Made by a program: the position numbers and the translations under genes
Notes under the pieces: generated by a model
What the model saw: only the letters and a program-made list of their open reading frames with translations
Told to the model about the DNA's origin: nothing
The model's database searches: none
Origin: a virus
Reading direction: 5' to 3' (one strand)
DNA length: 64,000 nt
Virus record (IMG/VR): IMGVR_UViG_3300045988_115450
Coordinates: 32,001-96,000 of that record
In this document: in pieces, positions 1 to 64,000 of the stretch
Layout of the letters: every line of letters starts with the position of its first letter
Numbering within the stretch: position 1 is the first letter of the stretch

Positions 1-2
1 GC

Positions 3-221
3 TTACTCCTTCAGCTCAAAGTTTCCTTCCGGATAAAAGTCGGTGCTGACATTGATGTACGGTTCCGCATCTAGATCGTCAACATAGCAAGTAACGATAA
101 CGCCTTTCGAGTATTTGTAATTACCAATAATACTCTCCGCGTTGTCGATCAAAGACTGCCCACACTTTTTAATAGCACGAATTTTCCTTTCGTTATCCCA
201 GATATTAAATTCTGTCGCCAT
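3..221 (-). CDS. hypothetical protein (72 aa)
   Basis: ORF track; GGAGGG RBS upstream; first of a tightly packed co-directional minus-strand array; no recognisable motif. Confidence 0.55.
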   Translation of the reverse strand: MATEFNIWDNERKIRAIKKCGQSLIDNAESIIGNYKYSKGVIVTCYVDDLDAEPYINVSTDFYPEGNFELKE

Positions 222-245
222 ATGTATCCCTCCATGAAAAGTAGT

Positions 246-485
246 TTAAATTTTGATGCCTCGCTTGGTTAGCTCCGCCTCGAACACAAGCGACCAATAC
301 TTGTCTAACGGTCTTACCATACGATAACAGTTCTTAATATGATCGTCTGTCATGCTTCCAACCGTGAGTTTATCCCCAGCTTTAGTAGTCCAAATTTCGT
401 CTGACGGGTTGCCCACATATATCAGTTTTCGCTCCGGGAGTGCCGCATCATCGCTCCATATATTGACAAAATCATGTCGCTTCAC
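246..485 (-). CDS. hypothetical protein (79 aa)
   Basis: ORF track; GTG start preceded by GAGAGG; no motif. Confidence 0.55.
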   Translation of the reverse strand: MKRHDFVNIWSDDAALPERKLIYVGNPSDEIWTTKAGDKLTVGSMTDDHIKNCYRMVRPLDKYWSLVFEAELTKRGIKI

Positions 486-492
486 TCACCTC

Positions 493-750
493 TCACTCCC
501 ATTCTTTTTTCGGCAGAGGAGGTAATCCTTTCCCGTTCTTGATGTCGTCCATTAGATCGCGACTGCCGCCCGACGACTTCTTCTCAACCTGTTCATACAC
601 AACAATTACTCCGTGCTTCGGTGTCGCCGCCATTGTAACCACTCTATAATCGCCCTGAATTATTTCGCGTATTGCACCACTTGCAGTAATCACGTCTTCA
701 TAAAGACTTACGGTTTGTCTAGACACTATCTTCGCCTCCTTTAAACCCAA
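493..750 (-). CDS. hypothetical protein (85 aa)
   Basis: ORF track; 10-nt overlap with the upstream gene suggests coupling; no motif. Confidence 0.55.
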   Translation of the reverse strand: MGLKEAKIVSRQTVSLYEDVITASGAIREIIQGDYRVVTMAATPKHGVIVVYEQVEKKSSGGSRDLMDDIKNGKGLPPLPKKEWE

Positions 751-1040
751 ATAATATCTTCGTATTTCCCCATATAAAAATTACGGACTGCTCTGTCAAT
801 CATTCTCTTGTCTTTTTCCTTGTTGCACCAGAGCCTACCAACTCTTTTCACACAAGTGGCTTCGTCCGGCATCCATGACAGTACGGTGCCGTCCGTAAAT
901 TCCGTAAATGCCATATGTTCATGTCGCCTGTATCTGTGCCTCACTTCTTTGCCGCAGGTCTGTTCGATCTTATCCATTAAGGCACAGCCAGATTCATAGT
1001 CGAACCCGATAACAGCCCAGTATTTTCTAAACACGACCAT
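741..1040 (-). CDS. hypothetical protein (99 aa)
   Basis: ORF track; the plus-strand ORF 808..999 is its antisense shadow. Confidence 0.55.
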   Translation of the reverse strand: MVVFRKYWAVIGFDYESGCALMDKIEQTCGKEVRHRYRRHEHMAFTEFTDGTVLSWMPDEATCVKRVGRLWCNKEKDKRMIDRAVRNFYMGKYEDIIWV

Positions 1041-1045
1041 TTCCT

Positions 1046-1213
1046 TTACTCATCTAAATCCTTTGCCCGGCATACAATCTCATCAATACCATTCATCAGA
1101 TTCTCAACTAAGATTTTAGATACGTCTTTTCCGTTGATAGTTTTCAAAGGATATCTTTTACCACATTTAACAACAAAAATATCCACATAAATTCCGTCCG
1201 TAATCTTATCCAT
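1046..1213 (-). CDS. hypothetical protein (55 aa)
   Basis: Track ORF is 1046..1255. Trimmed to the internal ATG (MDKITDG...) with an AGGGGG RBS, because the long form overlaps the upstream Cys-rich ORF. Confidence 0.45.
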   Translation of the reverse strand: MDKITDGIYVDIFVVKCGKRYPLKTINGKDVSKILVENLMNGIDEIVCRAKDLDE

Positions 1214-1224
1214 ATAATATCCCC

Positions 1225-1377
1225 CTACTCCACATCCTCTTTTTCGCAATAACAATTAAACAACGGGTCGTTCACATCACACACACAACATGGTTTCCCG
1301 TCACAAGAACTAGGCGGGTAGAACATACAAGACTCACACACCCACTCCGCTTTTCCTTTTTCTTTTTGAACCATCAT
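1225..1377 (-). CDS. Cys-rich mini-protein (50 aa, 8 Cys)
   Basis: Own translation: MMVQKEKGKAEWVCESCMFYPPSSCDGKPCCVCDVNDPLFNCYCEKEDVE. Below the 60-aa track cutoff. Fills an otherwise empty gap. Confidence 0.4.
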   Translation of the reverse strand: MMVQKEKGKAEWVCESCMFYPPSSCDGKPCCVCDVNDPLFNCYCEKEDVE

Positions 1378-1389
1378 AAAGCTAAAATT

Positions 1390-1626
1390 CTATGTATTAA
1401 ATCCACGGATATTTTGATATATGCTGATAACGTAGCGATAATATTCTTTCTCTACATCGCCGCCTTTTCTCTCCCGCATAAACCCGGCGTCTAAGTTATG
1501 ACAGTCAGAGCATTCGTAGTGATGGATTGGTATGCCGTATCCATCGCGAGGATTCCCGACGGTATCGCGGGGTAGTTCACGGGCCTCATATTCCTTCCCA
1601 CAGTTAGGACAATAAAAATAATACAT
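1390..1626 (-). CDS. zinc-ribbon protein (78 aa)
   Basis: CPNC...CSDC pairs of Cys (YCPNCGKEY, YECSDCHN). Confidence 0.6.
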   Translation of the reverse strand: MYYFYCPNCGKEYEARELPRDTVGNPRDGYGIPIHHYECSDCHNLDAGFMRERKGGDVEKEYYRYVISIYQNIRGFNT

Positions 1627-1662
1627 ACTGCTTATTTCCTTCTTTAATCTATAATTTTTATT

Positions 1663-2247
1663 TTAAAAAAACCTCTTCTCAATCAGCTTATTTAGCACGT
1701 CAGTGACATCTTTATTCGCCTGCGCTACTTTGACGCAGTTGTTGTTGATGATAATCTTGTACGCTTCACTCAACTCTTCTAGGTTCTTGATCTCAGATCT
1801 TCTCTCTTTAATCTGGGTATCTGCCTCATCAATCATTTTCCTATACATGTCAGACTCTTTCTGCACTTGCTTCTGAATATCCTCCAGAGTTGCCTTAGTA
1901 GAGTTCAATTTATCCAGCATTTTAGTTACATATGTATTGTTAAATTCATCGCCTAAACCAAGGTCGATCTTGTAGAGAGTCACGACAACCTTTTCTCGCT
2001 CGTCTACAAGGAGCACCCAAGTATCTTGCACATAAACGTCAATTACTTTGCCCTTGCCATCCTTCTGAGATTGTCTGCCTGAATAAATACAGCTGCCGTA
2101 TTCTATCATCTTGTTAATATCTGTCTTAATCTTATCTTCATTCAGAGAAACAAAACGAGCAGCGTCTGACTTCTCCCCTTTGCCCATAACGCGTTCCGCG
2201 TAGCGAGTTTTACAATGCGCTGAAACCTGATACTTTATATTTTCCAT
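1663..2247 (-). CDS. hypothetical protein with C-terminal coiled coil (194 aa)
   Basis: ORF track; the C-terminal half is rich in heptad-like K/E/L/I runs. Confidence 0.6.
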   Translation of the reverse strand: MENIKYQVSAHCKTRYAERVMGKGEKSDAARFVSLNEDKIKTDINKMIEYGSCIYSGRQSQKDGKGKVIDVYVQDTWVLLVDEREKVVVTLYKIDLGLGDEFNNTYVTKMLDKLNSTKATLEDIQKQVQKESDMYRKMIDEADTQIKERRSEIKNLEELSEAYKIIINNNCVKVAQANKDVTDVLNKLIEKRFF

Positions 2248-2275
2248 GCACTACCCTCGAACCTTATTTTAATTT

Positions 2276-2602
2276 TCAAATAGAAATCTCAACCAAGAAA
2301 TCATAAACTTTATCCCACGATGATAGATCGATGCACTCTTTTTTCTCCTCCCCGTGTGAGACAAATACATCTCCGATCTTAAAATCCTTTAGCCAGTCTT
2401 TCTCATAAACGCAATAACTAACCCAATGTTCGTCATCGTGCATCGCGTCTTCGATCAGTTGTATTGCTATGTCGAAAATATCCGTGATGTAGAGGCCGCA
2501 GAAATCAGGATTAAGTTTTTTCATGGCAGAATTCACTGCACTCATCCTGCTATCCAAATCCATAAGCCGCTTCATCGTTTTTACGAAACTTTCCTTATTC
2601 AT
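2276..2602 (-). CDS. hypothetical protein (108 aa)
   Basis: ORF track; part of the packed array. Confidence 0.55.
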   Translation of the reverse strand: MNKESFVKTMKRLMDLDSRMSAVNSAMKKLNPDFCGLYITDIFDIAIQLIEDAMHDDEHWVSYCVYEKDWLKDFKIGDVFVSHGEEKKECIDLSSWDKVYDFLVEISI

Positions 2603-2623
2603 GTCGCATACCCATATGTATAG

Positions 2624-2929
2624 TTACTCCTCGCTGACTTCTTCTTTGATATCCTTTACGATATCCTTTACTGCCTTAGTTCTTCTAAGTCTTTCGGCCA
2701 GCCTGTCAGCAGCTAGGTTAATGATCTCATCTTTATGCTCGTTGATTACTTCAGTGATCTTTTTGTCAAAATATATCGTCGGCTCATCATTACCACACCA
2801 CCTCATAACCAAAGCTTTACGCACCTGCTCCGCCATCTCCTTAGCAACAACATTCTCAGCCGATTTCTCAATATTCTTCTTGATGTATTCGTCGTCAATC
2901 GTAATGCCAAACTGTACGATATGTTCCAT
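2624..2929 (-). CDS. hypothetical protein (101 aa)
   Basis: Track ORF is 2624..2974. Trimmed to MEHIVQF..., preceded by an AGGAGG RBS. Confidence 0.55.
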   Translation of the reverse strand: MEHIVQFGITIDDEYIKKNIEKSAENVVAKEMAEQVRKALVMRWCGNDEPTIYFDKKITEVINEHKDEIINLAADRLAERLRRTKAVKDIVKDIKEEVSEE

Positions 2930-2943
2930 TGAAACTCCTCCTG

Positions 2944-3171
2944 TCACATGAGTTGATAATCTATACGCCCGCACTTATCGCACCGATACATATAGGTTTC
3001 TGGATGTGTAAGCATTCTGATTGTCTGATTCTTGCACATATTCCCACCGCAGTCCGGACATAGGTACTTTGGCTCTGACCACTCTGACCATTCTAAAGGT
3101 GTCGCCCTCACCATCTTCCTATACTCCTCCGCAGTAGGCAGACGTTCCCCGTAATTATCACTCACTTTCAT
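2944..3171 (-). CDS. zinc-ribbon protein (75 aa)
   Basis: CPDCGG...CDKCGR motif pairs. Confidence 0.6.
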   Translation of the reverse strand: MKVSDNYGERLPTAEEYRKMVRATPLEWSEWSEPKYLCPDCGGNMCKNQTIRMLTHPETYMYRCDKCGRIDYQLM

Positions 3172-3613
3172 TCACCCCGTTCAACATCTTTATCGTCTCT
3201 CGTTTGTTTTCTTCGGTCAACCCGTGGCTAAACAGAGTTCGTACTAACCGCTCCATATTTGGTTCCATGTCGTCTCTGTCATCCAGGATAACAAAGCTAC
3301 CTACATCCGTATGCGCGTCTAGCCACGACTGGATTTCCTGGCCCCTATGGTTGTTTATAACCGGTGTAAAGTCATATAAGGCTAAACCGTACTCCGACAG
3401 CTTGTCTTCCAGCTCGTCAAGTTCTGGACTTAATTCAGTATGAGCGTCGTATCTCCAGTCGCTCGACAAGACAATCTCGCATCCAGTTTGATCTACAATA
3501 TTCTTCAGTCGGCGAACAAAAATATCTTCAACGAAGCTACACCCGGTCGCAGTCTTTTCTTTTGTGTTCGCTTTATTTAAAACACCATCTACATCTAAGA
3601 ACAAAACTTTCAT
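3158..3613 (-). CDS. HAD-superfamily phosphatase (151 aa)
   Basis: N-terminal MKVLFLDVDGVLN (HAD motif I, DxDGV); SSDWR (motif II-like Ser); ILDDRDD (motif IV acidic). Confidence 0.75.
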   Translation of the reverse strand: MKVLFLDVDGVLNKANTKEKTATGCSFVEDIFVRRLKNIVDQTGCEIVLSSDWRYDAHTELSPELDELEDKLSEYGLALYDFTPVINNHRGQEIQSWLDAHTDVGSFVILDDRDDMEPNMERLVRTLFSHGLTEENKRETIKMLNGVNESE

Positions 3614-3625
3614 GTAATAGCGGAC

Positions 3626-3838
3626 TCACCACCCTCTCATTTTCATTTGCTCTCCTTTGCACTTCTTCTGTTTGCTTCCTTTCGCTAATTTCCTATTTTC
3701 CTTGCACTGACTGCAATTGTTTCTATCTCTGCAAAGCCAGCACCCATCCCTATTTCCCCACGCCCAATGCGGTATAGAAGGACGTGGCTTTCTTCTAGCT
3801 TTTCCCACCACTACACCACCTCTTACAAAACCGTTCAA
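3626..3838 (-). CDS. basic Cys-rich hypothetical protein (start uncertain)
   Basis: CWLCRDRNNCSQCK; overlaps the upstream gene by 44 nt, so an internal GTG start is likely. Confidence 0.4.
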   Translation of the reverse strand: MNGFVRGGVVVGKARRKPRPSIPHWAWGNRDGCWLCRDRNNCSQCKENRKLAKGSKQKKCKGEQMKMRGW

Positions 3839-4169
3839 ATTCTTCTACTTCGTCTAGGTCTGCATCAAAATACACACCTTGCGTCGGAAGAGCCGAATGC
3901 TGCGGGCCAATCATCATGTAAGCAGTTCCTTTGTGCCGTCGTTCTTCTAGAAAGATTGGGTTCCCAGACTTAGTAAAAGCCTCTCGGATTGTTAGTTTGT
4001 TTGTTAGCATTTTTCTACAGTGGTTAACGGACACCTTCGTAGACACGCAACTCTCATCTTCACTTCGGCAGCATAAGAAAAGCTCACCTTTAGATGAGCT
4101 TAAAAATAGCACCGGATATCGGTGCTCGAAGAATACATATTCAATAGACCAGTCTTTAATAAGCTCCAT
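3795..4169 (-). CDS. hypothetical protein (124 aa)
   Basis: Track ORF is 3795..4310. Trimmed to MELIKDW..., just after the stop of 4156..4407. Confidence 0.5.
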   Translation of the reverse strand: MELIKDWSIEYVFFEHRYPVLFLSSSKGELFLCCRSEDESCVSTKVSVNHCRKMLTNKLTIREAFTKSGNPIFLEERRHKGTAYMMIGPQHSALPTQGVYFDADLDEVEEFERFCKRWCSGGKS

Positions 4170-4407
4170 CAAACCCCAACCTTTCATCAATAATAGCCTC
4201 GGTTGCATCTTGCTGGATAACGCCAGCCAGCATGTGAGCAGTTGTCGGAGTACACTCGTAGTAATTAGAATAAATCTCCTCCGTGTCTTTACCAATAGCA
4301 ACAATAGCAATGCTCGTTACGTCGCTAATCACGCTACTGATCTCATCTAAGGATTCCGCAAAGAAGTCCTGATACCGAACGTCTTTATTTGAAATAATAT
4401 GTACCAT
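4156..4407 (-). CDS. hypothetical protein (83 aa)
   Basis: ORF track; packed array. Confidence 0.55.
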   Translation of the reverse strand: MVHIISNKDVRYQDFFAESLDEISSVISDVTSIAIVAIGKDTEEIYSNYYECTPTTAHMLAGVIQQDATEAIIDERLGFDGAY

Positions 4408-4419
4408 ACAGTGTCCTCC

Positions 4420-5628
4420 TTATTCGCTTGCCTTGAAATTGTATACAGGCTTGATGATGTTCGCGACCTCTACGGTGTCCGCAATATTGGCAATGATTTC
4501 CTCCATCGTCTTGTAAGCCATCGGACTTTCATCAATGGTGGAACGGCTGACAGATGTGGTGAAGATACCCTTCATGGAATCCTCATACTCCTCGAGAGAA
4601 ACCAGCTCTTTCGCCTTACTGCGGCTCATTACTCGACCAGCACCATGAGGAGCTGAACAGTTCCAATCATCATTACCCTTGCCGATACCGATGATACAAC
4701 CATCACGCATATTGATAGGAATGAGGAGCTTTTCACCAGCTTTCGCAGAGATAGCCCCCTTGCGAACCATATTCGTTCCAAACTCAATGTAGTTGTGAAC
4801 GGTCTCGAACATCGGCAAATCCCAGTAGGCGATGTCACTTCCGAACAAACTGCTGACGATTCGATTTGCGATTTCATATCGGTTGGTTGCCGCAAAATGC
4901 TGACACGCTTTCATGTCGTGAAGATAATCTTCCCGGTGCTTTCCTGTGAGGTAGCACAGTTCCTTCGGAATCCCGAGAGGGTTCGGAGAGAACTTTCTAT
5001 GAAGCTCGGCAATCGCTTTCTGAATTTCCTTTTTGCGCCCCTGCGCCTTGTAATCAACAATCAGTTTCTCTTGTATAGCAATGAGTTCGTCCTTACCTTG
5101 CATAGTCTCAACGGCAAGGTTCTGATAGTATTCGGCAACCTGTTTTCCCAAATTGCGGCTACCAGTATGAATCACAAGGTATTTTACCCCTTCGGAATCA
5201 GTATCAATCTCGATGAAATGGTTTCCACCCCCGAGAGAACCGATGGAGCGAACCAGTCGTTCCGGGCCTTTGAGTGCCTTATAGCACCGAATATATTCAA
5301 TTACCTCGGTAGGGTAGATAGCCGTCTCGTTTACTTCACGACCACTTGGGACGTTCTCCCGGATAGCCTTGTCGAGATAATCGAAGTCAATGTCAATCTT
5401 ACCCAGTTCCACGGTCAGCATACCGCAACCAATGTCAACGCCAACGATGTTCGGAATGACCTTATCCCCCAAATCAGCCGTAAAGCCAACGACACAACCA
5501 GCCCCAGCATGAACATCGGGCATGATACGAACCTTGCAATCTGCGAAAGCTGGTTGTTTGACAAGGGTATAAATCTGATTCAGAGCCGTAGGCTCGATGT
5601 TATCAGTAAAAATCTTTAAGTCGCTCAT
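4420..5628 (-). CDS. rtcB: RtcB-family RNA 3'-phosphate ligase
   Basis: RtcB signatures: GGGNHFIE, HTGSRNLG, APHGAGR, MPDVHAGAG. Start set at MSDLKIF, which overlaps the upstream stop as TAATG. The track alternative is 5667. Confidence 0.9.
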   Translation of the reverse strand: MSDLKIFTDNIEPTALNQIYTLVKQPAFADCKVRIMPDVHAGAGCVVGFTADLGDKVIPNIVGVDIGCGMLTVELGKIDIDFDYLDKAIRENVPSGREVNETAIYPTEVIEYIRCYKALKGPERLVRSIGSLGGGNHFIEIDTDSEGVKYLVIHTGSRNLGKQVAEYYQNLAVETMQGKDELIAIQEKLIVDYKAQGRKKEIQKAIAELHRKFSPNPLGIPKELCYLTGKHREDYLHDMKACQHFAATNRYEIANRIVSSLFGSDIAYWDLPMFETVHNYIEFGTNMVRKGAISAKAGEKLLIPINMRDGCIIGIGKGNDDWNCSAPHGAGRVMSRSKAKELVSLEEYEDSMKGIFTTSVSRSTIDESPMAYKTMEEIIANIADTVEVANIIKPVYNFKASE

Positions 5629-6005
5629 TACACCACCATCACAATCCATGTTAAAATAATCTGACAAATATGAACCAGCTGATCCTGAACCAGGTTGATT
5701 TTCTTAAAGTTCGCCTTCAAGTCGTCAACACAGAAGTGAATAACGCAGTTCACTACCAGCATAACAAAAAACAGGACCGGTAGGTTGAGCTTCAGATAAA
5801 CCGCCACCGGCAGCATCGTCATGAACGTCCAGCTAGAAGCGTGCATAAACAGTGCTGCAAGATAGTCGTGCCTGTACTTCTCTCCAGGAGAGTTCTTTCT
5901 CCACCAATCCTTCTGCTTCATACTGGCAAGCACACCCTGCAGGTAATAATCATCCACGATGTGAGCAAACAGCATCACCAATAACACAAATAGCTTAGTC
6001 TGCAT
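5628..6005 (-). CDS. small multi-pass membrane protein (DUF3307-like)
   Basis: Four hydrophobic segments; HIVDDYYLQ motif near the N-terminus. Confidence 0.6.
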   Translation of the reverse strand: MQTKLFVLLVMLFAHIVDDYYLQGVLASMKQKDWWRKNSPGEKYRHDYLAALFMHASSWTFMTMLPVAVYLKLNLPVLFFVMLVVNCVIHFCVDDLKANFKKINLVQDQLVHICQIILTWIVMVV

Positions 6006-6022
6006 TCATCATACCTCCACAA

Positions 6023-6217
6023 TCATCTACTATCAGTGGGAAACATAATTATATTTTCTTCTTCATCGTACCCAACATACACAAATGCCGCTTCGTGAAC
6101 ACCGTAATTACACTGATTATCATAACCATAGTAAGTATGGGCACACATCGTATCATCGGGGATATTATTCAAGAACTCTTTCAGAGCACCAACATCTTTC
6201 ATGCACTTAAAATTCAT
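6023..6217 (-). CDS. hypothetical protein (64 aa)
   Basis: Track ORF is 6023..6235. Trimmed to MNFKCMK... behind GTGGGGG. Confidence 0.5.
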   Translation of the reverse strand: MNFKCMKDVGALKEFLNNIPDDTMCAHTYYGYDNQCNYGVHEAAFVYVGYDEEENIIMFPTDSR

Positions 6218-6253
6218 TAAATTCAGCCCCCACAACCAGTTTCTTTATATAGG

Positions 6254-6478
6254 TTATTCCATAGTTCTTCTAACCTTACATCTGTTAAATACTTCACTTG
6301 TGACCAACCACTCTTCAGCCCATACATCAATTTCAGTACCAGAATAGTCGCTGTTGTCCAGTACGATCTCCTCATTATTATACTTGCGCTTCACAATCTC
6401 GTAAGCCTGTTCCTTGCTCTCTGCCTCAATTTCCAGCTCTCTCCGGAGTTCTTCCGTAACAGCTACAACGTACTTCAT
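6254..6478 (-). CDS. hypothetical acidic protein (74 aa)
   Basis: Track ORF is 6254..6499. Trimmed to MKYVVAV... behind GTGAGG. Confidence 0.5.
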   Translation of the reverse strand: MKYVVAVTEELRRELEIEAESKEQAYEIVKRKYNNEEIVLDNSDYSGTEIDVWAEEWLVTSEVFNRCKVRRTME

Positions 6479-6485
6479 ACGAACC

Positions 6486-6644
6486 TCACTTTCTCCCAAT
6501 TACAACGTGCTTTACACGCCCGCACTTCTTACACATATAAACAAGTTCAATCCCGTCTGGCACAGTTACGTTGTCGCCAAACTTCTTTACGCCTGTCACG
6601 TAATGAAAGTCGTGTTTGCAAAACAGCTTAGTTAACAACCCCAT
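6486..6644 (-). CDS. zinc-ribbon-like mini-protein (52 aa)
   Basis: Own translation: MGLLTKLFCKHDFHYVTGVKKFGDNVTVPDGIELVYMCKKCGRVKHVVIGRK. Below the track cutoff. Overlaps the upstream stop. Confidence 0.45.
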   Translation of the reverse strand: MGLLTKLFCKHDFHYVTGVKKFGDNVTVPDGIELVYMCKKCGRVKHVVIGRK

Positions 6645-6829
6645 TTGTCACCTCTAGCAACCAGATTTTTATATCTGGAACGTGAATATCGACCGTATTC
6701 ACCTCTAATACGCTTCTGCCACTTAATCCAATTATCCATTTTCTTCGCCGCTTTATATTTTTCGCAAAAACTATGGCATCCTACCTCTCTACTTTCGCAG
6801 CCTTTACACGGATACACCATCTTTACCAC
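6632..6829 (-). CDS. Cys-rich hypothetical protein (65 aa)
   Basis: CKGCESREVGCHSFCEKY. Confidence 0.55.
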   Translation of the reverse strand: MVKMVYPCKGCESREVGCHSFCEKYKAAKKMDNWIKWQKRIRGEYGRYSRSRYKNLVARGDKWGC

Positions 6830-7248
6830 CCATCTTTCGTGTATACATCCAGCAGCCGCATTCTATCCTTGCCACGCCAAATAAGATACGGAAGCTCGAA
6901 CTCCTCATATCGTGTGTAACCAATAAATCCATACGTTATTACATACGGGAAAATAAAATCCAAGAATTTAGAAATTTCTCCATCATAGTTTTTTAAATTA
7001 CATCTCACATTTAAATTATAGCGTTTTGTGATGACATCGTAGGTTATCGAACTATCGGTTATGCCATCAAAATAGTAACTATCACTCACCAGCATATACC
7101 GCCATCCTTCAGTTTGAAACAGCGGATGATCTGGAATATCGACATCCACTTCTTCATCGCCAAGCATGTAATTAAGAACCTTGATTACACTGTCAGGCGT
7201 CGAGGGCGCTAAGTCCACCCCGATATTTAACTCCGTATACATTCCCAT
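6823..7248 (-). CDS. hypothetical protein (141 aa)
   Basis: ORF track. Confidence 0.6.
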   Translation of the reverse strand: MGMYTELNIGVDLAPSTPDSVIKVLNYMLGDEEVDVDIPDHPLFQTEGWRYMLVSDSYYFDGITDSSITYDVITKRYNLNVRCNLKNYDGEISKFLDFIFPYVITYGFIGYTRYEEFELPYLIWRGKDRMRLLDVYTKDGW

Positions 7249-7268
7249 AATTCCACGTCCTCGTTCTC

Positions 7269-7946
7269 TTACTGAATAATCATTTCGTCCGCAAAGATTT
7301 TTTCACGCTGACTAGCATCAATCTTCTCCAGATTTACCGGCAGAATACCTGCAATGCCAATACTAGTCTCAATCATCAGCATACCAAGCCTATCTTTGTA
7401 GTATACTTTTGCCACACTGCCGTCATTAACAATACTAAACGCTCTATCCAACAGCGACATCTTGTATCCTCCATCCTTATACCGGAGCATATAGCGAAAG
7501 TCTTGCTTCATCTCTGCCTTCTTGAGTTTATATCCTTTGGATTTCGCTTCCGCGAGCACTTTGTTAAGGTCAACTCGGTCTACCTCTGTGTAATTGGTGT
7601 AGTTCACAAACCCGTCCAGCCTAAAATACGGGCCATGTTCTTCCTCGTTATATGTATCCATCTCACCAAGAGGTTCCTTAGTAATCACAAAGGAATAACC
7701 GTCCATAAAACCGTTGTAAATTTCCCCATTCACTTTAACGTTGTCACACGGGTAGTGACAACACGGATTTGGCTTATCTGCATACTTAAAGTACCGCTTC
7801 ATAGCAGCGTAACGCTCTTTCGCGCCAACATTTTTCTTCAAACTGTCCTGATAGATTTCATCAGTCAACAAGCTTTTAAGCTCGTCAATCCGCCCTTCTT
7901 TCAACATTTCAAGTACAACTGTATTTTTCATATTTACTCCTTTCAA
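7269..7946 (-). CDS. hypothetical protein (225 aa)
   Basis: ORF track; the plus-strand ORF 7503..7976 is an antisense shadow. Confidence 0.6.
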   Translation of the reverse strand: MKGVNMKNTVVLEMLKEGRIDELKSLLTDEIYQDSLKKNVGAKERYAAMKRYFKYADKPNPCCHYPCDNVKVNGEIYNGFMDGYSFVITKEPLGEMDTYNEEEHGPYFRLDGFVNYTNYTEVDRVDLNKVLAEAKSKGYKLKKAEMKQDFRYMLRYKDGGYKMSLLDRAFSIVNDGSVAKVYYKDRLGMLMIETSIGIAGILPVNLEKIDASQREKIFADEMIIQ

Positions 7947-7956
7947 ATTATCTTTT

Positions 7957-8184
7957 TTAATTGCTTACCAATCTAACCTTACTTTTTCTTACATAGATTC
8001 CGACATCACCTTCTCCGTCAATCGAATCAAGCGTAACATAAATTTTCTTATCATACTTTTTTGGTGTTACCTCTACTGTACCTTCCGTAACAACTCTACA
8101 ATTATAATCATGAATCCAAAGTTCCGATGTATCACCAGAAATATAAACTCTATCTCCTGCCTTGAACATATTTAAATCCTTCAC
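7957..8184 (-). CDS. hypothetical protein (75 aa)
   Basis: ORF track. Confidence 0.55.
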   Translation of the reverse strand: MKDLNMFKAGDRVYISGDTSELWIHDYNCRVVTEGTVEVTPKKYDKKIYVTLDSIDGEGDVGIYVRKSKVRLVSN

Positions 8185-8207
8185 TTAAAAATTACATTTT
8201 TATAGAG

Positions 8208-8447
8208 TCACTCAATATAGCCATCATAAATCAGGACTTCCGACCATCCTTTAATATTGATTGAGTCATGTAAAATAATATCTCCGTATTTATTCTTGAA
8301 ATCCATAAGCTCCTCCAGAGAGTTTATCTCAACAGTCCAGAACTTTTTTTCTTTTTTACTAATACCATCGAAGAGCATCATTTGTTTTGATTCTTCGCAG
8401 GGGCAACCAGTACCCCACAAACTTACTCTATTAACAATAAAGGTCAT
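8208..8447 (-). CDS. hypothetical protein (79 aa)
   Basis: ORF track. Confidence 0.55.
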   Translation of the reverse strand: MTFIVNRVSLWGTGCPCEESKQMMLFDGISKKEKKFWTVEINSLEELMDFKNKYGDIILHDSINIKGWSEVLIYDGYIE

Positions 8448-8470
8448 AAAATTCCTCCTAAACCATCTTG

Positions 8471-8674
8471 TTAAAACATGTAATACGTGCCATCTTCGTC
8501 GAACACAAGACGCTCACTTCCGTCCAGAATAATATACTCTTCAAGTAGGATATCAACGTCAACGTCAACACATTGAATATCAAAAACTTCATTGGTTTCC
8601 GTATCCACTTTGCAATCAGTAGTTATAGTCACGCCTCCGCCCCACACCGTTACAAACTTAGCATCTTTAACCAT
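8471..8674 (-). CDS. hypothetical protein (67 aa)
   Basis: Track ORF is 8471..8743. Trimmed to MVKDAKF..., 7 nt after AAGGAGG. Confidence 0.5.
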   Translation of the reverse strand: MVKDAKFVTVWGGGVTITTDCKVDTETNEVFDIQCVDVDVDILLEEYIILDGSERLVFDEDGTYYMF

Positions 8675-8884
8675 AGCAGCCTCCTTCATAAGCTCATAAG
8701 CCACACGAACAAATCCTCCTGATAACCCTTCTTGTAACCACAACTCTACAACTCACTCATCCACTAATCCCATAGAAGATAAAAGACTTCTTTGAATAGA
8801 TCAAAGAAGTCGTTCTTGTATTTGTCGGCCATATTTTGTGCCCACATATCTCTCTCTAGCAGGCTCATCTCTTCGGGAGCCTTC

Positions 8885-9133
8885 TCAAACCATTCTGATT
8901 CCCGCATATTCTTCATCAGTATATCCGCCTGGGATTCCCCATCGTGTATCTGAGTATCTGGTCATTACTCTCGTCATCGTTTTGATGAACCAAAGTGACA
9001 TATCATATTCCGCTTCTCTGGTGAATCCGTATTTCAGAAGGTACTTCCGCTCTTTAAAGTAATAAGGTATCCCAAACACGTTCCGCCACCAGTGAATACT
9101 TTCATGTTGAAAACTTTTCTTCCAATCTACCAT
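8885..9133 (-). CDS. hypothetical protein (82 aa)
   Basis: ORF track. Confidence 0.55.
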   Translation of the reverse strand: MVDWKKSFQHESIHWWRNVFGIPYYFKERKYLLKYGFTREAEYDMSLWFIKTMTRVMTRYSDTRWGIPGGYTDEEYAGIRMV

Positions 9134-9162
9134 ATAGTACCTCCAGCATAGCTGCTTTAAGA

Positions 9163-9402
9163 TTACTCATTACCCTTCTTGTCTTTCTGCTCGCCGCCAT
9201 TTTCCTTCACACAAATCGGAAGCCGCCGAACATGGTAGTCCTTTCTTTCTCTTACCACGTTATACTTCTCACAGGTGTGTGTCGGGTATGGATGAGTCCC
9301 AGGGAGTCCGTACATGGCAGCGAGAGAGCTAGAGATACCAGCTCTGTACTTAGAGAATCTACACTCATTACACAATACTGTTTTAGTTTTCATATATGAC
9401 AC
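9163..9402 (-). CDS. Cys/His-rich hypothetical protein (79 aa) immediately downstream of the RT
   Basis: CNEC...HTCEKY...C; 8-nt gap after the RT stop. Confidence 0.55.
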   Translation of the reverse strand: MSYMKTKTVLCNECRFSKYRAGISSSLAAMYGLPGTHPYPTHTCEKYNVVRERKDYHVRRLPICVKENGGEQKDKKGNE

Positions 9403-9410
9403 CTCGTCCT

Positions 9411-10577
9411 TTAGTTTTTGAGATCCTTCTTCATCGTGGCTTCAATATCAAAGCCAAACTTCTGACTATAGCGAGTGATAACTCCATCAATACTTCCTCT
9501 GTTAACCATTCGATAGTAGCTCATAAGACCGAGCACATATTGCAGTTGCTCAAGAGGCCAATAAGTTCCGCTCTTTCTGTCCTTCGCGTAATTGAAAAGC
9601 ATCGCCTCGAAGTTGCGCTTCTTCTTATACCCAATCGTGATCTGGTTGTCCTTGTTGATCATCACACCGAGTACCCAATTCTTATGATACGAGGGGCCGT
9701 AATGAGTTTTCTCATCTTTGATGAGATAACTGGCCCCGAAAAGTCTAAACAGATTTTCAATCTTTCTGATAATGAAGCTCTTATCAAACTCAATACCACA
9801 GCTGATGTTCATATCATCAGCATATCTGGTATACGCGAACCTTCTACCCTTTTCATCAGGGTTGTTTTCCGGGTTCTGCAGGCTACGCAGAAACTTACTG
9901 AACTCAAAATCAAACGGAATCATAATCAGATTGGTCAGCATCGGGCTGATCGGCGTTCCCATAGGTAGACCTCCATCCAGGAAGCAAAGCGACAGAGCTT
10001 TTCTAAGCTCTTCTCTCCCGCTTTTGCACTCCATAATGAGACAGAACGGGTAAATCATAGACAGCGCGTTCCATACAAACTCCGGAGTGGTATTAGGAAA
10101 GAAACCGCTGATGTCAGTCTTTAAATACCACTTGCTCTTATTCCACTGATGGACTTTTGCGGCGTCTACACTACTTCTGTTTTTGACATAAGCGTATGCA
10201 GCGGCATGGCTGCTCGCATAAAACTCAGATTCTAACAGCAGTTTTAGCTCTCGCAGACAATTCATCAGTTCGTCGTCCGGCGCGTTAATCTCTCTCATGC
10301 CGCCGCTCTTTTTCGGGATAAAAAACTTATGGTAATGTGTATGAAGATCGCTTTCAAGCAGTTCCTGATGCTTTTTGTTAAATGCTCTCAGTAGTTCAAT
10401 CTTTTTCCCCGTGTCAAACCCTGCCAGGATTCTCTCGGGCAGTCTCTCATATGCAACTGTTCTAGTATATAGAGATCTCGATTCCCTCACATGTTTATCT
10501 TGAAGCAGCGCAGACATAATATCCTCTAAAGAAATCTGCTTATACGGCTCTGTAATTCTTGCTGTTACATAAATCAT
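9411..10577 (-). CDS. reverse transcriptase, retron-like (388 aa, RT domain only)
   Basis: FFIPKKSGGMREINAP (RT1); SSVDAAKVH; LKTDISGFFPN (RT3); LPMGTPISPMLTNL (RT4); YTRYADDMNIS (RT5, YADD); NWVLGVMIN at the position of the retron VTG block. No accessory domains. Confidence 0.85.
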   Translation of the reverse strand: MIYVTARITEPYKQISLEDIMSALLQDKHVRESRSLYTRTVAYERLPERILAGFDTGKKIELLRAFNKKHQELLESDLHTHYHKFFIPKKSGGMREINAPDDELMNCLRELKLLLESEFYASSHAAAYAYVKNRSSVDAAKVHQWNKSKWYLKTDISGFFPNTTPEFVWNALSMIYPFCLIMECKSGREELRKALSLCFLDGGLPMGTPISPMLTNLIMIPFDFEFSKFLRSLQNPENNPDEKGRRFAYTRYADDMNISCGIEFDKSFIIRKIENLFRLFGASYLIKDEKTHYGPSYHKNWVLGVMINKDNQITIGYKKKRNFEAMLFNYAKDRKSGTYWPLEQLQYVLGLMSYYRMVNRGSIDGVITRYSQKFGFDIEATMKKDLKN

Positions 10578-10593
10578 ATTATTCTCCTTGCTT

Positions 10594-10937
10594 TTATCTG
10601 AAACTATATATGGATTTGGATGTCAGTACGAGATGCTCATCGCGGAGCTTGTCGTCGTCTGAGACGGTGAAATCCCTGACTTGGCGTTTATTGTTTGCCG
10701 GATACCCCTGCTGGTGGCGGATGTTGACCCTGTCGAACGAATATCCTTCTGGTTTTTCCTGTTGTTCGGGCGCTGCTTCTCATCAGAGAAGATGCCACCG
10801 GGGTGTTAAGCCTTCTTGGAGGGCACCAAGCATTGGTCTGCTATCGCACGCAGCGGGGTTCCTCTTTCGGACGATGTGCCACTCTTCCGTTCCGGTAAGA
10901 GTTTCTATTTTTTTAAATAGAAAGTGCTTTCAGATAT
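10594..10937 (-). ncRNA. IR-bracketed structured RNA gene, copy A (candidate retron msr-msd)
   Basis: No minus-strand ORF. The 9-bp inverted repeat TATCTGAAA (10595-10603) / TTTCAGATA (10928-10936) brackets it. In RNA sense the 5' arm is followed by G and then the hairpin TTTCTATTT-AAAAAA-ATAGAAA. The core 10604-10901 is homologous to 16549-16848. The element ends 17 nt before the RT ATG. Confidence 0.55.
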
Positions 10938-11037
10938 TTAGATTGAATTGGTTGTTAGCAGGCGTGCCATTCCCCTGCATCTCTTTAGCCATTAAGGCGC
11001 GTGGCGACACGAAATTTCCACCTCAAACAACCAATAT

Positions 11038-11706
11038 TTAATATGCTTCCATAGTAAAATCAAAGGCGTCGATCAAAACTATCTTCTTGATCGAACGCCC
11101 ATTCACAAAATTCATGAAGTTTGCTACTGCACAAGAGCAAATCATCCGCACAGAAGGAGCGATACTAAGCTCCAGGTTACATGCAGATCGAGGAGTTTCA
11201 GCCAGAGCTTCCTCTTGAGTAAACTGCATGGAGTTAATCAGATTTTCAACCATCGCACTAGAACTCCAGTCAGCCGCAAAGTGTTGCGCGTCCGTCAGCC
11301 GAAGTCTGGTATCAAACACAGCTTTGATATACGGGTTTCTAGCATTTTCTTCGCAAATTTTTCTGCGGAGATCAATGTTGTCCACCATAAGGAAGACATA
11401 GCCGGACAGACGCTGGTTGGTATACCCCTCCTGAACTACTTCAATACCATTTGCATCAGGATTGATACTCAACATCATATCTTTCACGGCTTCAGCTTTA
11501 TTTCTACCGATGTCGCTATCATTGAACATCTGATTCGCGATATTGTGCGACTCAACCTTGTCAAAATCGTACAGAGTGACCTTCTCAAGCCCAGCTCTTG
11601 CCAACAATTCGGCTACAGTGGAACCGGACGCACCACAACCGATGATATGTACTCTTTCTTTAACCTTCGTGGGATTAAAGAACTCAATACTCTTCGATAA
11701 ATTCAT
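11038..11706 (-). CDS. ThiF/MoeB-type E1-like adenylyltransferase (222 aa, minimal)
   Basis: Rossmann loop IIGCGASGSTVAELLARAGL; then LYDFDKVESHNIANQ (DxD...N..Q, with the usual Arg replaced) and LMVDNIDLRR. Confidence 0.8.
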   Translation of the reverse strand: MNLSKSIEFFNPTKVKERVHIIGCGASGSTVAELLARAGLEKVTLYDFDKVESHNIANQMFNDSDIGRNKAEAVKDMMLSINPDANGIEVVQEGYTNQRLSGYVFLMVDNIDLRRKICEENARNPYIKAVFDTRLRLTDAQHFAADWSSSAMVENLINSMQFTQEEALAETPRSACNLELSIAPSVRMICSCAVANFMNFVNGRSIKKIVLIDAFDFTMEAY

Positions 11707-11718
11707 CTTTATACCTCC

Positions 11719-11997
11719 TTATAGCATTAAACAATTCAAAAATACATCACTATCGACTTTACTTTCAATCGGCTCAAACATCCAAGAAGCCCAAGCAACA
11801 AATCTTAATTTGCCTCTTTCTTCAATGCAAATACGTTCAACTTGAATGCCGTTAATCAAGGATGTCAATGAGCGCACTGTTATGATCTTACCGCAATAGC
11901 GCGTTTTATCCCCTTCAAATATCCCGTGATCATTTTTAGAAAGAATCGCCGTTCCACTACCTGTATCTACGGAAAACAGATCAGGGTCAGACATCAT
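11719..11997 (-). CDS. NCLLL-tail family protein 5 (92 aa; tail ...FLNCLML)
   Basis: Shares only the C-terminal tail with the four upstream genes. A 16-codon out-of-frame remnant of the family N-terminus lies just upstream. Confidence 0.6.
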   Translation of the reverse strand: MMSDPDLFSVDTGSGTAILSKNDHGIFEGDKTRYCGKIITVRSLTSLINGIQVERICIEERGKLRFVAWASWMFEPIESKVDSDVFLNCLML

Positions 11998-12061
11998 GTC
12001 TTCCTAACTCCTCACCCTGACCTTCTGCCCAACATACATATCTTCAAGTTTCATACGTCAC

Positions 12062-12394
12062 CTACAACAACAAACAGTTCATAAAAACCTGCTCATCAAT
12101 AGATTGCTTTAACCGCAACACACTTTTATAGAAAGACATCTCTTTTTTGCTAACCCTTACCCTGTACCAACCGCCAAGTTCATACTCAACGATCTCGCCG
12201 CCGTCTCTTATAAACTCTCTGAGGCAAGGATCGCCCTCCGCGTACATCACATCGTCGGCGTATATAAATCTTTCGTTTGTGATGATGTCTACGCTCTGCG
12301 ACACAGCCCCATTCGGAAATACCGCCCGTAAGTTATCATTAAATTCATCCCACGTTTTTGGAATAAACTCAACCCGCTGCCCAGGTCTAAACAT
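12062..12394 (-). CDS. NCLLL-tail family protein 4 (110 aa; tail ...VFMNCLLL)
   Basis: Paralog of 12404..12745 and 12753..13082 (MFxxGQ[KR]V...WDEF...GWY.V...); conserved C-terminus. Confidence 0.7.
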   Translation of the reverse strand: MFRPGQRVEFIPKTWDEFNDNLRAVFPNGAVSQSVDIITNERFIYADDVMYAEGDPCLREFIRDGGEIVEYELGGWYRVRVSKKEMSFYKSVLRLKQSIDEQVFMNCLLL

Positions 12395-12403
12395 TATATC
12401 ACC

Positions 12404-12745
12404 TCACAATAATAAGCAATTTATGAACAATTTTTCATCAATTGACCTCATGTCTTCTTTCAGACACAACACGCTTTCGTGAAATTTCAGTTTTACTCCA
12501 TTTATATTCACCATATACCAACCAGTAGCATAGTACTTGATAATCTCACCTCCATTTATTAGAAGCTCGTTAAACCAAGAATCGCCTTCCCCATAAAGCA
12601 CCCCTGCAACCAATATCATTTCTCTATGAGTAGTTGAGAATTCATCTAATATCATATCTCTCGCAAACAACTCCATTAAAGCATCCCGAAATTCATCCCA
12701 TGACTTTGGGGCAAGCGTAACTTTCTGTCCAAGTTCAAACATCAT
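12404..12745 (-). CDS. NCLLL-tail family protein 3 (113 aa; tail ...LFINCLLL)
   Basis: Paralog set; conserved C-terminus. Confidence 0.7.
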   Translation of the reverse strand: MMFELGQKVTLAPKSWDEFRDALMELFARDMILDEFSTTHREMILVAGVLYGEGDSWFNELLINGGEIIKYYATGWYMVNINGVKLKFHESVLCLKEDMRSIDEKLFINCLLL

Positions 12746-12752
12746 ATTACCT

Positions 12753-13082
12753 CTATAGCAGCAAACAATTCATAAGTACCTCTTCGTCAACATATGCTTC
12801 TTCCATCGACCGTAGCATCGTCTCATAGAACCACGCTCTTTCTCCGCCAAAGTCTACAATGTACCAACCACACTCGAAGTCTAATTCAATCACGCCACTC
12901 ATCCTGCGTAACTTATAAAAATCGGGAGCGCTATATCCTGCTGCACTAGCTGCAAGATACCCAGTGGTATCACAGCTCGTAAACCTTTTTGCGCTGCGAG
13001 GAAGATGCTTTAGGTAAGCGCTGCAAAACTCATCCCAGCTCCTCAATGCTATCCTGACTCGTTGTCCGATCTCGAACATCAT
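12753..13082 (-). CDS. NCLLL-tail family protein 2 (109 aa; tail ...VLMNCLLL)
   Basis: Track ORF is 12753..13133. Trimmed to MMFEIGQRV... behind AGAGGAG. Confidence 0.7.
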   Translation of the reverse strand: MMFEIGQRVRIALRSWDEFCSAYLKHLPRSAKRFTSCDTTGYLAASAAGYSAPDFYKLRRMSGVIELDFECGWYIVDFGGERAWFYETMLRSMEEAYVDEEVLMNCLLL

Positions 13083-13092
13083 ATCAACTCCT

Positions 13093-13437
13093 CTATAACA
13101 GCAGGCAATCCATAAGTGTCTTTTCGTCAACACTTTTTTCTTTTAATTGACACGGCGCTGTTTCGCCCGGCCCACCCACCAAACACTCATCTCTTACTTC
13201 GCCAAAGTCAACGCGCCAAATCCAATAGTCATCCGGTTCCAGATAAATTGTCGCTCCGTATTTATCTGGAGCATTAAAATTGTCACCTTCAATCATTTCG
13301 CATCCATCATCGACGCATTCTTGAAACACTGAATGAAACCTACGTTTCACGTGTTCCACCGCACTCTCCAAATTCCAATAAACACCGGATAAATCAATAC
13401 CCTGGTCTGTTTCTGTTATCACACAATATACCTTCAT
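13093..13437 (-). CDS. NCLLL-tail family protein 1 (114 aa; tail ...TLMDCLLL)
   Basis: Track ORF is 13093..13542. Trimmed to MKVYCVITE... behind AAAGGAG. The N-domain is unrelated but the C-terminal tail is the same. Confidence 0.65.
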   Translation of the reverse strand: MKVYCVITETDQGIDLSGVYWNLESAVEHVKRRFHSVFQECVDDGCEMIEGDNFNAPDKYGATIYLEPDDYWIWRVDFGEVRDECLVGGPGETAPCQLKEKSVDEKTLMDCLLL

Positions 13438-13611
13438 ACCGGTCTTCTCCTTTCTTATGTACCTCTGAACAGCTAACCAGCTGTTTAAGTTCAAAAGTTT
13501 TCTGCTCTGGGAGTAGGAAAACTTTTGAAGCGACACAGCCATTTGTTACTCCCTCGTTCCGACAAGAGTGATATGTAATTTAACATATCTGTACAGGCAC
13601 ATATGTTTTTT

Positions 13612-14298
13612 TTACTTAATTAACATCTTACCGTCACGCCAATCGGGCCGCTCATCAATAATTTTATCTGCGTCCTCCATGAATTCTTCAAGCTCAACCG
13701 CGGCGTTCATAATCCACTCGATGCCATCCTGTACATCACGCACGTCCACCTTCTCAAACCGGTCAATGTTATCGAAAAACCATCTGCACAAATCATATAC
13801 AGCGGGGTTCCATCGTTCCACTGCGAGTTCCACATTGTCGCTTTCGTATAGGATGCCTTCTCTAACATCATAAACCTGTGAAGATATGTAGCCTTTCTTA
13901 TTGAAAATCTGAAAGACGTAGAAATCATCAACGTCTGTCAGCAAATCTGCTCTATACTTTATATCCGTAGAAGATGGACTGACACCCATGTTCACATGAG
14001 AATGCCCGTACAACCGAACCTTATTGAATATCTCCGTGTTAAGAGAATCCTGCCAGTTCACATAGTCCGCATCTTCAGGTTCGGTGCTTGCCGACGTGAC
14101 CTTCTGAGGGAATACCAAGACGTCCTCCACGATAAACTCAGCTGGATTTTCCAACCTTCTTACAACTCCGTGCCATCCAACCTCCAGATTCCTATTCATA
14201 ACAAGCAAACACGTCTTCATCCATGCCTTCTTACTGTATACGATTTTGCACGGATTTGTCGCGGCCAACAAATCCGTTGCATTAGTTGCCTTATTCAT
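13612..14298 (-). CDS. JAB/MPN (JAMM) metallopeptidase (228 aa)
   Basis: Complete JAMM signature: upstream Glu (LEVGWHG) plus HSHVNMGVSPSSTD (HxHx7SxxD). Confidence 0.8.
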   Translation of the reverse strand: MNKATNATDLLAATNPCKIVYSKKAWMKTCLLVMNRNLEVGWHGVVRRLENPAEFIVEDVLVFPQKVTSASTEPEDADYVNWQDSLNTEIFNKVRLYGHSHVNMGVSPSSTDIKYRADLLTDVDDFYVFQIFNKKGYISSQVYDVREGILYESDNVELAVERWNPAVYDLCRWFFDNIDRFEKVDVRDVQDGIEWIMNAAVELEEFMEDADKIIDERPDWRDGKMLIK

Positions 14299-15706
14299 TG
14301 CTCTTATTCTCCTTTATCCATTTAATTGCGTCGATGTAATTAACTACTCGCCCATCCGGCAACTCCAATACTACAGCGCCTTTTCTCAACAACTCTTCAA
14401 GGAATGATCTCAATACGACAGTATCACTAAGATTCAGATTCCCGCTTTCGGCGCACGTCGTGTCTACCGTATAAACGTAGTCACATTTGTCGCAAGATTT
14501 CTCTAGCGCCTGTTGCCAGCTCCCCATGCAACCATATTTATCAAGGTGTGTGTTGGGGAGATAGCTGTTGTATTCACAGCCATACCCATATGCCTTGATG
14601 GGTAGTACCATTCCTCCGAAAGAAAGTCTCCATGCGGAACACATTCTTACTTTGATATTAGAGTCAATGAAAATCCCTGTCATTAACTTTTTAGTATCAC
14701 TTTCTGTCAGGCCCACATACGAAGACCGCGTATAAAAAATCGACGACCGATTGTTGATGTACTCTCTCGCAATCTCTGGATCAAACAGTGTCATATAACC
14801 AGTTACAACATATACGATATTCCCATCTTTGTCACCGCTCTCAACGGACACATTTTTGTTCGACAAAAAATAATCCATTAACTCGTTCTTGCTTTCAACA
14901 TTACTGTTGTCAATTGCTTCCACCAACAAAGACCAACCTTCGTATTCTCTATACCAATCTCTCAAATCGGACATCAATTTATTGATCTGACTTCTTGCAC
15001 TCTCCATCTTCTTTGCGTATCTTTCCCTCTGTACGTTCCTTAGCTTTCCCTCATAGCCATAAAGGTAATATCTCTTTTTAGCTGAGGCCACGTCCACAGC
15101 AGCGGCAACCATATCGTTCATCGCTTTACAGATTACACTCATGCCGGAGTCTTCTTTAGACAGAATCTTAATAAACTTTGACTCCGCTTCAGTCCTGTCT
15201 TTAATGTACCATGGGCAGAATACATTGAAAAGACACACTAGGTAATGCCACGAGCCATAGTTATCCACGTTGGTAAGGACAACCGTACTCTTCCTCTCTT
15301 CATTACTGAAAATTCTCAGTATGATACCGAGTCGTTCTTTCATTAGATTCAGCTCTCTTGCCGTCTTCTCTTTCCAACTGCTCGCACATTTCATATTACT
15401 GACTAAAGTTTCTACGGCCTTAACCTTATCACACACGCAAAATGTAATCGTGTTGTCTTGAGAAGTTACCTCCGAAAAACGCTCTTTGTCTTTTATCCAC
15501 GTAATCCAATCAGCACAATTAGGATCTACCACTCTAACCATGATACGCACGTCCGCCGGAACTCTTGGCTTCAAAAACAACCGAGCCATTGCCAACGCAA
15601 AGTCATCGCCTTTGAACGTCCCGTCACCAGCAATATTAGAAAACTCAGACTCCAGCTCTGGGGCCAGCACTAAAACTTCACTGCGTTTCAAACAATTTGA
15701 AAACAT
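14291..15706 (-). CDS. hypothetical 471-aa protein with a Cys-rich C-terminal domain
   Basis: Track ORF is 14291..15772. Trimmed to MFSNCLKR... behind AAAGGAG. The C-terminal LPNTHLDKYGCMGSW loosely resembles an E2 HPN...C motif. Overlaps the JAB gene start by 8 nt. Confidence 0.65.
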   Translation of the reverse strand: MFSNCLKRSEVLVLAPELESEFSNIAGDGTFKGDDFALAMARLFLKPRVPADVRIMVRVVDPNCADWITWIKDKERFSEVTSQDNTITFCVCDKVKAVETLVSNMKCASSWKEKTARELNLMKERLGIILRIFSNEERKSTVVLTNVDNYGSWHYLVCLFNVFCPWYIKDRTEAESKFIKILSKEDSGMSVICKAMNDMVAAAVDVASAKKRYYLYGYEGKLRNVQRERYAKKMESARSQINKLMSDLRDWYREYEGWSLLVEAIDNSNVESKNELMDYFLSNKNVSVESGDKDGNIVYVVTGYMTLFDPEIAREYINNRSSIFYTRSSYVGLTESDTKKLMTGIFIDSNIKVRMCSAWRLSFGGMVLPIKAYGYGCEYNSYLPNTHLDKYGCMGSWQQALEKSCDKCDYVYTVDTTCAESGNLNLSDTVVLRSFLEELLRKGAVVLELPDGRVVNYIDAIKWIKENKSNE

Positions 15707-15788
15707 ATATCTTCTCCTTTCTTTATGAACTCTTGGCAGGCCATCCGACGTAACCGAATGCCCTCCCAGCAACTCACTGTGTTATGTA

Positions 15789-15814
15789 CGAGGCCGGACA
15801 ATGTCCGGCCTCGT
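15789..15814 (-). promoter_or_regulatory. 11-bp GC-rich stem-loop between the 79-aa gene and the 471-aa gene
   Basis: CGAGGCCGGAC-aatg-GTCCGGCCTCG; no U-tract, so a possible attenuator or processing site. Confidence 0.4.
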
Positions 15815-15832
15815 AGATTGTGCTAACTCAAA

Positions 15833-16072
15833 TCAGATCGCGTTACCTTGCGCCTTAACAATAGCACTCAGAGTACAAATACCAGCGGCACCAAGTTCGG
15901 CAAAAGTGCAATCCATATCATCAGGCGTCAGAATCGTGCCGGAAAGAGAATTGACGCTACGGCTGCACTCAATTCCGATCTTCTCGAACAGAGAACGAGG
16001 GGTCTCTACATGTTCATCTACGGCCTGGCTATCAAAACGGCGGGTGGTACTTCTAACATTCACAATAATCAT
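15833..16072 (-). CDS. small ubiquitin-like candidate (79 aa; Gly76 followed by NAI)
   Basis: MIIVNVRS... beta-strand start as in ThiS/MoaD; ends ...AIVKAQG-NAI. Size and context (E1 plus JAB) are the basis, not homology. Confidence 0.5.
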   Translation of the reverse strand: MIIVNVRSTTRRFDSQAVDEHVETPRSLFEKIGIECSRSVNSLSGTILTPDDMDCTFAELGAAGICTLSAIVKAQGNAI

Positions 16073-16113
16073 AATATACTTCCTTTCTGTTATTACATCT
16101 ATGCTTATTTGTT

Positions 16114-16503
16114 TTAGCCAGCTACTACGATCTTGGAACTGACCCGTGCCATCATAACGTCGATCTCTTCCAGCGCTTCGCGCACCTGGGCTTCAATCTT
16201 TTCTACCTTCTCGATAACAGAAGCATATCTCTCGGCAACAACCTCACGTACGGAACGGTCAGCTTCGGTAATAAGACTCACAGTTACGACCGCACGACCA
16301 GAGCCATCACAAGACTCAGCCTCATAGATAATACCGGTCGGTGCTACTACGCCTCTCTCGCCAGCGAGAGTGTAAAACAGTGCGTTGCCATCTTCGTCCA
16401 GCAGTTGCACAGACTTAGGCCGGTACAGAGCTGCGCGATTGATTTCTTCAAGAGTGAAAGCACTCTTGAGTGTTACTGCGTTACCACACACAATAATTTC
16501 CAT
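16114..16503 (-). CDS. hypothetical protein (129 aa) ending ...KIVVAG
   Basis: MEIIVCGNAVTLKSAFTLEEI resembles the ThiS/MoaD N-terminus; C-terminal Gly; first gene after ncRNA copy B. Confidence 0.55.
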   Translation of the reverse strand: MEIIVCGNAVTLKSAFTLEEINRAALYRPKSVQLLDEDGNALFYTLAGERGVVAPTGIIYEAESCDGSGRAVVTVSLITEADRSVREVVAERYASVIEKVEKIEAQVREALEEIDVMMARVSSKIVVAG

Positions 16504-16536
16504 ATTCTTCTCCTTTTCATATGTCTAATTATGTAT

Positions 16537-16883
16537 TATAAAGTGATTCTATATATGGAATGATAGACCTAACCCGTGCGTTAGTACGCTGACGGGCTTG
16601 GTTATCTGAGGTACTGTGTGATCGACGTCGCTCCAACTCCGCATCGCTTTGGCGTTTGATGCCTTACGCTGTAACGGTGGTAGGCAAGTTGTGCGGCTTT
16701 CTTTATATGCTTCGCTTAGTAATCTTAGCCTTCTTGTCGCATCCATGACGCCGAGAGGTTTCTGGTCGAGAGCCATCGAGGTTGGTGCAACCTTTGCGAT
16801 GCTTCCCACACCTTCGGACGATATGTTACTCTCCCATTCTGGCAAGAGCCTCTGTGAATTTCAGAGTTTGCAATCACTTTATA
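16537..16883 (-). ncRNA. IR-bracketed structured RNA gene, copy B (paralog of 10594..10937)
   Basis: A 12-bp perfect inverted repeat, TATAAAGTGATT (16537-16548) / AATCACTTTATA (16872-16883), brackets it. In RNA sense the 5' arm is followed by G and then the hairpin CTCTG-aaattca-CAGAG. The core 16549-16848 shares CTATATATGGA, TTGGCGTTT, AGCCTTCTTG and TTCGGACGATxTGxxACTCTxCC with copy A, at similar offsets. Confidence 0.55.
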
Positions 16884-16944
16884 AATACATTTCTAATACG
16901 GTTAAAAAAATCAGATAAAAGAATTATTTGGACTAAATGCTCAC

Positions 16945-17799
16945 TTAGTTTTCCTGCTGTCCACTCCAAACAACCAGACAATCAGGATTGGGGACACCTC
17001 TGGTTTCCTTACCATCTAGCCATCTAGCCAGTACATAAGAGGTCGTCAAGAACACACGGTGGCGGTAATGCTTGCACCGGCCATCAATAGCAGAATCCTT
17101 AATCCAATCTCTCAAGCGGACAATCTGCCTATCCAAACTAGACTCAGCATAACCAGTCTGAAGAACATTCCAGAAATATTCGAGCCTAACATCGCTCGCC
17201 CCGGCTTCTTTCGCCAGATACATGGCAGCTGTGATCGGAGCCGTGCCAAGCTTTCTCTGTCTCACCTTCAAGAAACTATTAACCCAGGAGAATTCAGCGA
17301 TGTGCTTCGAAATCATGTCCGCTCTCTTAGCTTCATTCTCCAAGTGCCTCGCACTAAATTCATTCAGCACCATGCAGATTGCAACCGAGCGCTTGTAAGA
17401 AGAAATCTTTCCTCTGTTTCCGCCCTCGGCCATACACAAAGCGTCGGCTTCACTTCTCGCCCTACCCCGGTCAATGTACGGACTGCGTTCCATATTGAAC
17501 AGGAAGAACATCTTTACTGTCTTACCGCAGCGCTTCACCGCTTCGAGCCGGTGATGCCCGTCAATAAGAACACCAGCCTTATCAAACATAATAAAGCCGG
17601 TCGGAGTATTTTCATCCCATGTGCCATTCATCATATGGGACTTGTACTTATTCACAGTGCTCTTACTGATCGGACGATTGCCGCCGGACATAGCCAACAA
17701 ACCCGTCGCCATTTCCGGAGACACGTAAGCATACGCCAACTGTCCACCGTTCCGTTCTTCTAGCAACAAGTTGCTCAACAATTCTTCATAAGCTGTCAT
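16945..17799 (-). CDS. ParB/Srx-fold nuclease-like protein (284 aa)
   Basis: VLIDGHHRLEAV (the ParB N-terminal domain DGxHR motif). Track ORF is 16945..17859. Trimmed to MTAYEELL... behind AGGAGG, because the long form would run into the tRNA. Confidence 0.7.
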   Translation of the reverse strand: MTAYEELLSNLLLEERNGGQLAYAYVSPEMATGLLAMSGGNRPISKSTVNKYKSHMMNGTWDENTPTGFIMFDKAGVLIDGHHRLEAVKRCGKTVKMFFLFNMERSPYIDRGRARSEADALCMAEGGNRGKISSYKRSVAICMVLNEFSARHLENEAKRADMISKHIAEFSWVNSFLKVRQRKLGTAPITAAMYLAKEAGASDVRLEYFWNVLQTGYAESSLDRQIVRLRDWIKDSAIDGRCKHYRHRVFLTTSYVLARWLDGKETRGVPNPDCLVVWSGQQEN

Positions 17800-17825
17800 T
17801 TGTATGTACCTCCTAAAAATTTTGC

Positions 17826-17902
17826 TGGTGGTTCCTGCCCGGCTCGAACGGGCGACCATCCAGTTATGAGCTGGACGCGCTAACCAACTGCGCTAAGGAA
17901 CC
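17826..17902 (-). tRNA. trnM-CAU: tRNA-Met or Ile2 (anticodon CAU), 77 nt, CCA encoded
   Basis: Reverse complement folds as GGTTCCT-TA-GCGC-AGTTGGTTA-GCGC-G-TCCAG-CTCATAA-CTGGA-TGGTC-GCCCG-TTCGAGC-CGGGC-AGGAACC-A-CCA. Confidence 0.9.
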
Positions 17903-17978
17903 AGGTACGTTTAAAGCCGCTGAATTTATCAGCGGCTTTAAACTGTTAATGAAAGCAAGTGTCCGTATAAAACGAACG

Positions 17979-18053
17979 TGGCAGCGCCGGACTGAGATCG
18001 AACAGTCTTCCACGGAGTCAAAGTCCGTTGCATTACCGTTATGCTACGGCGCT
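17979..18053 (-). tRNA. trnQ-UUG: tRNA-Gln (UUG), 75 nt, CCA encoded
   Basis: AGCGCCG-TA-GCAT-AACGGTA-ATGC-A-ACGGA-CTTTGAC-TCCGT-GGAA-GACTG-TTCGATC-CAGTC-CGGCGCT-G-CCA. Confidence 0.85.
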
Positions 18054-18164
18054 ATATAAATCAAGCAGAGCAGAGCAGAGTTTAAAGCCATTCCAGGCTA
18101 TGTAAAGAAAGGAGGTGGTTTATCAACAATAACAGGTAGGAGAATCATTTTCTGTTGCTTGATA

Positions 18165-18239
18165 TGGGGTAGGCGACGAGTGCCGATCTCGCGTTTCCGG
18201 TTTGGAAGACCGGTGTTCTAGCCGTTGAACTACGCCTAC
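18165..18239 (-). tRNA. trnG-UCC: tRNA-Gly (UCC), 75 nt, CCA encoded
   Basis: GTAGGCG/CGCCTAC acceptor stem; CCGGT-CTTCCAA-ACCGG anticodon arm; unusual T-loop ATCGGCA. Confidence 0.8.
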
Positions 18240-18269
18240 ATTTTTGCGGTTCCGCAAACCGCATTTTTT

Positions 18270-18899
18270 TTAATTCATATATAAATCATAATAACTTTGT
18301 TTTCTTCTTGGTTTCAAATCTGGATTTTTTAAACGCCTTTTGATGAACTCAACTGTATTATCCAGCCCATAGTTCCTGACGTATGTATTGATCCTGTTTG
18401 CTCCCAAACCTAAAGTTTTAGCCCAGTCCTTCCCAGTATGTATCGTTCCGTCAACATCAATAAGCGAAGTTGTAGACTTGTATTTCGAATTATCTGCCAA
18501 TGTTACCCATCTGCAATTATCAGGAGAATAATCCCCGTCCCAATCAATTCTATCAATAGTCAAACCATCATCGTACCCGTTAGTTAATGACCAACTCTCA
18601 AATAATTCTGGATTGCGCATCCAATCATCACAAACCTTAACACCCTTAGCGCCATACCATCTGTAGCTCTTATTACTCTTATCATAGCACCTAGCTTTCA
18701 TATCGCTAAAAATTCTCCGGAGCTTGTCGTCACTCCATGAAGCATCATAATTTATATAACCCCCGCTTCTTCCGATATGTCTACAAGCTTTCGCCTGCTC
18801 AATATGCCTTTTCTGTTTGTTCGTTTCAAACCCACACTCAGCACATCTCACATGGTATAATCTATGCCCGTCCCTATGCCTGAAATCACACTCATACAA
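18270..18899 (-). CDS. HNH_3-like homing endonuclease with C-terminal HTH (209 aa)
   Basis: N-terminal CAEC...C..H zinc finger. TIDRIDWDGDYSPDNCRWVTLADNSK resembles DHIDG...NLRWVT..EN, but the first His is Arg. C-terminal WAKTLGLGANRINTYVRNYG. Confidence 0.6.
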   Translation of the reverse strand: MYECDFRHRDGHRLYHVRCAECGFETNKQKRHIEQAKACRHIGRSGGYINYDASWSDDKLRRIFSDMKARCYDKSNKSYRWYGAKGVKVCDDWMRNPELFESWSLTNGYDDGLTIDRIDWDGDYSPDNCRWVTLADNSKYKSTTSLIDVDGTIHTGKDWAKTLGLGANRINTYVRNYGLDNTVEFIKRRLKNPDLKPRRKQSYYDLYMN

Positions 18900-19047
18900 G
18901 ACATCGAAAATACCTATCCTAGTACCAACAATATTCTCTTTTTCCAGAATATCACCATCTTTCTGCGTGTTGCTAAATAATAATCCGATGAGAGTGCTGC
19001 CCTCTCGCCTGCGTTGTTCACTGTACTACTGTTATACTAATCGGATG

Positions 19048-19128
19048 TACGGGCGACAAGATTTGAACTTGCAAGCCTTACGGCACCGGGGCCTAAACCC
19101 GGCGTGTATACCGTTCCACCACGCCCGC
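19048..19128 (-). tRNA. trnL-UAG: tRNA-Leu (UAG), type II, ~81 nt, no encoded CCA
   Basis: GCGGGCG acceptor stem; CCGGG-TTTAGGC-CCCGG anticodon arm; long variable arm; T-arm GCAAG-TTCAAAT-CTTGT. Confidence 0.8.
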
Positions 19129-19210
19129 ATGGCACCACTAAGTCATGGTCGGCTGCGCATTTATCCTTTTTTGAATCGTGGTAGATGATTTTGCTTCGTA
19201 CAACCACGCA

Positions 19211-19285
19211 TGGACTGAGTGGAGAATTTTGAAATCTCGACCTCTGGTTCCCAAAACCAGCGTTCTGCCTCTGAACTACACCCAG
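19211..19285 (-). tRNA. trnP-UGG: tRNA-Pro (UGG), 75 nt, CCA encoded
   Basis: CTGGT-TTTGGGA-ACCAG anticodon arm; T-arm GAGAT-TTCAAAA-TTCTC. Confidence 0.8.
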
Positions 19286-19288
19286 ATA

Positions 19289-19363
19289 TGGAGGCCGATG
19301 CGAGTTCGAACTCAGCGTCTGTGGGTTACAAAGCCACTGTTTTACCACTTAAACTAATCGGCC
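19289..19363 (-). tRNA. trnT-UGU: tRNA-Thr (UGU), 75 nt, CCA encoded
   Basis: GGCCGAT/ATCGGCC acceptor stem; anticodon loop TTTGTAA with a C31-C39 mismatch; T-loop TTCGAAC. Confidence 0.75.
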
Positions 19364-19513
19364 ACGCACCCCGTTTTGCGGGGTGGCTATGTAAGGGAAT
19401 CAAAAAGGGGAACTCCTGTCTCTTCCAGGATGCCAACACACTACTACGGACTGCCAGAGGCAAACCGCCACTTTTCAGGTGTCATAGTCCGCAAACTATG
19501 GGCTTTTCTTTAG

Positions 19514-19595
19514 TGCGGGATAAGAGACTTGAACTCTTACGTCTATCGACATCGAGACTTAAACACGAGGTGTCTACCGATTCCACCAATCCCGC
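19514..19595 (-). tRNA. trnL-UAA: tRNA-Leu (UAA), type II, ~82 nt, no encoded CCA
   Basis: GCGGGAT/ATCCCGC acceptor stem; loop TTTAAGT; long variable arm TGTCGATAGACGT; T-arm AAGAG-TTCAAGT-CTCTT. Confidence 0.8.
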
Positions 19596-19602
19596 ATATT
19601 GA

Positions 19603-19940
19603 ACTTGCTACAACCCAGCCTGGTGGTTGACCCGTGGGCGTTGATAACTGACCCAAACCATTAACCCAGGATTTTGTAAAACTTTAACCGTTAACCTTTG
19701 ATTCTTGAACTTTAATCTTCTGAAGATCTTTGAGCCTTGAATTTTGAAATTTTAACTTTGAAGTTTGAGCTTTACAGCAACATTTCTTCTATAAGAAATT
19801 AGATTAACAGTCCAATCTTTTTGTAAGCGCAAAATTTCAAGTTTTGCTTTGTAGTTGGCACATATTTGTTCATTTTTACATCGAACCAAGTGCCGTCAGC
19901 ACGATGGGTTACCGTTTTAGGTTTTCGGGTTGCAGCAAGT
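19603..19940 (-). other. IR-bracketed ~340-bp ORF-free element with short-period repeats
   Basis: ACTTGCTACAACCC (19603-19616) versus GGGTTGCAGCAAGT (19927-19940), matching at 13/14. Interior has AACTTTAA / CTTTGA / GGTTAAYGGTT repeats and several local hairpins. Confidence 0.4.
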
Positions 19941-19948
19941 TGCTTATT

Positions 19949-20602
19949 TTAGTATTCTACGGTGATTGTAGTGGTCGCATTGGACACAGATAGCTGAGAA
20001 TCTACATCCGCAGTAAACGTGTCAATCCAATCGCTCAAAACCTTGATTTCATTACCAATGTCAAGCGGATCAACGAGTTCATACGTATTGTTGGCAATAT
20101 ACTCTTCTCTCAACCGCTTAACGACCTCAGAATCCTTGGTTGTCTTGGCCTCTTTAGGCTGGCACTGGAGGAAATTCATGATATACTGTTCAGCTTTCGC
20201 TTCAATCCACTCGCCTTCATGTTTGGAAACCTCAGCACGGGCTCTTTCGTACTGCCGGACCATTACATCAAGCAAATCTTTCTTAGCCATGATTCCATGG
20301 CTTTTCATTTCGATGGCTTCGGCTACGGTGTAAGGTTCGCCGCCAATTACCACCGGGGTTTTGGCATTGGAGAGCACAACTGCTCTCTTAATAGCCGTCC
20401 GACGAGCAATCAAGTCCGTAACAGACTGATAATCAGACTTCATATCCTTCTTGAGGGTTTCGACCAGCACACCGCCGATCTTTTTGTCGCTCACTTTCTT
20501 ACTGGCAACGAAGGTTTTACCAGAAGTAGCATTGAAAATTCTAGCGTCCAAAATTTTCAGCTCTGCAAGAGCTTTATGGACGGTCATAGTTTCTTTGTTC
20601 AT
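19949..20602 (-). CDS. hypothetical protein (217 aa) embedded in the tRNA island
   Basis: ORF track; plus-strand ORFs 20019..20333 and 20219..20635 are shadows. Confidence 0.65.
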   Translation of the reverse strand: MNKETMTVHKALAELKILDARIFNATSGKTFVASKKVSDKKIGGVLVETLKKDMKSDYQSVTDLIARRTAIKRAVVLSNAKTPVVIGGEPYTVAEAIEMKSHGIMAKKDLLDVMVRQYERARAEVSKHEGEWIEAKAEQYIMNFLQCQPKEAKTTKDSEVVKRLREEYIANNTYELVDPLDIGNEIKVLSDWIDTFTADVDSQLSVSNATTTITVEY

Positions 20603-20653
20603 ATTAGTTCCTCACTTTCTTATTTATGGAATTAGATTTTTATCGTGGTATCG

Positions 20654-20744
20654 TGGTCTCCCTGGGTGAATTCGAATCACCATATACCTTATGAGGGCCT
20701 TCCAATTATAAGTTGGAAGCTATAACCAATTTAGCTACAGGGAG
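20654..20744 (-). tRNA. atypical 91-nt tRNA, anticodon UAU, long variable region, CCA encoded
   Basis: CTCCCTG-TA-GCTA-AATTGGTTA-TAGC-T-TCCAA-CTTATAA-TTGGA-(19-nt variable AGGCCCTCATAAGGTATAT)-GGTGA-TTCGAAT-TCACC-CAGGGAG-A-CCA. Confidence 0.65.
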
Positions 20745-21024
20745 ATATTTGTTCAGCAACCACAACCGCCCTATCAATCAGTCGGCCTAACCAAAAGATA
20801 GGGCTGGATTGTGTTGCCCAACCGTGCCTGAGAGCTTTCTTGCCTAGCCTGTACTTAACCAGGTGTCTGCAATCAATGTTTAGGTTGCTGGTTTTGACCC
20901 TCGCTCTAGAACCAGTTAACTAGAGCGATTGAGAGCTACTAGACGGAATTGCACCGCCTTGAAGTCATAAGTGAGGCGCGAGAGGAGTTACGCCCACCTC
21001 TTCACCTGCTTGGAGTAGCATATG

Positions 21025-21100
21025 TGGCACCAGCACTAAGATTCGAACTTAGAACTACGGTTTTGGAGACCGCCGTTTTTCCACTTAAAACTATGCTGGT
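21025..21100 (-). tRNA. trnW-CCA: tRNA-Trp (CCA), 76 nt, CCA encoded
   Basis: ACCAGCA-TA-GTTT-AAGTGGAA-AAAC-G-GCGGT-CTCCAAA-ACCGT-AGTT-CTAAG-TTCGAAT-CTTAG-TGCTGGT-G-CCA. Confidence 0.9.
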
Positions 21101-21244
21101 AAGTAAAAGCACCGTCAGCACCCGGTGCTTTTGGAGATAGCACAGACAGTACATTTTTTTAACAAAGGAGGACATTTTTTTGAGAAAGGAAGTGAACAAA
21201 ACCATGCCTGGTTTGACCTATCAAAGTGCTGTTTGATGGTCTTG

Positions 21245-21336
21245 TGGCGAGGAGCTGAGGTGTCGATCCCCATACGGTTACTAGCCGTACCAGCTGTTTT
21301 CAAGACAGCGCTGCGAGCCGTCGCAGGTAACTCCCC
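21245..21336 (-). tRNA. trnS-UGA: tRNA-Ser (UGA), type II, 92 nt, CCA encoded
   Basis: GCTGT-CTTGAAA-ACAGC anticodon arm; variable arm TACGG-CTAGTAA-CCGTA; acceptor GGGGAGT/GCTCCTC with two G-U pairs; T-loop ATCGACA. Confidence 0.75.
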
Positions 21337-21532
21337 ATGCACCCCATGCAATTTAATCTTGTGTTTTTTAACCGCTCACCGTGGTTATATTATATAAGAT
21401 TATTTTTCAAACGTCAACCCTTTTCCGCGAAACTCGTCTGACGAGTTTCGCGGTTTAAATTTTTACCCTGGGCAGCTTGCGACTACCCAGGGCAAAGAAA
21501 CAACCGCAGCGGAAAAAGGCAAGGCTGCGGTG

Positions 21533-21694
21533 TCATTCTTCGTCTTCGATATGTAATCTGTAACCACTCTTCCATAGGGCGATCAAAGAAATTGCAAGCG
21601 CCGTGTCAGCCAGGGATGCCAAACCCATAAGTTGCAACGGGATAGCCGCTACCATAAAGGGTAGGGATAGCAAAGCGCACATTTCACGTTTCAT
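21533..21694 (-). CDS. small hydrophobic protein (53 aa)
   Basis: Own translation: MKREMCALLSLPFMVAAIPLQLMGLASLADTALAISLIALWKSGYRLHIEDEE. ATGA overlap with the upstream stop. Below the track cutoff. Confidence 0.45.
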   Translation of the reverse strand: MKREMCALLSLPFMVAAIPLQLMGLASLADTALAISLIALWKSGYRLHIEDEE

Positions 21695-21957
21695 TTGATC
21701 AGCATCTCCCTCAGATAGTTGCGGATACGAACCCTAACCTCCTTCAGTTTCCCAAGGATATGAACCTGGTCTTCCAGCATATTTTTTACCTTCTTCCGAT
21801 CATCAAGAGCGGCCTGGGTGTCACACAGCGTGTTGCGGGACTCGAGTTCTTCGGCGCGTTTCTTTCTAAACTGAATATCGTATTCTAGTTCGTTAAGCTG
21901 TTTGACTAAGGTCTTCTCGTCATTCAGCAAATCCAACAAAGCAAATTCCATTTTCAT
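21691..21957 (-). CDS. coiled-coil hypothetical protein (88 aa)
   Basis: ORF track. Confidence 0.55.
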   Translation of the reverse strand: MKMEFALLDLLNDEKTLVKQLNELEYDIQFRKKRAEELESRNTLCDTQAALDDRKKVKNMLEDQVHILGKLKEVRVRIRNYLREMLIK

Positions 21958-21969
21958 TTTTATTCCTCC

Positions 21970-22302
21970 TTAATCTACGGCATTGACTTCCCCTGTTTTC
22001 ATCATTGAGACAATACCGTTCAGCTCGTTACATACGAACCGGTAGCAGGTTCTTAATACAGCATCTAGTTTCTTCTTGCTTGCCTTGATATTAACCAGCT
22101 TCATGTAATCAGCCCATGGAGAGAAGTCTGGTTCAAAAAGGCAGCATCCAGTTTTCTCTTCGCAAAATTCAAACACCCGCTTTACCTCGAAGCATTTAGA
22201 TGTGTGTTCGATTCCTTTATTGACAGACCACTTCGTGGATTTTACTAAGTCTGCGCATTCGGCTAATGCGCTGTAACTATAGGTTGCTACTTCAAATTCC
22301 AT
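21970..22302 (-). CDS. hypothetical protein (110 aa)
   Basis: Track ORF is 21970..22341. Trimmed to MEFEVATYSY... Confidence 0.55.
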   Translation of the reverse strand: MEFEVATYSYSALAECADLVKSTKWSVNKGIEHTSKCFEVKRVFEFCEEKTGCCLFEPDFSPWADYMKLVNIKASKKKLDAVLRTCYRFVCNELNGIVSMMKTGEVNAVD

Positions 22303-22398
22303 CTTATTATTACCTCGCTTGTGCAACCACTGCAAACACACATACCCAGAAAGGCACCGCTATAGCGGTTACAATATACATGAGGTTTCCTCTCACTT

Positions 22399-23058
22399 TC
22401 ATTCCTCCTCAAAATTCAACACTCGATATTCATCGGGGATATCCTCGACACCCTCGTAGTACTCCGTAAAGCTCGACCCATCATGCAAGACATATCCGGC
22501 GGAAGTGAAGCACCCTTCTTCTTCAGACCGGACGTCTCGACCAAAACTTTCATAGTCGATATACCTGGCCAGCGTGCCGAGCTTGTCCGTGTCGTAACAA
22601 CCACTCTCCTCGATGTAGTAATAACCAAGGTCATAGTCGTTAGTTACATTAGAGAAGACCATGTAGTTATCCAAGTTATCTATGAGGTTAATAAGGTCTT
22701 TCACAGAGTCGCCGTGATTCCCTACCTCAATAGCCGCTTCGAACAATTTAAAGTCATAATCACTCATCTCGTCCAATCTTGCCGCTAGGTAATTCAGCTC
22801 GTCCAGATTTTCGTACTCGCCGAATCCCCGACAAAGCCCAGTTACATAACAGTCATAGTCCGTAATGAACCATTCCTCATATAGGCAACCAAAATCATCC
22901 TTCTGGCCGATCCCAATACGCTTGAACACATCCTTCATTTCTTTGGTCGTTGTGGGAAGGTGAACCCACTCACCAACCAACATACCCTCGTTGTACTTAC
23001 CAAGATTCGTGACGTAGACAGCAAAAGGATAATCTTTGTTGTATTCAAATTTAGCCAT
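22399..23058 (-). CDS. ardA: ArdA-type antirestriction protein (219 aa)
   Basis: VYVTNLGKYNEGMLVGEWVHLP and YIDYESFGRD match the ArdA hallmark blocks (compare Tn916 Orf18: YIANLGKYNEGELVGAW..., YIDYQAYGRD). Highly acidic. Confidence 0.85.
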   Translation of the reverse strand: MAKFEYNKDYPFAVYVTNLGKYNEGMLVGEWVHLPTTTKEMKDVFKRIGIGQKDDFGCLYEEWFITDYDCYVTGLCRGFGEYENLDELNYLAARLDEMSDYDFKLFEAAIEVGNHGDSVKDLINLIDNLDNYMVFSNVTNDYDLGYYYIEESGCYDTDKLGTLARYIDYESFGRDVRSEEEGCFTSAGYVLHDGSSFTEYYEGVEDIPDEYRVLNFEEE

Positions 23059-23070
23059 GGCGAGACCTCC

Positions 23071-23481
23071 TTACCGCACTTCAACCAACCGACCACCAAT
23101 GTAATCAAACCGGGCTAGGACTTCATATTCGTGCTTGTTGTCAAGCACGAAGTAGGACGTGACAACCATTCCAGCAGGAATGTTCCCACGATATGCAATG
23201 TAATCATGACCGCAGTCACAATCTTCCACATACCCTTCGCCATTTCCACCGGCAATCCAATCCTCTTTTACGATATAGATTGCGTTGGGGTCCAGAGCGT
23301 CATTGACGTACTGCTGGTGGGTAATCAGCTTAACCTTGTCGTCGTTAAATCTGGGCTGTTCCTGCTCAATTACCGTAGTAGCATCATCACCAGCACACTT
23401 CACCGTTACGACGATCCCCCACACTGCCATAGCTGCGATGACGATTGCCAGGATAGCGACACACTTTTTCTTGACGTTCAT
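23071..23481 (-). CDS. membrane-anchored or secreted protein (136 aa)
   Basis: N-terminal MNVKKK followed by CVAILAIVIAAMAVWGIVVTV (signal anchor). Confidence 0.6.
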   Translation of the reverse strand: MNVKKKCVAILAIVIAAMAVWGIVVTVKCAGDDATTVIEQEQPRFNDDKVKLITHQQYVNDALDPNAIYIVKEDWIAGGNGEGYVEDCDCGHDYIAYRGNIPAGMVVTSYFVLDNKHEYEVLARFDYIGGRLVEVR

Positions 23482-23534
23482 TTTAAATTCCTCCTACCTG
23501 TTTCTTTCATTGTTACTTCCATAGGTATACCTCC

Positions 23535-23912
23535 TTACAAAACCCTGCATTCAATAACGGGGATGCCATTCTCTTCGAGCTTCTTATATGCTTCGGCTTG
23601 TTCTACCCATACCTTCTTGTCGTCTTCAAAACCATCGTGTTCCATAATGGCCTCCCTGTATTTATCCGAGTTCGTGCTACGGATGGCATACAGGAAACCA
23701 TCCTTAACGAAGAAGCATTTTGCTCCGAGTGTGTTATACACGCCAATCTTTTTCAGCGTGTGCCAGAACTCAAGACTCTGGCTAAGTTGAACATCCCCTA
23801 GCTTAGTGACTCCTCTCACAATTCCGCGAGTCTTACTGTCGTCGTCTTTAATCGTGATGGTAGACTTGCCGATTTTGACGTTTCGACCGACCAAATCCAT
23901 CATGCTTGCCAT
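23535..23912 (-). CDS. hypothetical protein (125 aa)
   Basis: Track ORF is 23535..24080. Trimmed to MASMMDL... behind AAAGGAG. The long form would cross a terminator. Confidence 0.55.
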   Translation of the reverse strand: MASMMDLVGRNVKIGKSTITIKDDDSKTRGIVRGVTKLGDVQLSQSLEFWHTLKKIGVYNTLGAKCFFVKDGFLYAIRSTNSDKYREAIMEHDGFEDDKKVWVEQAEAYKKLEENGIPVIECRVL

Positions 23913-23929
23913 GGCTATTCTCCTTTCTA

Positions 23930-23966
23930 CCCATAAGAAAAGACCGTGCTGATTAGCACGGTCTTG
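23930..23966 (-). terminator. rho-independent terminator (minus strand)
   Basis: AAGACCGTGCT-loop-AGCACGGTCTT, followed in minus sense by TTTTCTT. Confidence 0.7.
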
Positions 23967-23998
23967 CAATGGATTTATTAACTTAAGAGTCATGGGTG

Positions 23999-24415
23999 TC
24001 AAACCCGCGCCTCTGTTCCATACAAGTGCTTTACCTTCCTGCACCCGTCTGGGACCATATCGCTTACAACGATGTTCCACCTGATACTATAGGTCTTTGT
24101 TCTGCAATATGCCTGTGTGTCTTCCGCCCATGCTTCCAAAACTGATGTGCTACTTTCTTCCGCAGCACATCTATAGCTATTCAGCATATGCGAGTGACAC
24201 CCATCAAGGCCGTCATATACTTCCACGATTCCGCACTCCACTTCGTCGCCTATCTTAGTGTAAGCAAGGACATAGACGTATGGGATTTCCTTTTCTATTA
24301 TATCCCAACTCTCGCCCTGTAGCTCAGCGACTTCCATAGCGTACTCACGAGAGACATAACCTTTATCGTAGGTTGTGCCTTTGTTGGTCTTCGTGCGGAT
24401 CGTGTATAGTTTCAT
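23999..24415 (-). CDS. hypothetical protein (138 aa)
   Basis: ORF track. Confidence 0.6.
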   Translation of the reverse strand: MKLYTIRTKTNKGTTYDKGYVSREYAMEVAELQGESWDIIEKEIPYVYVLAYTKIGDEVECGIVEVYDGLDGCHSHMLNSYRCAAEESSTSVLEAWAEDTQAYCRTKTYSIRWNIVVSDMVPDGCRKVKHLYGTEARV

Positions 24416-24478
24416 GTCTGGCCTCCTGTCGTGTAAGTGCTACCATATTATAACACCTACACCACCAGAGGTCAAACG

Positions 24479-24931
24479 TTAGAAGCACTCTCTATCCCGC
24501 TCTCTTTGCTCTTTGTATTCCATGAGATACTGGGCAGCCTCTCGACACACATCACCGCCTAATTCCTGGAGGAGCTTTGATACCTCCGTAATCCGCGCGT
24601 CCTTTCTCTCTTCTTCTGCGAGGCACTTGTTATACACCTCATCATCACTCATCATGCCCATAGCATGATAGAGGTCACTTCTGGATTTTATACCGGACAG
24701 CCATTCCTGACCATCCTTGGACTGCAATGCTTCCGCCATCTGAACGAGAGCCTGGTTGCGACATTCACTCGTAAAAGAGCAAGCAACCCATCTCAGTAGG
24801 CAGTCCTCGCAATCAGTATGGCAACAGTACCTAGTTACCCTCTCAATAGCTTTATACCAGCTCTCGCAGGTACAGCCACAGCAACCATCCACGCGATAGC
24901 TCTCGCAATTTTTGCATACGTTCACTTCCAT
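24479..24931 (-). CDS. Cys-rich hypothetical protein (150 aa)
   Basis: Track ORF is 24479..25000. Trimmed to MEVNVCKNCESYRVDGCCGCTCESWY... Confidence 0.55.
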   Translation of the reverse strand: MEVNVCKNCESYRVDGCCGCTCESWYKAIERVTRYCCHTDCEDCLLRWVACSFTSECRNQALVQMAEALQSKDGQEWLSGIKSRSDLYHAMGMMSDDEVYNKCLAEEERKDARITEVSKLLQELGGDVCREAAQYLMEYKEQRERDRECF

Positions 24932-24989
24932 ATTTGTTCCTCCATTTCTAATCAAAACCACTAGTAAACTAGTGGTTTGCACAGACCCT

Positions 24990-25700
24990 AGAAGGGTCAT
25001 TACAGGCAGAGCCCCTAAAGGGGCATTGAAAAGTTTGACACCGCATTACCATTACAGGCCGCCGCTAAAGCGGCCTGTTTTTATGCCTTCCTATTCTTGC
25101 TACCCGTAAACGGGTCAATGTATTCTTTCATCGTAATCTGATCCATCATTTCATCTTCAATCAACTGATTGCGGATATACTCTTCGATCACCCGCTTGTT
25201 CTTCCCTACCGTATCTACATAATAACCACGGCACCAGAAATGTCGGCTGCCATACTTGTATTTCAGATTTGCGTGGCGATCAAAAATCATCAGTGTGCTT
25301 TTTCCCTTGAGAAACCCCATAAACTGTGATACACTCAAATGCGGAGGCATACTCACCAACATATGCACATGGTCAATGCACGTTTCTGCTTCAATAATCT
25401 CCACTTTCTTTTCGTCGCACAACTTCCTCAAAATCTTCCCAATATCCGCCCGCAATTCTCCATAGATTGCCTTACGACGAAATTTCGGTGCAAATACCAG
25501 ATGATACTGACATCTCCATGTCGTGTGTGCTCCATGGTGCAAGTCATTCTTTCCCATATCTATAACCTCCTTTTTGTTTCTTGGTAATGCGGTCGCCAAA
25601 CCTTTACCATCTTACACTAGGAGGTTATTCTTTTCTACTTTTACTGAAGTTTTTCCCACCCCCAGTAGAACTGGGGGTTTTTTCATGCTAAAGCGCCAAC
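24990..25700 (-). mobile_element. IS200-type (IS200/IS605 family, TnpA-only) insertion; ends approximate
   Basis: Y1/HUH transposase flanked by subterminal hairpins: CAGGCCGC...GCGGCCTG at 25054-25077 and CCCCCAG-tagaa-CTGGGGG at ~25660-25678. Also a 12-bp inverted repeat of ACCGCATTACCA at ~25039 and ~25583. Confidence 0.55.
25081..25557 (-). CDS. tnpA: IS200/IS605-family Y1 transposase TnpA (158 aa)
   Basis: YHLVFAPKFRRK; HUH motif IDHVHMLVS; catalytic Tyr context WCRGYYVDTVG; start behind AAAGGAGG. Confidence 0.85.
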   Translation of the reverse strand: MGKNDLHHGAHTTWRCQYHLVFAPKFRRKAIYGELRADIGKILRKLCDEKKVEIIEAETCIDHVHMLVSMPPHLSVSQFMGFLKGKSTLMIFDRHANLKYKYGSRHFWCRGYYVDTVGKNKRVIEEYIRNQLIEDEMMDQITMKEYIDPFTGSKNRKA

Positions 25701-25806
25701 GACAATAAAAACGCCCGCTAAGTAATAGCGGGCGTTGAAGACTTATTAAACCACCGTCATGGTAAAAAGAAAGCCGTACTTAGTACGGTGGTAAGACAGG
25801 TATGTA

Positions 25807-26118
25807 TTAGTTGAACCATTCCAGTTCGTGCGGTTCCAGGGTTACGTCAAAGCAGACACAATCCCAAAACCAATTTGCGCTATCTCCATTTTCAGCGCGG
25901 TCAATGACAAGTGCGAACTCGTTTTCCCAACTGACGTCCTTCACCAAGGTCAATCGCTCGATGTCAAAACACGGCGGAAGCTCATAATAGATATTCTCTT
26001 CTCCATAGGTAACATTCACCTCCACCTCATCTACCGAAATTTTGACCGGGACAACACCGACCCGCGCAAAACCATGAGCGCTATTTACTACTTCTGTTTT
26101 TATGTACAATTTTATCAC
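25807..26118 (-). CDS. hypothetical protein (103 aa)
   Basis: ORF track. Confidence 0.55.
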   Translation of the reverse strand: MIKLYIKTEVVNSAHGFARVGVVPVKISVDEVEVNVTYGEENIYYELPPCFDIERLTLVKDVSWENEFALVIDRAENGDSANWFWDCVCFDVTLEPHELEWFN

Positions 26119-26264
26119 CCTATCCCTTTCTCTTATTGTATAATATACCGTTAGAGGAAAAAATTCCAGAGGTAAAATATTCCTCTGTTGATAGAGTGGA
26201 TTGCCTAGCGCTCACCGTGCCCCTCTATTTTTATAGAGGGGTGCCGTCAACGTTAGGTATACCA

Positions 26265-26684
26265 TCAAATTCCCAGGGCATGAACCTTCGCCTTGATGCT
26301 CTTGATAGAGCTGGCGTGGCAAGTAAAGACCACTTTCACTACCCCTTTACCACGCATGGCGGTATAAGGAATCATGATTGTCCGGAGGTAGCGCATGAAC
26401 TCCATAGCAGGCTCGCCTTTCAAAACCACGTAGCACTTCTTCATATCGGGGACTCGCTGGGTCGCTGCTTCCAGCTTATTGATGTGGTTGATACCTTCCA
26501 TAGCGTCCAGAGCGCCATTCCGCGCCATGAGTTCTACGTGGGCGCGAACCAAGTTTCTGAACCGCTCCGGGTAACTATACCAGGAGAGGCCGGTCATCTT
26601 ACATTCTACCACTGCGGCGATGGCTTTCTTGCCTTCTTCTTTCCAGATAAGGTTAAAGGTCTTTTCTCTTTTTTCTCCGTATTT
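26265..26684 (-). CDS. hypothetical protein (139 aa)
   Basis: Track ORF is 26265..26720. Trimmed to MKYGEKREK... behind AGGAGGG. Confidence 0.55.
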   Translation of the reverse strand, partial: KYGEKREKTFNLIWKEEGKKAIAAVVECKMTGLSWYSYPERFRNLVRAHVELMARNGALDAMEGINHINKLEAATQRVPDMKKCYVVLKGEPAMEFMRYLRTIMIPYTAMRGKGVVKVVFTCHASSIKSIKAKVHALGI

Positions 26685-26699
26685 CATAGTTACCCTCCT

Positions 26700-26734
26700 A
26701 AAGTAAAACCATCCTAGCAAAACTAGGATGGTTG
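26700..26734 (-). terminator. rho-independent terminator (minus strand)
   Basis: AACCATCCTAG-caaaa-CTAGGATGGTT, followed in minus sense by TTTACTTT. Confidence 0.6.
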
Positions 26735-26738
26735 GTAA

Positions 26739-27725
26739 TTACAGATTAAACGCTTCTTTGTAAACCTTATACATCTTTATAGCGTTGTAATACCCTTTTT
26801 TCTGACGGAATACATCTTCCACCAGCGACTGATTCGTGTGATCAAAAACATCTACACCAGACTGTTCAATTCTGTACAGCTCGTGATACCGCCCAGACCG
26901 CCAAACATTTTGATACGTATGGCGGCGTGGGTAGCCTAGCGCTTGGTATTTTTTAGCCATTCTGCTGCATTGGTTGTTGACTGCTGCTAGAGAATATTCT
27001 TTCCCAAACTCCTCTATTCCAACCAAAACCATTCGCTTTAAGAACGAGCCTACAGATGTGTCTTTTACCGCTTGGACCGTTCCAGAACCTTTCGTTCTAA
27101 CAGAGTACTTACACGCACAATATCTTTTCAAAGTATCACAGACAGTATCAGAAAACCCGCTTGTGAGGATAGAACCATCTTGACCGTAGATAATCCTATC
27201 GTCTAAATCCACATCGTTATCTCTTAGGGCGATAATTTCTACATTATTCAATCCAATCCAGTTCAAGCAAAAAACAGGATACTCTATATACCCTGCATCA
27301 ATAGGAAGCACTTTTTTAATAGACTCCACTAAGTCAATATCGTCTTTGAATAGAGACTGCTCTAGCGGTTCTATTAACCGGATGTCTTCTGGAGACACTT
27401 CGAAGATCCCGTCTGACACATTTACAAAAACCTTGTTTTTCTTGCACCATTTTGAATACTGTCTTAACATGCTAATAGCACTTTTTACGGTCGCAGATTC
27501 TGCTATTCCCATAGCATGAACAGCTGCGACGCAATGGCCTTGATCCATCTGCGCAATATCTAACCTGCATTCTTCTTCATAACTAGCTATTTTGTTAAAA
27601 ACCCACGTGATAGAAGATTTCTTAGTATACCCCATCTCCTTGCAAAATCCCATTTTAACATCCTCGTTATACAAGATACCACCACCTTTTAGGCAATGAT
27701 ACCATGTATAATCAAAATCCGTCAA
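26739..27725 (-). CDS. hypothetical protein (328 aa)
   Basis: ORF track; no catalytic motif recognised. Confidence 0.6.
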   Translation of the reverse strand: MTDFDYTWYHCLKGGGILYNEDVKMGFCKEMGYTKKSSITWVFNKIASYEEECRLDIAQMDQGHCVAAVHAMGIAESATVKSAISMLRQYSKWCKKNKVFVNVSDGIFEVSPEDIRLIEPLEQSLFKDDIDLVESIKKVLPIDAGYIEYPVFCLNWIGLNNVEIIALRDNDVDLDDRIIYGQDGSILTSGFSDTVCDTLKRYCACKYSVRTKGSGTVQAVKDTSVGSFLKRMVLVGIEEFGKEYSLAAVNNQCSRMAKKYQALGYPRRHTYQNVWRSGRYHELYRIEQSGVDVFDHTNQSLVEDVFRQKKGYYNAIKMYKVYKEAFNL

Positions 27726-27827
27726 GCGGAAGTTATTACAACAATAGCGCCGTTGCGCACCACCTCCATTTGTGATATGATTAGTGTACCCTTCCAGGGA
27801 GGGTCGAAGCCCTCCCCTTTAGGGCGG

Positions 27828-27938
27828 TCAGGCCGCTCCTGCTTCCATGGCTTCGTCGATGGTAGCATATTCTACCCCATCGGAACCCATGTAGCCGTAA
27901 TCGGTATAGTCACCGGTTACATATGTATGGTTGCTCAT
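27828..27938 (-). CDS. acidic mini-protein (36 aa)
   Basis: Own translation: MSNHTYVTGDYTDYGYMGSDGVEYATIDEAMEAGAA. Followed by the GGGAGGG...CCCTCCC hairpin. Confidence 0.3.
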   Translation of the reverse strand: MSNHTYVTGDYTDYGYMGSDGVEYATIDEAMEAGAA

Positions 27939-28107
27939 ACAGCGTCCTACCTTTCCGCTACCCTAGCAAGCTGCTGCTAGGGTAGCTTTTTTTTGCAGGC
28001 ATAGACAGAATCCACCTATGTTATCCCTGCGACCTCGCAGGCCAGGGCGATCCCAGCCTACGAACGCTCCCGGCCTAACGCCTGTTTATAGTCGCCGGGA
28101 CGACTCT

Positions 28108-28428
28108 TTAAACCGGAATGAACGGCTCGATTCCAAACTTCACGAGATGGCTACATCTATCCCCCTTGCCCATAACGTCAAAACTTTTCGCCTCGTCTAA
28201 CACCTGGATAAGCATTCCTGCACGGGTGGCGAAATCAGGGCTATCCCACCCCGCCATAGTCTCAATACTACCTAACAGATCTACGAGATGATTCCACTCG
28301 TTCCACATCATAGTATCAATGAGGTCATAGGTGTGCATGGCCTTATACATGTCACGAATACCTTCTTTCTGCCCGTAGTTAATGTAGGTCAGCAGCATGT
28401 CAGACATAGTGACCTTGTTCATTTCCAT
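28108..28428 (-). CDS. hypothetical protein (106 aa)
   Basis: Track ORF is 28108..28464. Trimmed to MEMNKVTMSD... Confidence 0.55.
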   Translation of the reverse strand: MEMNKVTMSDMLLTYINYGQKEGIRDMYKAMHTYDLIDTMMWNEWNHLVDLLGSIETMAGWDSPDFATRAGMLIQVLDEAKSFDVMGKGDRCSHLVKFGIEPFIPV

Positions 28429-28553
28429 AGTAATTCCCCTTTCTGGGTGCTGTTTAGCACTCACCGCGTTTTTCTACAGGGTAGAAAAATCCCGTCAATG
28501 CTAATCCTGCTCCGGTTATAACCCCGCCAATGGCGGGGTTATAACCTTTGCTA

Positions 28554-29327
28554 TTACTTCTCCTTTTTGGCGCGGATTTCATAGTTTGCACCGTTCTTTC
28601 TGGTGCGATAGCACCGGAAAACGAGATTGATTAACCCCTTGTCATTCTTCTGGGCATAGTGTCCGTTTTCCCCCGCCTTGTCCACAGCAGGCAGGGAGGC
28701 AGTACGGAAGAACACAACGTCCTTCCAAACCATCTTGACGCCGCCATCAGGATCTACCCAACGCTGAACCAGTTCGGTGAACTGATCCTGAAGCGCGTCA
28801 CGACCCGTCTTAGTCCATCCCAGTTCGTCCCTTTTTAGGGAATCCTCCGGGGACAGAGTGAACGCTTTATCCCCATTATCCCGCGCCCATTTGAGCGCGG
28901 TATTGTACAGGAACACACGACAGGCCGCCTTTAACCCGTCCGCGCTCTGCCCTTGGCACTGGGACACCATATCCCAGAAGTAGATACGGGTATCAGTGCC
29001 CGTCTTAACCTCATAGGTGCCGTTAGTATCCGTCACAGAGACGGACGGCGCACATTCGTTTTCTGCAAAGTGTGCAAGGGCTTCCGGGTATGTCATCTGG
29101 GTATATCCCCAGATAGCACGATACCGACTACAGTCATTGTAACGCTGGACAGCGGCTGCCACGTTTGCTTCTGCCTGGATAATTTCGCCAGGCATGACTT
29201 CCACGCCCTTGTTCAGGGCATTGCGTGCCGCAACGGCGTCACGGACGGACTGAAGCAGTTCAGTTTCAGTAACACCCTTGTTTTCCCGCAGCACCTTTTC
29301 CATCTTGCTTTCATTCTTTGCCATGAT
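28554..29327 (-). CDS. hypothetical protein (257 aa)
   Basis: Track ORF is 28554..29405. Trimmed to MAKNESKMEK... behind AGGAGG. Confidence 0.6.
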   Translation of the reverse strand: MMAKNESKMEKVLRENKGVTETELLQSVRDAVAARNALNKGVEVMPGEIIQAEANVAAAVQRYNDCSRYRAIWGYTQMTYPEALAHFAENECAPSVSVTDTNGTYEVKTGTDTRIYFWDMVSQCQGQSADGLKAACRVFLYNTALKWARDNGDKAFTLSPEDSLKRDELGWTKTGRDALQDQFTELVQRWVDPDGGVKMVWKDVVFFRTASLPAVDKAGENGHYAQKNDKGLINLVFRCYRTRKNGANYEIRAKKEK

Positions 29328-29414
29328 ATTTTCCTCCTGTGTAGTTATGTAAATGTGTTTCAAAAACAAATCAGAGCGGCGGGTAAGGTATCGGCTCTTC
29401 ATCAAGCTGGCTTC

Positions 29415-29678
29415 TCACATATCGGCGGCACAGGAGCACACATTTTCATCATGGACATACAGCCAGAGTTCGTAGCCATTCAACTCCCAGCCTTCTACCA
29501 CATACGTATACGGGTCAATACTGATATATGGCGCGATATACTCCGGACTACCACTTTCAACGTCTTTCAACTTCCCGGCCATGTAAATTTCGCCTGTTAA
29601 CGATTCCATAACAAGAATGTTCATTTCGCCGTCACGACGATTAGCTGCACAAAATTGTCCCACGTTCATCTCTTTCAT
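29415..29678 (-). CDS. hypothetical protein (87 aa), first gene of the leftward arm
   Basis: Track ORF is 29415..29756. Trimmed to MKEMNVGQF... The long form would translate through the 20-nt repeat. Confidence 0.5.
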   Translation of the reverse strand: MKEMNVGQFCAANRRDGEMNILVMESLTGEIYMAGKLKDVESGSPEYIAPYISIDPYTYVVEGWELNGYELWLYVHDENVCSCAADM

Positions 29679-29733
29679 GTTTCCACGTCCTTTTCTTGAT
29701 ATTGGCGTTCCCGCCGGTCTGATTTGTTTTTGA

Positions 29734-29753
29734 TTTTTTAGCTTTATCGCTAC
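29734..29753. repeat. 20-nt perfect direct repeat, copy 1 (TTTTTTAGCTTTATCGCTAC)
   Basis: Identical to 30433-30452; lies 56 nt upstream (minus sense) of the first leftward gene. Confidence 0.85.
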
Positions 29754-30432
29754 CATAGAAAAATAAACGTATCCCGTTGCCTGGAATGTCGTTTACAATG
29801 CAAACGCACCATAACAACGGGATACGTGAAATTTCCATTGATACATTTTTCCGTTTCAACCTTCAAGTCAACCTAGCAATGGTTTTTCACGTGGCGAGCC
29901 ACGCAACCTTGAAGAATTTTTGGGGACATCTTTCCGCTCCGGATAACAACAGAATCGCTACTTCTGTTATATCCATCATAACATAGCGTGACACGGCACT
30001 TCCTGGAACGCCCCATCCACCGGTTCCCGGCGCTATCACACAAAAATAGCGCTCCCTTCGGACGTTTGACAAGTCACGATTGAAAGATAGTTACTACCCT
30101 ATCCTTTGCTATCAAATCGAGCTTGCCAGGCCAGTCAACTATCACAGAATGTAAAAAACTGTGTAGTACCACGTGTTCCCACGTGGGGTTTGCACCCTAG
30201 ACACGACTACCCCTATTCGCTATCATACATACGCTTTTTTGACTTTTGGGCGACACTCACTCTAGCGATAGAGCGTCGTCATAGCTTTTGTACAAATCAC
30301 CTATCGGCATTTTGTACCAGCAGTCAATCAACGCAGTGTGTAGACTGTCATTGTAACGCTGTTTTCTCGGTAACACCTGGCTTGTGTCCCAGGGAGGTTT
30401 CCGATTGTCCAGCTACTTCCATGGAGTTTCGG

Positions 30433-30452
30433 TTTTTTAGCTTTATCGCTAC
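30433..30452. repeat. 20-nt perfect direct repeat, copy 2
   Basis: Identical to 29734-29753. Confidence 0.85.
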
Positions 30453-31139
30453 TACCCAAAACTTTCCGCCCTTTCGAGCTGTCCCTATCCTATCACATCG
30501 ACCCGCCCTTGTCAAGGGGTTTTTGCGATTTTCTAGGGATTTTTTTTGCCTGGCTTTCGCTACTGGAGCAAGGCCGCCGGGCTGGCCTGGTTTACGTCAT
30601 ACAATCAGGTTAGGACATAACCGGCGACTGTCACTTTTCGCCGTCCGTCCGGTTTGTGCCCGTCCCTTGACTGTGCCTTGAGTATACCATACATGGACAT
30701 GGTTTGTCAACCCCTTTTTTGCATTTTTTTATTTTTTGGGTAGAAGGTGTTATTGAGACTCATTCCTATTATTGATTCGGGCCAGGCAAGCTAATGACCA
30801 TTAGCTGTTTTAGACTGCGTTCTAGACTGTAGTCTATTATAATACCTAACACTGTTAATTACTAACGTCCCATTTCCCGCCTATGAGGTGTACAGGGGGG
30901 CAATTTCCATATTTTCAGATTGATTTTTATATATAATATGGAATTAGTTACTCCACCATTTCACAACTTTTTCTCGCCAAAACTCACCGCCTCCATCCAT
31001 AACACATTGATTATCAGAACTTTTTATTTCACTTTATTTGGTTAAAGTTTCCTCTTCGTTTCTCCAGTCTCTGATTTTGGGACGTAATCAGTAGCTCATA
31101 AATTTTGGAAAATTTCTTGGAATCTGCCGTCCAAAAATC

Positions 31140-31168
31140 TTGACATTTGAAAACATTTTCGCTATAAT
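31140..31168 (+). promoter_or_regulatory. consensus sigma70-type promoter for the integrase
   Basis: TTGACA (31140-31145), 17-nt spacer, TATAAT (31163-31168); AAGGAGG RBS at ~31204. Confidence 0.8.
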
Positions 31169-31218
31169 AGTAACATAATCAATAGAAAACATTTCAAATT
31201 TAAAAGGAGGTTTTGCCA

Positions 31219-32109
31219 ATGAGCAACCTAATTTCTTTCCCCAACGGTACTGTCAATCCCGCCAGCAAAACTGTCAACCCCGCGTCCATCGACGTCAACT
31301 CTGTCCGCCGCTCACGGACTGCCGACAGTAGCCGTTCACGGGTACTCAAGCAGTCCGCTGCCAGCCGGATCACCGCTCAGAGCGACCAGCCGGTAGAGGT
31401 CATCACCGCACCTGACCGAGCGGCTGACCCTATTAAGAGTGTTGACGACATTCGTAAAGCGTGTTCCTACCTACTGGACAGCCATCGCTACAGAGACCAC
31501 ATGCTGCTGGTTATGGGTATCAATTTCGGCCTGCGAGTCAGTGACCTGCAGCGTCTCCGGTTCACCCACATCCTGAACGAGGACTTCTCCTTTAAAGAAT
31601 CCTTTGAGATCCTGGAAAAGAAAACTGCCTCCACCCGTAAAAGAAAAAAGAACCGCTACGTTGTCATCAACGACGCGGTCATGGACGCTGTGGAACTCTA
31701 CCTGGAACACGCTCCCTACCCCGTCAGCCTGTCTGACCTCGTGTTCCGTTCTGAGAGCAATAACCGTGGTGCTTACGAGCCTGGTCCTCTCAACAGAAGA
31801 TCCGTCAATCGTATCCTAGAAGATATCGCCGACCACTGCAATTTCGATTTCCGGTTCTCCTCTCATTCCCTCCGCAAGACATTCGGCTACCACCAAATGA
31901 TGATGTCCGGCAACGATCCTCGCAAGCTGGTACTCCTCCAGAAGATGTTCGGCCACTCCTCCATGAACGAGACCCTCTGCTATATCGGCCTCACCAAGGA
32001 AGAGATGACCGAAGCCTACGCCAATCTGAACCTGGGTGGCAACGGATACGACTACCAGCTCGCTGCTCTGTACGAAGCACCTGCTGATTCAACCCCCGCC
32101 GCCATTTGA
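31219..32109 (+). CDS. int: tyrosine recombinase / integrase (296 aa)
   Basis: FGLRVSDL (Arg I), HSLRKTFG (H-x-x-R), GHSSMNETLCYI (His...Tyr). ATG at 31219, 8 nt after the RBS. The track starts at TTG 31213. Confidence 0.85.
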   Translation: MSNLISFPNGTVNPASKTVNPASIDVNSVRRSRTADSSRSRVLKQSAASRITAQSDQPVEVITAPDRAADPIKSVDDIRKACSYLLDSHRYRDHMLLVMGINFGLRVSDLQRLRFTHILNEDFSFKESFEILEKKTASTRKRKKNRYVVINDAVMDAVELYLEHAPYPVSLSDLVFRSESNNRGAYEPGPLNRRSVNRILEDIADHCNFDFRFSSHSLRKTFGYHQMMMSGNDPRKLVLLQKMFGHSSMNETLCYIGLTKEEMTEAYANLNLGGNGYDYQLAALYEAPADSTPAAI

Positions 32110-33240
32110 CTTCTAAGGTCTATTTTCTCCCTGTAGTCCCACGAAAAATCAGAGAGATAATCTGTTGGGTATGTAGGTATATACCCCTGACCGTTCCGTT
32201 CTATTTTCTCTGCGTAGTGTGGGAGAAAACATGATAGGTAAGTTCAACCGTCTAGTTTCCCTCTTACGGAAGGCCGCTGCAGCGGCATCTTGTAGGTCGC
32301 TGCGCTCCCGGAATCGCTCCCGCTCTTTCCGTAGAGAGAAAAGGTGGTGTTCCATCCACCAGCACTACTTGACCCTAAACGTTCTATTCCCTGCCCGATA
32401 GTTCTTCTACGCTATTTCTTTTTTTTTAATTTAAATATCGTAAGGTAGTCCGTGGCTACACGGCTTCCCACCCTAGCTACTCCCGTAACCAACACCCCTT
32501 CTCATTCCATTTCTTTCTACGGGCTAAAAAAAATGAATCCTCACGCGAAGCGTTACAAGTCCCGCCTCCTGTCGCAGAACAGCTCTTCCCCTCAACCATC
32601 CACATCGGCTCCGTCCTGCCAACCCTCTTCGCTGATCTCCCACTCCTGCCGCCCTCACGCTTTCTTTTGTAGAAAGCTCCAATCTTTCCTGCGAGAAGGT
32701 CATGGCCGGGAAGCCTGACCATCATTCCGTTACGCCGTCCCCACCAACAGGAAAAGTTCTTCTACTCCATTTTTCTTGTACGGGCTAAAGATAAAAAATC
32801 TTCGGGAGCGCAGCGACCTAACAAGCCGCCGCTGCAGCGGCCATACACAGGATGGAGATATGACGGTCTGCTACCTTCCGAAACCTAGCTCACCTCTGGC
32901 GAACAACATAGCGCTCCCCACATCCACCATGCACCACGCCCTTACCCACTCTTCCCTCTACGGATCACTTTTCCTTCTACCTGCTAACCTACATTCTTTC
33001 GCCCCCTACCATCTCGCGTTCATCCCGGCGCAGCCCTACCCACCACCAGCGTTACAGAACTACTACCCACACAAGCAAGACAGCTCATCTCACTTTTCTC
33101 TCTACGGACTACGCCGCAGGCGTACCTTTCCTTTTCCCTTCTACGGACTTACCTACTTCTCCAGGCCGGGGCGAAGAGATAGGACGGCTGATCTACTGAC
33201 ACGCCACGGACTACCTTACAAGAGATAGAGGTGTGACGGA
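32110..33240. repeat. 1.1-kb ORF-free, C/T-rich repeat field downstream of int
   Basis: At least 10 copies of a TTYYYTCTACGG-like motif in both orientations. Near-identical 22-23-nt direct repeats at 32507-32528 and 32767-32789. A ~39-nt inverted repeat, 32272-32310 versus 32803-32842. A 16-bp inverted repeat, 32440-32455 versus 33204-33219. 19-nt direct repeats at 32119-32137 and 32200-32218. Confidence 0.8.
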
Positions 33241-33651
33241 GAGAATTACTATATATATGTATATATAGATATAAGATATAATACAAGTGTCTCAACAGCT
33301 AAAAAGTGTTGATATACCAACACAAAATCACAATCCGCTCTTTCTGTCTAAGTACGCCTATTTTTCTGCCAAAGTACGCCTACCTGGTAAAGTGAACGTA
33401 TTTTGTTAATAGTTTGTTCACAATTAAATATTGAGCTTCAGGCCACAGGCATCTAAAGAAGCGCAGAATTTCAAGGATATGGAAGTGGCATAGCGTATCG
33501 CGGACAAGATAGCAGAGTGTGTCCGAAAATCTATTTGTTAACAATTCGTTCATGTATGTTCATAATTTATTCACAATTGTTCATAGTCGCCCAGTATATT
33601 TTTTATCAGAATATTTCGAGTTGGATTTCGCACGAGTTCCACTCTATCCCC

Positions 33652-33680
33652 TTGACGTTTGAAAGAAAAACTTGTATATT
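33652..33680 (+). promoter_or_regulatory. sigma70-type promoter of the rightward replication operon
   Basis: TTGACG (33652-33657), 17-nt spacer, TATATT (33675-33680). GTTCAT operator-like repeats lie upstream at 33548, 33558 and 33579. Confidence 0.6.
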
Positions 33681-33926
33681 ATAATCAGGCGGCAAGGCCG
33701 CGGCAACAAAATTTTTATAAGGAGGTAGCACACTATAGATAAACGCTACGAATCAATTGAACGAGGTCCAGACAACACCTTCGGTATTTTTAGACGCGGG
33801 CATGGCTTTCGCCCTCTACGCCCAGACGAAGAAATCAAAGTAGTCCAGAGGCGGGGAGAGCGAGGCGTTGATGTCTTTAGAGCGAATGCTCGTGTCCGAT
33901 CTGACGAACAGTTCATATTTTTAAGG

Positions 33927-34637
33927 TTGCCGAAACAAGCTGGGGAATGTTTCTGCCCGGACATCACCTTGGTAAACTTAGCTAGGGTCGCTATGCTGGC
34001 GACGCACATGCAGTATTCAGAGAACCCGATGCAAGATGGAAGTGTGGTGATGGCTGGCCGCACGAGAGCGCAGCACCCAATGTCAAAGAGTGAGGCCCAA
34101 GATATCTTACAGATTGGGAAAGACGCCTTTTACAAATTTTTAGACGATATGGAACGGGCGCGTCTGGTGGACGAAAGCGCCCAGGGAGGCTTAATCTTGA
34201 GTAACTGGTTGTTCGCTAAGGGCAGGCTACCGAGGCAGAAAAGGTACGCTGCCCCAACCGCACGACTGTCTGTGCCAAAATATCAAAGACTATATACGGA
34301 CAACGTGAAGAGCGCAAAAGAGATCGGCACCGTACTTCGACTGATCCCATTTATACATAAGAGCGAGCACGTGTTGTGCTGGAATCCGTACGAAGAAAAT
34401 CTAGACTTGATCGCGCCGCTCACATTTACGGATGTCTGCCGAGTGCTGGGCAGAAGCACCAATAATGTTGATAAGTACAGGAAGCGATTTGAAAAAAATA
34501 TGTCTAGCATGGCGGTTCGGGACGGACAATCGACACAATCTCTGTGTACGGTAGACAACTATCATGAAGGGCGGTATGCCATTTTTATAAACGCGGGACT
34601 TGTCTACTTCAAAGAGTTGATGCCCCTATGTCAGTAA
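33927..34637 (+). CDS. Rep-like wHTH DNA-binding protein, paralog 1 (probably extends upstream to ~33735)
   Basis: The C-terminal ~130 aa are homologous to 34628..35662 (xxVLRLxPxx...LCxNPxE...IxPLxxxDxCRVLG). The in-frame region 33729-33926 is open and protein-like. Confidence 0.6.
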   Translation: MPKQAGECFCPDITLVNLARVAMLATHMQYSENPMQDGSVVMAGRTRAQHPMSKSEAQDILQIGKDAFYKFLDDMERARLVDESAQGGLILSNWLFAKGRLPRQKRYAAPTARLSVPKYQRLYTDNVKSAKEIGTVLRLIPFIHKSEHVLCWNPYEENLDLIAPLTFTDVCRVLGRSTNNVDKYRKRFEKNMSSMAVRDGQSTQSLCTVDNYHEGRYAIFINAGLVYFKELMPLCQ

Positions 34638-35662
34638 CTAAAATAGTAGCAATGCTGTCCGGCTGTGATACGTCTGATATTCAGTATGGCGAGGACGTAC
34701 TGTCCAGCAACTTGGTGTTTCCTCCTAGCGCCGCTTATGACCTCCAGGGCTTCTGCGCTGGCGTTAGGCTGGATACCCTGCCCAGGCTTGTGGCTTTGTC
34801 ACTCCACACTATCCCGGTGATAGAAATAGATTTCAGTAAGGGTGACAGCGGCGATAGTAGTCCTGATGGCGATAGCGACATAGACGGCAGCGACAGCGAC
34901 GACAGCTTTGATCTAGACGCTTTTGACACGACCGAGACCGAAGATAATCATTGGCATGTGATTCTTTCTAGTAGCACGCACTCTCCTCAGATGGCTACTA
35001 GAACCGAGATCGGAGAGATTGCTATGCTTGATAAGAGTAGTTTAGATAATTTATTTTTAAAATGTGTTCCCTTAAATATACTTCGACCAGACTGGTTTGG
35101 TCATTGGTATATAAACGATAATTTCTTTCTACGTGGAACTAAGCCAACAAGCGGGTCGTGGCAATATGTTAAGGTTCGAAAAGTTAAAAAAGACACCTTC
35201 CTCCAGCTTTATAAAAAAGGAACCGGCAATTTAAAATACATAGGAGCTGTGCTGAGGCTAACACCAAACCTTAATTGTGAACACAACTACCTCTGTTACA
35301 ACCCAGATGAAACACGTAGCGATGAGATTGTCCCCTTAGCCGCCCAAGATATCTGCAGGGTGTTAGGTTACGAGCCGCGCCGGGCTTCCTACTACATAGA
35401 CAAACTCAAGGAAAAATTTTTAGGGATCACTTTTAAGCACGATGGCATAGAGCAACAGCTCTGCCGAATTGACAAAGATGGGAGCGACTACATAATGATG
35501 GTAAACCCCAACGTCATCTACGCCGACGGCCCGCCAGAGTACAAACGGATCTGCCTGGAGCTGTACTGGGGTTACCCGGACCCGTTCGGCTCTCCGTTCC
35601 GACGGTATCCCTATCATCATATAAAAGGCCCGACACTAGACTACGTAAATAGAGTAAACTGA
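34628..35662 (+). CDS. Rep-like wHTH DNA-binding protein, paralog 2, with an acidic D/S insert (344 aa)
   Basis: Homologous C-terminal domain; SGDSSPDGDSDIDGSDSDDSFDLDAFD low-complexity acidic tract. Confidence 0.6.
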   Translation: MSVTKIVAMLSGCDTSDIQYGEDVLSSNLVFPPSAAYDLQGFCAGVRLDTLPRLVALSLHTIPVIEIDFSKGDSGDSSPDGDSDIDGSDSDDSFDLDAFDTTETEDNHWHVILSSSTHSPQMATRTEIGEIAMLDKSSLDNLFLKCVPLNILRPDWFGHWYINDNFFLRGTKPTSGSWQYVKVRKVKKDTFLQLYKKGTGNLKYIGAVLRLTPNLNCEHNYLCYNPDETRSDEIVPLAAQDICRVLGYEPRRASYYIDKLKEKFLGITFKHDGIEQQLCRIDKDGSDYIMMVNPNVIYADGPPEYKRICLELYWGYPDPFGSPFRRYPYHHIKGPTLDYVNRVN

Positions 35663-35755
35663 ACGGGTATATGTCTATATACCCTACGGATTGTCTCCCT
35701 CGTTTTCCTACAGCCACACAGGGGCTTTTACACTAAACTGACCACTTGATAGGAG

Positions 35756-36019
35756 GTGATAGACATCAGCGCACACAACACCTGCGTCAATCTATGCAAG
35801 TGCTGCGTGTGGTACGACGACTGTAACTCGTTTCAGGAAAATAAGAGAACCGACACTACCCCAGAAAAAAATAGTGTATACTTGTATTATGAGCTGGACA
35901 GCCAGTGCGAATTTTTTGACCCAACCGTCGATTCGGAAGACCTTGGGTTAGTCGAGCTGGACGGGCGGTGGGTCGAAGCATCTGAGGCTCTGATAATAAA
36001 TGTCATGACAGAGATTTGA
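35756..36019 (+). CDS. Cys-rich hypothetical protein (87 aa)
   Basis: ORF track; CVNLCKCCVWYDDC. Confidence 0.5.
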   Translation: MIDISAHNTCVNLCKCCVWYDDCNSFQENKRTDTTPEKNSVYLYYELDSQCEFFDPTVDSEDLGLVELDGRWVEASEALIINVMTEI

Positions 36020-36020
36020 A

Positions 36021-36356
36021 ATGGAGGAATGTAAAATGGGTTTATTTGACAAGATGAAGAAGCGCAACGAAAAACAGTATGTACCGCACGTACACTACCC
36101 GGACGAATGGCCGTCCGACATGAAGATCGAACCGGGCGTCACCCCGACCGTAGTGATCTGTGAACCCGGCGCTAACCGCTACAGAATCATCGCTACGGAG
36201 TATTGGAGTCAGCGGATGATCGGTGAGTTGGCCACCACCTCTCCCCGTGTCCACGTCATGCGAGAAGACGACAAGGTGATTGAAGCAACCTTCCCCGGCG
36301 AGTGGTTCAAGATCGAGTCCCCGCAAATGGCGGAGCTACGGAATAAGAAGAAATAA
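36021..36356 (+). CDS. hypothetical protein (111 aa)
   Basis: ORF track. Confidence 0.55.
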   Translation: MEECKMGLFDKMKKRNEKQYVPHVHYPDEWPSDMKIEPGVTPTVVICEPGANRYRIIATEYWSQRMIGELATTSPRVHVMREDDKVIEATFPGEWFKIESPQMAELRNKKK

Positions 36357-36606
36357 AAGAAAGAGTAAACTTTAAGCTGGGCGGCGACGCCGCCCAGCGC
36401 CAACAAACGATTCAAGGAGATGATCGCTTTTATGATAAGAGAGGTGCTTTTGACTGTTCGCACCTAAGTTATATACGACATATAAGATAGCTTTCAAGCT
36501 ATTAAAAGAGAACAAATTTTCTTTACGGGTAGACCTGCGCCCCTACGAGATAAGGCAGGCGGACAATTTATTATTCTACCAGATACGGCGTATCACAGGC
36601 GAAGAT

Positions 36607-38013
36607 GTGACCTGTGCGCGGCGTATTTGTTTTGTCGATTGTAAGGGTAGCTCTTCTGATACGGACGCTATGACGGAGCTAATTATGAATGGGTTCTGGT
36701 TAAACGGCACTCACTTTGTACTGTGCGAACGATCGGCGAGCATGACCCGCAACTCTATCTTGAGCTTTATCGACGCGACTATATCAGATCCGGTGTACGA
36801 GACAATCACTATGGGGGCTGACCCCGGCCCGACAGTTATAAGTAAGCTAATGGCTTATAGAGGCTTGTGCCTTTCCTCTTGTCATTGCTTGAATGGCTTT
36901 CGCCCTAAAGTGATTGTTGTGCCGGACTACGAGTGCGTGTTGCCGCAACAGCATATCAAATACATATACGATGAAAAGACATCCTTCATCAACGCTGACG
37001 GCAAAGAGATCCCCTGGACACAAAAGAATGTGGCGGACGGATATAGAGACATCAACGTCACGCCCTTTGACGGCTGCGGCATACACCATCCAGCTATTAC
37101 GGACGAGGTTCAGTTCCGGCTGTCGTCTGCTGATAGCCCGACGACGATACTTTGGCGAGCGCCGTATATCAAAGGTCTCACCTGCGAGGTTGATTACCCA
37201 ACCTTCTACGCCGAGCGGGGTGTAACATCCATCAAGGATATATGGGGCGTGTCGCATGATGTTACCCCGGACGCCGAGCCGATGATTATCTTGAGCAAGA
37301 GTATGTATAAGGGCTTCAAATATTTTCAGACGAACAAAGATGCAACAGACTGGGAATATTATTGGGAGCAATTCGAAAAGTATGGTTATTGCTTAGGTGT
37401 TGCTAAATGGAACTTCAATAAAGATATCGAGCCAGTTTATACGAGATGCAACTACCAGGTTCTTCAGACGCTCAACCTTCCTTATCAAGAATTTGTTGAG
37501 CTTGCTACGGACTCTATTGAGTGGGCAGAAAAGATTATTGACGGCGATCCTTTTTACTCTATGTGCTTCCTAGGGTTGACAGCAGATAAGTGTAACCCCT
37601 TGAACGATTATGCAAAATCAGTAATGAAGAACCCAACCATGCTTAAACAATATGAAGTGCGGAGTTACTTAATCAGTCTACTGGCTAAATACATAGACGA
37701 GATGTGCTGCGGCAAGATATGGATCAAGAGCTGCTTCAAATTTCTGATACCCGACCTAATCGCATTTATGGAAGCGGCGGCGGGTCTAGTCCCGTCCGGC
37801 TGTCTCGGCGACAATGAATTTTACTGTATAACAAAAGAAGGTCCGATGTGTGGCGACAAGCTGATTACGCGTAACCCCCACATTTGTGATAGTGAGAATG
37901 TCGTGTTGTACGCTATCAATAATGAATTAACAAGCAAGTACCTCAGTCATTTGGTTAATACGTGTATCATCAATTCTAAATCAATAATCCCACAAAGATT
38001 GAATGGAGCAGAT
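36607..38013 (+). CDS. YonO / cellular-RdRP-like two-barrel polymerase, exon 1 (469 codons; start uncertain)
   Basis: ...GDKLITRNPHICDSENVVLYAI...NTCIINSKSIIPQRLNGAD, then broken. This matches the RDR/QDE-1-type block xxRxPxxxxxxxxxxxA...G(G)DxDGD. The ORF stops 3 codons after GAT. Confidence 0.75.
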
Positions 38014-38291
38014 TACTCCTAAACAAAGTCCTTCCCTGCGGTAACGTAGGTGTAAGCCCGGTGTGAACCGTTTATCAGCGGGTGTTGAACAAACGTCAGG
38101 AGCAGCAGGAAATGGCTGCTAGTTGTTCAGCTAACAGGGAAGCCGGAAGGTAATCCTGTGCAAGCCTTTAAGGAATGTGCAACGACTATGGGTGATGAGT
38201 GTAGCCCAGTAGGAGTCCTATTGATACGGACTTCCAAGCGCACCGCTGCCGCTACGCGGTAGATGATATAGTCTTTCTACGAGAGTAGAAG
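38014..38291 (+). ncRNA. group I intron 1 (278 nt, ORF-less); boundaries +/- a few nt
   Basis: P7 pairing GACTAT / ATAGTC inside the hallmark GATGATATAGTC; P4 CAGG/CCTG; P6 CCTT-T-AAGG; terminal hairpin TTCTAC-gaga-GTAGAA followed by G. Splicing GAT|TTTGACGGAGAT restores NGAD-FDGD. Confidence 0.75.
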
Positions 38292-38599
38292 TTTGACGGA
38301 GATTTAGTTTTAGTATTTAATGATGACAGGCTATTAAATGGCGTAGATAAAAACGCTATACCTGTTATAGACGTAGATGATAAGATCACGACAGAGCCGG
38401 AGGAATTTACGCCAGAGAACAGGTTGAAAGTAATTCTACGAACAATGAAGAACCTGATTGGCGAGTATAGTAACTACGCAACAGCATACAGAAACAGATG
38501 TGGTAAAACAGAGGAACAACGAGATAAGTACGAGAAGTATATTGACATTATAAGTGTCTTGACAGGTAAATCCATCAACGATCGGTGGCCTATGTTGGT
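38292..38599 (+). CDS. two-barrel polymerase, exon 2
   Basis: Starts FDGDLVLVFNDD... in frame with the track ORF 38424..38609. The 3' end is inferred. Confidence 0.65.
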
Positions 38600-38876
38600 A
38601 ACAGCGTAGCGCAAAGTCAGTGAACCTACATATGTAGGGTGTCGGTTAATGACCGGCTAACGGAGAAAATCTAAGCGACTTATCGTATGACAATTCCGTG
38701 CCAAGCCTTTGAAAAGGAAGGTGTAACGACTATCCCCTGGCGGTGAGATTCCGCAATAGGAGTACGGCTGAGTGAAATTCTCAGTGGGTGAGATTCCCTT
38801 AAATGGAAGCGCTGACTACCCGTAACTTACGGGTAATGATATAGTCTATTCCCTAACAAATATCCGGAAACGGAGG
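38600..38876 (+). ncRNA. group I intron 2 (~277 nt, ORF-less); boundaries +/- ~10 nt
   Basis: Same core as intron 1 (CAAGCCTTT..AAGG..GTG.AACGACTAT, ...AATGATATAGTC). P4 covaries (CGGA/TCCG). Terminal hairpin TCCG-gaaa-CGGA followed by G. The 38607/38875 junction is also in frame. Confidence 0.65.
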
Positions 38877-39528
38877 GTGTAAAAGAGATTACGCAAAGAC
38901 CGGAGTCCTATACCCCATGCCACGTACTATTTCAAAATACGGACGCCCACTCCCCTACTTTATGAAGTACGCGTCACCATATTATAAACGGCTGAAGCTT
39001 TCCCGCTCACTGTCTAATATGAATAAGCTGTGTTGGGAAATTGAGCATTGGAAGAGAAGCATCAGGTATAAAAGAGCCGACCAAGAGTTCGACTATAACA
39101 TCATGATTAACGATGAAATCCCTGTTTCGGACGAACTCTACAAGGAAATGGAGCAAGTCTATCGCTCGTTCTGCACAGAGGTAAAAGAGCTGTCGCACAA
39201 GTTGAAACAGCTCGATGGAGAGGACGCGGAAGCGGAACGCAAGAAAGCATACGCCCTACTGTACGAGCGGTATAGGAATCGATGCTACTCTATTTGTAAC
39301 GGCAACGCCTCGCTGGTTGCTAACGCCGCCGTTATGTTGTGCCATGACCACAGGACGTGGAATCAGCGGTTTAAGTGGGTTGTTGGCGGCGCTGGCATTG
39401 TTAGCAATATCGAGCAGGCAGACATCAAACTGCCAAAGCAGGATGATACAGGAGAACTCGAATACCTAGGAAAGAGATACACGATGATTAAGATAAAGAA
39501 GGAGGATGTTCCCTCATTTGATAGATGA
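38877..39528 (+). CDS. two-barrel polymerase, exon 3
   Basis: The frame is open from 38857 and continues into the track ORF 38917..39528. Confidence 0.6.
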
Positions 39529-40192
39529 AGTATATGAAGTAAAAGAGTATTTGGGTGGAAAGAAGATAACAGAGCGCGGTCGTTATCGCGCCGCCTATAT
39601 GATCGCTCGGTGGTACACCCAGGAAGGGTGTACCTTCCGGGAGACGCGGGACAAGATTTTTGAATGGGCAAAGAGAACGGATAACTTTTTAAAGTACAAT
39701 GTGAATGACATTATTGAATCGGCGCGTAATTGTGATGATAGATTAAAAGATAATGTGACTTTATACATAAGCGAAACAGACATCAACAGAATCGTCAATT
39801 TGTTTGACGGAAAGAATACACGCAAACTTGCTCTAGCTCTGCTATGCTATGCGAAGGTGTACGCAAATAAGAATAGAGAATTTAACATTTCCCTATCCGC
39901 TTTATCTGAGTGGTGCGGTATCACCAGACAGCATATTAGCCACAGCTACTTACCGGAGCTTATTAAGCTTGGGTACATCACGAAGCTGGACTCTAGCGCC
40001 ACTACAGTGTGGCATCGAGCTAAGAAAACAACCACTAGTAAATATGCTCAGACTAGATTGCGTATAGAGGTTCCGCTTTATAACGCTGGAAAGTTTCAGC
40101 TTGTACGCAATGACTTTAAAAAGTTACATAATGAAATATTTGAAAAGACACAGCGAAATCGGTTTTATATAGAGGGAGAGAACTATGGTTAA
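39506..40192 (+). CDS. wHTH DNA-binding protein (228 aa)
   Basis: LSALSEWCGITRQHISHSYLPELIKLGYITKL (HTH plus wing); start codon uncertain. Confidence 0.6.
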   Translation: MFPHLIDEVYEVKEYLGGKKITERGRYRAAYMIARWYTQEGCTFRETRDKIFEWAKRTDNFLKYNVNDIIESARNCDDRLKDNVTLYISETDINRIVNLFDGKNTRKLALALLCYAKVYANKNREFNISLSALSEWCGITRQHISHSYLPELIKLGYITKLDSSATTVWHRAKKTTTSKYAQTRLRIEVPLYNAGKFQLVRNDFKKLHNEIFEKTQRNRFYIEGENYG

Positions 40193-40463
40193 CTTATCAA
40201 AAGAAGAAAGAGAAACAATCATCCTTTATACGGAAGTAGATGACCGCGCCGAAGTATATACACACAACAAGCGGTTAATCAATCGCCTATCTAAGTTCTG
40301 CAAAGACAGGCCAGACGAAATACAGAAGATCAGAGAATCAGAAACGGGAGCCGTGACATACACGGTTCCCCGTGACTGGGTAAGAGTATCCCCAAAGCGC
40401 AAAATGTCTGATGCGCAAAAGGCTGCGGCAGCTGAACGCCTGGCGGCGATTAGATCGATGTAG
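40185..40463 (+). CDS. hypothetical protein (92 aa)
   Basis: ORF track. Confidence 0.55.
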   Translation: MVNLSKEERETIILYTEVDDRAEVYTHNKRLINRLSKFCKDRPDEIQKIRESETGAVTYTVPRDWVRVSPKRKMSDAQKAAAAERLAAIRSM

Positions 40464-40477
40464 TGGTGGTGCATATA

Positions 40478-40506
40478 TTGACGAACGATGTAATATGTGG
40501 TAAAAT
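40478..40506 (+). promoter_or_regulatory. sigma70-type promoter of the lipoprotein cassette
   Basis: TTGACG (40478-40483), 17-nt spacer, TAAAAT (40501-40506). Confidence 0.65.
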
Positions 40507-40540
40507 AATTCTAACGCTAAATTAGTGGAGGGAAAAGTAT

Positions 40541-41299
40541 ATGAGAAAAATACTAGGTGTTTTGTTTGCAATATGCGTGGCCACATCACTGGCTGGTTGC
40601 GGCGGCGGAAGTTCTTTCACAGTTGGAGAATTCTGTGACACATATAATAAAAGTCTCGAAGCCTGGAGCGAGACTTTCTCTATCGATTATGGGTCGATGA
40701 CGCGTCTAAACAAGACTAATAGTAGCGGTTCATTTTCGCTGATTGATGGGTCTAAAATTAAAATCTCCACAGGGAGAGATTCTGTTGGCGAAAATGATTC
40801 TGTACAAGAAGTCGCGTTTATTTGCAATTTTAAAACGACCGATCAAAGTACGGATAACGCATTCAATTCGGAGCTTTTTTCCTTTCTCGAAGCCGCCCTA
40901 CCAAACGCCACCCCTGATGATAGGAATCAGGTGATGAAGTGTTATGCAAATGGTGCTGGATTTTTGCCAGAGTTGAGTGATGGAAAAGTAGTCGATCACG
41001 GCTACAGTTCTTTTGTGATCAACTATAGTGGCAAGGAAACACCAGATTATACTGGTAAATATCGTAGCGTTGAAGATAATAGTAATATTGAAATTGAGCT
41101 AGATGTAAAGAGCTTTGGCGTTGGCAATATTAATGTTACTGTTAATGGTAATTCCACTGGCCCGACCAGTATAAGGTGGGGAGTTTCTGATAACAATTTT
41201 AATATTATTTCTCAATCTGAAAGCAACGTCTTGAGCGGGAAAATTGATGGTAACACAATTACGCTTAACACTGGCTCCGTATTGGAGAAGCAGGAGTAA
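40541..41299 (+). CDS. lipoprotein (252 aa)
   Basis: Signal peptide MRKILGVLFAICVATSLAGC with lipobox L-A-G-C, then GGGSS linker. Confidence 0.8.
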   Translation: MRKILGVLFAICVATSLAGCGGGSSFTVGEFCDTYNKSLEAWSETFSIDYGSMTRLNKTNSSGSFSLIDGSKIKISTGRDSVGENDSVQEVAFICNFKTTDQSTDNAFNSELFSFLEAALPNATPDDRNQVMKCYANGAGFLPELSDGKVVDHGYSSFVINYSGKETPDYTGKYRSVEDNSNIEIELDVKSFGVGNINVTVNGNSTGPTSIRWGVSDNNFNIISQSESNVLSGKIDGNTITLNTGSVLEKQE

Positions 41300-41306
41300 A
41301 AATTTT

Positions 41307-41333
41307 AGCGGCCTTCTGGCCGCTATTTTTTTT
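41307..41333 (+). terminator. rho-independent terminator
   Basis: AGCGGCC-ttct-GGCCGCT followed by T8. Confidence 0.85.
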
Positions 41334-41408
41334 GCAAAAATTTATCTTCCAAAAAATTCTACTATTATATGAGATTAAAATAATGAACAGGTTCATGGAA
41401 CATTTTAA

Positions 41409-41645
41409 ATGAACAATATGGTTCTTTATTTAATCTCAAATAGAATAAAAGGAGCAAAGAAATTGATTCAAATTTCAAGAGCAGAAGCTACAGCAATCCG
41501 TAAGAAAGTACGGAACGCAAACATCAGAAAGACGCGACATAAGTTTTATCTAGAAGAAAGTCGTACAGTTATGAGATTCCTAAATCGGCTGCGAACAGAA
41601 GGCGTGGTTGCTACCTATGGTGAAACGGGGTGTCGTCGTCAGTGA
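41409..41645 (+). CDS. small basic protein (78 aa; TTG 41463 behind AAGGAG is an alternative start)
   Basis: ORF track; the ATGAAC/GTTCAT palindrome overlaps its 5' region. Confidence 0.5.
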   Translation: MNNMVLYLISNRIKGAKKLIQISRAEATAIRKKVRNANIRKTRHKFYLEESRTVMRFLNRLRTEGVVATYGETGCRRQ

Positions 41646-42829
41646 TCTCTTACGACCGCTTGCGATATCTTGTCGATAGCAAACTTGTTACCCGCACCCT
41701 CCCAGATAGCTTTGAAGATATCAGCGAAGAGATTTTTGGTGAGGGTAACGCCTACAGTTCGTCCGAGGTTCGCCGACGAATGTACGGCATGAAACGGTTA
41801 TTTGAAGTAATCGACAATGAGGGGTTGCTCATCCATAAGGTCAATGCAAAAGATCCGTTATACAACCAGACAAAAATGATCGAACACGAGCGCAAAGCGC
41901 TACTCGATCAGCAGAGAGTCCTGGATGCGAAGCTGTCTCATGCAGGCAGGCTGGAGGCGTTAGGTGACAGGTTGTTCGAGGCTGCGCTCACTTTAACCCC
42001 TAAGCTGCATAATCTTTATCAAGAAGAACTACATACGATTCGTGGGAATAATGAGGCTGTATTGGTGTTGGCGGACTGGCATTACGGGATGAAGACCTAT
42101 AATGTTTGGAACGAGTACAGCACCGATATCTGTATTAACCGCGTCAGAAAATTGATTGACGGTACGGTCGAGCGGATGAAGTTACACAAGCCTAGCAAAC
42201 TGCACATACTTGTGCTAGGTGACATGATTAGCGGTGCCATTCATACAACCTCTAGGATTGAGTCGGAACAACTGGTGTGCGATCAGATTATGCAGGTGTC
42301 AGAGCTTATTGCTGAAACGGTTGCTGAACTATCACAGTATGTGCCGGAACTGAATTTGTATTGCACCTACGGTAATCACTCACGTACAGTGCAGAATAAG
42401 AAAGATAGTATCCACACAGATAATATAGAGCGGCTAATCCCCTGGTGGCTTGAGCTAAGGCTGGCTGGATTTAATCACGTTCATATTATTAACTCTGAGT
42501 ATCCGGAGTTCGCTACAATGAACGTCTGTGGCTATCACATTTGTGCGACACACGGCGACCTAGAGAAGAAAGTCAACACAGCGGGGAAGAGTCTTTACGC
42601 ACTTTTCTCGCAACGATTTGACCAAAAGATTGACTATATTATCTTAGCGCACCGTCATCACTTAGAAGAGTTTGAAGAGCTTGCAATTGAAACAATTTCT
42701 GTTCGAGCGCTGTGCGGCACAGATAACTTTGCTAATACAAAAAGGCTGTATAGCATTCCTGGTCAGACGCTACTGTTCTTCAATCCTGAGTGCGGACGAG
42801 ACGCGTCATACAACATAAGACTAGACTAA
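41630..42829 (+). CDS. calcineurin-like metallophosphoesterase (Mre11/SbcD-like fold), 399 aa
   Basis: Ordered motifs LADWHYG (DxH), VLGDMISG (GD), YGNHS (GNH), THGD, AHRHH (GHxH-like). Confidence 0.75.
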   Translation: MSSSVISYDRLRYLVDSKLVTRTLPDSFEDISEEIFGEGNAYSSSEVRRRMYGMKRLFEVIDNEGLLIHKVNAKDPLYNQTKMIEHERKALLDQQRVLDAKLSHAGRLEALGDRLFEAALTLTPKLHNLYQEELHTIRGNNEAVLVLADWHYGMKTYNVWNEYSTDICINRVRKLIDGTVERMKLHKPSKLHILVLGDMISGAIHTTSRIESEQLVCDQIMQVSELIAETVAELSQYVPELNLYCTYGNHSRTVQNKKDSIHTDNIERLIPWWLELRLAGFNHVHIINSEYPEFATMNVCGYHICATHGDLEKKVNTAGKSLYALFSQRFDQKIDYIILAHRHHLEEFEELAIETISVRALCGTDNFANTKRLYSIPGQTLLFFNPECGRDASYNIRLD

Positions 42830-42863
42830 AATTGAATGCTGCTAGAAAGCGAGGTGGGCGTAT

Positions 42864-43889
42864 ATGCCACGTAAGACAAAGTATAACAATATCACTAGCC
42901 CTGCGCTTTTAGAGCAGGTTAACCCAGAAAATAAAAGATTGAAGAACGATTTCCTTACTTATCTAAAATCAGTACAAAGAAGTAATGGAACAATTGATGG
43001 GTACTCCCACGACCTCGACATCTTCTTTGTATGGAATCTGCAGAACAACAATAATAAATTCTTTGTTGACTTATCAAAGCGTGACCTGATCTCATATCAG
43101 AACTGGCTTATCTACGAGAACGAAAACTCCCCCGCAAGAGTCAGACGTCTAAAGGCCGCCCTTTCTTCCCTATCCAATTACGTAGAGAATATTTTGGACG
43201 ACGAGTATGAAGGATATCGTCCAATCGTGAGGAAGATCGAGTCCCCAATCAATCAGCCGGTTAGAGAGAAAACAGTGTTCTCTGATGAGCAGTTGCAGTC
43301 GCTGCTAGATATTCTGGTTAAAGAAGAGAGGTTTACTCAAGCGTGCGCACTGTCACTTGCTATGTGCAGCGGAAGAAGAAAGTCGGAGCTGTTACGTTTT
43401 AAGGTAGACTGGTTCACAAGCGACAACATTATTTACGGGTCGCTATATAAGACTCCGGAGAAGGTAAAAACAAAAGGTGCTGGCAACGGTAAATATCTTT
43501 ATTGTTACACCCTCTCAAAAGAGTTCGACCCTTACTTAGACCTCTATATGAATTGGAGAAAAGAAAATAACGTGGAGAGCGAATGGTTGTTTTATGACAA
43601 AGCAGATCCCACGAAACAAATGAATATTTCTACGCTGAACAGCTGGGCTGTTCGGTTTAGCAAAATATTGGGCGTGCCGTTCTATTGGCACGCCTTACGT
43701 CATTTCTTCACCACAAAGTTAGCACGGCTTGGTCTGCCGGATAGTGTTGTGCAGACTGTTATCGGCTGGAGTTCCGCCGATATGGTTCGGCTGTATGACG
43801 ACACTCCTGATGACGAACAGTTGGAAAAGTATTTTGGTGAAGATGGAATTAAAACAGATGTTAAGGCAACTGGACTAGCTGACCTGTAA
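42864..43889 (+). CDS. tyrosine recombinase, XerC/D-like (341 aa)
   Basis: N-terminal SAM-like core-binding domain; CSGRRKSEL (Arg I), HALRHFFTT (HxxR), GWSSADMVRLYDD (catalytic Tyr). Confidence 0.8.
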   Translation: MPRKTKYNNITSPALLEQVNPENKRLKNDFLTYLKSVQRSNGTIDGYSHDLDIFFVWNLQNNNNKFFVDLSKRDLISYQNWLIYENENSPARVRRLKAALSSLSNYVENILDDEYEGYRPIVRKIESPINQPVREKTVFSDEQLQSLLDILVKEERFTQACALSLAMCSGRRKSELLRFKVDWFTSDNIIYGSLYKTPEKVKTKGAGNGKYLYCYTLSKEFDPYLDLYMNWRKENNVESEWLFYDKADPTKQMNISTLNSWAVRFSKILGVPFYWHALRHFFTTKLARLGLPDSVVQTVIGWSSADMVRLYDDTPDDEQLEKYFGEDGIKTDVKATGLADL

Positions 43890-43906
43890 CATGAACGAAT
43901 GAAAGG

Positions 43907-44230
43907 TTGAATGAAATGATTAACAATAAGCAATTTGTAAGACGAGTATTGGAAATGGCGGAGCATCTGTCTGGCGTTAAGTATAGAGTAAAGGATGGCG
44001 AACTGATGGTAGATGCTGTGAAGTTCGCTATTGAAAAGGCACTGGCCGAAGGCGAAGACATCTCTCTGCACGGTTTTGGTGCCTTTAAGGTACATGAATA
44101 TCCTGAACGCCAGGCAACGATCAACGGGCAAACTTACAATGTTCCTCCCCGTAAGGGTGTAAAATTCAGCCCCGGCAAGCGGCTCCGTGATGAAGTTGCG
44201 CACGGTCGTTTCCAGACTATTGACCTGTAA
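43907..44230 (+). CDS. HU/IHF-family DNA-binding protein (107 aa)
   Basis: ISLHGFGAFKVHEYPERQA...VPPRKGVKFSPGKRLRDEV matches the GFGxFxV..R..R.......P......F.PGK.LK arm pattern. Confidence 0.75.
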   Translation: MNEMINNKQFVRRVLEMAEHLSGVKYRVKDGELMVDAVKFAIEKALAEGEDISLHGFGAFKVHEYPERQATINGQTYNVPPRKGVKFSPGKRLRDEVAHGRFQTIDL

Positions 44231-45204
44231 TGGCTAGGCAGAAATTAGGGGCGACGGAACCCACAAGAGTCAAAGGTCAGTTCAAATGTGTTGGTTGCGG
44301 CACTGTCTATCCTACACAAGCCCGTAATTTCAAGACTGTTCAGAGCACGCTGTATAAAGGAAATAATAACTACCTGTGCTGGTGTAACAGGTGTGTTGAC
44401 GCCCTATATATCAAGTATAGGGATAGCGGTCTATCTGAGGCGGACGCAGCTAAAAAGGTATGCTCGAAGTTTGATATCTATTGGGAAAAAGACGTTTGGG
44501 ATAAGGTCTCTACGGCGAACAAAAGCGAGAGTTCAACATTGATCAGAACTTACCTTGACCGAATGAACCTCAACCAGCATATTAAAAAGACATATGACAA
44601 CACTGTCGTCGAAGAAGCCCGGCGACAAATGCTACTGGGGAAGCAGGCTTCTATTGGTATGAACGCTGAAGAAGATCCTGAAGTCCCCCCTGAGCTAGAA
44701 GAGTTCTGGGGTAAGGGCAGAGAGCCGTGGTGCTACAACGAGCTTCAACATACATACGACATGCTGACTAATGGATATACCGTTGATACTCCCGCCAAGG
44801 CTCTCCTGGTTAAACAGGCTTGTCTGTCTGTGTTTGAGATTGATGAACTTCAGAAGAATGGTAAACCTTTCGAAAAACAACAAGCCTCTCTGGTCAATAC
44901 GCTAGGTTCATTGAATCTGAAGCCCAGCCAGATCAAAGAGGACGAGCGGAACTCTGGGTTGGACGATATGCCATTTGGTGTAGCGATTCAAAAGTGGGAG
45001 CAGACACGCCCTATTCCGGAGCCGCAATCGGACTGGGTTGACGTTGATAATATTAGAAAGTACAACATGACTTGGTTCCTAGGCCCGCTGTGCAATATGG
45101 TCGGAGTAGATAACAAGTACAATGAAATGTATGAAGAGGCAATGAGTGAGTACAGGGTTAATCGTCCGGATTACTCAGAAGATGAGGATGTGGTCGATGA
45201 ATGA
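44230..45204 (+). CDS. putative terminase small subunit / zinc-ribbon DNA-binding protein (324 aa)
   Basis: Position immediately upstream of TerL with a 4-nt overlap; CVGCG...CWCNRC zinc ribbon. The function is positional inference. Confidence 0.45.
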   Translation: MARQKLGATEPTRVKGQFKCVGCGTVYPTQARNFKTVQSTLYKGNNNYLCWCNRCVDALYIKYRDSGLSEADAAKKVCSKFDIYWEKDVWDKVSTANKSESSTLIRTYLDRMNLNQHIKKTYDNTVVEEARRQMLLGKQASIGMNAEEDPEVPPELEEFWGKGREPWCYNELQHTYDMLTNGYTVDTPAKALLVKQACLSVFEIDELQKNGKPFEKQQASLVNTLGSLNLKPSQIKEDERNSGLDDMPFGVAIQKWEQTRPIPEPQSDWVDVDNIRKYNMTWFLGPLCNMVGVDNKYNEMYEEAMSEYRVNRPDYSEDEDVVDE

Positions 45205-46976
45205 CAGAGTACACAAAGACACGACAAATAAGACTTGACTCTACTAAGTCAAGAGAGGAACGCGTCTTCGAAGGTGTTGCTGCCTGGGCGGCTTTCTACC
45301 GAGCTAACCCACACAGATTCGCAAAAGACTACCTGGGTATTAGCCTGAAGCCATTTCAACAAATACTTATGGTCGAGATGGATCAATGTAACTATACTGC
45401 CTATATTGCAGCGAGAGGGCAAGGCAAGAGTTTTCTTATTTCTCTTTACTGCTGTGTGCGGTGTATCTTGTACCCCGGCACAAAAGTCTGCGTTGCTGCT
45501 GGGCGTAGATCTCAGAGTATCAATATTCTGGAGTACATTCAGAATCAGTTTATGGTAAACTCGCCAGGGCTGAAACGCGAGATTAAGACTATCACGACAG
45601 CTCCTAACAACCCTATTTGTATCTTTGAAAACGGGTCAACGATTAAGGTTGTAACTGCTAGTGATACAGCTCGTGGCAACAGAGCGAACATTATTATCTG
45701 TGATGAGTTTAGAATGATCCCTGAATCAGCCATCAATGAGGTGCTAAGGAGATTTCTTTCTGACGAACGTCATCCACCGTATATTGATAATCCAAAGTAT
45801 GCTCATATTAAAGAAAGAAATAAAGAAATCTATTTGACTTCTGCCTGGTTTAAAGATCATTGGTCATACAAGAAGGTCGAAGATTTTTACGCTAAGATGG
45901 TACAAGCTGGGCCGTACTTTGTATGTGGTCTTCCCTATCAGCTTTCAATTAAAGAGGGGTTGTATAGCGCAGAACAGGCGATAGAAGAAATGTCCGAAGC
46001 GACATTTAATGAATCCCAATGGGCGAGGGAAATGGAATGTTGCTGGACGGGCGACGTTGAAGGTTCGTTCTTCAACTATGAGGCAATCAATCGCACGCGA
46101 CGTCTGAAGTTCCCGATGCTGCCATCCTATGCCTTGCCTGGAAAACTGGCTGCCAAGGATATGGGGATCGTGAACAAACAGGTAGATGAGATAAGAATAA
46201 TATCTGTTGACGTCGCTTTGATGAGTTCTACGAAAAAGTCAGAGAACGACGCGACGGCGATCTTTGTGAATCGAATGACGCCCAATACGCATGGTCGTTA
46301 CTATAGCAATATCGTTTATACGGAGTCGCATGAAGGCGAGACGACGCAAAGACAGGCGTTACGTATTCGGAGATTGTACGAAGAATACTCAGCAGACTAT
46401 ATTGTGATTGACGGCAAAGGCGTCGGCGCTGGTGTGGTTGACTTGTTGCTGGACGATATATATGATCCTGACACAGGCGAAACATATGGTGCTCTGTCCT
46501 GCTATAACAATCCTGACCTTGCTGCTAGGTGTACCGACATGGATGCACCAAAAGCTCTGTGGGTAATAAATAATCAGACTGCACGCTTCAATTCGGAGTG
46601 TGCTTTTTCTTTGAGAGAAGGGTTCCGGTCTGGTAAAATTCGCTTGCTTGCAAACGAATATGATGCGGAAGATTATCTCTCTGAAGTACGTGGTTGGGGG
46701 TCCATCAACCCGGTCGAGAAGACTGCGGTTCGACTTCCGTATGTGGACACTACGTACCTGGTTGACGAAATTATTAACTTGAAATACGAAGACACTCAAT
46801 CAGGTGTAAAGGTATACGAAAAATCCGGTTATCGAAAAGACCGGTACTCATCCCTTTCATATAACTACTGGGTTGCGTGTCAATTAGAAGATAAGTCGCG
46901 TATAAAGAGAAAGTCCAATATAGACATCTCTGAATTGTTGCGATGCCAAAGAGCACCTAGACTCAGAAGGAGGTGA
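45201..46976 (+). CDS. terL: terminase large subunit (591 aa)
   Basis: Walker A-like IAARGQGKSF; Walker B IIICDEF; C-terminal nuclease-size domain; followed by the portal gene. Confidence 0.85.
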   Translation: MTEYTKTRQIRLDSTKSREERVFEGVAAWAAFYRANPHRFAKDYLGISLKPFQQILMVEMDQCNYTAYIAARGQGKSFLISLYCCVRCILYPGTKVCVAAGRRSQSINILEYIQNQFMVNSPGLKREIKTITTAPNNPICIFENGSTIKVVTASDTARGNRANIIICDEFRMIPESAINEVLRRFLSDERHPPYIDNPKYAHIKERNKEIYLTSAWFKDHWSYKKVEDFYAKMVQAGPYFVCGLPYQLSIKEGLYSAEQAIEEMSEATFNESQWAREMECCWTGDVEGSFFNYEAINRTRRLKFPMLPSYALPGKLAAKDMGIVNKQVDEIRIISVDVALMSSTKKSENDATAIFVNRMTPNTHGRYYSNIVYTESHEGETTQRQALRIRRLYEEYSADYIVIDGKGVGAGVVDLLLDDIYDPDTGETYGALSCYNNPDLAARCTDMDAPKALWVINNQTARFNSECAFSLREGFRSGKIRLLANEYDAEDYLSEVRGWGSINPVEKTAVRLPYVDTTYLVDEIINLKYEDTQSGVKVYEKSGYRKDRYSSLSYNYWVACQLEDKSRIKRKSNIDISELLRCQRAPRLRRR

Positions 46977-46982
46977 GTTGTT

Positions 46983-48482
46983 ATGGGCGAAAAGTTTGTA
47001 CTAGATAGTACACCAGACGAGAAATCTAAACAGGAGTTTGCTCTCAAAGATACATTCAGAATGCCAGAACGGTTTAAAGTCTTGAATCGGTTGGTTATGC
47101 GAGATTTGAATCGGCGAGATTATAGACCCACATTTAAGAAATACACCAAGGAACAGATTCTAGACTTCTTAGAAGATCCTTATACTCATGAGAAGCAGCT
47201 GCGGGATGCCTGCATCAATATGTATGGCGTTAGTTCTTACTTCCGTCGTCTCATTCAATACTTTACTATGTTGAACGACTTGGCTTATGTTGTGTCGCCG
47301 TTTGGTATGGATATATCAAAAGAAAATAAGACAAGTGTGAAGCGTAACTTCAATAAGGTTCTTAAAGTAATGGAAGCGTTCAATGTAAAGTCGCAGTTTA
47401 GAAAGATCCTTACAGTGTGCTTTAGAGAAGATGTTTATTATGGTACGCTATGGGTTACGCAAGACAACATCACAATTCAAAGGCTACCGTCTGATTACTG
47501 TCGAATTTCTTCAATAGAAGGCAACGTCTATAATGTAAGTTTCGACTTTACGTATTTTGCGACATACCCGGACAGGCTTCAATTCTTCCCAGAAGAGTTT
47601 CGTGTAAAATACGACGAGTACAAGAAGCGTTCTCTCGATAGATGGATTGATCTGGATTGCCCAACGTCTTTTGCTATCAAATGCACAAATGATATTGACT
47701 CTTATGCCCTCCCCCCATTCATTGGTATTATGCCTGAGATATATGACCTGGAGAGTTATAAAGAACTTAAGCTCACTAAGACGGAGCTAGAGAATTATGC
47801 AATCTTGGTTATGAAGCTTGGCCTTACCTCTGATGGTCAATGGCAGATGGATTTTGATAAGGCGAGAGAGTTCTGGATGAACCTTGACGACGTTCTGCCT
47901 GATGCAGTTGGTTCGGTCTTAACTCCGATGACAGTTGACAAGATTTCCTTTGAAAAATCTTCTAGTACAGATTCAAATGCTGTAGCTGATGCAATCAGCT
48001 CGCTGTTTGATTCCGCAGGCGTCTCTTCCCTGCTGTTTAATAACAGTAGCAAGTCATCTAGTAATGCCCTGCTGCTCTCTATCAAAGCCGACCAAGGTAT
48101 TACTTATGGCGTTGTGAAGAGTATTGAGGATATGGTCAACCGGTACATCCAGTCATTGAATTTTGGTAAGAAGTTTAGAATTACGTTCCTAGATTCTTCT
48201 CCGTTTAACAGAGACGAACTGGGTAATCAGTATCTCAAGATGTGCCAGGTTGGTATGCCTATGGTGTCTTATCTAGCCGCAACGTATGGTATGCCACAAG
48301 CAGACATGAACTGTCTCAACTATCTTGAGGATGATATCTTGGATATTAAGAATCGCTTTATGCCTCTTCGCTCTACAAACACTATGAGTTCTGATTCGTT
48401 GGCGGAAGCCGGTCGTCCGGAAGCGTCCGCACAAGAACTTAGCGACAGCGGAGAAATCTCGCAAGAGAGAGACGAAGATTAA
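46983..48482 (+). CDS. portal protein (499 aa)
   Basis: Size, position after TerL, acidic C-terminus. Confidence 0.75.
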   Translation: MGEKFVLDSTPDEKSKQEFALKDTFRMPERFKVLNRLVMRDLNRRDYRPTFKKYTKEQILDFLEDPYTHEKQLRDACINMYGVSSYFRRLIQYFTMLNDLAYVVSPFGMDISKENKTSVKRNFNKVLKVMEAFNVKSQFRKILTVCFREDVYYGTLWVTQDNITIQRLPSDYCRISSIEGNVYNVSFDFTYFATYPDRLQFFPEEFRVKYDEYKKRSLDRWIDLDCPTSFAIKCTNDIDSYALPPFIGIMPEIYDLESYKELKLTKTELENYAILVMKLGLTSDGQWQMDFDKAREFWMNLDDVLPDAVGSVLTPMTVDKISFEKSSSTDSNAVADAISSLFDSAGVSSLLFNNSSKSSSNALLLSIKADQGITYGVVKSIEDMVNRYIQSLNFGKKFRITFLDSSPFNRDELGNQYLKMCQVGMPMVSYLAATYGMPQADMNCLNYLEDDILDIKNRFMPLRSTNTMSSDSLAEAGRPEASAQELSDSGEISQERDED

Positions 48483-48485
48483 AAA

Positions 48486-48665
48486 ATGAAATATATTTAT
48501 GTGTTCGCCGAGGCCGACAGGGACAAGCTGTTGGATCTCGGTTTTTTGCTATTAGGGCAAAAAGACAATGCGTCATCATGGGCGTTTGTAGATAAGACGG
48601 GAATAAGCATTGATTTAGATAGTGTACTTTCTTCTTATGTGACGTCCAATGTTTTGATGTTTTAA
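48486..48665 (+). CDS. hypothetical protein (59 aa)
   Basis: Own translation: MKYIYVFAEADRDKLLDLGFLLLGQKDNASSWAFVDKTGISIDLDSVLSSYVTSNVLMF. Just below the track cutoff. Fills the portal-scaffold gap. Confidence 0.5.
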   Translation: MKYIYVFAEADRDKLLDLGFLLLGQKDNASSWAFVDKTGISIDLDSVLSSYVTSNVLMF

Positions 48666-48700
48666 TATACAACACCTAGCAGCAAGGAGGTGAGAAAAGA

Positions 48701-50116
48701 ATGAATGACAAGAATGTAAGACTTGTTTTCAACTCTGCACTAAAGAACATCATGTCATGCAATGAATCGTTTGACCAGGGTGTCCTGCGCATTGCTTACC
48801 ACGGGGAAAACCGCAATGGTTCCTATATCAGCAAAGAAGTGTTTGAGAAGTGCTTGCCGTCTATGTACAATGTTCCGGTTGTCGCTAACTACATGCGAGA
48901 CGACGACATGATTGGCGGGCATGATATTGAAATTGTTCGTAAAGATAATTTCCCAAAGATGGTAAACATCACTCACCCCGTTGGTGTTGTCCCTGAGTCG
49001 GCAAGTAATTGGTGGGAGTTGGTCACAGAAGAAGATGGAGCTATCCACGAATATTTGTGTACCGATGTTCTGCTTTGGAAGCGGCAAGAGGCGTATGAAA
49101 AGATTGTTAGTGACGGCATTGTGTATGAGTCTATGGAGATCAAAGTAAAAGAAGATCACCTAGATAATGGCATGTACGTAATTGACGACTTTGAGTTTTT
49201 AGCGTTTTGCCTGCTTGGAAATTGCGAGCCTTGTTTTGAATCTGCGTCCCTTGCTACTTTCAGCTCTGACGCGTTCACATCCGAGCTATATGCAATGCTC
49301 GAAGAAGTGCCTATGGCAACTAGAAATTATTTAGAAGGGGTGACAAACAAGTTGGTTAATAAAAAGCTAAAGCTGGTCGAGAAGTACGGACTAACCCTGG
49401 ATGATTTGGATTTTGAGCTGGCCGCTTACACCATTGATGAAGTAGAAGATAAGCTGGCTGCAATCAGAGAACGCCTTGGTGTATCTCAAATTGATGAAGA
49501 AGATCCTGTCGTGACTCCTCCGGAAGAAGAGAATCCTGACACTCCTGCTCCTCCCTCCTCAAATACTCCAGCTGAAGAAAACCCGACTGAACCTGGCACT
49601 GGCCCTGACGCAGACGAATCTCAAGACTCTGGGCAGGACGACAATCAGGAAGACGTCGAGGAACATTCTTTGGAAGAAGATCGGACGGGTCACGCAAAGG
49701 ATGATCCAGAGGATAAGGAAGATAAGAAGCCTCAAGACAATGACGATGAGTTTGCTTGCGGCGAAGACGAAAAGAAAACGTCTTGCGCTATTTCTGAAGA
49801 AGACTTTGCTCTGTTAAAGAAAGAGCTTAAAGAACTTAGAGAATTCAAAAATCAGATTCTATCAGAAAAGAAAGCAGAATTGTTCAGTATGTTCTCTGAC
49901 CTTGAATCAAATGAAGATTTCAAGGATCTAAAAAATAATGCGGACAAGTATGACCTTACCGCAATTGAAGAGAAGTGTTTCGCCATTCGTGGCCGAACTG
50001 CGACTTTCTCTATGAATCAAACCTACAAAAAGGCACCTGTGCTACCGGTGCTCGATCATGAACCCACCTATGAACCTTACGGTGGTGTTGTAAAGAAATA
50101 CCTACATAACAAATAA
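48701..50116 (+). CDS. putative scaffolding / prohead-maturation protein (471 aa)
   Basis: Position between portal and capsid; central P/E/D-rich linker (PPEEENPDTPAPPSSNTPAEENPTEP...); C-terminal coiled coil. Confidence 0.5.
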   Translation: MNDKNVRLVFNSALKNIMSCNESFDQGVLRIAYHGENRNGSYISKEVFEKCLPSMYNVPVVANYMRDDDMIGGHDIEIVRKDNFPKMVNITHPVGVVPESASNWWELVTEEDGAIHEYLCTDVLLWKRQEAYEKIVSDGIVYESMEIKVKEDHLDNGMYVIDDFEFLAFCLLGNCEPCFESASLATFSSDAFTSELYAMLEEVPMATRNYLEGVTNKLVNKKLKLVEKYGLTLDDLDFELAAYTIDEVEDKLAAIRERLGVSQIDEEDPVVTPPEEENPDTPAPPSSNTPAEENPTEPGTGPDADESQDSGQDDNQEDVEEHSLEEDRTGHAKDDPEDKEDKKPQDNDDEFACGEDEKKTSCAISEEDFALLKKELKELREFKNQILSEKKAELFSMFSDLESNEDFKDLKNNADKYDLTAIEEKCFAIRGRTATFSMNQTYKKAPVLPVLDHEPTYEPYGGVVKKYLHNK

Positions 50117-50130
50117 GGAGGTAGACGAAA

Positions 50131-50631
50131 TTGGCCTACACTGTATTCCGCTGTGATAATATGCCCGGCACCGATCAGCGCACAATGGTTACTTCTGTTC
50201 TGGTGCGGGATGGCGATGGCAAGAACATCGCTGTTGAAAATGGTACTATCGTTGAGATTGGTGCTCTTGTTCCTGGTGAACATGACCTGTATTATGCAAC
50301 TCTGGCAACCGCGACTTCTGATTTGAAGAAGTGTGCTGTGCTTGGCACTCCGGAAGTAATTTACGATGAGTGTACCTATAAGAACCTGGATGAATTTATT
50401 AACGAAGCTGGTAAGCCCGCCACCGCCTATAGACTAGGCTGTCCGGGCGTTTTTTCTGTCACCGCTGAAGGTTTTGTCGGCGGCACTGCTCCTACTGCTA
50501 CAGCAGTCGCTGTGTCTCTGGGTGCTAATGGCAAGATTACCGCTCCCGCAGCTACCAGTGCAACTGCGCTTGGCAAGGTGATTGCTATTGACAAGACTGC
50601 TCGTTATACATTCTACGCGATTGAAATGTAA
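50131..50631 (+). CDS. head-associated hypothetical protein (166 aa)
   Basis: TTG start behind TAAGGAGG; position directly upstream of the capsid gene. Confidence 0.5.
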   Translation: MAYTVFRCDNMPGTDQRTMVTSVLVRDGDGKNIAVENGTIVEIGALVPGEHDLYYATLATATSDLKKCAVLGTPEVIYDECTYKNLDEFINEAGKPATAYRLGCPGVFSVTAEGFVGGTAPTATAVAVSLGANGKITAPAATSATALGKVIAIDKTARYTFYAIEM

Positions 50632-50648
50632 GAAAGGAGGGTTCGAAA

Positions 50649-51653
50649 ATGAATGTTGATATGAACCTGGTTCAGTTGGCTGTTGAAACCTACAAGGGCC
50701 AGCCTCAAAAGTATTCCAAGGAACAGGGCTTGGAAGCTATGCGTAATGCCCTGATTGAAATTAACGGCGGTACTACTCTGGGCTATAAGCAGATGAGAGA
50801 CGGTGCTCACAATGGTCTGTTTGCTCTGATTGAAGAAATTATTCCCCGTACTGTTGTTGAAGGTCTGCAGGGCGACGAGATGTTTACCTCTCTGGTTGAC
50901 TTCCGTAACGTCGCCGAGGGCGACGAGCCTACTTTTGTAGTAGAAGATGTAAACTGGTACGATGTTTCCACTGTGGCTCCTGGTGTCCGTGGCCTGCGTC
51001 GTCAGAGACTGGGCGGCGCTACTACTAAGACTATCCACACCGAAATGCACGGCGTCCGCATTTACGAGCCTCTGCGTAGACTACTGGCTGGTCGCGTTGA
51101 CTTTAACGAATTTATCAATAGAGTCGGCGAGTCTTATCGTCAGAAGGTCCTGAACGATATCTACACTTGCTGGGCTGGTCTGACTTCTGACGACCTGGAC
51201 GGTACTGCCTTCTTCCCCGCTGCTGGCTCCTATGATGAGGGCACTGTGCTAGACGTTATTCAGCATGTTGAAGCTGCCTCCGGTAAGCAGGCGATCATCA
51301 TGGGTACTATGAAGGCTCTGCGTAATCTTGCTCCCTCTATTCAGGGTCTGGAGTACAAGTCTGATATGTACAACATGGGCTACGCTGGTAAGTTCTTTGG
51401 TACTCCTGTTATCAAGACTCCTCAGCGTCATAAGATCGGCACCCATGACTTCATCTTCCCCGACGACACTCTGCATATCATTGCTACTGACTCTAAACCT
51501 ATCAAGATGGTCTATGAAGGCAACAGCATTATCAAGCTGACTGACGCTCTGGATAATGCAGATATGACTCAGGAGTATGAGTTCTACGATATGTACGGCA
51601 TGGGCGTTGTGACTTCTTGCAACGACGGCATTGGCCGTATTCAGTTCTCCTAA
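50649..51653 (+). CDS. major capsid protein (334 aa)
   Basis: Size, strong RBS, codon-optimised look, and followed by a strong terminator. No motif-level proof. Confidence 0.65.
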   Translation: MNVDMNLVQLAVETYKGQPQKYSKEQGLEAMRNALIEINGGTTLGYKQMRDGAHNGLFALIEEIIPRTVVEGLQGDEMFTSLVDFRNVAEGDEPTFVVEDVNWYDVSTVAPGVRGLRRQRLGGATTKTIHTEMHGVRIYEPLRRLLAGRVDFNEFINRVGESYRQKVLNDIYTCWAGLTSDDLDGTAFFPAAGSYDEGTVLDVIQHVEAASGKQAIIMGTMKALRNLAPSIQGLEYKSDMYNMGYAGKFFGTPVIKTPQRHKIGTHDFIFPDDTLHIIATDSKPIKMVYEGNSIIKLTDALDNADMTQEYEFYDMYGMGVVTSCNDGIGRIQFS

Positions 51654-51668
51654 TTGGTAACTATTTTT

Positions 51669-51696
51669 AGCCGCCCCTTTTCAGGGGCGGCTTTTA
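51669..51696 (+). terminator. rho-independent terminator after the capsid gene
   Basis: AGCCGCCCC-ttttca-GGGGCGGCT followed by TTTT. Confidence 0.8.
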
Positions 51697-51715
51697 GGAA
51701 AGAAAGGATTTTAAA

Positions 51716-52297
51716 ATGGCAGCAAGCAAAACAAGTGTAAAGAAGGGTGCGCTAACCGGAACTCCCGTGGCCAGCGCAAAAGCGCCGGAAGAAACTACGG
51801 CAGCTACCGAAATAGCGACCGGAAAAAAGAAGCCTTCAAAGCCGAAGGTTCGAAAGGCGATCGACCCGAATCTTTACGTGAGCGTTAAAAATGGTTTTCA
51901 CGGATCTTTGTTTTACAAAGACACAACGACCGGCGAGGAACATAGATGGTCTGAGTTCGGTGACGAAATCGAAATGACCTTCGGTTCACTGCAAAGAGCG
52001 AGAAGTGCTCAGCGTAAGTTCTTTACGGAAAACTGGTGGTTGATTGACGACCAAGAAGTGCTGGAGGCTCTGAACGCTACACAGTATTACAAGAACGCTT
52101 TGACCTATGAAGACTTTGAGGATCTGTTTTCTCTGAAAGCAAATGAGGTCAAAGACAAAGTGTCTGGTCTGTCTCGCGGTCAGAAGCGCGGGGTCGTCTA
52201 TGTCGCAAAGCAAAAGATTGAAGATGGTGAACTAGCAGACCTTAATGTTATTAGAGCTTTGGAAGAAGCACTAGGCACCGAACTGATTTATAAGTGA
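51716..52297 (+). CDS. hypothetical structural-module protein (193 aa)
   Basis: ORF track; basic/Ala-rich N-terminus. Confidence 0.55.
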   Translation: MAASKTSVKKGALTGTPVASAKAPEETTAATEIATGKKKPSKPKVRKAIDPNLYVSVKNGFHGSLFYKDTTTGEEHRWSEFGDEIEMTFGSLQRARSAQRKFFTENWWLIDDQEVLEALNATQYYKNALTYEDFEDLFSLKANEVKDKVSGLSRGQKRGVVYVAKQKIEDGELADLNVIRALEEALGTELIYK

Positions 52298-52306
52298 GGT
52301 TAACTT

Positions 52307-52810
52307 ATGGCTACTTCATTCGATGTGTTTACCGGGGCGTTCTTGAACAAAATCACATCGTATGATTATGTTAACATGGAAGAAGAAGTGTTCAACGAAC
52401 AAGCTGACCAATTTCTTTTTTCAGCCTGCTCCGAGTTTGAAAATATTTTTCGGCGACGCACCGGTCTGTCATTCTCTGACAAGGATTTGGAGGCCCGGCA
52501 ATTCAACTGGGATCTCCCGGTGTGTATCACTGAATATCATGATAAACGTCTTGATGATTATATCACCTCTGATGAGGTGGTTGATATTATTTCCGAAGGA
52601 ATGCTGCTCAAATGGTTGAGTGGCTTTTTGTTTAGCGGGGATCACTTTGTCTTAGGCAACTTCCTAAAGACAAAAGACTTCTCTCCGTATTCTCCTTCTA
52701 ACTTCATCAGTAATATGCAAGGTCTTTACTCCACAACAAAGTCAAATTATAAGAACATGATTAACGAGTTTTCTTATAATCATGGTGCGCTGCACAAACT
52801 GCATATGTGA
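52307..52810 (+). CDS. putative head-tail connector protein (167 aa)
   Basis: Position only. Confidence 0.45.
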   Translation: MATSFDVFTGAFLNKITSYDYVNMEEEVFNEQADQFLFSACSEFENIFRRRTGLSFSDKDLEARQFNWDLPVCITEYHDKRLDDYITSDEVVDIISEGMLLKWLSGFLFSGDHFVLGNFLKTKDFSPYSPSNFISNMQGLYSTTKSNYKNMINEFSYNHGALHKLHM

Positions 52811-52823
52811 GCGGGGGTGTTTT

Positions 52824-53141
52824 ATGATACCGGATGCTATGATGCAGAAATATTTTGAACGAACTGTAGGGAAGCTGTATAAGATCTTGCCGCTAAAAGA
52901 ATGTGAGGAGGAAACTCTAAAAGAATACTTAGATACCTTGTTGACAGAACTTGTCGGTGTTGAATTGCTAGACAATCTGTCTTCACAGCCATACTACATG
53001 AGTATTATTGGAATCGTGTCTTACCTGTCTGACAATATATCAGACTGCTCAGTAAAGAAAGTAAAGAAGAATGTTTTTCGAGCGATTGACCTGTGCAAGA
53101 AGCTAGAGGCGTCGTATAAGGGTGGTGGTGTTATTGAGTAG
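52824..53141 (+). CDS. putative head-tail adaptor (105 aa)
   Basis: Track ORF is 52782..53141. Trimmed to MIPDAMMQKYF... behind GGGGGTG. Function by position only. Confidence 0.45.
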   Translation: MIPDAMMQKYFERTVGKLYKILPLKECEEETLKEYLDTLLTELVGVELLDNLSSQPYYMSIIGIVSYLSDNISDCSVKKVKKNVFRAIDLCKKLEASYKGGGVIE

Positions 53142-54126
53142 TTTAAGCAATTACAAGCGCCGTCTATCCTATTTAAAAGACCCTCCAAGAGAGCGTTGGT
53201 TAAAGAATACGCAGAGCTGGATTAACAGTAAACTGCCAAACTCGTTGTCATTTCAGACTGCGGTTATTGATGGAGAAGAACGTAAGTGCGCTATTACCAG
53301 CACACAAAAGCTCAGGGAAAAAAACATTCATACTATGCCTGGCGAGACAATCTTTGCTGGTACATATGTAGAGTGGGCTAACAGTGTCTGGCTTATTACG
53401 TCCGTTGATGAATACAGCGAAGTGTATCAGACAGGGTTAATGGTACAGTGTAACTATAACCTGAAATGGGTTAACCCAAGCGGCGAAGTAGTATCTCGTA
53501 TGGTCATCGCTATCGACGGCACGAAGTATCTGACCGGCGAATACTCCCAGCAGTTTGTCACTGTTGGTGACGCCAGAATGCAGGTCACGATGCCGAGAGA
53601 TGACGAGACTGCTTTGATAGATCGCGATGACAGGTTCTTGATTGATGACCCGAAAGCGGAAGATATTCAGGCGTTTGAAGTTACTAAGCTAAATAGAGCT
53701 AGTAGCGTTTATAACGGACATGGTATCTATGTTCATATGCTGGTTGAGAGTCCGCGTAATGACGAAGTTGATAATTACGATCTAATGATTGCTAATTATT
53801 ACGACCGAATTAAAAAGCCTGACGCACCTAAGCCGGATCCGACAAAAGACCATATTGAGATTATTGGTCTTAATAATGAGTTTGTTTATACTGGTTCCAA
53901 GAACTCTTTTGTTGCTTACGTTTATATTGACGGAGAGATTGTAAATGAACAGGTTACGTATTCTGTTAATTGCGAGTCAAATGTTGCGTCGGTAGCGCTA
54001 ACAGGTGATCAATCTATCCTGTCTGTTGGTAAGAATAGAAGTAATATAGGTAAGAAGTTTGTTCTGACTATCACATATGGTGAGTTAGAAACAAAGAAAG
54101 AATTTACAGTAAAGGGGTGGTCATAA
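53122..54126 (+). CDS. structural-module protein (334 aa)
   Basis: ORF track; position. Confidence 0.5.
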   Translation: MVVLLSSLSNYKRRLSYLKDPPRERWLKNTQSWINSKLPNSLSFQTAVIDGEERKCAITSTQKLREKNIHTMPGETIFAGTYVEWANSVWLITSVDEYSEVYQTGLMVQCNYNLKWVNPSGEVVSRMVIAIDGTKYLTGEYSQQFVTVGDARMQVTMPRDDETALIDRDDRFLIDDPKAEDIQAFEVTKLNRASSVYNGHGIYVHMLVESPRNDEVDNYDLMIANYYDRIKKPDAPKPDPTKDHIEIIGLNNEFVYTGSKNSFVAYVYIDGEIVNEQVTYSVNCESNVASVALTGDQSILSVGKNRSNIGKKFVLTITYGELETKKEFTVKGWS

Positions 54127-54614
54127 TGGGTTTATTGTATCCAGCACGTGTGTGCAAAGACAAAGCGATTGAGTGTATCCTGTCTTCTCAAAAGATTGTT
54201 GACCTGCTTGGCGACGATGAATTTAAGACTGCCCCAGCTCCTGGCCTTCTGTACAAGAAGGTCTTTCCTTTTGCTCGTATTCCTGAGACGATCGATATCG
54301 CGGCTCCATACATTTGCTGCGAGACGAACATCACAAATATCAGCAGCGACACTGTGTGTGACGTCGAACTTATGATTTTTGTTACCTGCCATACAAGCAT
54401 GATACAAGGTGAATTTGGAACTCTTGTCGATATGATTGCTGATGAGATTGACAACGAGATCAATCATAAACACGGGTTTGGTATCGGGAAGGTAACACCT
54501 TCAGAGCGATACCCAGTCGGATATGTTCTGCCGAACTACAACTATATCACGAGAAAGGTAGTGTACCTGTTTAAAGATTTCAACTTTAGACACGGGGCAA
54601 AAAATTATGGTTGA
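54126..54614 (+). CDS. putative tail-completion / neck protein (162 aa)
   Basis: Track ORF starts at 54117; ATG at 54126; position only. Confidence 0.45.
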   Translation: MGLLYPARVCKDKAIECILSSQKIVDLLGDDEFKTAPAPGLLYKKVFPFARIPETIDIAAPYICCETNITNISSDTVCDVELMIFVTCHTSMIQGEFGTLVDMIADEIDNEINHKHGFGIGKVTPSERYPVGYVLPNYNYITRKVVYLFKDFNFRHGAKNYG

Positions 54615-55356
54615 TTCCTTTACAAAACTGGAGCTGAACTATACAGGATCTTTGCCGGTAAAAGGGGTTGGTCACATACGCTGCCCTACTACCAATGAGA
54701 TCGTGGAGGCTGGCGGTGAGGACGTATACAACTGGCGAATCGGTATGCTTTTATATACGAAGTCTCAACTAGCAGATAACTTAAACATAGAGTTAACACC
54801 GGATGTCGTAGAAGAGTTAAACTCCACTCCCCTCTTTTTGTTCTTAGTTGCGCAACAAGATTTTCGTAATGCAATTACAGAAGCGTTGTCATTCTTTCTA
54901 GATGAACGTCTTGTGTTTGATGAGCCGTCGGCGTCTTTTCTGACGTTACGTCCAGGCGTAGATGATATTGTCGGGAATATCAATTGCAGCAACTATGAGC
55001 AGGTGCGAGATTTAATTTTGCAACGTAATTATATGTCTCCTCCAAAAGAAGGGGTTGTTAAAAAGAAGAGTAAGAAAGAGCTAGAACGTGAAGCAAAGAT
55101 AGCGGCAGGTAGAAAGAGATCCAAGAAATATAAGGACAGGCAGGATGCTATGCGGCTAGACAACGTTACATCTAAGTTAGCAGCAAGATCACACTCGATG
55201 AACATTCAAGACGTTTACAACTTAACAGTGTATCAACTGTACGATCAATTTAATGAAATCAACATGTCCCTACAGATTGACACCATCCTTACGCGCTGGA
55301 GCGTATGGGGCAAAGATGACTTTGACTTCTCTGTTTGGTGTCGCCCGAATGAGTGA
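54607..55356 (+). CDS. structural-module protein (249 aa)
   Basis: ORF track; position. Confidence 0.5.
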   Translation: MVDSFTKLELNYTGSLPVKGVGHIRCPTTNEIVEAGGEDVYNWRIGMLLYTKSQLADNLNIELTPDVVEELNSTPLFLFLVAQQDFRNAITEALSFFLDERLVFDEPSASFLTLRPGVDDIVGNINCSNYEQVRDLILQRNYMSPPKEGVVKKKSKKELEREAKIAAGRKRSKKYKDRQDAMRLDNVTSKLAARSHSMNIQDVYNLTVYQLYDQFNEINMSLQIDTILTRWSVWGKDDFDFSVWCRPNE

Positions 55357-55364
55357 CATTTGCT

Positions 55365-55391
55365 AACCGCCATAATGGCGGTTTTATTTTT
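55365..55391 (+). terminator. rho-independent terminator
   Basis: AACCGCC-ataat-GGCGGTT followed by a T-rich run. Confidence 0.75.
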
Positions 55392-55414
55392 ATATTTAAT
55401 AGGAGGAATAAAAC

Positions 55415-56155
55415 ATGGGCGTTCCTAAGATGGCGAACCGTGAGGTTTGCAACGTGCTTTTTTGTGAATATAAGACTAAGAAGCCTTTTCTGAATATGGA
55501 CTATGCGAACGTGTCCACCGCCGAAATGACTGGTGAATCCGTTTATGCTTATGGTGGCTGGGGCCATCCCAAGCGTGTCACTTTCTTCGGTGAACGTGGC
55601 GGCACTATCAGCTTTGAAACTCAGATCACTCCGTTCGATCTGTATTCTCTGATGACTGGTGGGGACATTGAGTCCGGCGCAAACTGGCTGAAGCGCGAAG
55701 TGGTTGCTGCAACTGAAGCTGGTAAGCTGACTGTTACCAGCAAGACTGCAACTACCGCAACTGTGTTTAAGGCTGATGATGATTGTGGCACTGCAATCAG
55801 CGGCGCTCTGTCAAATGGCACCTTTACTGCTAGCGAGACTAGCGGCATTGCTATTGGCGATAAGTGCGTTGTTTATTACATGGAAGAGCTGACTTCTGCA
55901 CAAAAGATCTCTATCAAGTCTACCACCTTCCCCAAGTATTTCACTGCTTACATGGAAACTAAGGATAAGACTGAGGCCGGTGAAGATGTCTGGCTCCGTA
56001 TGATTGCTTGGAAGTGCGCACCTCAGACTGACTTTACTCTGGAGATGTCTAACAACGGCGATCCCGCAAGCGTTACCATTACCTGTGACCTGATGGTCGA
56101 TACCGAAAACGATAACAACATCCTGGATATGATCATGCTGGACGAGAACGAATAA
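55415..56155 (+). CDS. major tail protein (246 aa)
   Basis: Own RBS, flanked by terminators (high-expression unit), upstream of the chaperones and tape measure gene. Confidence 0.65.
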   Translation: MGVPKMANREVCNVLFCEYKTKKPFLNMDYANVSTAEMTGESVYAYGGWGHPKRVTFFGERGGTISFETQITPFDLYSLMTGGDIESGANWLKREVVAATEAGKLTVTSKTATTATVFKADDDCGTAISGALSNGTFTASETSGIAIGDKCVVYYMEELTSAQKISIKSTTFPKYFTAYMETKDKTEAGEDVWLRMIAWKCAPQTDFTLEMSNNGDPASVTITCDLMVDTENDNNILDMIMLDENE

Positions 56156-56179
56156 TCGGATTCTATCCATACCTATTCT

Positions 56180-56211
56180 AGGGGTACGGAATACTCCGTA
56201 CCCCTATTTTT
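56180..56211 (+). terminator. rho-independent terminator after the major tail gene
   Basis: AGGGGTACGGA-atac-TCCGTACCCCT followed by ATTTTT. Confidence 0.8.
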
Positions 56212-56226
56212 AACCTAGGAGGAAAT

Positions 56227-56700
56227 ATGCGTATACTCGCGTTAGATCAGGCGACTGCTATTAGCGGGTACGCCGTATTGGAAGATGGCGTCTATATTGA
56301 GTCGGGCGTTATTGATTTGAGCAAAGACAAGGATTCTGAAAGACGGATTGGATATATGATGACTAGTCTTTGCTACATTATAACGACTTCAAATACAGAC
56401 CTAGTGGTGTTTGAGGACATACAAAAACAAGTAAACGTAATCACATACAAATCTTTAGCTCGGATACAAGGAGCAATTATGGCGTGGTGCTATTACCACG
56501 ACGTCGAGTTCTATTGCACCTTGCCGACGGCCTGGAGAAAGAAATTAGGTTTTCATCAAGGAAAGGGCGTCAAGAGCAAAGAGTTAAAACAGCAGGCGAT
56601 TGCCTACGTAAAGGACAAATTAGATAAAGATGTTGGGCCGGACGAAGCAGACGCGATTTGTATCGGGTTGTCACATTTTGCTACGCCGTCTAACGAATGA
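56227..56700 (+). CDS. ruvC: RuvC-like Holliday junction resolvase (157 aa)
   Basis: MRILALDQATAISGYAV (Asp I), VVFEDIQ (Glu), EADAICIG (C-terminal Asp): the RNase H-fold DEDD order. Confidence 0.75.
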   Translation: MRILALDQATAISGYAVLEDGVYIESGVIDLSKDKDSERRIGYMMTSLCYIITTSNTDLVVFEDIQKQVNVITYKSLARIQGAIMAWCYYHDVEFYCTLPTAWRKKLGFHQGKGVKSKELKQQAIAYVKDKLDKDVGPDEADAICIGLSHFATPSNE

Positions 56701-56710
56701 AAGGGTAATT

Positions 56711-57349
56711 ATGAGTAAAAAAGAAAACAAGCGCATCAGTGTTGATGCTTTAAATAAATACTTTAAAGGGCAAGATAATTCAGCTAACGAGACGGCTATT
56801 GAGATTGGCGATGAGGTTGTGTTCCATGTTAAAAAGAATATTACTGCGAATCAGTTTGTTGCAGCCGTAGCGGCTGGCGTTGATTCTTGTTTTGATGACG
56901 ATGAATATCTCCCATGGCTTAAAGATATTGCGTACATGCACGCTGTACTAGTCGCGTTTACCGATATTGACCTTGATGATGCGGACGCAGAATCAGAATT
57001 TTTTCTTGTCACCGTAACAGATGTTTATGACAAAGTGCTTGATAATGTAAGTGAGAATCAGCTATTCATTTTTGAGAATGCGTTTGAGGAGCAGCTGCAA
57101 GCGCGGATTAACAAGATCAATAGCACAAGAGAAAGAGAGCTAAATGAAGCTCTATCAATGCTAAAGTTCGTTACTCAGAAATACAACGAGGTGTCCCTTG
57201 TGTTTAAGGAGGTTATGGGCAGCGATCTGTCTGAAATCATTTCTGTCTTTTCAAAGAACGCTGAGTCTTTAAAGGCAAGTGTTGGTGCGCTAGCAGAAAA
57301 TTTTAGCAAGTATGTAGCTGAACAAGGTGATAATGGTGATAGTGTTTGA
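56711..57349 (+). CDS. putative tail assembly chaperone (212 aa)
   Basis: Track ORF is 56630..57349. Trimmed to MSKKENKR... Acidic; position upstream of the tape measure gene. Confidence 0.5.
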   Translation: MSKKENKRISVDALNKYFKGQDNSANETAIEIGDEVVFHVKKNITANQFVAAVAAGVDSCFDDDEYLPWLKDIAYMHAVLVAFTDIDLDDADAESEFFLVTVTDVYDKVLDNVSENQLFIFENAFEEQLQARINKINSTRERELNEALSMLKFVTQKYNEVSLVFKEVMGSDLSEIISVFSKNAESLKASVGALAENFSKYVAEQGDNGDSV

Positions 57350-57755
57350 TAGCATTGCAGCCCTTGAAGCACACATAATGGAAGAGCTTAGAGACGTCGT
57401 ACATAACGAAATCCCAACTATGGTGGATGATATTATAAAGGAACATATCAACTCGGACGTCTATTCGTACAATCCTGAATGGTATACACGCAGAGGTATG
57501 ATGCAGTCCGGAGCGAACCTAAAACATTACGAAGGGGATCTGTCTCTCTTAGTAACAGATGAGACTCCAGGTAACACGCCAGTGTTCCCCGGCTATCAAC
57601 CGTCTGGCACAGACCTAAGCTTCATTATAAATACAGGCGCACAAGGAAATGGGAATGGTATGTGGAGAAGAGCGTTTGCCAGACCTTACATAGATAATGC
57701 ACAAAAGGACGTCGATGCTAAAGTCATCGACGTCCTTCATTCTAAATTTGGATAA
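57327..57755 (+). CDS. hypothetical protein (142 aa) between chaperone and tape measure
   Basis: ORF track; overlaps the previous gene by 23 nt. Confidence 0.5.
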   Translation: MIMVIVFDSIAALEAHIMEELRDVVHNEIPTMVDDIIKEHINSDVYSYNPEWYTRRGMMQSGANLKHYEGDLSLLVTDETPGNTPVFPGYQPSGTDLSFIINTGAQGNGNGMWRRAFARPYIDNAQKDVDAKVIDVLHSKFG

Positions 57756-57773
57756 TATCAAGGTGGTGAGATC

Positions 57774-60700
57774 GTGGCGGAAGAATTTGGCGTAAAGGTA
57801 AAACTTATACCTGAGTTTGATAGTAATGCTTTAAAGACTGCTGCCAGTGCGGCTGCTGGAAAGAATAGTATGCAGGTAAATCTCCTGCCCGTAATTGATA
57901 CTAAGGGACTACAGAATGCCGTCAACGCCGCAGCAAAAAATCTAGTTCTGAACATAGATGATGTAAAGATCAACGGCAAGAATAGTCGAGGCGGCGGAGG
58001 AGGTTCTGGCAGCAGTGGTAATTCCGGAAGAAAGAAGTCATCCGCTACTAGTATCGAGCCTCTTGTCAAGTATTATAAAAATCTTGTAGATTACATTCGG
58101 AAGAACCCCTCCATACAGAGCGACAGTGACCTTTCTCAGAGGCTTTCTACTCAGAAAGAGGAATTAGCTAAATTAGTCCGCTCTGTGATTCAGGATGGAG
58201 TTTATAACGGAAAGGAATTCTCTAAAAGAAAAAATAGCGTTGCCGCCATTCAAAACGAGGCTCGTGAATCTGGTCTAGAAGATACATCTGTGGCGAATAG
58301 AGAAGCGGACAGGCTGCAGAAACAAATTGACTCAATGCGGAACTCCTTGTCTAAGCTTGGGGCTTCGCCGTCAGATACGGCGAATATTAGTTCACAATTG
58401 GCAGCGGCAGAGGATAAGGTTAGCCAGCTAAGAGACCTTGGCACCGAGTCGGCTGAGTCTTTTGGAAAAATTAAGGCTGAAGCAGAAAGTTCTATTGCCG
58501 CCGCTAAAGGGGCAATGGATGGACTCTCCGCCTCAGTTAAAGATACGTCTAGCGATTTAGTTCCCGTATATAACCTTTTAAAAAAAATATCCAGCATGGA
58601 TCAACCGAAGAAGCTGTCGTTGCTGGATGATGCTGATGTTAATGACCTAAAATCTTATAAGGCGCAGCTTGAGTCAATCATTGAAGCTGGGTCGTACAAT
58701 AAGTCGGATTTGAAGAAAATCATCTCTGGCATTGCGGGGATAGACTATAGGCAGAGCAACGCCGGGACCGGCTTCAAATCAGAAGTCCTTTCTATAGCGC
58801 AAGGCGTGACGGCTTCTGAAGCAATTCAGGGTGCTTTTAATAAGGCGAAACAAGTTGCCACGGAGATGGTTGGCGCTGTCAAAGACATCAACGACGCGCT
58901 AACTCAGCTTACCATTGTCACCGGAAAGAGTGGCTCAGAACTCGACTCGTTCTTCCAGAGGGCGGCAGACTCAGCATATAATATGGGGCACAGTGTCACA
59001 GAAGTTCTTGGGTCTGTCGAAACATTCACCCGTCTTGGCTATGGATTAGAAGACGCCTCTACTCTTGCTGATGCTGCAACTATCATGTCAAATGTTGCCG
59101 ACACGACAGTGAGTGCGTCAACGACTGGTTTAACTTCTATTATTAAGGGCTACGGTCTTGAAGCTTCTGATGCCACTCGTGTTTCTGACGTTTTGGCTAA
59201 AGTCGGTAAAGATTATGCTATTAGCGCAGAAGAACTAATGACTGCTCTGGAGCGTGGTGGTGCGGCTCTTAACGTAGCTAACACATCCTTCGAAGAATCT
59301 GTTGCCCTCGCGGCAGCCGGAAACGCCGCAATTCAGGACCCAATTAAAACGGGCACAGCTTTAAAAACAATGTCCGCAAGAATCCGCACATCTAAGCCTG
59401 AACTCGAAGAACTCGGTGAAGACTACGACGACGTTGCGACATCCGCTGCAAAATATCGCGCAGAAATTAAAGCGTTGTCTGGCGTTGATATTATGGAAAA
59501 CGCCACTACCTATAAGTCGATTTACGATATCATGGTAGAGATTGCAAGCGTTTGGGATAAGATGTCTGATACAGACCAGGCAGCATTGCTTGAGCGCATC
59601 GCTGGTAAGAATCAGTCCAACGTTGTTGCTGGCATTATCACTAACCTAAAGGACTTGACTGGCGCTTATGACGAAGCGCTGAGTGCTTCCGGAGAAACTG
59701 AAGCAGCTAATGAGGTCGTTATGGACTCAATCTCCGGTAAGGTTGGTCAGTTTAAAGAGCAGTTTGAAGAGCTATCTTACAACACTATAAATTCTGATCT
59801 CGTAAAAGGCGTAGTGTCTGGTGGCACTGGTGTTTTAGGATTTCTGAATAAAGCGATTGAATTATTCCATCAATTAGGCCCGGCTGCAACGGGCGTTGAA
59901 ACTATACTGGCCGGAATTGCTGGCGTGAAGCTATTTAAAGGCGGCGCAGATATTCTAAAGCAATTAGCTACCGGAGCTGCAAAAGACTCCTTCTCAGGTA
60001 TCGTCGCAGGAAAAACATTAGATAGTGTTAACAAAGCTAAGAGTGCGATCAGTGGTTTGTGGGGCGTCATATCTGCTCATCCAGTGGCCGCCGCTGCTAC
60101 TGCTGTTGGTGCGTTGGCCGCAGCTTTCGGTGTTGCCGCTATGAAGGCAGAATCCCTTGGTGGTAAGATCGAGCAATTCAAAGCGGACTCTGAAGCGTAT
60201 AAATCCGCTCAAAATAATGTTGATAATGTACGAACTCAGATAGAAGCGAATCAAAAAATCATTGATAATATTAGAAGTCAAGGGTATGTAAATCTCACAG
60301 ACGAAGGTACAGTTGCTAAACTCCAGAGAGAAAACGAAGAGCTAGAAAGAACGCTCATTCTGAAGCAGGAGATCGCTAATCGGCAAAAAGCTACTCTGTA
60401 CAGCGATAGTGTGAACGCACTCACGACTGAGAGCAATTTCTTTGATTTCGTTAAAGGCGACGGATTATATCAAGGTACTCTGACAGAGCAACTCCAGCAG
60501 GCAACAAAAGCATACGAGGATACCTTAAAAGTAAAAGAAAAATACGAGTCTGAACTGGCTGACCCCGACTTAGGTAGTTATGAGAAAAAACAAATTGAGG
60601 GAAAACTCGAAGGAGTTAATGAGGCACTTGGTACTACCAGCGAAACTATTTCTGAAAAATACGCTTCCCTCTTCGATATAATTTCTAATTTTGAACCTAA

Positions 60701-63700
60701 GACGGCGTATGACAAACAGCTTGTGGCGGATGCAGAAAAGGCTCTCAATGAAACGACACAGATGTTTGACCGCACCGCTGGGAAAACGATTCCGGAAATT
60801 ATAGGCGAAGGTTTTTCTTCTGGCGGCGCTTTGGAATCACTTGTTGACGAATTCTACAACCTTGGTGATGCTGGAGATGTAACATCGCAATCTATACAAG
60901 CTCTAGCAAATGAATTTCCTGAGTTAAACACGTTCATGCAAGCGCATGGTATTACAATTCAAGATCTCTGCAAGTATTACAACAATCTAACAGAAGCGAC
61001 AGACCGTGCCTTGTCCTCTGAAGAACAGTACGGGTATGTACTACAGGACGTAATCTCATTCGGAAAGAGTATGCAGAATTATCAGAATATGCCGAAGTCA
61101 TATTCTCCATATGACGAAACTGTAAAAGCATACGACAATGTAATGCAATACCAAAAGACTGGTATGACGGGGCTTGGTAACGATATGTACTGGGGCTTCA
61201 TGAAGGAAAATTTTGCAGGGTTCGATGATGTTAATATAAACAATATTGCGGAGAAAAGAAAAGAAGCCCAAAAGTTACTCAAAGAATTCGACTCAGTATA
61301 CAGAAATAGAGATGCGGATGGTAATTTAACTGCGTCCGGCGTACAAGCATTCTTCGACAAAATGAGTTCTGACAAAGATGTACAAAGCGTCTTGCAGAAG
61401 TACGGCGACTCTTTCACAAAAGATGAAAACGGAAATTATGACTGGAATATCCCGGTCAGCCATTTTAAAGAAGTAGCTGAAGCTATTGGCCTATCGACGG
61501 ATGGTTTCGAGTCTTTACTTGCCGCCGCAGGAAACTATATTGATATAGACTGGTCTGATGACGCTGGGATGACCTACCTGGAGCGAATCGCAAAATATTC
61601 CCAACAACTCGGAACCTCTATGCAGGATGGTTCAAAATACACGGTTGCTTCTTATGAGGCTGTAGCTAAAGCAGCAGAAGTTGCTGGGATGTCCGTCGAG
61701 GATTTTGCCAAGAAATATCAAGAATCCTATAACAAAATTCTTTATACAGATATAGGTGGAGGATATTTACAGGTAGATGAATCCGCTGTCAAAAGTGCCG
61801 CAAAATCAGAGAATAAAAGCGTAAATGATTATATCGCTCAGGTTGAAAAAGATAGCGGCAAGAAAATAGTCCTATCAGTAGGTGTTGACACTATAGATGC
61901 CGAAACGGGTATTGGAACTTTTGTTTCTGACGAGACTGGAAAGGTAATTTTTGTTTCTCCGGAAGTGGAACCTGGTGCAGTCGAGCGGATAAGAAAAGAA
62001 TTCGAAGGACAAAATGTTACTGTGCAAGTTCGGACTGAAACAGGTAGCGGGAAGATATATGCACCATCTTCTGATACGTCGAAACAAGGTGATGGATCGA
62101 AAGAAAACACTGTTAATACTAAAGTAACCGTCACCGGCGCAGAAGAAGCTACCCAAAAGGTTCATAATTACAATTCAGCGATAGACACAGCTAGTCGAAA
62201 GCCGAATGTAACTAAGACTATCACCACAAATTATGTCGAGAATCACACTGTTAACACCATCAGGAAGACAGCAGGGCCTAGCACGGGTAATTCGAATAGA
62301 TATAATGGGGCCTCTACTAGTATAAATAGAGCTAAATACTATATGGGTGCATCTCAGAGATTGAGAAGCAATGGCTCTAAAGCTAATGGCACTGCTTTTG
62401 CTCAAGGCACATCTGGTTTTTGGGGCGCTGGAGGCTCCGGTACTGCTTTAGGTGGTGAGGTCGGCCCAGAGTTGCTGGTAAGAGATGGTTCATTTTATGT
62501 GATCGGGCAGGACGGAGCAGAGTTCTTTGACTATCGTTCTCACGATATAATCTTTAACGCTGCGCAAACAGAGGAACTTTTTAAGAAAGGTCAGCTACGC
62601 GGCTCTGACACACGCGGCAAGACAGCTATGGCGGACGGTACTGCTTTTGCTGGCAGTACCACTGGCGGAAAGAAGAACTTTGGTAACCCGAACCCTGGTG
62701 TCCGTGGTAATAGCAGTTTGAAGTCAGGAGGCTCCTCTGGTTCCAGCAAGAAGTCAGGCGGGGGTAAAAAAAAGACTGGCGGCGGGAAGAAAAAAGGCGG
62801 AGGTAAAAAGAGAGGATCTGGCTCAAAGTCAGATGCCGAATTTTTCGATTGGGTCGAGGTTAAGCTTCAGCGGATTGAAGAAGCTATTGAGAAGATTGGT
62901 ATTGCAGCTGATAGCGTCTATGGTACAACAAAGACTCGAAATGACGCTTTAAGAGAGAGTATCAAAAAGCTCAATAGTGAAATCTCTTTGCAGGGTAAGG
63001 CGTATAATTACTACATTAAGAAGGCAAATTCTGTTGGCTTGAAAAAAGAGTATAAGAACAAAGTCCAGAATGGCGCGATTGATATTGATAAGATCTCCAA
63101 TAAGAAATTAAAAGAGAAAATCAGTCAGTATCAAGAGTGGTACAACAAAGCTCAGGATTGTAAGAAGCAAGTAGAGGAGCTTAAAGTTAGTGTCGGGGAT
63201 GCTTATAAAGAAATCTTTGACAATTACTCTAAGCGAGCACAGGAGACTCTTGACAGGCTTGAGGATCATCGTGACTCTATACAGGCGTTTATTGATCTTG
63301 CAGAAGAAGCTGGTTACAAAGCAAGTTCGAAGTATTATGAGGTTATGGTTGAGAGTGAAAGGAAGACTAGTGCGCGCCTCATCGAAAAGAGAAAAGGACT
63401 TGTAGAAAAACTGAATAAGGCAGTCGATTCAGGGTTCGTGCAGACTGGTTCTGAAGCATGGTACGAAATGCGTCACGAGATTGACCAGCTCACCACCTCT
63501 ATCATCGAGGCGGATGAAGCCATAAAGAAGTACCAGAACGAATTGAGACAACTGAGCTGGGATAAGTTTGACGACATGCAAGATGGTTTTTCAAAGCTAA
63601 CCGATGAAGCAGAATTCCTAATTGATTTAATGGGTGAGAAGGACTTGTTTGATGATAACGGCGCTATCACTAACGAGGGTATTGCTACACGGGCACTGCA

Positions 63701-64000
63701 CGCTCAAAATTATAATGTGTACATGGCTCAAGCTGATCAGTACGCCGAGGCTATTACTGAAATCAATAAGTCCATTGCAAACGACCCGTACAACACAAAG
63801 TTGTTAGAGCGTCGTGAAGATTTGATTAAGTCACATAGAGACGCTATTCTTGCAGCCAATGACGAAAAGGATGCGTTAAAAGACTTAGCCAAAGATGGTT
63901 TTGATGCTCTGCTGGACTCTTTAAAGGATACTATTGATGAGTATGAAAAAGCGTTAGATAGTGCAAAGGATTTGTATGACTACCAGAAAAATATTGACGA
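57774..64000 (+). CDS. tail tape measure protein, 3'-partial (more than 2075 codons, continues beyond the window)
   Basis: Own translation from GTG 57774 (RBS AAGGTGGTGAG). The frame was checked at several points and stays open to the window end. Not in the track because there is no stop. Contains TMP-like Ala/Gly hydrophobic segments (HPVAAAATAVGALAAAFGVAAM), long coiled coils and GPELLVRDGSFYVIGQDGAEFF. Confidence 0.8.
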   Translation, partial: MAEEFGVKVKLIPEFDSNALKTAASAAAGKNSMQVNLLPVIDTKGLQNAVNAAAKNLVLNIDDVKINGKNSRGGGGGSGSSGNSGRKKSSATSIEPLVKYYKNLVDYIRKNPSIQSDSDLSQRLSTQKEELAKLVRSVIQDGVYNGKEFSKRKNSVAAIQNEARESGLEDTSVANREADRLQKQIDSMRNSLSKLGASPSDTANISSQLAAAEDKVSQLRDLGTESAESFGKIKAEAESSIAAAKGAMDGLSASVKDTSSDLVPVYNLLKKISSMDQPKKLSLLDDADVNDLKSYKAQLESIIEAGSYNKSDLKKIISGIAGIDYRQSNAGTGFKSEVLSIAQGVTASEAIQGAFNKAKQVATEMVGAVKDINDALTQLTIVTGKSGSELDSFFQRAADSAYNMGHSVTEVLGSVETFTRLGYGLEDASTLADAATIMSNVADTTVSASTTGLTSIIKGYGLEASDATRVSDVLAKVGKDYAISAEELMTALERGGAALNVANTSFEESVALAAAGNAAIQDPIKTGTALKTMSARIRTSKPELEELGEDYDDVATSAAKYRAEIKALSGVDIMENATTYKSIYDIMVEIASVWDKMSDTDQAALLERIAGKNQSNVVAGIITNLKDLTGAYDEALSASGETEAANEVVMDSISGKVGQFKEQFEELSYNTINSDLVKGVVSGGTGVLGFLNKAIELFHQLGPAATGVETILAGIAGVKLFKGGADILKQLATGAAKDSFSGIVAGKTLDSVNKAKSAISGLWGVISAHPVAAAATAVGALAAAFGVAAMKAESLGGKIEQFKADSEAYKSAQNNVDNVRTQIEANQKIIDNIRSQGYVNLTDEGTVAKLQRENEELERTLILKQEIANRQKATLYSDSVNALTTESNFFDFVKGDGLYQGTLTEQLQQATKAYEDTLKVKEKYESELADPDLGSYEKKQIEGKLEGVNEALGTTSETISEKYASLFDIISNFEPKTAYDKQLVADAEKALNETTQMFDRTAGKTIPEIIGEGFSSGGALESLVDEFYNLGDAGDVTSQSIQALANEFPELNTFMQAHGITIQDLCKYYNNLTEATDRALSSEEQYGYVLQDVISFGKSMQNYQNMPKSYSPYDETVKAYDNVMQYQKTGMTGLGNDMYWGFMKENFAGFDDVNINNIAEKRKEAQKLLKEFDSVYRNRDADGNLTASGVQAFFDKMSSDKDVQSVLQKYGDSFTKDENGNYDWNIPVSHFKEVAEAIGLSTDGFESLLAAAGNYIDIDWSDDAGMTYLERIAKYSQQLGTSMQDGSKYTVASYEAVAKAAEVAGMSVEDFAKKYQESYNKILYTDIGGGYLQVDESAVKSAAKSENKSVNDYIAQVEKDSGKKIVLSVGVDTIDAETGIGTFVSDETGKVIFVSPEVEPGAVERIRKEFEGQNVTVQVRTETGSGKIYAPSSDTSKQGDGSKENTVNTKVTVTGAEEATQKVHNYNSAIDTASRKPNVTKTITTNYVENHTVNTIRKTAGPSTGNSNRYNGASTSINRAKYYMGASQRLRSNGSKANGTAFAQGTSGFWGAGGSGTALGGEVGPELLVRDGSFYVIGQDGAEFFDYRSHDIIFNAAQTEELFKKGQLRGSDTRGKTAMADGTAFAGSTTGGKKNFGNPNPGVRGNSSLKSGGSSGSSKKSGGGKKKTGGGKKKGGGKKRGSGSKSDAEFFDWVEVKLQRIEEAIEKIGIAADSVYGTTKTRNDALRESIKKLNSEISLQGKAYNYYIKKANSVGLKKEYKNKVQNGAIDIDKISNKKLKEKISQYQEWYNKAQDCKKQVEELKVSVGDAYKEIFDNYSKRAQETLDRLEDHRDSIQAFIDLAEEAGYKASSKYYEVMVESERKTSARLIEKRKGLVEKLNKAVDSGFVQTGSEAWYEMRHEIDQLTTSIIEADEAIKKYQNELRQLSWDKFDDMQDGFSKLTDEAEFLIDLMGEKDLFDDNGAITNEGIATRALHAQNYNVYMAQADQYAEAITEINKSIANDPYNTKLLERREDLIKSHRDAILAANDEKDALKDLAKDGFDALLDSLKDTIDEYEKALDSAKDLYDYQKNID

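Follow-up and report, generated by a model that had tools for sequence, protein, structure and literature searches.

Five tandem genes with a common end were found on the minus strand (11719-13437) of the window, which is the whole stretch of 64,000 nucleotides of virus record IMGVR_UViG_3300045988_115450 analyzed here. Their products shared the 12-residue C-terminal consensus (V/I)D(E/S)x(V/L/T)(F/L)(M/I/L)(N/D)CL(L/M)L. The first gene, g1 (13437..13093, 114 aa), ended in VDEKTLMDCLLL; its reading frame was open back to 13542, and its orthologs began at MKVYCV. It was followed by g2 (13082..12753, 109 aa, beginning MMFEIGQRV), which ended in VDEEVLMNCLLL and had an ortholog in P0139, by g3 (12745..12404, 113 aa, ending in IDEKLFINCLLL) and by g4 (12394..12062, 110 aa, ending in IDEQVFMNCLLL). 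The last gene, g5, ended in VDSDVFLNCLML; the full gene occupied 11719..12054, of which the reading frame 11997..11719 remained. The genes were spaced by at most 12 nt, with ribosome-binding sites and no terminator between them. The original prediction had quoted the five tails and listed the last six codons of each gene; the tails were confirmed as quoted and all five codon strings were exact.

The array lay, as had also been claimed, between a JAB (JAMM) metallopeptidase gene immediately upstream (13612..14298, minus strand, 228 aa) and a ThiF-type E1 adenylating enzyme gene immediately downstream (11038..11706, minus strand, 222 aa). The naming of the upstream gene as a JAB was carried less by profiles, which gave a weak PADLOC JAB match, than by its motif: E...HxH...S..D was intact, and E39, H99, H101, S109 and D112 were invariant in 20 homologs. 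The E1 was matched by Pfam ThiF (5e-24) and PADLOC E1-E2 (3e-17), and its closest matches were the E1 domains of CBASS Cap2. Its invariant residues were GCGxxG, D47, D49, N55, Q59, K70, D109, R114, and C176.

Both enzymes belonged to a module with the conserved order ubiquitin-like protein, 130-aa protein, 470-aa protein, JAMM peptidase, E1, structured RNA and retron-type reverse transcriptase (RT). All of its genes in the window were on the minus strand. The 129-aa protein (16114..16503), which was fused C-terminally to the ubiquitin-like protein in some lineages, had no PDB or Pfam match. The 471-aa protein (14291..15706) comprised a central coiled coil plus a C-terminal domain with invariant His387 and Cys393 (N-x-H-x5-C-x-G). 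It showed no detectable similarity to canonical E2 (probability 0.1%), and PDB sequences matched its coiled coil only, so that neither comparison supported its identity as an E2; an E2-like role is speculative. An E3 or adaptor-binding domain was not identified. The E1-RT spacer of 460 nt was structured (folding z = -2.84) and began with a skipping-rope RNA (Rfam RF02924, 10951..11031, minus strand). As a general partner of the module this RNA was rejected, since at the gathering score it was detected in the window lineage only. The RT (9411..10577, 388 aa, Pfam RVT_1 2.5e-13), the last gene of the module, was of the retron clade (PADLOC RT_II-A 5e-41, RT_I-A 1e-38) and was found downstream of E1 in related loci as well.

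The ubiquitin-like protein of the module (15833..16072, minus strand, 79 aa) ended VKAQGNAI. It matched the ubiquitin-domain profile in full-length register (hhalign probability 82%, E 1e-5, 66 columns), and its fold was assigned from sequence profiles, the AF2 model from a shallow alignment of 8 sequences having a pLDDT of 54. Of about 124 module loci, 100 had the protein, and in these 100 the end V-K-A-D-(N/G)-A was conserved, with 0-5 variable residues behind it; in 16 loci it was fused after VKAD(N/G)A to the 130-aa protein. This pattern would fit a precursor that is trimmed by the JAMM peptidase and then adenylated by E1, and the 79-aa protein is probably the true substrate of both enzymes.

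The tail was specific to the five genes and was maintained as a peptide. When 697 stop-to-stop reading frames of at least 40 aa in the window were searched with a 9-position match in a reduced alphabet, only g1-g5 matched at all nine positions, and the next best matched at six. The paralogs were identical in 5-9 of the 12 tail residues, compared with 15-38% identity in the protein bodies. Different codons were used in 46 of the 73 codon pairs encoding the same tail residue (63%), which indicated that selection acts on the peptide. The tail-coding DNA was 64% identical among paralogs, and a repeat finder detected no more than a stretch of 53 nt, 62-79% alike, which recurred at the ends of four of the five genes. 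Thus, the tail peptide is kept by purifying selection, and the earlier claim that a peptide and not a DNA repeat is under selection was borne out. An origin of the common ends from a DNA repeat or a diversity-generating retroelement was rejected for the same reasons: the tail codons were 64% identical, the synonymous differences were saturated, no copy of the tail DNA that might serve as a template was present in the E1-RT spacer, and the RT scored as retron-type. One RT segment, DDELMNCLRELK, had LMNCL and a 25-nt stretch of 80% identity in common with the g2 tail. The idea that the tail mimics this segment was dropped, and the likeness was attributed to chance, because the RT motif P..ELMtAL..LK was also kept in lineages whose tags were quite unlike this one.

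Each of the five genes encoded a small soluble protein consisting of a folded N-domain, a short linker and the 12-residue tail. With the tails trimmed, g2-g4 formed one orphan SH3-like family (family A), for which a full HMMER scan of 1.84 billion representatives gave only five true members. The g5 protein belonged to a separate SH3-like family (family B), homologous to the widespread Y+PGDxVxVR...WTDxMFE family. The g1 N-domain (family D) was unrelated to g2-g5 and had a weak, sub-threshold match to DUF7336, which was the only match of the tagged proteins in Pfam, PHROGs and PADLOC. The claim of one N-domain shared by three members and two unrelated ones therefore held for g2-g4 and for g1; it held less well for g5, which was SH3-like too and marginally similar to g2-g4 in its N-terminal part (P 0.007). 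A profile scan matched SH3b repeat proteins. In the AF2 model of g4 (pLDDT 90), an alpha/beta plus SH3-like barrel domain, which was not a beta-grasp, comprised residues 1-95, and residues 101-108 formed a low-confidence helical tail (pLDDT 55, vs. 95 for the domain). Foldseek gave SH3, Tudor and Mib matches to this model, all of them weak. With the tails removed from the comparison, at least three N-domain groups in the window carried the tail, and it is a portable tag, as had been suggested.

The tail was present in every orthologous locus examined (L001-L007, P0001-P0010, P0138, P0139, and P0143), and no case of tail loss was found. The tail genes were located inside the JAMM-E1 operon in all eight window-lineage loci. 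The Cys at position -4 was invariant in the window lineage, and conservation of the tail reached 8 residues upstream of it. Close relatives had between 2 and 6 tail genes. One paralog was in decay, through a nonsense mutation in the window and through a frameshift in L007. In the window, g5 was the remnant of a 111-aa gene starting at 12054, in which an in-frame TAG at 12006..12004 replaced the Trp17 codon (TGG to TAG). This codon was intact in the g5 counterparts of L001 (3707-4042) and L003/L004.

Related phage lineages had their own C-terminal tags on 3-14 small genes flanking the module. The tag was SLE(E/D)(I/V)L on at least 10 genes in L019, (V/L)DDLI on 9-11 genes in L034 and ECxCxSLL on 12 genes in MT835544. 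Further tags were xxxC(K/R/H)SLL (L048), SIS(N/K)LI (L030), SISD(L/I)I (L102), ELL(D/N)LLS (L111/L112), FDDLLKGA (L116), and EFxxLIF (L099). The tags change concertedly, lineage by lineage. Their general motif, which was low in information content, was at least one acidic residue, then hydrophobic-x-x-hydrophobic-hydrophobic, at or near the carboxyl end. They ended in bulky Leu or Ile, and in some lineages 1-4 more residues followed (ILNG, FxxIIxxx). The g5 domain family, with tails trimmed, was homologous to proteins that carried ECxCxSLL, DVSGLI or SLSDIL elsewhere (probability 89.5%, E 2e-6).

When the 7-10 kb around E1 were searched in 85 loci, clusters of at least three tagged genes were detected in 15 loci under strict and in 20 under relaxed criteria. 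The control with internal 6-mers of the same proteins gave clusters of at least three in none of the 85 loci, compared with 15 for the C-termini. Outside the window lineage, the tagged genes lay to either side of the module at distances of up to ~10 kb. The 12 of MT835544, a record of 35 kb, were all at most ~9 kb away from it, and the remaining ~20 kb had none. The module was also present in all three independent contexts retrieved through the SH3-like family. This synteny is inseparable from shared ancestry or a site of accessory-gene accumulation, because every locus was reached by way of E1 or of a protein family restricted to this phage clade. It makes a looser functional link of the tail genes to the module plausible. 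In most related phages, JAMM and E1 were immediate neighbors without intervening tail genes, which indicated that the tail genes of the window are a lineage-specific insertion. Detectable tags were present in only ~18-24% of module-bearing loci (7-10 kb), and thus the module works without tags.

When a dozen unrelated small proteins of one phage genome carry portable tags that change together, a dedicated receptor is implied. Here, we tentatively propose that the tail is a docking peptide, co-evolving within each lineage, through which small binding domains of various kinds are joined to one partner, and we infer that this partner is a component of the ubiquitin-like machinery. The tail would plug different small binding domains, mostly SH3-like, into the common partner, which would change together with the tag in each phage lineage and would be encoded by the co-transcribed conjugation module. 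On this view, the tagged proteins would act as exchangeable adaptors, or clients, of this machinery, with a logic like that of the viral F-box/PRANC or SOCS-box families, or of motifs that bind ubiquitin-like proteins non-covalently. In a wider form, which we consider unlikely as a whole, gut Clostridia phages would encode a ubiquitin-like conjugation system of their own. This system would be coupled to a structured RNA and a retron-type RT and served by exchangeable substrate adaptors that dock via a lineage-specific C-terminal peptide. In an arms race with host or rival-phage proteins, the adaptor arrays would grow, exchange their tags concertedly and decay.

The adaptor logic has precedents among viral and cellular proteins. 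Poxvirus ANK/PRANC (F-box-like) proteins and SOCS-box and BC-box proteins also form multi-copy arrays with fast turnover, in which variable domains are joined to a short C-terminal motif and a ubiquitin-type system is encoded in the genome. There is no sequence relationship to these families; the likeness is one of logic, and docking is a proposal in the phages. An F-box or SOCS box is roughly 40-50 residues long, and the phage motif has 6-12. LIR/AIM and SUMO-interacting motifs, for example the C-terminal WEEL of Atg19, resemble the tags in having acidic residues before a short hydrophobic core, which in some cases lies at the very C-terminus, and in the phages the gene of a ubiquitin-like protein adjoins. 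However, the core of the tags is hydrophobic-x-x-hydrophobic-hydrophobic and predicted to be helical, whereas that of LIR/AIM is a beta-strand with W/F-x-x-L.

The main competing explanation, which appears somewhat unlikely to us, is that the tag addresses the proteins to a receptor independent of the module, as a degron by which a host or phage protease would time the turnover of early proteins, as a capsid cargo-loading or ejection signal, or by binding a host hub (for example the sliding clamp or SSB-tail partners). Acidic-plus-hydrophobic C-terminal peptides are known from clamp-binding tails, SSB tails, C-degrons and encapsulin cargo peptides, and the form of the tags agrees with them. 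Among the small genes of an accessory region with tRNAs, NAD-salvage and recombinase genes, a large proportion were tagged, so that the position of the tagged genes near the module may only reflect the accumulation of accessory genes, and most module loci had no tags. However, tags changed concertedly even between close lineages (ECxCxSLL vs. xxxCKSLL), which is better explained by a phage-encoded partner that evolves fast than by conserved host hubs or Clp-type proteases, and in the window the tags were confined to the JAMM-E1 operon. In a comparison for an ssrA-type degron, the tag of the sole tmRNA seen (AVEDTPEKQFSL, phage L012) did not resemble the FxxII-type tags of that phage. The cargo-loading peptides of encapsulins and the tail that targets the HK97 protease to the capsid are likewise short portable C-terminal peptides on unrelated cargo domains, and they co-evolve with a virus-type shell. 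The tail genes were in a minus-strand early accessory block, ~20-30 kb from the head genes and in opposite orientation to them, the terminase, portal and head genes being on the plus strand at 45-54 kb, which is not what packaged cargo would look like; the arrangement of encapsulin-type systems, in which cargo genes are adjacent to or co-expressed with shell genes, did not apply to them.

In the original prediction, the tail was hypothesized to be the recognition or processing handle of the E1 and/or the JAMM peptidase. Its C-terminal carboxylate would be adenylated, possibly after trimming by JAMM, and the protein then conjugated or modified like ThiS, MoaD, MccA or the bacterial CD-NTases. 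The placement of the five genes in one operon between JAMM and E1 throughout the window lineage, the invariant Cys at -4 and the closeness of E1 to the E1 domains of Cap2 speak for it, and CBASS Cap2 activates the C-terminus of a protein without a beta-grasp fold. We nevertheless consider this explanation improbable, since the E1/JAMM pair has a probable substrate of its own in the 79-aa ubiquitin-like protein, with the VKAD(N/G)A end and the precursor-like extensions or fusions in 100 loci. No tail genes were found between JAMM and E1 in most lineages, and the tags were completely different between lineages in which E1 was conserved (48-62% identity). The tags were also unlike the tail of the ubiquitin-like protein, and one JAMM or E1 specificity would not fit both. 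An E1 substrate is recognized by a beta-grasp fold, by a flexible tail, conserved with E1, whose last residues are small (Gly-Gly, Gly or Ala), and by its presence wherever E1 occurs. The tailed proteins were SH3-like, their tags ended in Leu or Ile, were predicted to be helical and in some lineages had 1-4 residues behind them, and they occurred in 15-20 of 85 loci. In QbsE/QbsD/QbsC and CysO/Mec+, JAMM and E1 act on a small protein with a conserved C-terminal motif and extra residues behind it, and JAMM trims before, or reverses after, the action of E1. This pattern fits the 79-aa protein, in which VKAD(N/G)A is followed by 0-5 residues or by a fused protein, and not the CLLL-tailed proteins. 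In microcin C synthesis, the E1-like enzyme MccB is able to adenylate a C-terminal residue other than Gly. However, MccB possesses a peptide-clamp domain, and MccA is a peptide of 7 residues, whereas here folded proteins of 90-114 aa stood beside a bare E1 adenylation domain of 222 aa.

A nascent peptide that arrests translation or modulates termination, and so tunes translational coupling to the next gene of the array, would account for the selection on the peptide and for the distance of at most 12 nt, with a ribosome-binding site, between each tail and the next start codon. It is very improbable, because ribosomes are conserved and lineage-specific tags would not be expected; tagged genes elsewhere were not always closely followed by another gene, and the tail is not known to resemble any arrest peptide. 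Lipidation on Cys, with CLLL and CLML as CaaX boxes, was rejected as hardly credible: the last four residues fit C-aliphatic-aliphatic-X in all window-lineage members, but the Cys at -4 was not kept in the sister lineages, which had no Cys or had it elsewhere (VDDLI, SLEEIL, C-x-S-L-L), the conserved part of the tail extended 8 residues upstream of it, and the hosts are Clostridia, whereas protein prenyltransferases are eukaryotic.

The module itself has components of a ubiquitin-like conjugation operon, namely an E1 with ATP-binding motif and Cys, an intact JAMM peptidase and a ubiquitin-like protein recognized by profiles. It resembles Bil (BilABCD), type II CBASS Cap2/Cap3 and Bub in its ubiquitin-like protein, its ThiF-type E1 with invariant Cys and its JAMM peptidase. 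It differs from them in being encoded by phages and prophages without a recognizable E2, in its constant association with a structured RNA and a retron-type RT, and in the end of its ubiquitin-like protein, which is KAD(N/G)A instead of Gly-Gly. Arrays of tagged small proteins were not found described for Bil, CBASS or Bub in the literature searched. Searches of the literature on retrons with ThiF/JAB, phage-encoded ubiquitin-like systems and crAss ThiF gave nothing relevant, nor was a description of the module found.

The tags imply a way of organizing phage accessory proteins for which no description was found in the literature searched. If their receptor is the adjacent ubiquitin-like machinery, the tagged proteins would be the first substrate-adaptor set for any prokaryotic or phage ubiquitin-like system and would give a handle on the targets of such systems. 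If the adaptor reading is true, they would be a prokaryotic-virus counterpart of the F-box, SOCS-box or PRANC adaptor families. The tag is useful even with a receptor elsewhere: it flags a functional class among hundreds of unannotatable small genes of abundant gut phages, and it points to a conserved module of ubiquitin-like protein, JAMM, E1, RNA and retron-type RT. The phages carrying tags were ~100 kb in size, and their hosts, as given by MAGs, were mostly Clostridia. Integrase genes were present in the window and in some relatives, which suggests a temperate lifestyle.

The five tail genes lay consecutively on the minus strand (window 11719–13437), with the gene for a JAMM-type peptidase (14298..13612, minus strand) on one side and that for a ThiF-type E1 (11706..11038, minus strand) on the other, as the original prediction had placed them. 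Their C-termini were VDEKTLMDCLLL, VDEEVLMNCLLL, IDEKLFINCLLL, IDEQVFMNCLLL and VDSDVFLNCLML. They were spaced by at most 12 nt, with a ribosome-binding site ahead of each, and the interval from JAMM to E1 lacked terminator-like sites. The 64-kb window contained 697 stop-to-stop ORFs with a length of 40 aa or more. The tail was matched at 9/9 positions in a reduced alphabet by these five genes alone, and the runner-up matched at 6/9. The paralogs shared 5–9 of their last 12 residues, and their bodies were 15–38% identical. The codon strings originally listed for the tails were exact. Codons for the same tail residue differed in 46 of 73 pairs, and the repeat finder detected nothing stronger than a 53-nt similarity of 62–79% at the ends of four tail genes. 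The tails were thus alike while their codons differed and the DNA repeat was weak, and therefore selection targets the tail peptide, as had been proposed. A 25-nt stretch in the reverse transcriptase (RT) gene (10253–10277, codons for DDELMNCL) was 80% identical to the gene 2 tail (12761–12785); this likeness was judged to be chance, because the RT motif P..ELMtAL..LK is kept in lineages with other tags.

After the tails were trimmed, genes 2–4 formed a single family (family A), and gene 1 (family D) was unrelated. The predicted scheme of three common and two unrelated N-domains held for these four genes but not fully for gene 5, which represented a second, SH3-like family (family B) with a marginal, N-terminal similarity to family A (P 0.007). 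The family A model (pLDDT 90) comprised an alpha/beta part plus an SH3-like barrel (residues 1–95), and its tail was modeled at low confidence as a short helix (residues 101–108). Foldseek returned only weak SH3/Tudor/Mib matches for it. Scanning 1.84 billion representative proteins in full with HMMER yielded just five true members of family A; the other matches were bacterial SH3b repeat proteins with a common GGWYRI strand. Tail-trimmed family B was homologous to a Y+PGDxVxVR...WTDxMFE family (probability 89.5%, E 2e-6), whose members elsewhere end in ECxCxSLL, DVSGLI or SLSDIL, so that one N-domain family carries different tags by lineage. Unrelated N-domains thus carry the same tail and homologous ones carry other tags, which bears out the idea of a portable tag.

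The tail, whose absence from orthologous loci had been named in advance as evidence against the original prediction, was kept throughout the window lineage. All 10 homologs of the 110-aa gene 4 protein (58–92% identical) ended in VDE(Q/E)(V/I)FM(N/S/D)CLLL, and the eight loci of this lineage (the window and L001–L007) contained two to six tandem tail genes between JAMM and E1, with varying copy number. Gene 5 in the window was a remnant: its upstream frame reads MKLEDMYVGQKVRVRS-TAG-EDMM, and the in-frame TAG (12006..12004, minus strand) replaces Trp17 (TGG) of the intact 111-aa orthologs in L001 (3707–4042), L003 and L004. In L007, the reading frame of its ortholog (6652–7023) shifts within the tail (..VDSDVFFELFNAIG..). 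The window and L007 are two relatives that are losing this paralog.

A search based on the E1 retrieved 34 IMG/VR phage contigs (22–139 kb) and 80 genome-assembly contigs, with E1 identities of 46–100%. The assembly contigs belonged mainly to gut Clostridia MAGs (animal, human and termite). The window itself represented a tailed phage, with terminase, portal and integrase genes and a tRNA array. The whole module (window 9411–16503, minus strand) was kept in more than 100 phage or prophage loci of gut Clostridia, in the order of ~130-aa, ~78-aa and ~440–530-aa proteins, JAMM peptidase, E1, a 300–450-nt spacer and a retron-type RT. The JAMM motif E...HxH...S..D was invariant, as were the ATP-binding and Mg-binding residues and Cys176 of the E1. 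The RT was retron-type by score (PADLOC RT_II-A, 5e-41). The spacer upstream of it in the window (10578–11037, 460 nt) folded better than shuffled sequences (z = −2.84) and had at its head a skipping-rope RNA (Rfam RF02924, 50 bits; 10951–11031, minus strand), 6 nt past the E1 stop codon. This RNA occupied the equivalent position in L001–L005 and L007, and none reached the gathering score in 12 more distant module loci. The genomic context links the skipping-rope RNA to the RT/E1 module. The 471-aa module protein (14291–15706, minus strand) had a coiled coil at its center, and its C-terminal domain contained an invariant N-x-H-x5-C-x-G motif (His387, Cys393). No similarity to canonical E2 enzymes or PDB entries was detectable; the protein may be a thiol enzyme. 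Distant E1 homologs, annotated as thiamine biosynthesis protein ThiF, were found in crAss-like phage cr111_1 (L040, gp059–gp057) and Flavobacterium phage FpV4 (L041, gp52–gp50). There they stood in replication modules with no RT, behind a ~415-aa metalloprotease-domain protein and a ~425-aa hypothetical protein, and these genes may be a related three-gene set.

The 79-aa protein (16072..15833, minus strand), next to the 130-aa protein (16114–16503, minus strand), matched a ubiquitin-like domain profile over its full length (hhalign probability 82%, E 1e-5, 66 columns). Weaker matches agreed with this assignment, and the AF2 model, made from a shallow alignment, had a pLDDT of 54; on the sequence profiles, the protein probably adopts a ubiquitin-like fold. 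By HMM, homologs were present in 100 of ~124 loci and ended in V-K-A-D-(N/G)-A, followed in 84 loci by 0–5 variable residues (ADNA, ADNAA, ADGAR, ADSAAI, AQGNAI and others). The protein was fused to the 130-aa protein in 16 loci, with the junction KADNA|A. Free or fused ends were seen in the window, L009, L010, L015, L017, L018, L028, L046 and others. It is established for QbsE/QbsD/QbsC and for ubiquitin fusions that a JAMM peptidase trims the ubiquitin-like precursor and the E1 then adenylates it. The 79-aa protein resembles such precursors in having a conserved motif followed by a dispensable extension or a fused partner. This arrangement implies that the 79-aa protein would be the cognate substrate of E1 and JAMM, with its precursor processed by the latter.

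In most lineages JAMM was followed directly by E1, and the tail genes of the window are a lineage-specific insertion. Other lineages had C-terminal tags of their own, carried by numerous small genes that flank the module on either side and differ in their N-domains. These tags were (S/N)LE(E/D)(I/V)L on at least 10 genes in L019; (V/L)DDLI on 9–11 in L034; (N/D/E)ECxCxSLL on 12 in the GenBank record MT835544; xxxC(K/R/T/H)SLL on seven in its sister L048; SIS(N/K)LI on five in L030; SISD(L/I)I on 5–8 in L102; ELL(D/N)LLS on 3–5 in L111/L112; FDDLLKGA on 3–4 in L116; EFxxLIF on three in L099; (W/F/L/I)xx(L/I)L on at least three in L027; (I/L)DxILNx on 3–4 in L015; and FxxI(I/L) plus 3–4 residues on several in L012/L021. 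Two of the tagged genes of MT835544 were just upstream of the module and 10 were within 9 kb downstream, with none in the remaining ~20 kb of the record. What the tags had in common was at least one acidic residue and, after it, hydrophobic-x-x-hydrophobic-hydrophobic, located at the carboxyl end or close to it. Under a strict test (at least four of the last six residues identical in at least three genes), a tag family was detected in 15/85 loci, and control 6-mers from 20 residues upstream gave 0/85. A relaxed test gave 20/85, with 1/85 and 4/85 in two controls. The tag is independent of the domain and shifts in concert across the paralogs of one genome, a pattern that would be expected if every copy had to match a single co-evolving receptor. 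In the ECxCxSLL lineage (L042–L048; e.g., L042 5166–17425), genes for a 273-aa tyrosine recombinase, a 688-aa DUF8224 protein and an nSTAND3/AAA protein were interspersed in the tagged arrays, which were followed by NAD salvage genes (NAMPT, Macro, NAD synthase and isochorismatase). Some of these copies were within 575–659-kb bacterial contigs and are therefore prophages. The related phage L012 encoded a tmRNA of its own (12327–12745) with the unusual tag AVEDTPEKQFSL.

We propose that the tail would be a docking peptide, through which small binding domains of various kinds would attach to a single lineage-specific partner. The ubiquitin-like machinery is the favored candidate, because it is co-transcribed with the tail genes in the window lineage, the tagged arrays observed in all other lineages lie close to the module, and the module was present in 3/3 contexts reached independently via the SH3-like family. 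We infer this partner, since all loci were ascertained via the module or a clade-restricted family, with tags nearby in only about one-fifth of module loci. In that case the tagged proteins would serve as exchangeable adaptors or as clients, with a logic comparable to that of PRANC/F-box or SOCS-box families and of short acidic-hydrophobic motifs binding ubiquitin-like proteins. The main rival is a receptor unrelated to the module, in which case the tail would act as a degron for a protease, load the proteins into the capsid or bring them to a host hub. This is possible though rather unlikely, given the concerted tag change between close phage lineages and the position of the tail genes on the early strand, far from the head genes. 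The role first proposed, a handle for E1 adenylation or JAMM processing, now appears improbable: both enzymes would have a separate ubiquitin-like substrate of canonical type, whose tail differs from the tags, consists of small residues and is common to all lineages; they occur without tail genes in most lineages; and the tags diverge completely while the E1 is conserved. Moreover, the tags have Leu or Ile as their last residue, show helical propensity and are non-terminal in some lineages, and the proteins that carry them do not have a beta-grasp fold. Minor alternatives to docking are that the tail acts as a nascent peptide or undergoes CaaX lipidation.

The literature that was searched contained no account of a link between retron-type RTs and E1/JAMM, or of ubiquitin-like systems of this type in phages. 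Lineage-specific C-terminal tags on the accessory proteins of phages, and the whole module from ubiquitin-like protein to RT, were likewise not found there. Portable C-terminal peptides are known in principle; what appears to be new is this instance, with its scale and genomic association. Elsewhere in the window, a nine-tRNA array (Met, Gln, Gly, Leu x2, Pro, Thr, Ile-tat and Trp) and an RtcB-type RNA ligase gene were found (17826–21100 and 4420–5667, both minus strand), and the phage early region contained a Pistol self-cleaving ribozyme (RF02679, 64 bits; 28028–28105, minus strand).

What the first reader, a model, noticed from the sequence alone, without database searches (positions are those of the whole stretch)
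16537..16883. Second, diverged copy of the RT-associated RNA gene, with compensatory change in its flanking arms and no adjacent RT
The core 16549-16848 (300 nt) aligns with 10604-10901 (298 nt), in the same orientation and at similar offsets. Shared plus-sense blocks are:
- CTATATATGGA at one end
- TTGGCGTTT
- AGCCTTCTTG
- TTCGGACGAT(A/G)TG(TT/CC)ACTCT(C/T)CC...(C/T)GG(C/T)AAGAG at the other end

The bracketing inverted repeat is present in both copies but with unrelated sequence. Copy B has 12 bp (TATAAAGTGATT / AATCACTTTATA). Copy A has 9 bp (TATCTGAAA / TTTCAGATA). In both, the 5' arm in RNA sense is followed by G and then a hairpin of different sequence. A terminal helix also covaries (CTCTT...AAGAG versus CTCTT...GAGAG).

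Conservation of pairing rather than sequence argues for a functional RNA structure. Copy B precedes the 129-aa gene, not an RT, so one RT may serve two RNAs. Alternatively, the element may be a shared 5' leader.
Basis: seen in the sequence. Interest (0 to 1): 0.8.

Follow-up and report, generated by a model that had tools for sequence, protein, structure and literature searches.

The report
Extra retron RNA genes, one RT
A large gut phage carries one retron-type reverse transcriptase but three separate copies of the structured RNA that such enzymes prime and copy, and the flagged element is a real second copy whose template part is unrelated to the first, an arrangement I could not find described for retrons.

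Summary
16537-16883 (minus strand) is a real second copy of the RNA that precedes the RT gene (10595-10936). Only the first ~75 nt and the last ~25 nt are homologous.

Both copies have retron ncRNA anatomy: arm a1, a G, a variable hairpin SL1, a conserved hairpin SL2 plus tail, a variable template region, then (U/C)AG and arm a2. In 36 copies from 16 related sources, SL2 is 99% paired and 6 of its 9 pairs show compensatory changes. The arms covary through at least eight sequence types. The RT matches only retron RTs, and the window holds one RT.

I found a third, compact copy at 13456-13603. Relatives carry 2-3 copies at varying sites. All copies in one genome share that genome's SL2 variant. 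The 98-aa ORF is not conserved.

Best reading (about 0.6): dispersed retron-type RNA genes served in trans by one phage RT, each giving a different cDNA. No cDNA or transcript data exist, and the biological role is unknown. I rate it a new variant of a known kind.

The parts
16537..16883 (-). Copy B: complete retron-type ncRNA, 347 nt, from a1 to a2
   Evidence: Sequence. Folds with a1/a2 closed, -104.7 kcal/mol, z = -4.3. Covariance model hit of 66.4 bits. Anchored a1/a2 helix of 13 bp.
16872..16883 (-). Copy B arm a1 (UAUAAAGUGAUU); the candidate branch G is the next base, 16871
   Evidence: The geometry a1-G is kept in all copies.
16849..16867 (-). Copy B SL1, a hairpin whose sequence varies between copies (ACUCUG...CAGAG)
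   Evidence: A hairpin is present at this position in 23 of 26 distinct copies, with many different stems.
16828..16849 (-). Copy B SL2, the conserved bulged hairpin with a GAA loop (GCUCUU-G-CCA-GAA-UGG-GAGAGU); likely the RT recognition element
   Evidence: Covariance model. Across 36 copies it is 99% paired and 6 of 9 pairs are compensatory, with 0 of 500 shuffles reaching this. The variant is genome-specific.
16809..16827 (-). Copy B conserved tail AACAUAUCGUCCGAAGGUG
16560..16808 (-). Copy B variable region, the presumed template (msd). It is unrelated to that of copy A and replaced in near-identical phages.
16537..16559 (-). Copy B 3' end: UCCAUAUAUAG (16559-16549, with the G opposite the branch G) followed by arm a2 (16548-16537)
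   Evidence: a2 is preceded by AG in 24 of 28 copies.
10595..10936 (-). Copy A: the RT-linked ncRNA, 342 nt, with a2 ending 17 nt before the RT start codon
   Evidence: (73.6 bits).
13456..13603 (-). Copy C: compact third ncRNA, 148 nt. It has a1 UAUGUGCCU, G at 13594, SL1, SL2 (13548-13569), a long stable hairpin, then CAG and a2 AGGUACAUA.
   Evidence: Covariance model hit on SL2, E = 1e-5. Fold z = -3.5. Kept in 7 relatives, with a1/a2 changed to CCGUACUU/AAGUAUGG in L025 and L026. 87% paired against 42-59% in slid controls.
9411..10577 (-). The only reverse transcriptase in the window: 388 aa, retron type, YADD catalytic motif
   Evidence: Pfam RVT_1. PADLOC retron RT models, best 5e-41. 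NCBIfam retron_St85_RT 1e-47. All 12 PDB hits are retron RTs. No second RT in the window.
16114..16503 (-). 129-aa gene downstream of copy B; function unknown
   Evidence: No Pfam, PHROG, PADLOC or NCBIfam match. Family of 654 representative proteins. Confident structure model with no PDB match. Lies 3.2-6.4 kb upstream of the RT in 68 of 73 loci.

Best explanation
Copy B is a second, independent retron-type RNA gene (msr-msd) used in trans by the single phage-encoded retron-type RT, whose gene lies 6 kb downstream.

**Proposed mechanism**
1. The RT recognises the conserved SL2 hairpin and tail that A and B share. Copy C shares the SL2 hairpin and only the first 7 nt of the tail.
2. The a1/a2 helix places the 2'-OH of the G after a1 next to the template end (...UAUAUAG).
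3. The RT then copies the variable region into a branched single-stranded cDNA.

Because the template regions of A, B and C are unrelated, the phage would make several different cDNA/RNA/RT particles from one enzyme.

**Shown here:** the RNA anatomy, its covariation, the sharing of recognition elements among copies, the single RT, and the retron affinity of that RT.

**Inferred:** binding of the RT to B, priming from the G, cDNA synthesis, and any downstream role. Because the template parts turn over fast between near-identical phages, I guess at a role in conflict with the host or with other phages, or in regulation.
For: **The RT is retron type.** PADLOC retron RT models score up to 5e-41. 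NCBIfam retron_St85_RT gives 1e-47. All 12 PDB hits are retron RTs. There is one RT in the window.

**The anatomy is retron-like.** Each copy runs a1-G ... (U/C)AG-a2.
- Anchored cognate helices are 6-14 bp, against a median of 5-6 bp for non-cognate pairings, with at least eight arm sequence types.
- Across 105 non-redundant RT loci, 53% have a helix of 8 bp or more in exactly this geometry, against 4% of shuffles.

**The hairpins are under selection.**
- SL2 is 99% paired, 6 of 9 pairs are compensatory, and there are 43 double-change cells against 10.1 +/- 2.4 in shuffles.
- SL1 is kept as a hairpin with many different stems.

**One recogniser per genome.** A and B share SL2, the tail and the 3' initiation motif, while their middles are unrelated. 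Every copy in a genome carries that genome's SL2 variant: three copies in L031, three in L036/L027, two in L030, and the W group.

**The copies behave as independent genes.**
- Relatives hold 2-3 copies at different intergenic sites.
- The L028 copy ends in a terminator.
- The L036 lineage has the 129-aa gene without the RNA.
- No ORF is conserved inside the copies.
Against: - There is no transcript, cDNA or binding data of any kind.
- The template regions of A and B do not form the single long stable stem-loop typical of retron msd. The RNA fold is multibranched, and the cDNA of B folds no better than shuffles (z = -1.35).
- At 340 nt the RNA is longer than typical retron ncRNAs.
- The RT lacks the full NAXXH and VTG motifs. 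It has DAAKVH and VLG, keeping only the H and the G. It also falls below the curated cut-off of the nearest NCBIfam retron model (162.9 bits against 235).
- No effector gene is recognisable next to the RT.
- Every copy sits just upstream of a gene in the same orientation, which also fits a leader role.
Confidence: 0.6

Rival explanations
1. Copy B is a cis-acting leader. The RT, or another phage protein, binds SL2 and the a1/a2 helix to control translation or stability of the downstream mRNA, and no cDNA is made from B. A variant of this reading has cDNA synthesis plus RNase H cutting the leader off, as a switch.
For: - Every copy lies directly upstream of a gene on the same strand.
- In copies A and C the a2 arm ends 2-6 nt from the Shine-Dalgarno sequence.
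- A precedent exists for coupling a retron template to translation of a gene on the same RNA: the Type VI retron hyRNA (bioRxiv 10.1101/2025.10.22.683967).
Against: - For B-type copies the distance from a2 to the start codon varies from about 34 to 130 nt, and in L028 a terminator intervenes.
- The 129-aa gene is conserved without the RNA in the L036 lineage and in distant clades.
- The downstream genes differ between copies.
- Conservation of the branch-G/AG geometry and of the 3' initiation motif is not needed for a plain operator.
Confidence: 0.2
2. The elements are structured RNAs unrelated to reverse transcription, for example processing sites or a ribonucleoprotein with another phage protein. 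The one next to the RT gene would then be there by chance of gene order.
For: - No Rfam family matches, even at E <= 5.
- The middle region is not msd-like.
- The RT and the flanking genes sit in a conserved syntenic block, so linkage alone is weak evidence.
Against: - An RNA with this geometry ends within 70 nt of the RT start codon in 53% of 105 diverse RT loci, against 4% of shuffles.
- The a1-G / G-a2 arrangement is the one known from retrons (Mestre et al. 2020, PMC7736814; the Ec86 sequence is from my own knowledge).
- SL2 variants track the genome, and hence the RT.
Confidence: 0.1
3. Copy B is a decaying duplicate of copy A with no function of its own.
For: The middle is unrelated to A, and no RT is adjacent.
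Against: - The arms and both hairpins are maintained by compensatory change.
- B-type copies are kept upstream of the 129-aa gene in phages whose RTs are only 52% identical.
- The flanks and functional ends are about 99% identical between W and L011 while the middle is replaced. That is the opposite of uniform decay.
Confidence: 0.05
4. The segment encodes the 98-aa protein (16549..16845, minus strand).
For: An open frame of 98 codons exists.
Against: - It has a TTG start inside SL2.
- It matches no protein family.
- The longest open frames in the other copies fall in different frames and on different strands. The copy in L011, which has identical flanks, has no equivalent frame. 25 of 300 shuffles give a frame as long.
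Confidence: 0.02

Closest known systems
Canonical bacterial retrons (msr-msd ncRNA plus RT), e.g. Retron-Sen2/St85 (type II-A) and Ec83/Ec78 (type I-A)
   Same: - The RT is of retron type.
- The ncRNA is bracketed by inverted repeats, with a G right after a1 and a G right before a2.
- There are one or two msr hairpins, and the ncRNA lies directly upstream of the RT gene (copy A).
- The template part varies fast.
   Different: - There is one RT with two or three dispersed ncRNA genes, and B lies 6 kb from the RT.
- The RNAs are about 340 nt, with a multibranched rather than single-hairpin template region (A and B).
- The RT has an N-terminal extension of about 70 aa and degenerate NAXXH/VTG motifs.
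- No recognisable effector is present.
- The system sits in a conserved gene block of a family of ~95-180-kb phage contigs rather than in a bacterial defence island.
Type VI retron hybrid RNA (Retron-Vpa2; bioRxiv 10.1101/2025.10.22.683967)
   Same: A retron template and a protein-coding sequence lie on one transcript, and the RT product is proposed to change expression of that gene. This gives a model for why the copies sit in front of genes.
   Different: In hyRNA the coding sequence lies inside the a1/a2 bracket, and an HTH protein is part of the complex. Here the genes lie outside the bracket, no HTH partner is evident, and the downstream genes differ.
Engineered retron arrays, with several msd templates for one RT (from my own knowledge, not checked here)
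   Same: One retron RT serves several templates supplied separately.
   Different: Those are synthetic constructs. This would be a natural case, with templates dispersed in a phage genome.
Diversity-generating retroelements (DGRs)
   Same: They are phage-borne, have one RT, and have repeated elements of which part is hypervariable.
   Different: There is no template/variable repeat pair differing at adenines; the middles are simply unrelated. The RT matches retron RTs, and the repeats are non-coding.

Membership tests
Retron (RT plus msr-msd ncRNA) | RT belongs to the retron clade of prokaryotic RTs | tested here: met
   All of the 25 PADLOC hits shown (of 55 families matched) are retron RT models, best RT_II-A at 5e-41. 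The NCBIfam best hit is retron_St85_RT at 1e-47, but at 162.9 bits it is below the subtype cut-off of 235. All 12 PDB sequence hits are retron RTs. So the RT is retron type but belongs to no defined subtype.
Retron (RT plus msr-msd ncRNA) | Region X NAXXH motif and region Y VTG triplet in the RT (Mestre et al. 2020, PMC7736814) | tested here: inconclusive
   The window RT has DAAKVH and VLG. H143 and G304, the residues Mestre et al. call the most conserved, are invariant in 20 family members. The N and T are not kept. The motif positions were aligned by eye.
Retron (RT plus msr-msd ncRNA) | ncRNA ends pair through inverted repeats a1/a2, with a conserved G immediately 3' of a1 | tested here: met
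   Copy B has 12-13 bp, A has 9 bp and C has 9 bp. Cognate helices are longer than non-cognate ones, and the arms covary. Across the family, 53% of loci against 4% of shuffles show the geometry.
Retron (RT plus msr-msd ncRNA) | msr region with one to three hairpins | tested here: met
   SL1 and SL2 directly follow the G.
Retron (RT plus msr-msd ncRNA) | msd region forms one long stable stem-loop | tested here: not met
   For B (and A) the fold is multibranched, and the cDNA of B has z = -1.35. The feature is met only by the compact copy C, which has a stem of about 13 bp.
Retron (RT plus msr-msd ncRNA) | ncRNA gene contiguous with its RT gene | tested here: not met
   B lies 5.96 kb upstream of the RT, with about ten genes between them. 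The feature is met by copy A.
Retron (RT plus msr-msd ncRNA) | Production of branched msDNA (2'-5' link to the G) | not testable with these tools
   This needs expression and nucleic-acid analysis.
Retron (RT plus msr-msd ncRNA) | Associated effector protein (tripartite defence system) | tested here: inconclusive
   Of the genes scanned against PADLOC (four besides the RT, none immediately downstream of it), only the ThiF/E1-like protein at 11038..11706 matches a PADLOC model. In relatives it is not always adjacent to the RT. The genes just downstream of the RT differ between relatives.
Type VI retron hyRNA | Effector coding sequence enclosed within the a1/a2-bracketed RNA, with an HTH partner | tested here: not met
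   The bracket holds no conserved ORF, and the downstream gene lies outside a2.
Diversity-generating retroelement | Template and variable repeats that are near-identical except at adenines, with the variable repeat inside a target gene | tested here: not met
   The middles of A and B are unrelated, and both are intergenic.
Any Rfam family | Match to a curated covariance model | tested here: not met
   No hit on A, B or C at gathering score or at E <= 5.

The most novel reading that the evidence does not exclude
A widespread family of ~95-180-kb gut phages keeps a retron-type RT as a conserved part of its early-gene block. It pairs that RT with a small repertoire of dispersed, rapidly exchanged template RNAs. 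One enzyme would then make several different branched cDNAs that act for the phage, for example as decoys or inhibitors of host immunity, or as switches for the genes behind each copy. This would be the phage-side, multi-template counterpart of bacterial retrons.
Probability: 0.35. Interest if true: 0.85.

Novelty: new variant of a known kind. Interest (0 to 1): 0.75.

Why it matters
Retrons are studied as bacterial anti-phage systems and as genome-editing tools. In the cases I know of or found described, one RT is paired with one adjacent ncRNA.

A natural system in which one RT serves several dispersed ncRNAs would show three things:
- that trans-templating is used in nature;
- which minimal RNA elements suffice for recognition (SL2, the tail, the arms and the G);
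- a set of long (~250-nt), freely variable natural templates, which is of practical interest for retron editors.

The system sits in a conserved block of a large, uncultured family of gut and rumen phages rather than in a defence island. That raises the question of what a phage does with msDNA.

Tried and rejected
- **Close phage relatives.** A megablast of the region against GenBank phages found nothing. An RT protein search there found one unannotated faecal phage record at 42% identity.
- **Rfam.** No family matched at permissive thresholds.
- **Coding potential.** No conserved ORF, so the neo-like gene idea borrowed from DRT2 is dropped.
- **Template targets.** The template regions have no significant match elsewhere in the window.
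- **The 129-aa protein.** No family matched. The single-sequence model was poor. The alignment-based model was excellent (pLDDT 96.9), but it has no PDB match and matches only two uncharacterised gut siphovirus proteins.
- **Within- versus between-genome identity of the 5' module.** The result was uninformative, 0.73 against 0.67, because many genomes are close relatives. I replaced it with the table of genome-specific SL2 variants.
- **Family-wide arm search.** The first, unconstrained version had too high a background. I replaced it with the geometry-constrained test.
- **Tail pairing.** A long-range pairing of the conserved tail with the 3' domain, suggested by RNAalifold on four close sequences, could not be confirmed by eye in other copies.
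- **A scan for phages with the 129-aa gene but no RT.** It failed because the alignment was too diverse.
- **Literature.** Searches for phage-encoded or multi-ncRNA retrons found nothing relevant.

Full report
**Setting.** The window is part of a large tailed phage. It encodes a terminase large subunit, a portal protein, an RtcB-type ligase and an exonuclease, plus eight tRNAs and a Pistol ribozyme. Genes in the first 30 kb run on the minus strand. The closest relatives are uncultured viral contigs of 104-109 kb from gut metagenomes, and more distant ones reach ~180 kb. No annotated phage in GenBank is close.

**The observation.**
- Read on the minus strand, 16883->16537 is a 347-nt element. 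It starts with UAUAAAGUGAUU followed by G, and ends with UAG followed by AAUCACUUUAUA.
- 10936->10595 is a 342-nt element. It starts with UAUCUGAAA followed by G, and ends with UAG followed by UUUCAGAUA, 17 nt before the start codon of a 388-aa reverse transcriptase.
- The two share the first ~75 nt: local score 37 against 13.3 +/- 2.2 in shuffles, 0 of 500.
- They share the last ~25 nt: 22 against 10.8 +/- 2.5, 0 of 500.
- The ~245-nt middle is not significantly alike: 20 against 17.6 +/- 2.4, with 90 of 500 shuffles as good.

Both RNAs fold with their arms paired, a variable hairpin (SL1), then a conserved bulged hairpin with a GAA loop (SL2).

**The enzyme.** The RT carries a YADD motif.
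- The 25 PADLOC hits shown (of 55) are all retron RT models, best 5e-41.
- Its best NCBIfam hit is the retron St85 family at 1e-47, though at 162.9 bits it is below that model's cut-off of 235.
- All 12 of its PDB sequence hits are retron RTs: Ec83, Ec78, St85-family, Ec67 and Ec86.
- Of the two retron signature motifs described by Mestre et al. 2020 (PMC7736814), it keeps only the most conserved residues: DAAKVH for NAXXH and VLG for VTG.
- It has a conserved N-terminal extension of about 70 aa.
- It is the only RT in the 64 kb.
- The family is large, with 2087 proteins at E <= 1e-20.

**Homologues of the RNA.** I fetched loci around RT relatives and built a covariance model of the 5' module.
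- In the window it finds A at 73.6 bits, B at 66.4 bits and a third site at 13541-13569.
- Across 16 sources it finds 36 copies.
- On these, SL2 is 99% paired, and 6 of 9 pairs show changes on both sides. There are 43 double-change cells against 10.1 +/- 2.4 in shuffles (0 of 500). Slid controls pair at only 35-52%.
- SL1 is a hairpin in 23 of 26 distinct copies, with many unrelated stems.
- With the G fixed by the model, the arm before it pairs with a segment 200-345 nt downstream over 6-14 bp. Non-cognate combinations give a median of 5-6 bp.
- The arms take at least eight unrelated sequences. In 24 of 28 copies a2 is preceded by AG.
- This a1-G / G-a2 geometry is the one I know from retron Ec86 (own knowledge), and it fits the description in PMC7736814.
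- Family-wide, 53% of 105 non-redundant RT loci have a helix of 8 bp or more in exactly this geometry ending within 70 nt of the RT start codon. Only 4% of shuffles do. The median element is 301 nt. Distant clades show the same layout by eye.

**More than two copies.** The third model hit is part of a compact 148-nt element, 13603->13456. Its parts, in order, are:
- a1 UAUGUGCCU, then G, SL1 and SL2;
- a stable ~13-bp hairpin whose tip varies;
- CAG, then a2 AGGUACAUA;
- then a Shine-Dalgarno sequence and an ATG at 13437.

It is kept in seven relatives, and L025 and L026 have different arms that still pair. Support from pair counts is modest because the sequences are close: 87% paired against 42-59% slid, with 13 of 500 shuffles reaching it.

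The listed 149-aa ORF therefore starts too early. Its ATG is ATA in L032, and the hairpin tip differs by lengths that are not multiples of three.

Relatives also have several copies:
- L031 has three full ones, and L036/L027 have three.
- Others have two plus compact ones.
- Their positions differ. In the L036 lineage the 129-aa gene follows its neighbour after about 80 nt with no RNA in front of it, and the extra copies lie downstream of the RT.
- In L028 the copy upstream of the 129-aa gene ends in a rho-independent terminator about 110 nt before that gene.

**One recogniser per genome.** All copies of a genome share that genome's version of SL2:
- CUCCUACUGKUACGGGGGAG in the three copies of L031;
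- UGCCGAYA-GGG in the three copies of L036/L027;
- ACACCYRUCAGRAUGAGGGUGU in the two of L030;
- YCRGAAYGR in the window and its close relatives.

This concerted pattern, together with the shared tail and the shared 3' motif (UCCAUAUAUAG in A and B), is what one expects if a single protein, most simply the RT, reads all copies.

**The template part.**
- It is not conserved between A and B.
- It has no match elsewhere in the window.
- It carries no conserved ORF.
- It turns over abruptly. Between the window and L011, the flanks, the 5' module and the last ~95 nt are about 99% identical, while ~260 nt in between are replaced except for a 24-nt island.
- L001, whose 129-aa protein is 100% identical, has a wholly different B copy.
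- The region does not fold into the single long hairpin of classic msd, and the cDNA of B folds weakly (z = -1.35).

**The neighbour gene.** The 129-aa protein belongs to a family with 654 representative members and no annotation. A confident model (pLDDT 96.9) has no PDB match. It lies 3.2-6.4 kb upstream of the RT in 68 of 73 loci. It is thus part of a conserved gene block, with or without the RNA in front.

**Interpretation.** The best reading is that B, and C, are additional retron-type RNA genes served in trans by the one RT. I hold the structural claim, a homologous and selected retron-like RNA, at about 0.9. I hold the mechanistic claim, that it is primed and copied by the distant RT, at about 0.6.

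The main rival is a protein-binding leader with no cDNA. It is suggested by the position of every copy in front of a gene and by the Type VI retron hyRNA precedent. It is weakened by the variable spacing, the terminator in L028 and the movable positions.

I found no description of natural retrons with several dispersed ncRNAs, or of retrons as conserved parts of such phages, in the searchable literature. That library is incomplete.

Noticed in passing
window 13456-13603 (-): A third, compact (148-nt) retron-type ncRNA with a canonical long stable hairpin whose tip is hypervariable among near-identical phages. It sits just upstream of the gene ending at 13093.
   Followed up: yes
window 13093-13542 (-): The 149-aa ORF is probably over-called. 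Its first ~35 codons overlap copy C, its ATG is not conserved (ATA in L032), and the likely true start is the ATG at 13437, which follows a good Shine-Dalgarno sequence and gives 114 aa.
   Followed up: partly
window 10951-11031 (-): A skipping-rope RNA (Rfam RF02924, 50.3 bits) lies between the ThiF-like gene and copy A. A near-identical stretch is seen in L026 (not checked in L001), and it is absent at the same spot in L003 and L025, so it looks like an insertion. Its function is unknown (Weinberg et al. 2017, PMC5737381).
   Followed up: partly
window 28028-28105 (-): A Pistol self-cleaving ribozyme (RF02679, 63.9 bits).
   Followed up: no
window 4420-5667 (-) and 17982-21100 (-): An RtcB-type tRNA ligase (phrog_1075, 1e-125) and a cluster of eight tRNA genes. 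Together these suggest repair or replacement of tRNAs cut by host defences.
   Followed up: no
window 11038-11706 (-): A ThiF/E1-like adenylyltransferase (Pfam ThiF 5e-24), with PADLOC matches to the E1 part of E1-E2 proteins. It is always within a few kb upstream of the RT in relatives, but not always adjacent.
   Followed up: partly
window 11719-13133 (-): Four tandem paralogous small genes (92, 110, 113 and 126 aa), with repeat spacing of about 343 nt. Copy number differs among relatives.
   Followed up: no
L025:9682-9990, L026:1029-1360, L001:3727-4075, L032:9658-9990, L037:3671-4006: Many template regions contain A tracts of 8-12 nt in RNA sense, often followed by GCC or UGCCC. L026 also has a run of more than 20 T. 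This is unexplained.
   Followed up: no
L107:4600-4800, L031:3950-4070, L004:5200-5300: A conserved motif, AACCUCC(A/U)CGUGGU, lies upstream of the 129-aa gene in distant lineages, with or without a retron-type RNA there. It may be that gene's own leader element.
   Followed up: no
L057:11404-11482, L076:11597-11679, L079:1226-1309, L047:5518-5593: In the distant termite-gut clade, weak model hits (22-28 bits) lie just downstream of the RT gene, in addition to the RNA upstream. These may be extra copies there too.
   Followed up: no
window 16114-16503 (-): The 129-aa protein gives a very confident predicted fold (beta sheet plus a 40-residue C-terminal helix) with no match among solved structures. 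It belongs to a large, unannotated phage family.
   Followed up: partly

Follow-up and report, generated by a model that had tools for sequence, protein, structure and literature searches.

A gut-phage gene for a YonO-type RNA polymerase with two group I introns in its most conserved motifs

Introduction

To our knowledge, no relatives of cellular RNA polymerase (RNAP) are smaller than the YonO-type enzymes, of which only YonO of SPbeta has been characterised. The gut-phage DNA analysed here (the window, a stretch of 64,000 nucleotides) contains an open reading frame, 36607–38022, whose C terminus reads ...IIPQRLNGADYS followed by a stop codon, and FDGDLVLVFNDD begins at 38292 in a different frame. 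Are these the separated parts of one polymerase gene, what divides them, and what would the enzyme do for the phage? The original prediction, made from sequence, was a YonO/eukaryotic-RdRP-like two-barrel polymerase restored by one splice. The reading developed below, which as a whole we consider very probable, is that 36454–39528 on the forward strand constitutes a single gene for an 828-aa YonO-type RNAP, that this gene carries two group I introns and that its product is a late-gene transcriptase.

Results

Gene structure

The polymerase gene consists of three exons and two introns, and the introns lie inside its two most conserved motifs (Table 1; in motifs and codons below, ^ marks a splice site). 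Exon 1, which reads RLNGAD at 38013, terminates in GAT, the codon of the first catalytic aspartate, D520; it also holds D206, R235 and K240 (37069–37173) as well as R473-N-P475-H (37870–37881). Exon 2 opens with FDGDLV, with D522 and D524 encoded at 38295–38303. The exon ends quoted in the original prediction are present in the DNA, and joining T38013 to T38292 gives GCA GAT^TTT GAC GGA GAT, that is, ADFDGD within the wider motif NGADFDGD, so that splicing rebuilds the NADFDGD-like metal site as proposed. This first junction stands, but the count of a single intron does not, as a second intron separates exon 2 from exon 3. Exon 3 opens with A GAT TAC GCA AAG ACC GGA, reading (I)DYAKTG, and closes with the stop codon 39526–39528, where the 3′ end of the gene had been placed. 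The predicted junctions are ...AATGGAGCAGAT joined to TTTGACGGAGAT... (38013 to 38292) and ...GGTAAATCCAT joined to AGATTACGCAAAG... (38575 to 38886). None of the exons is damaged or out of phase, and together they encode the full set of catalytic residues.

Comparison with uninterrupted relatives agrees with these boundaries. The DNA of L002, a homolog free of introns, runs colinearly with the exons through both junctions, within 1 nt (Table 1), and in the PHROG profile phrog_8308 exon 1 covers the positions up to 550 and exon 2 those from 551. The joined protein reads NGADFDGD and GKSIDYAKTG, matching homologs P0001–P0003, and more than 100 homologs of 800–880 aa are uninterrupted. From these alignments, precise excision of the introns is predicted to restore a continuous frame in register with the intron-free alleles.

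The N terminus of the protein probably lies upstream of GTG 36607, the start first suggested. Residues 1–51 align with the N termini of homologs (MFAPxLY...), which points to CTG 36454 as the start codon, 51 codons (153 nt) 5′ of that GTG, and gives a spliced protein of 828 aa (full-length mass 95 kDa) in place of the ~790 aa originally estimated. The CTG abuts the stop codon TGA 36451–36453 and follows a Shine–Dalgarno-like sequence by 7 nt; the same arrangement of Shine–Dalgarno site and weak start is present in relatives, among which the first codon is TTG in 32, ATG in 28, ATT in 8, CTG in 3 and GTG in 1. CTG is a rare initiator; weak start codons are usual in this polymerase family. Since homolog N termini put the protein start at 36454, the open reading frames 35756–36019 and 36021–36356 would be separate genes, and an Rfam scan of 35600–36900, made in case the gene had another intron or exon upstream, gave no match.

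Table 1. Features of the polymerase locus in window coordinates, with the blocks colinear with the intron-free homolog L002.
Feature	Position	Strand	Basis
Shine–Dalgarno-like AGAGGTG	36440–36446	+	Sequence reading; 7 nt 5′ of the CTG start
Exon 1, codons 1–520	36454–38013	+	Homolog N termini; L002 colinearity
Intron 1, 278 nt, no ORF, group I (IA-like)	38014–38291	+	L002 boundaries; covariation
Exon 2, codon 521 to first two bases of codon 615	38292–38575	+	L002 colinearity
Intron 2, 310 nt, no ORF, group I	38576–38885	+	L002 boundaries; P1/P2 covariation
Exon 3, base 3 of codon 615 through codon 828, and TGA	38886–39528	+	L002 colinearity
d1, 228 aa, winged-helix/HTH_36-like	39506–40192	+	Pfam HTH_36, E 4e-4
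Block colinear with L002 5493–6876	36631–38014		L002 mapping
Block colinear with L002 6876–7159	38292–38575		L002 mapping
Block colinear with L002 7161–7932	38887–39672		L002 mapping

Family, active site and fold of the polymerase

The spliced protein matches the Pfam RdRP family PF05183 with 56 bits (E 4e-15; curated cut-off 23.8 bits) over profile positions 59–571 of 582, and exon 1 alone gives no match to this family. SPbeta YonO is recovered by BLASTP at 5e-27, with 24% identity over ~640 residues, and its gene by tblastn in AF020713 / NC_001884 (E 1e-20); the alignment places DNDGD of YonO opposite DFDGD, and TIDFAKT opposite SIDYAKTG. Eight residues, D206, R235, K240, R473, P475, D520, D522 and D524, are invariant in an alignment of 66 homologs. 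The universal residues of two-barrel RNAPs are, in Qde1, D709, R738, K743, R962, P964, D1007, D1009 and D1011 (PMC2919709). Judged by order, spacing and the YonO alignment, the eight phage residues correspond to these eight: the spacing is D-29-R-5-K, and 45 residues separate R.P from DxDGD (43 in Qde1). As in two-barrel polymerases, D520, D522 and D524 together with D206 would hold the catalytic Mg2+, and R235, K240 and R473 would contact the NTP and the 3′ end of the RNA.

An AF2 model of the spliced polymerase (pLDDT 92.8, pTM 0.89) was compared with known structures by Foldseek, a check that the original prediction had proposed. RDR2 and QDE-1 were matched with E values of 1e-18 to 4e-22, probability 1.00 and TM 0.5–0.58 over more than 850 columns, the best being RDR2 7w82 (3.7e-22) and QDE-1 2j7n/5fsw (about 1e-19 to 1e-21); gp62 of P74-26 followed at 6.6e-7, and then the large subunits of multi-subunit RNAPs with marginal E values. 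The search thus returned double-psi β-barrel enzymes, and the modelled fold is that of the two double-psi β-barrels of QDE-1 and RDR2. Searches of the PDB by sequence only, with the single protein or with a 66-sequence profile, found no polymerase, which the fold search alone recovered, and NCBIfam has no model for the spliced protein. PF05183, the similarity to YonO, the eight residues and Foldseek all agree, and membership in the YonO/cellular RdRP two-barrel family is supported as originally predicted.

The YonO-type family comprises 2576 protein clusters at 50% identity and is also found in 43 phage records and 176 IMG/VR loci, figures that do not bear out the initial view of these enzymes as a phage rarity. 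The window polymerase sits in a large clade from gut Clostridia phages, separate from YonO, and its nearest clade members show 46–72% identity; a megablast comparison of 24 kb from the window with the phage collection brought up no closely related phage. In databases, members of the clade are named 'RNA-dependent RNA polymerase', or their gene is split into fragments.

Structure and recurrence of the introns

Intron 1 is located between D520 and F521 (GAD^FDGD) and intron 2 inside the codon of I615, in the motif GKSI^DYAKTG. Each intron is preceded by a U and has G as its last nucleotide, and the two introns are homologous to each other. Against Rfam RF00028 intron 1 scores 24 bits (E 1.3e-3) and intron 2 scores 34.7 bits (E 8e-7), both below the gathering cut-off of 50. 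Covariation was evaluated in small samples of five sequences per intron class. For intron 1 (five related introns), 92.4% of cells are paired, against 33–44% when the partners are slid by 1–3 columns; changes on both sides occur in 29 of the 56 pairs, and none of 500 shuffles was as good. The helices supported are P3, P4, P6, P7, P7.1, P7.2, P8 and P9, including the P3–P7 pseudoknot, and P7 (GACUA/UAGUC) is invariant in the five sequences. For intron 2 (five related introns), pairs of P1, of an 8-bp P2, of P4 and of P6 covary, and P3 is read from the sequence as GUCAGUG/CGCUGAC. In P1 of intron 2 the exon CCAU, with the first intron C, pairs with the intron GGUGG, and the splice-site U.G is conserved in relatives. 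A canonical P1 for intron 1 would have only ~4 bp (GAU^U with AGUC), and when the region is folded locally for minimum energy another hairpin forms, with the splice site in its loop; the homolog of intron 1 in relative L079 has a 7-bp P1. With covariation support that is strong despite the sub-threshold Rfam scores, both insertions are assigned to ORF-less group I introns. A search with the intron alignment (nhmmer) found no further copies in the window. An intein reading was rejected because both insertions hold stop codons in all frames.

We infer that both introns self-splice in a guanosine-dependent manner. The primary transcript would carry both of them; each would fold as a group I ribozyme and excise via two guanosine-initiated transesterifications, rejoining GAD^FDGD and GKSI^DYAKTG, and translation would begin at the weak CTG behind its good Shine–Dalgarno site. 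Relative L001, which is 96% identical, retains both introns. Its exons differ from those of the window by 72 synonymous vs 19 non-synonymous codon changes, indicating that purifying selection acts on the gene although it carries the introns, which lends indirect support to self-splicing; in the same comparison the introns have changed less than synonymous sites, and their helices still covary.

Relatives carry introns at both motifs, some with GIY-YIG homing endonucleases, and a third intron in the same gene of relative L070 scores 89.4 bits on RF00028. It is because group I introns recur at NGAD^FDGD and GKSI^DYAKTG that gene callers systematically break these genes at the two sites. We propose that the position of the introns in the two most conserved motifs would reflect the targeting of invariant DNA by homing endonucleases, the genes for which would have been lost from the window copies.

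Genomic context and probable function

The polymerase gene had been placed in a replication/early operon. It heads a module that leads to packaging genes and is not clearly replicative: downstream of it, in the same orientation, lie the genes for terminase (45201) and portal (46983), and the cultured Thomasclavelia phage TR-TP1 has a similar gene order. YonO is a strictly DNA-dependent, processive RNAP, and the late genes of SPbeta require it (PMC5467207). By analogy, the window enzyme is most likely a phage-specific DNA-dependent RNAP. It would transcribe later genes without the host RNAP, in the rightward module that reaches terminase and portal, template preference and target genes being extrapolated from a homolog with only 24% identity.

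The neighbouring gene d1 begins before the polymerase gene ends, within the terminal 23 nt that the two share. Besides its match to HTH_36, d1 weakly resembles Phage_rep_O (Pfam) and PHROG replication-initiation families, all below the family thresholds, and its AF2 model (pLDDT 84) has no significant match among PDB folds. Of 82 related loci, 36 have d1 next to the polymerase gene and 63 have an exonuclease in the vicinity. As a conserved neighbour, d1 is a possible partner of the polymerase. We know of no factor by which YonO-type enzymes are brought to promoters, a gap that d1 would fill if the polymerase and the translationally coupled d1 formed a minimal two-protein transcription system, its enzyme kept low by three gates. 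In such an arrangement, which is conceivable but rather unlikely, d1 would supply promoter recognition, and the gates on dosage and timing would be a near-cognate CTG/ATT/TTG start and two introns that need self-splicing. A search for repeated promoter-like motifs, among them the 20-mer mentioned originally, gave only chance-level two- or three-copy repeats, and sigma-70-like sites showed no excess over the shuffled expectation.

The same neighbourhood lends itself to a role of the enzyme in replication, either in making primers or in activating an origin bound by the co-transcribed d1, with the exonuclease part of the module. Such a role fits the frequency with which d1 and the exonuclease accompany the polymerase gene and the weak likeness of d1 to HTH_36, Phage_rep_O and replication-initiation families, and the window ORFs scanned included no recognisable gene for a primase or a DNA polymerase. 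However, the window covers only part of the phage genome, so that replication genes may lie elsewhere; the replication-initiator matches of d1 are sub-threshold and its model lacks a significant fold match; and YonO, the only characterised homolog, is a processive late-gene transcriptase. We regard a replicative function as improbable.

Still less probable is a true RNA-dependent RNA polymerase that copies or amplifies phage or host RNA, for example in regulation or counter-defence. Although the Pfam family is named RdRP, NCBI homologs are called 'RNA dependent RNA polymerase' and among solved structures the eukaryotic RDR2 and QDE-1 come closest, the RdRP names go back to that of the Pfam family, and YonO, to which the window protein is directly similar in sequence, strongly prefers DNA templates. 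Moreover, PDB entry titles describe QDE-1 complexes with DNA templates, so that QDE-1 itself can bind DNA as template.

A dead gene, left with degenerate mobile elements that have ceased to splice and with exons that are mere remnants, might be suspected from the absence of homing-endonuclease ORFs in both introns, their sub-threshold Rfam scores, the weak P1 of intron 1 and the CTG start, but is the least credible of these readings given intact, in-phase exons with complete catalytic residues, the purifying selection apparent against L001, introns that have diverged less than synonymous sites and whose helices covary, and weak start codons that are typical of the family.

Discussion

The preferred reading, a DNA-dependent transcriptase of phage late genes encoded in three exons, concerns an enzyme family that is already known; introns within YonO-type genes seem to be undescribed. 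No description of introns in yonO was found in the literature searched, a limited set and thus weak evidence of novelty. The locus points to a large, well-conserved sister clade of YonO that is common in human-gut Clostridia phages, and correction of its broken gene models is needed for counting and studying the family. For experiments on how such polymerases find promoters, it supplies a compact model of high confidence (pLDDT 93) together with a candidate partner that is conserved.

Among characterised enzymes, YonO of the Bacillus subtilis prophage SPbeta (Forrest et al. 2017, PMC5467207) is likewise a phage-encoded, single-chain two-barrel RNAP of ~830–840 aa whose gene lies in or next to the late region, and its DxDGD triad and ID(F/Y)AKT motif align with those of the window protein. 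In contrast, SPbeta yonO is intron-free, the two proteins share 24% identity, and the metal motif is DNDGD in YonO, whereas DFDGD of the window protein is closer to the cellular NADFDGD. Neurospora QDE-1 (2J7N) and plant RDR2 (7W82, 7ROZ) belong to PF05183, give the best structural matches and have the same eight active-site residues at similar spacing. They differ from the window protein in sequence (12–16% identity) and are eukaryotic silencing enzymes acting on RNA or ssDNA; the window enzyme is more likely a dsDNA transcriptase. The gp62 protein of Thermus phages P23-45 / P74-26 (8F5M; PMC10770324) is also a minimal single-chain phage RNAP, of the non-virion kind, with two double-psi barrels, but it is of another lineage, with TM 0.34 and no detectable sequence similarity to the window polymerase.

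The closest parallel to intron 2 lies in the yonO gene of phi3T-like SPbeta phages (for example vB_BsuS-Goe11), where an intron in the same ID(F/Y)AKT motif is an RNA homolog of it. Blocks common to the two are AAAGTCAGTGAACCTA...TAGGGTGT and GAAGCGCTGAC...ATGATAT(A/G)GTCTATTCCCTAA..AAATATC.GGAAAC.GAGGGT. Rfam does not detect the Goe11 yonO intron, the homology of which to intron 2 emerges only by direct alignment. The Goe11 intron is unannotated, and its locus is labelled yonO_1 / hypothetical / yonO_2. It differs from intron 2 in its length of 1289 nt, against 310 nt, and in its GIY-YIG/NUMOD3 endonuclease ORF, where intron 2 has no ORF; its insertion site is shifted downstream by 4 nt (ID^FAKT), and the guide sequence differs accordingly. 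One intron lineage is common to Bacillus SPbeta-like and gut Clostridia phages, and its shifts of 4 and 9 nt around one motif make it a natural system for studying intron retargeting.

The classical phage group IA introns, those of T4 td, nrdB and sunY and of SPbeta bnrdE/bnrdF, self-splice, sit in the most conserved, catalytic parts of essential phage enzymes and occur with and without endonuclease genes. The window introns resemble them in the P7.1/P7.2 extension and in the ..GAUAUAGUC.. P7 core, and are distinguished from them by a YonO-type polymerase as the host gene and by extra hairpins between P3 and P4.

Gene structure of the polymerase

The polymerase gene is interrupted twice in the window. 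The ORF 36607-38022 ends in IIPQRLNGADYS followed by a stop, and another frame encodes FDGDLVLVFNDD from 38292 on. With T38013 joined to T38292 the sequence reads GCA GAT-TTT GAC GGA GAT, so that splicing would rebuild the NADFDGD-type site that had been expected, here as NGADFDGD. Three observations argue that this join is no chance pattern: the alignment of exon 1 with the PHROG profile phrog_8308 stops at profile position 550 and that of exon 2 begins at 551; only once joined does the polymerase match the Pfam RdRP family PF05183 (56 bits, cut-off 23.8), a Pfam search with exon 1 on its own giving no match; and PQRLNGADFDGDLVLV is present in more than 100 uninterrupted homologs of ~800-880 aa. 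The uninterrupted homologs also contain GKSIDYAKTGVLYPMPR, whereas the window has a stretch with stops after GKSI, and DYAKTG picks up again at 38887, indicating a second intervening sequence, which splits codon I615 (AT-A). The original prediction of a single splice thus holds for the first join and misses the second insertion. Three blocks of the window are colinear with the DNA of an intron-free homolog locus (L002), which encodes protein P0001 (72% identity), and they fix the boundaries of both introns to within 1 nt.

Features of the window, with the matching blocks of the intron-free homolog locus L002
Feature	Window position	Strand	L002 position
RtcB RNA ligase gene	4420-5667		
Reverse-transcriptase-like ORF (phrog_2825/1423)	9411-10577	-	
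Skipping-rope RNA (Rfam RF02924)	10951-11031	-	
Nine tRNA genes	17826-21100	-	
HNH endonuclease ORF	18270-18899		
Three tyrosine-integrase-like ORFs and one transposase-like ORF (phrog_2577)	26739-27725, 31213-32109, 42864-43889, 25081-25599	-, +, +, -	
Pistol ribozyme	28028-28105	-	
Short out-of-frame ORF overlapping the polymerase start	ATG 36420 to TAA 36467		
Polymerase gene	36454-39528	+	
Colinear block 1	36631-38014		5493-6876
Intron 1 (278 nt)	38014-38291		
Colinear block 2	38292-38575		6876-7159
Intron 2 (310 nt)	38576-38885		
Colinear block 3	38887-39672		7161-7932
d1, winged-helix/HTH gene (228 aa)	39506-40192	+	
Lipoprotein-like ORF	40541-41299		
Terminator-like hairpin	41306-41325	both	
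Terminase	45201		
Portal	46983		

The reading frame is open from 36454, immediately 3′ of a TGA. Homologs have N-termini of the form MFAPxLY..., with which the opening 51 codons (LFAPKLYTTYK...IRQADNLLFYQIRRITGED) can be aligned, nearly invariant residues included; AGAGGTG ends 7 nt before the first codon, CTG, which recurs in a 96%-identical relative. Aligned first codons in relatives are TTG (32), ATG (28), ATT (8), CTG (3, not counting the window) and GTG (1); loci with weak starts include L001, L015, L025, L029 and L030, and in several cases the first codon abuts a stop and has a good Shine-Dalgarno site upstream. Taken together, the N-terminal alignment, the Shine-Dalgarno site and the relatives' first codons make CTG 36454 the most likely start, displacing the GTG at 36607 and the ~790 aa proposed before; the predicted product has 828 aa and ends at TGA 39526-39528. 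The weak start codons across the family suggest translation that is low on purpose, or coupled.

The two introns

Both insertions span the full Rfam group I model RF00028 and score below its gathering score of 50 (intron 2, 34.7 bits, E 8e-7; intron 1, 24 bits, E 1.3e-3). They are homologous to each other, sharing GUGAACC, GGGUGU, CUAAC, AACGACUAU and AUGAUAUAGUC; each is preceded by U and has G as its last base, and neither contains an ORF. Covariation was assessed on related introns found at this gene in IMG/VR contigs. RNAalifold predicts P3, P4, P6, P7.1, P7.2, P8 and P9 for the intron 1 class; a P7.1/P7.2 pair lying between P7 and P3′ is the hallmark of subgroup IA. When P7 is included as a pseudoknot, 92.4% of cells are paired, against 33-44% with partners slid by 1-3 columns; changes on both sides occur in 29 of 56 pairs, and none of 500 shuffles was as high as observed. 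In intron 2, P1 pairs exon CCAU and the first intron C with intron GGUGG, relatives keeping the splice-site U·G pair, and P2 has 8 bp, a GNRA loop and covariation at all positions. Judged from sequence and predicted structure, both insertions are group I introns. The weakest point of the case is P1 of intron 1, whose canonical form has just ~4 bp, the local minimum-free-energy fold being another hairpin.

A related locus, L001, has both introns, which differ from those of the window by ~2.4%, and its exons show 72 synonymous against 19 non-synonymous codon differences. Purifying selection has thus been maintained on a gene that carries both introns, and their removal from the polymerase transcript is implied.

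No further copies of the introns were found in the window. A full-length Pistol self-cleaving ribozyme (63.9 bits, gathering score 34.5) lies in the leftward arm, close to integrase-like and transposase-like ORFs, and the number of recombinases is unusually high for one 64-kb phage window. A skipping-rope RNA (50.3 bits) just upstream of the reverse-transcriptase-like ORF may form with it a retroelement with its own non-coding RNA. The tRNA cluster (Met, Gln, Gly, two Leu, Pro, Thr, Ile-tat and Trp) encloses the HNH endonuclease ORF; an RtcB RNA ligase gene is also present.

Family, active site and fold

The assignment to the YonO/QDE-1 family is borne out by sequence and by structure. A tblastn search of phage genomes matched SPbeta yonO itself (E 1e-20), and BLASTP aligned residues 73-709 with YonO (5e-27, 24% identity), placing DNDGD and TIDFAKT of YonO on DFDGD and SIDYAKTG of the window protein. 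Eight residues are invariant in all two-barrel RNA polymerases (Qde1 D709, R738, K743, R962, P964, D1007, D1009 and D1011; Ruprich-Robert and Thuriaux, PMC2919709). In the window protein D206, R235, K240, R473, P475, D520, D522 and D524 are invariant among 66 homologs; their 29/5 spacing equals that of Qde1, and the distance from R.P to DxDGD is 45 rather than 43 residues. An AlphaFold2 model from the 66-homolog alignment (pLDDT 92.8, pTM 0.89) matched maize and Arabidopsis RDR2 and QDE-1 in a Foldseek search of the PDB (E 4e-22 to 5e-18, TM 0.5-0.58), followed by the P74-26 gp62 phage polymerase (6.6e-7) and, with marginal E-values, cellular RNA polymerase large subunits; by sequence only, the PDB gave no match. 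In a viral structure library the matches were phage proteins named 'RNA dependent RNA polymerase' (1e-41 to 1e-38). Such enzymes had been called rare in phages, but the family to which the polymerase belongs, known though little studied, is a common one, with 43 phage records, 176 IMG/VR loci and, at 50% identity, 2576 clusters.

Function and neighbourhood

The SPbeta late operon is transcribed by YonO, a processive RNA polymerase that depends strictly on DNA templates and for which the Asp triad is essential (PMC5467207). The window gene heads a rightward block that continues with d1, two small ORFs, a terminator, an exonuclease, an integrase-like gene, terminase and portal; in the cultured Thomasclavelia phage TR-TP1 the order is polymerase, d1-like gene, HU/IHF-like gene, exonuclease, holin, endolysin and terminase. 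Given YonO's known function, this position and the TR-TP1 order, the polymerase most likely transcribes late genes, although the conserved neighbours (d1 adjoining it in 36 of 82 related loci, the exonuclease in 63) leave room for a replication-linked role. A search for a promoter motif found none. The d1 gene begins within the end of the polymerase gene, the overlap being 23 nt; the AlphaFold2 model of d1 is confident (pLDDT 84) and has no significant match among PDB folds. The d1 protein may serve the polymerase as a partner or specificity factor. The lipoprotein-like ORF is followed by a strong hairpin of 8 bp that resembles a terminator in both directions, with T-runs on each strand; the transcription unit to which the polymerase gene belongs may stop there.

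Intron sites across the family and in yonO

Insertions in the polymerase gene occur in 15 of 80 IMG/VR loci, at four sites: A, between GAD and (F/Y)DGD (L079, L080 and L082); B, between I and D of ID(Y/F)AKTG (13 loci); B′, between NG and K, 9 nt upstream of B (L070, L061 and L062); and C, near residue 130 (L070). The L070 intron at site C (2623-2901; insertion ~2636-4000) scores as group I above the Rfam cut-off (89.4 bits), and the insertion carries an ORF of 332 aa in which DUF7487, a treble-clef zinc finger and DUF559 are recognised. L061 (5849-6381) and L062 carry tandem group I introns, after NG and within IDFAKTG, separated by the 8-nt micro-exon AAAGCCAT. The ~1-kb site B insertions checked, in L064 and L077, encode GIY-YIG/NUMOD3 endonucleases (Pfam), and a GIY-YIG motif is seen by eye in those of L078 and L081. 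Many fragments among the 50%-identity cluster representatives end exactly in ...NG(A/C)D or ...GKSID, or begin with (F/Y)DGD, which indicates that gene splits are widespread and have misled gene callers.

In phi3T-like SPbeta phages such as Goe11, yonO is annotated as yonO_1, a hypothetical gene and yonO_2. Compared with SPbeta, positions 4002-5290 of locus L083 (Bacillus phage vB_BsuS-Goe11, MT601272.1) form an unannotated 1289-nt insertion after ID of IDFAKT, 4 nt from site B, with a GIY-YIG/NUMOD3 ORF inside. Rfam does not detect this intron, yet at the RNA level it is a clear homolog of window intron 2, and P9 shows compensatory changes. The yonO match is split alike, ending near query residue 588, in phi3T, SPR, Goe14 and several SPbetaL phages. 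No description of introns in yonO was found in the literature searched, which was of limited scope. Catalytic motifs of phage enzymes are classical sites for group I introns; unsurprising in kind, introns in YonO-type polymerase genes, and one lineage of them common to Bacillus and Clostridia phages, appear to be undescribed.
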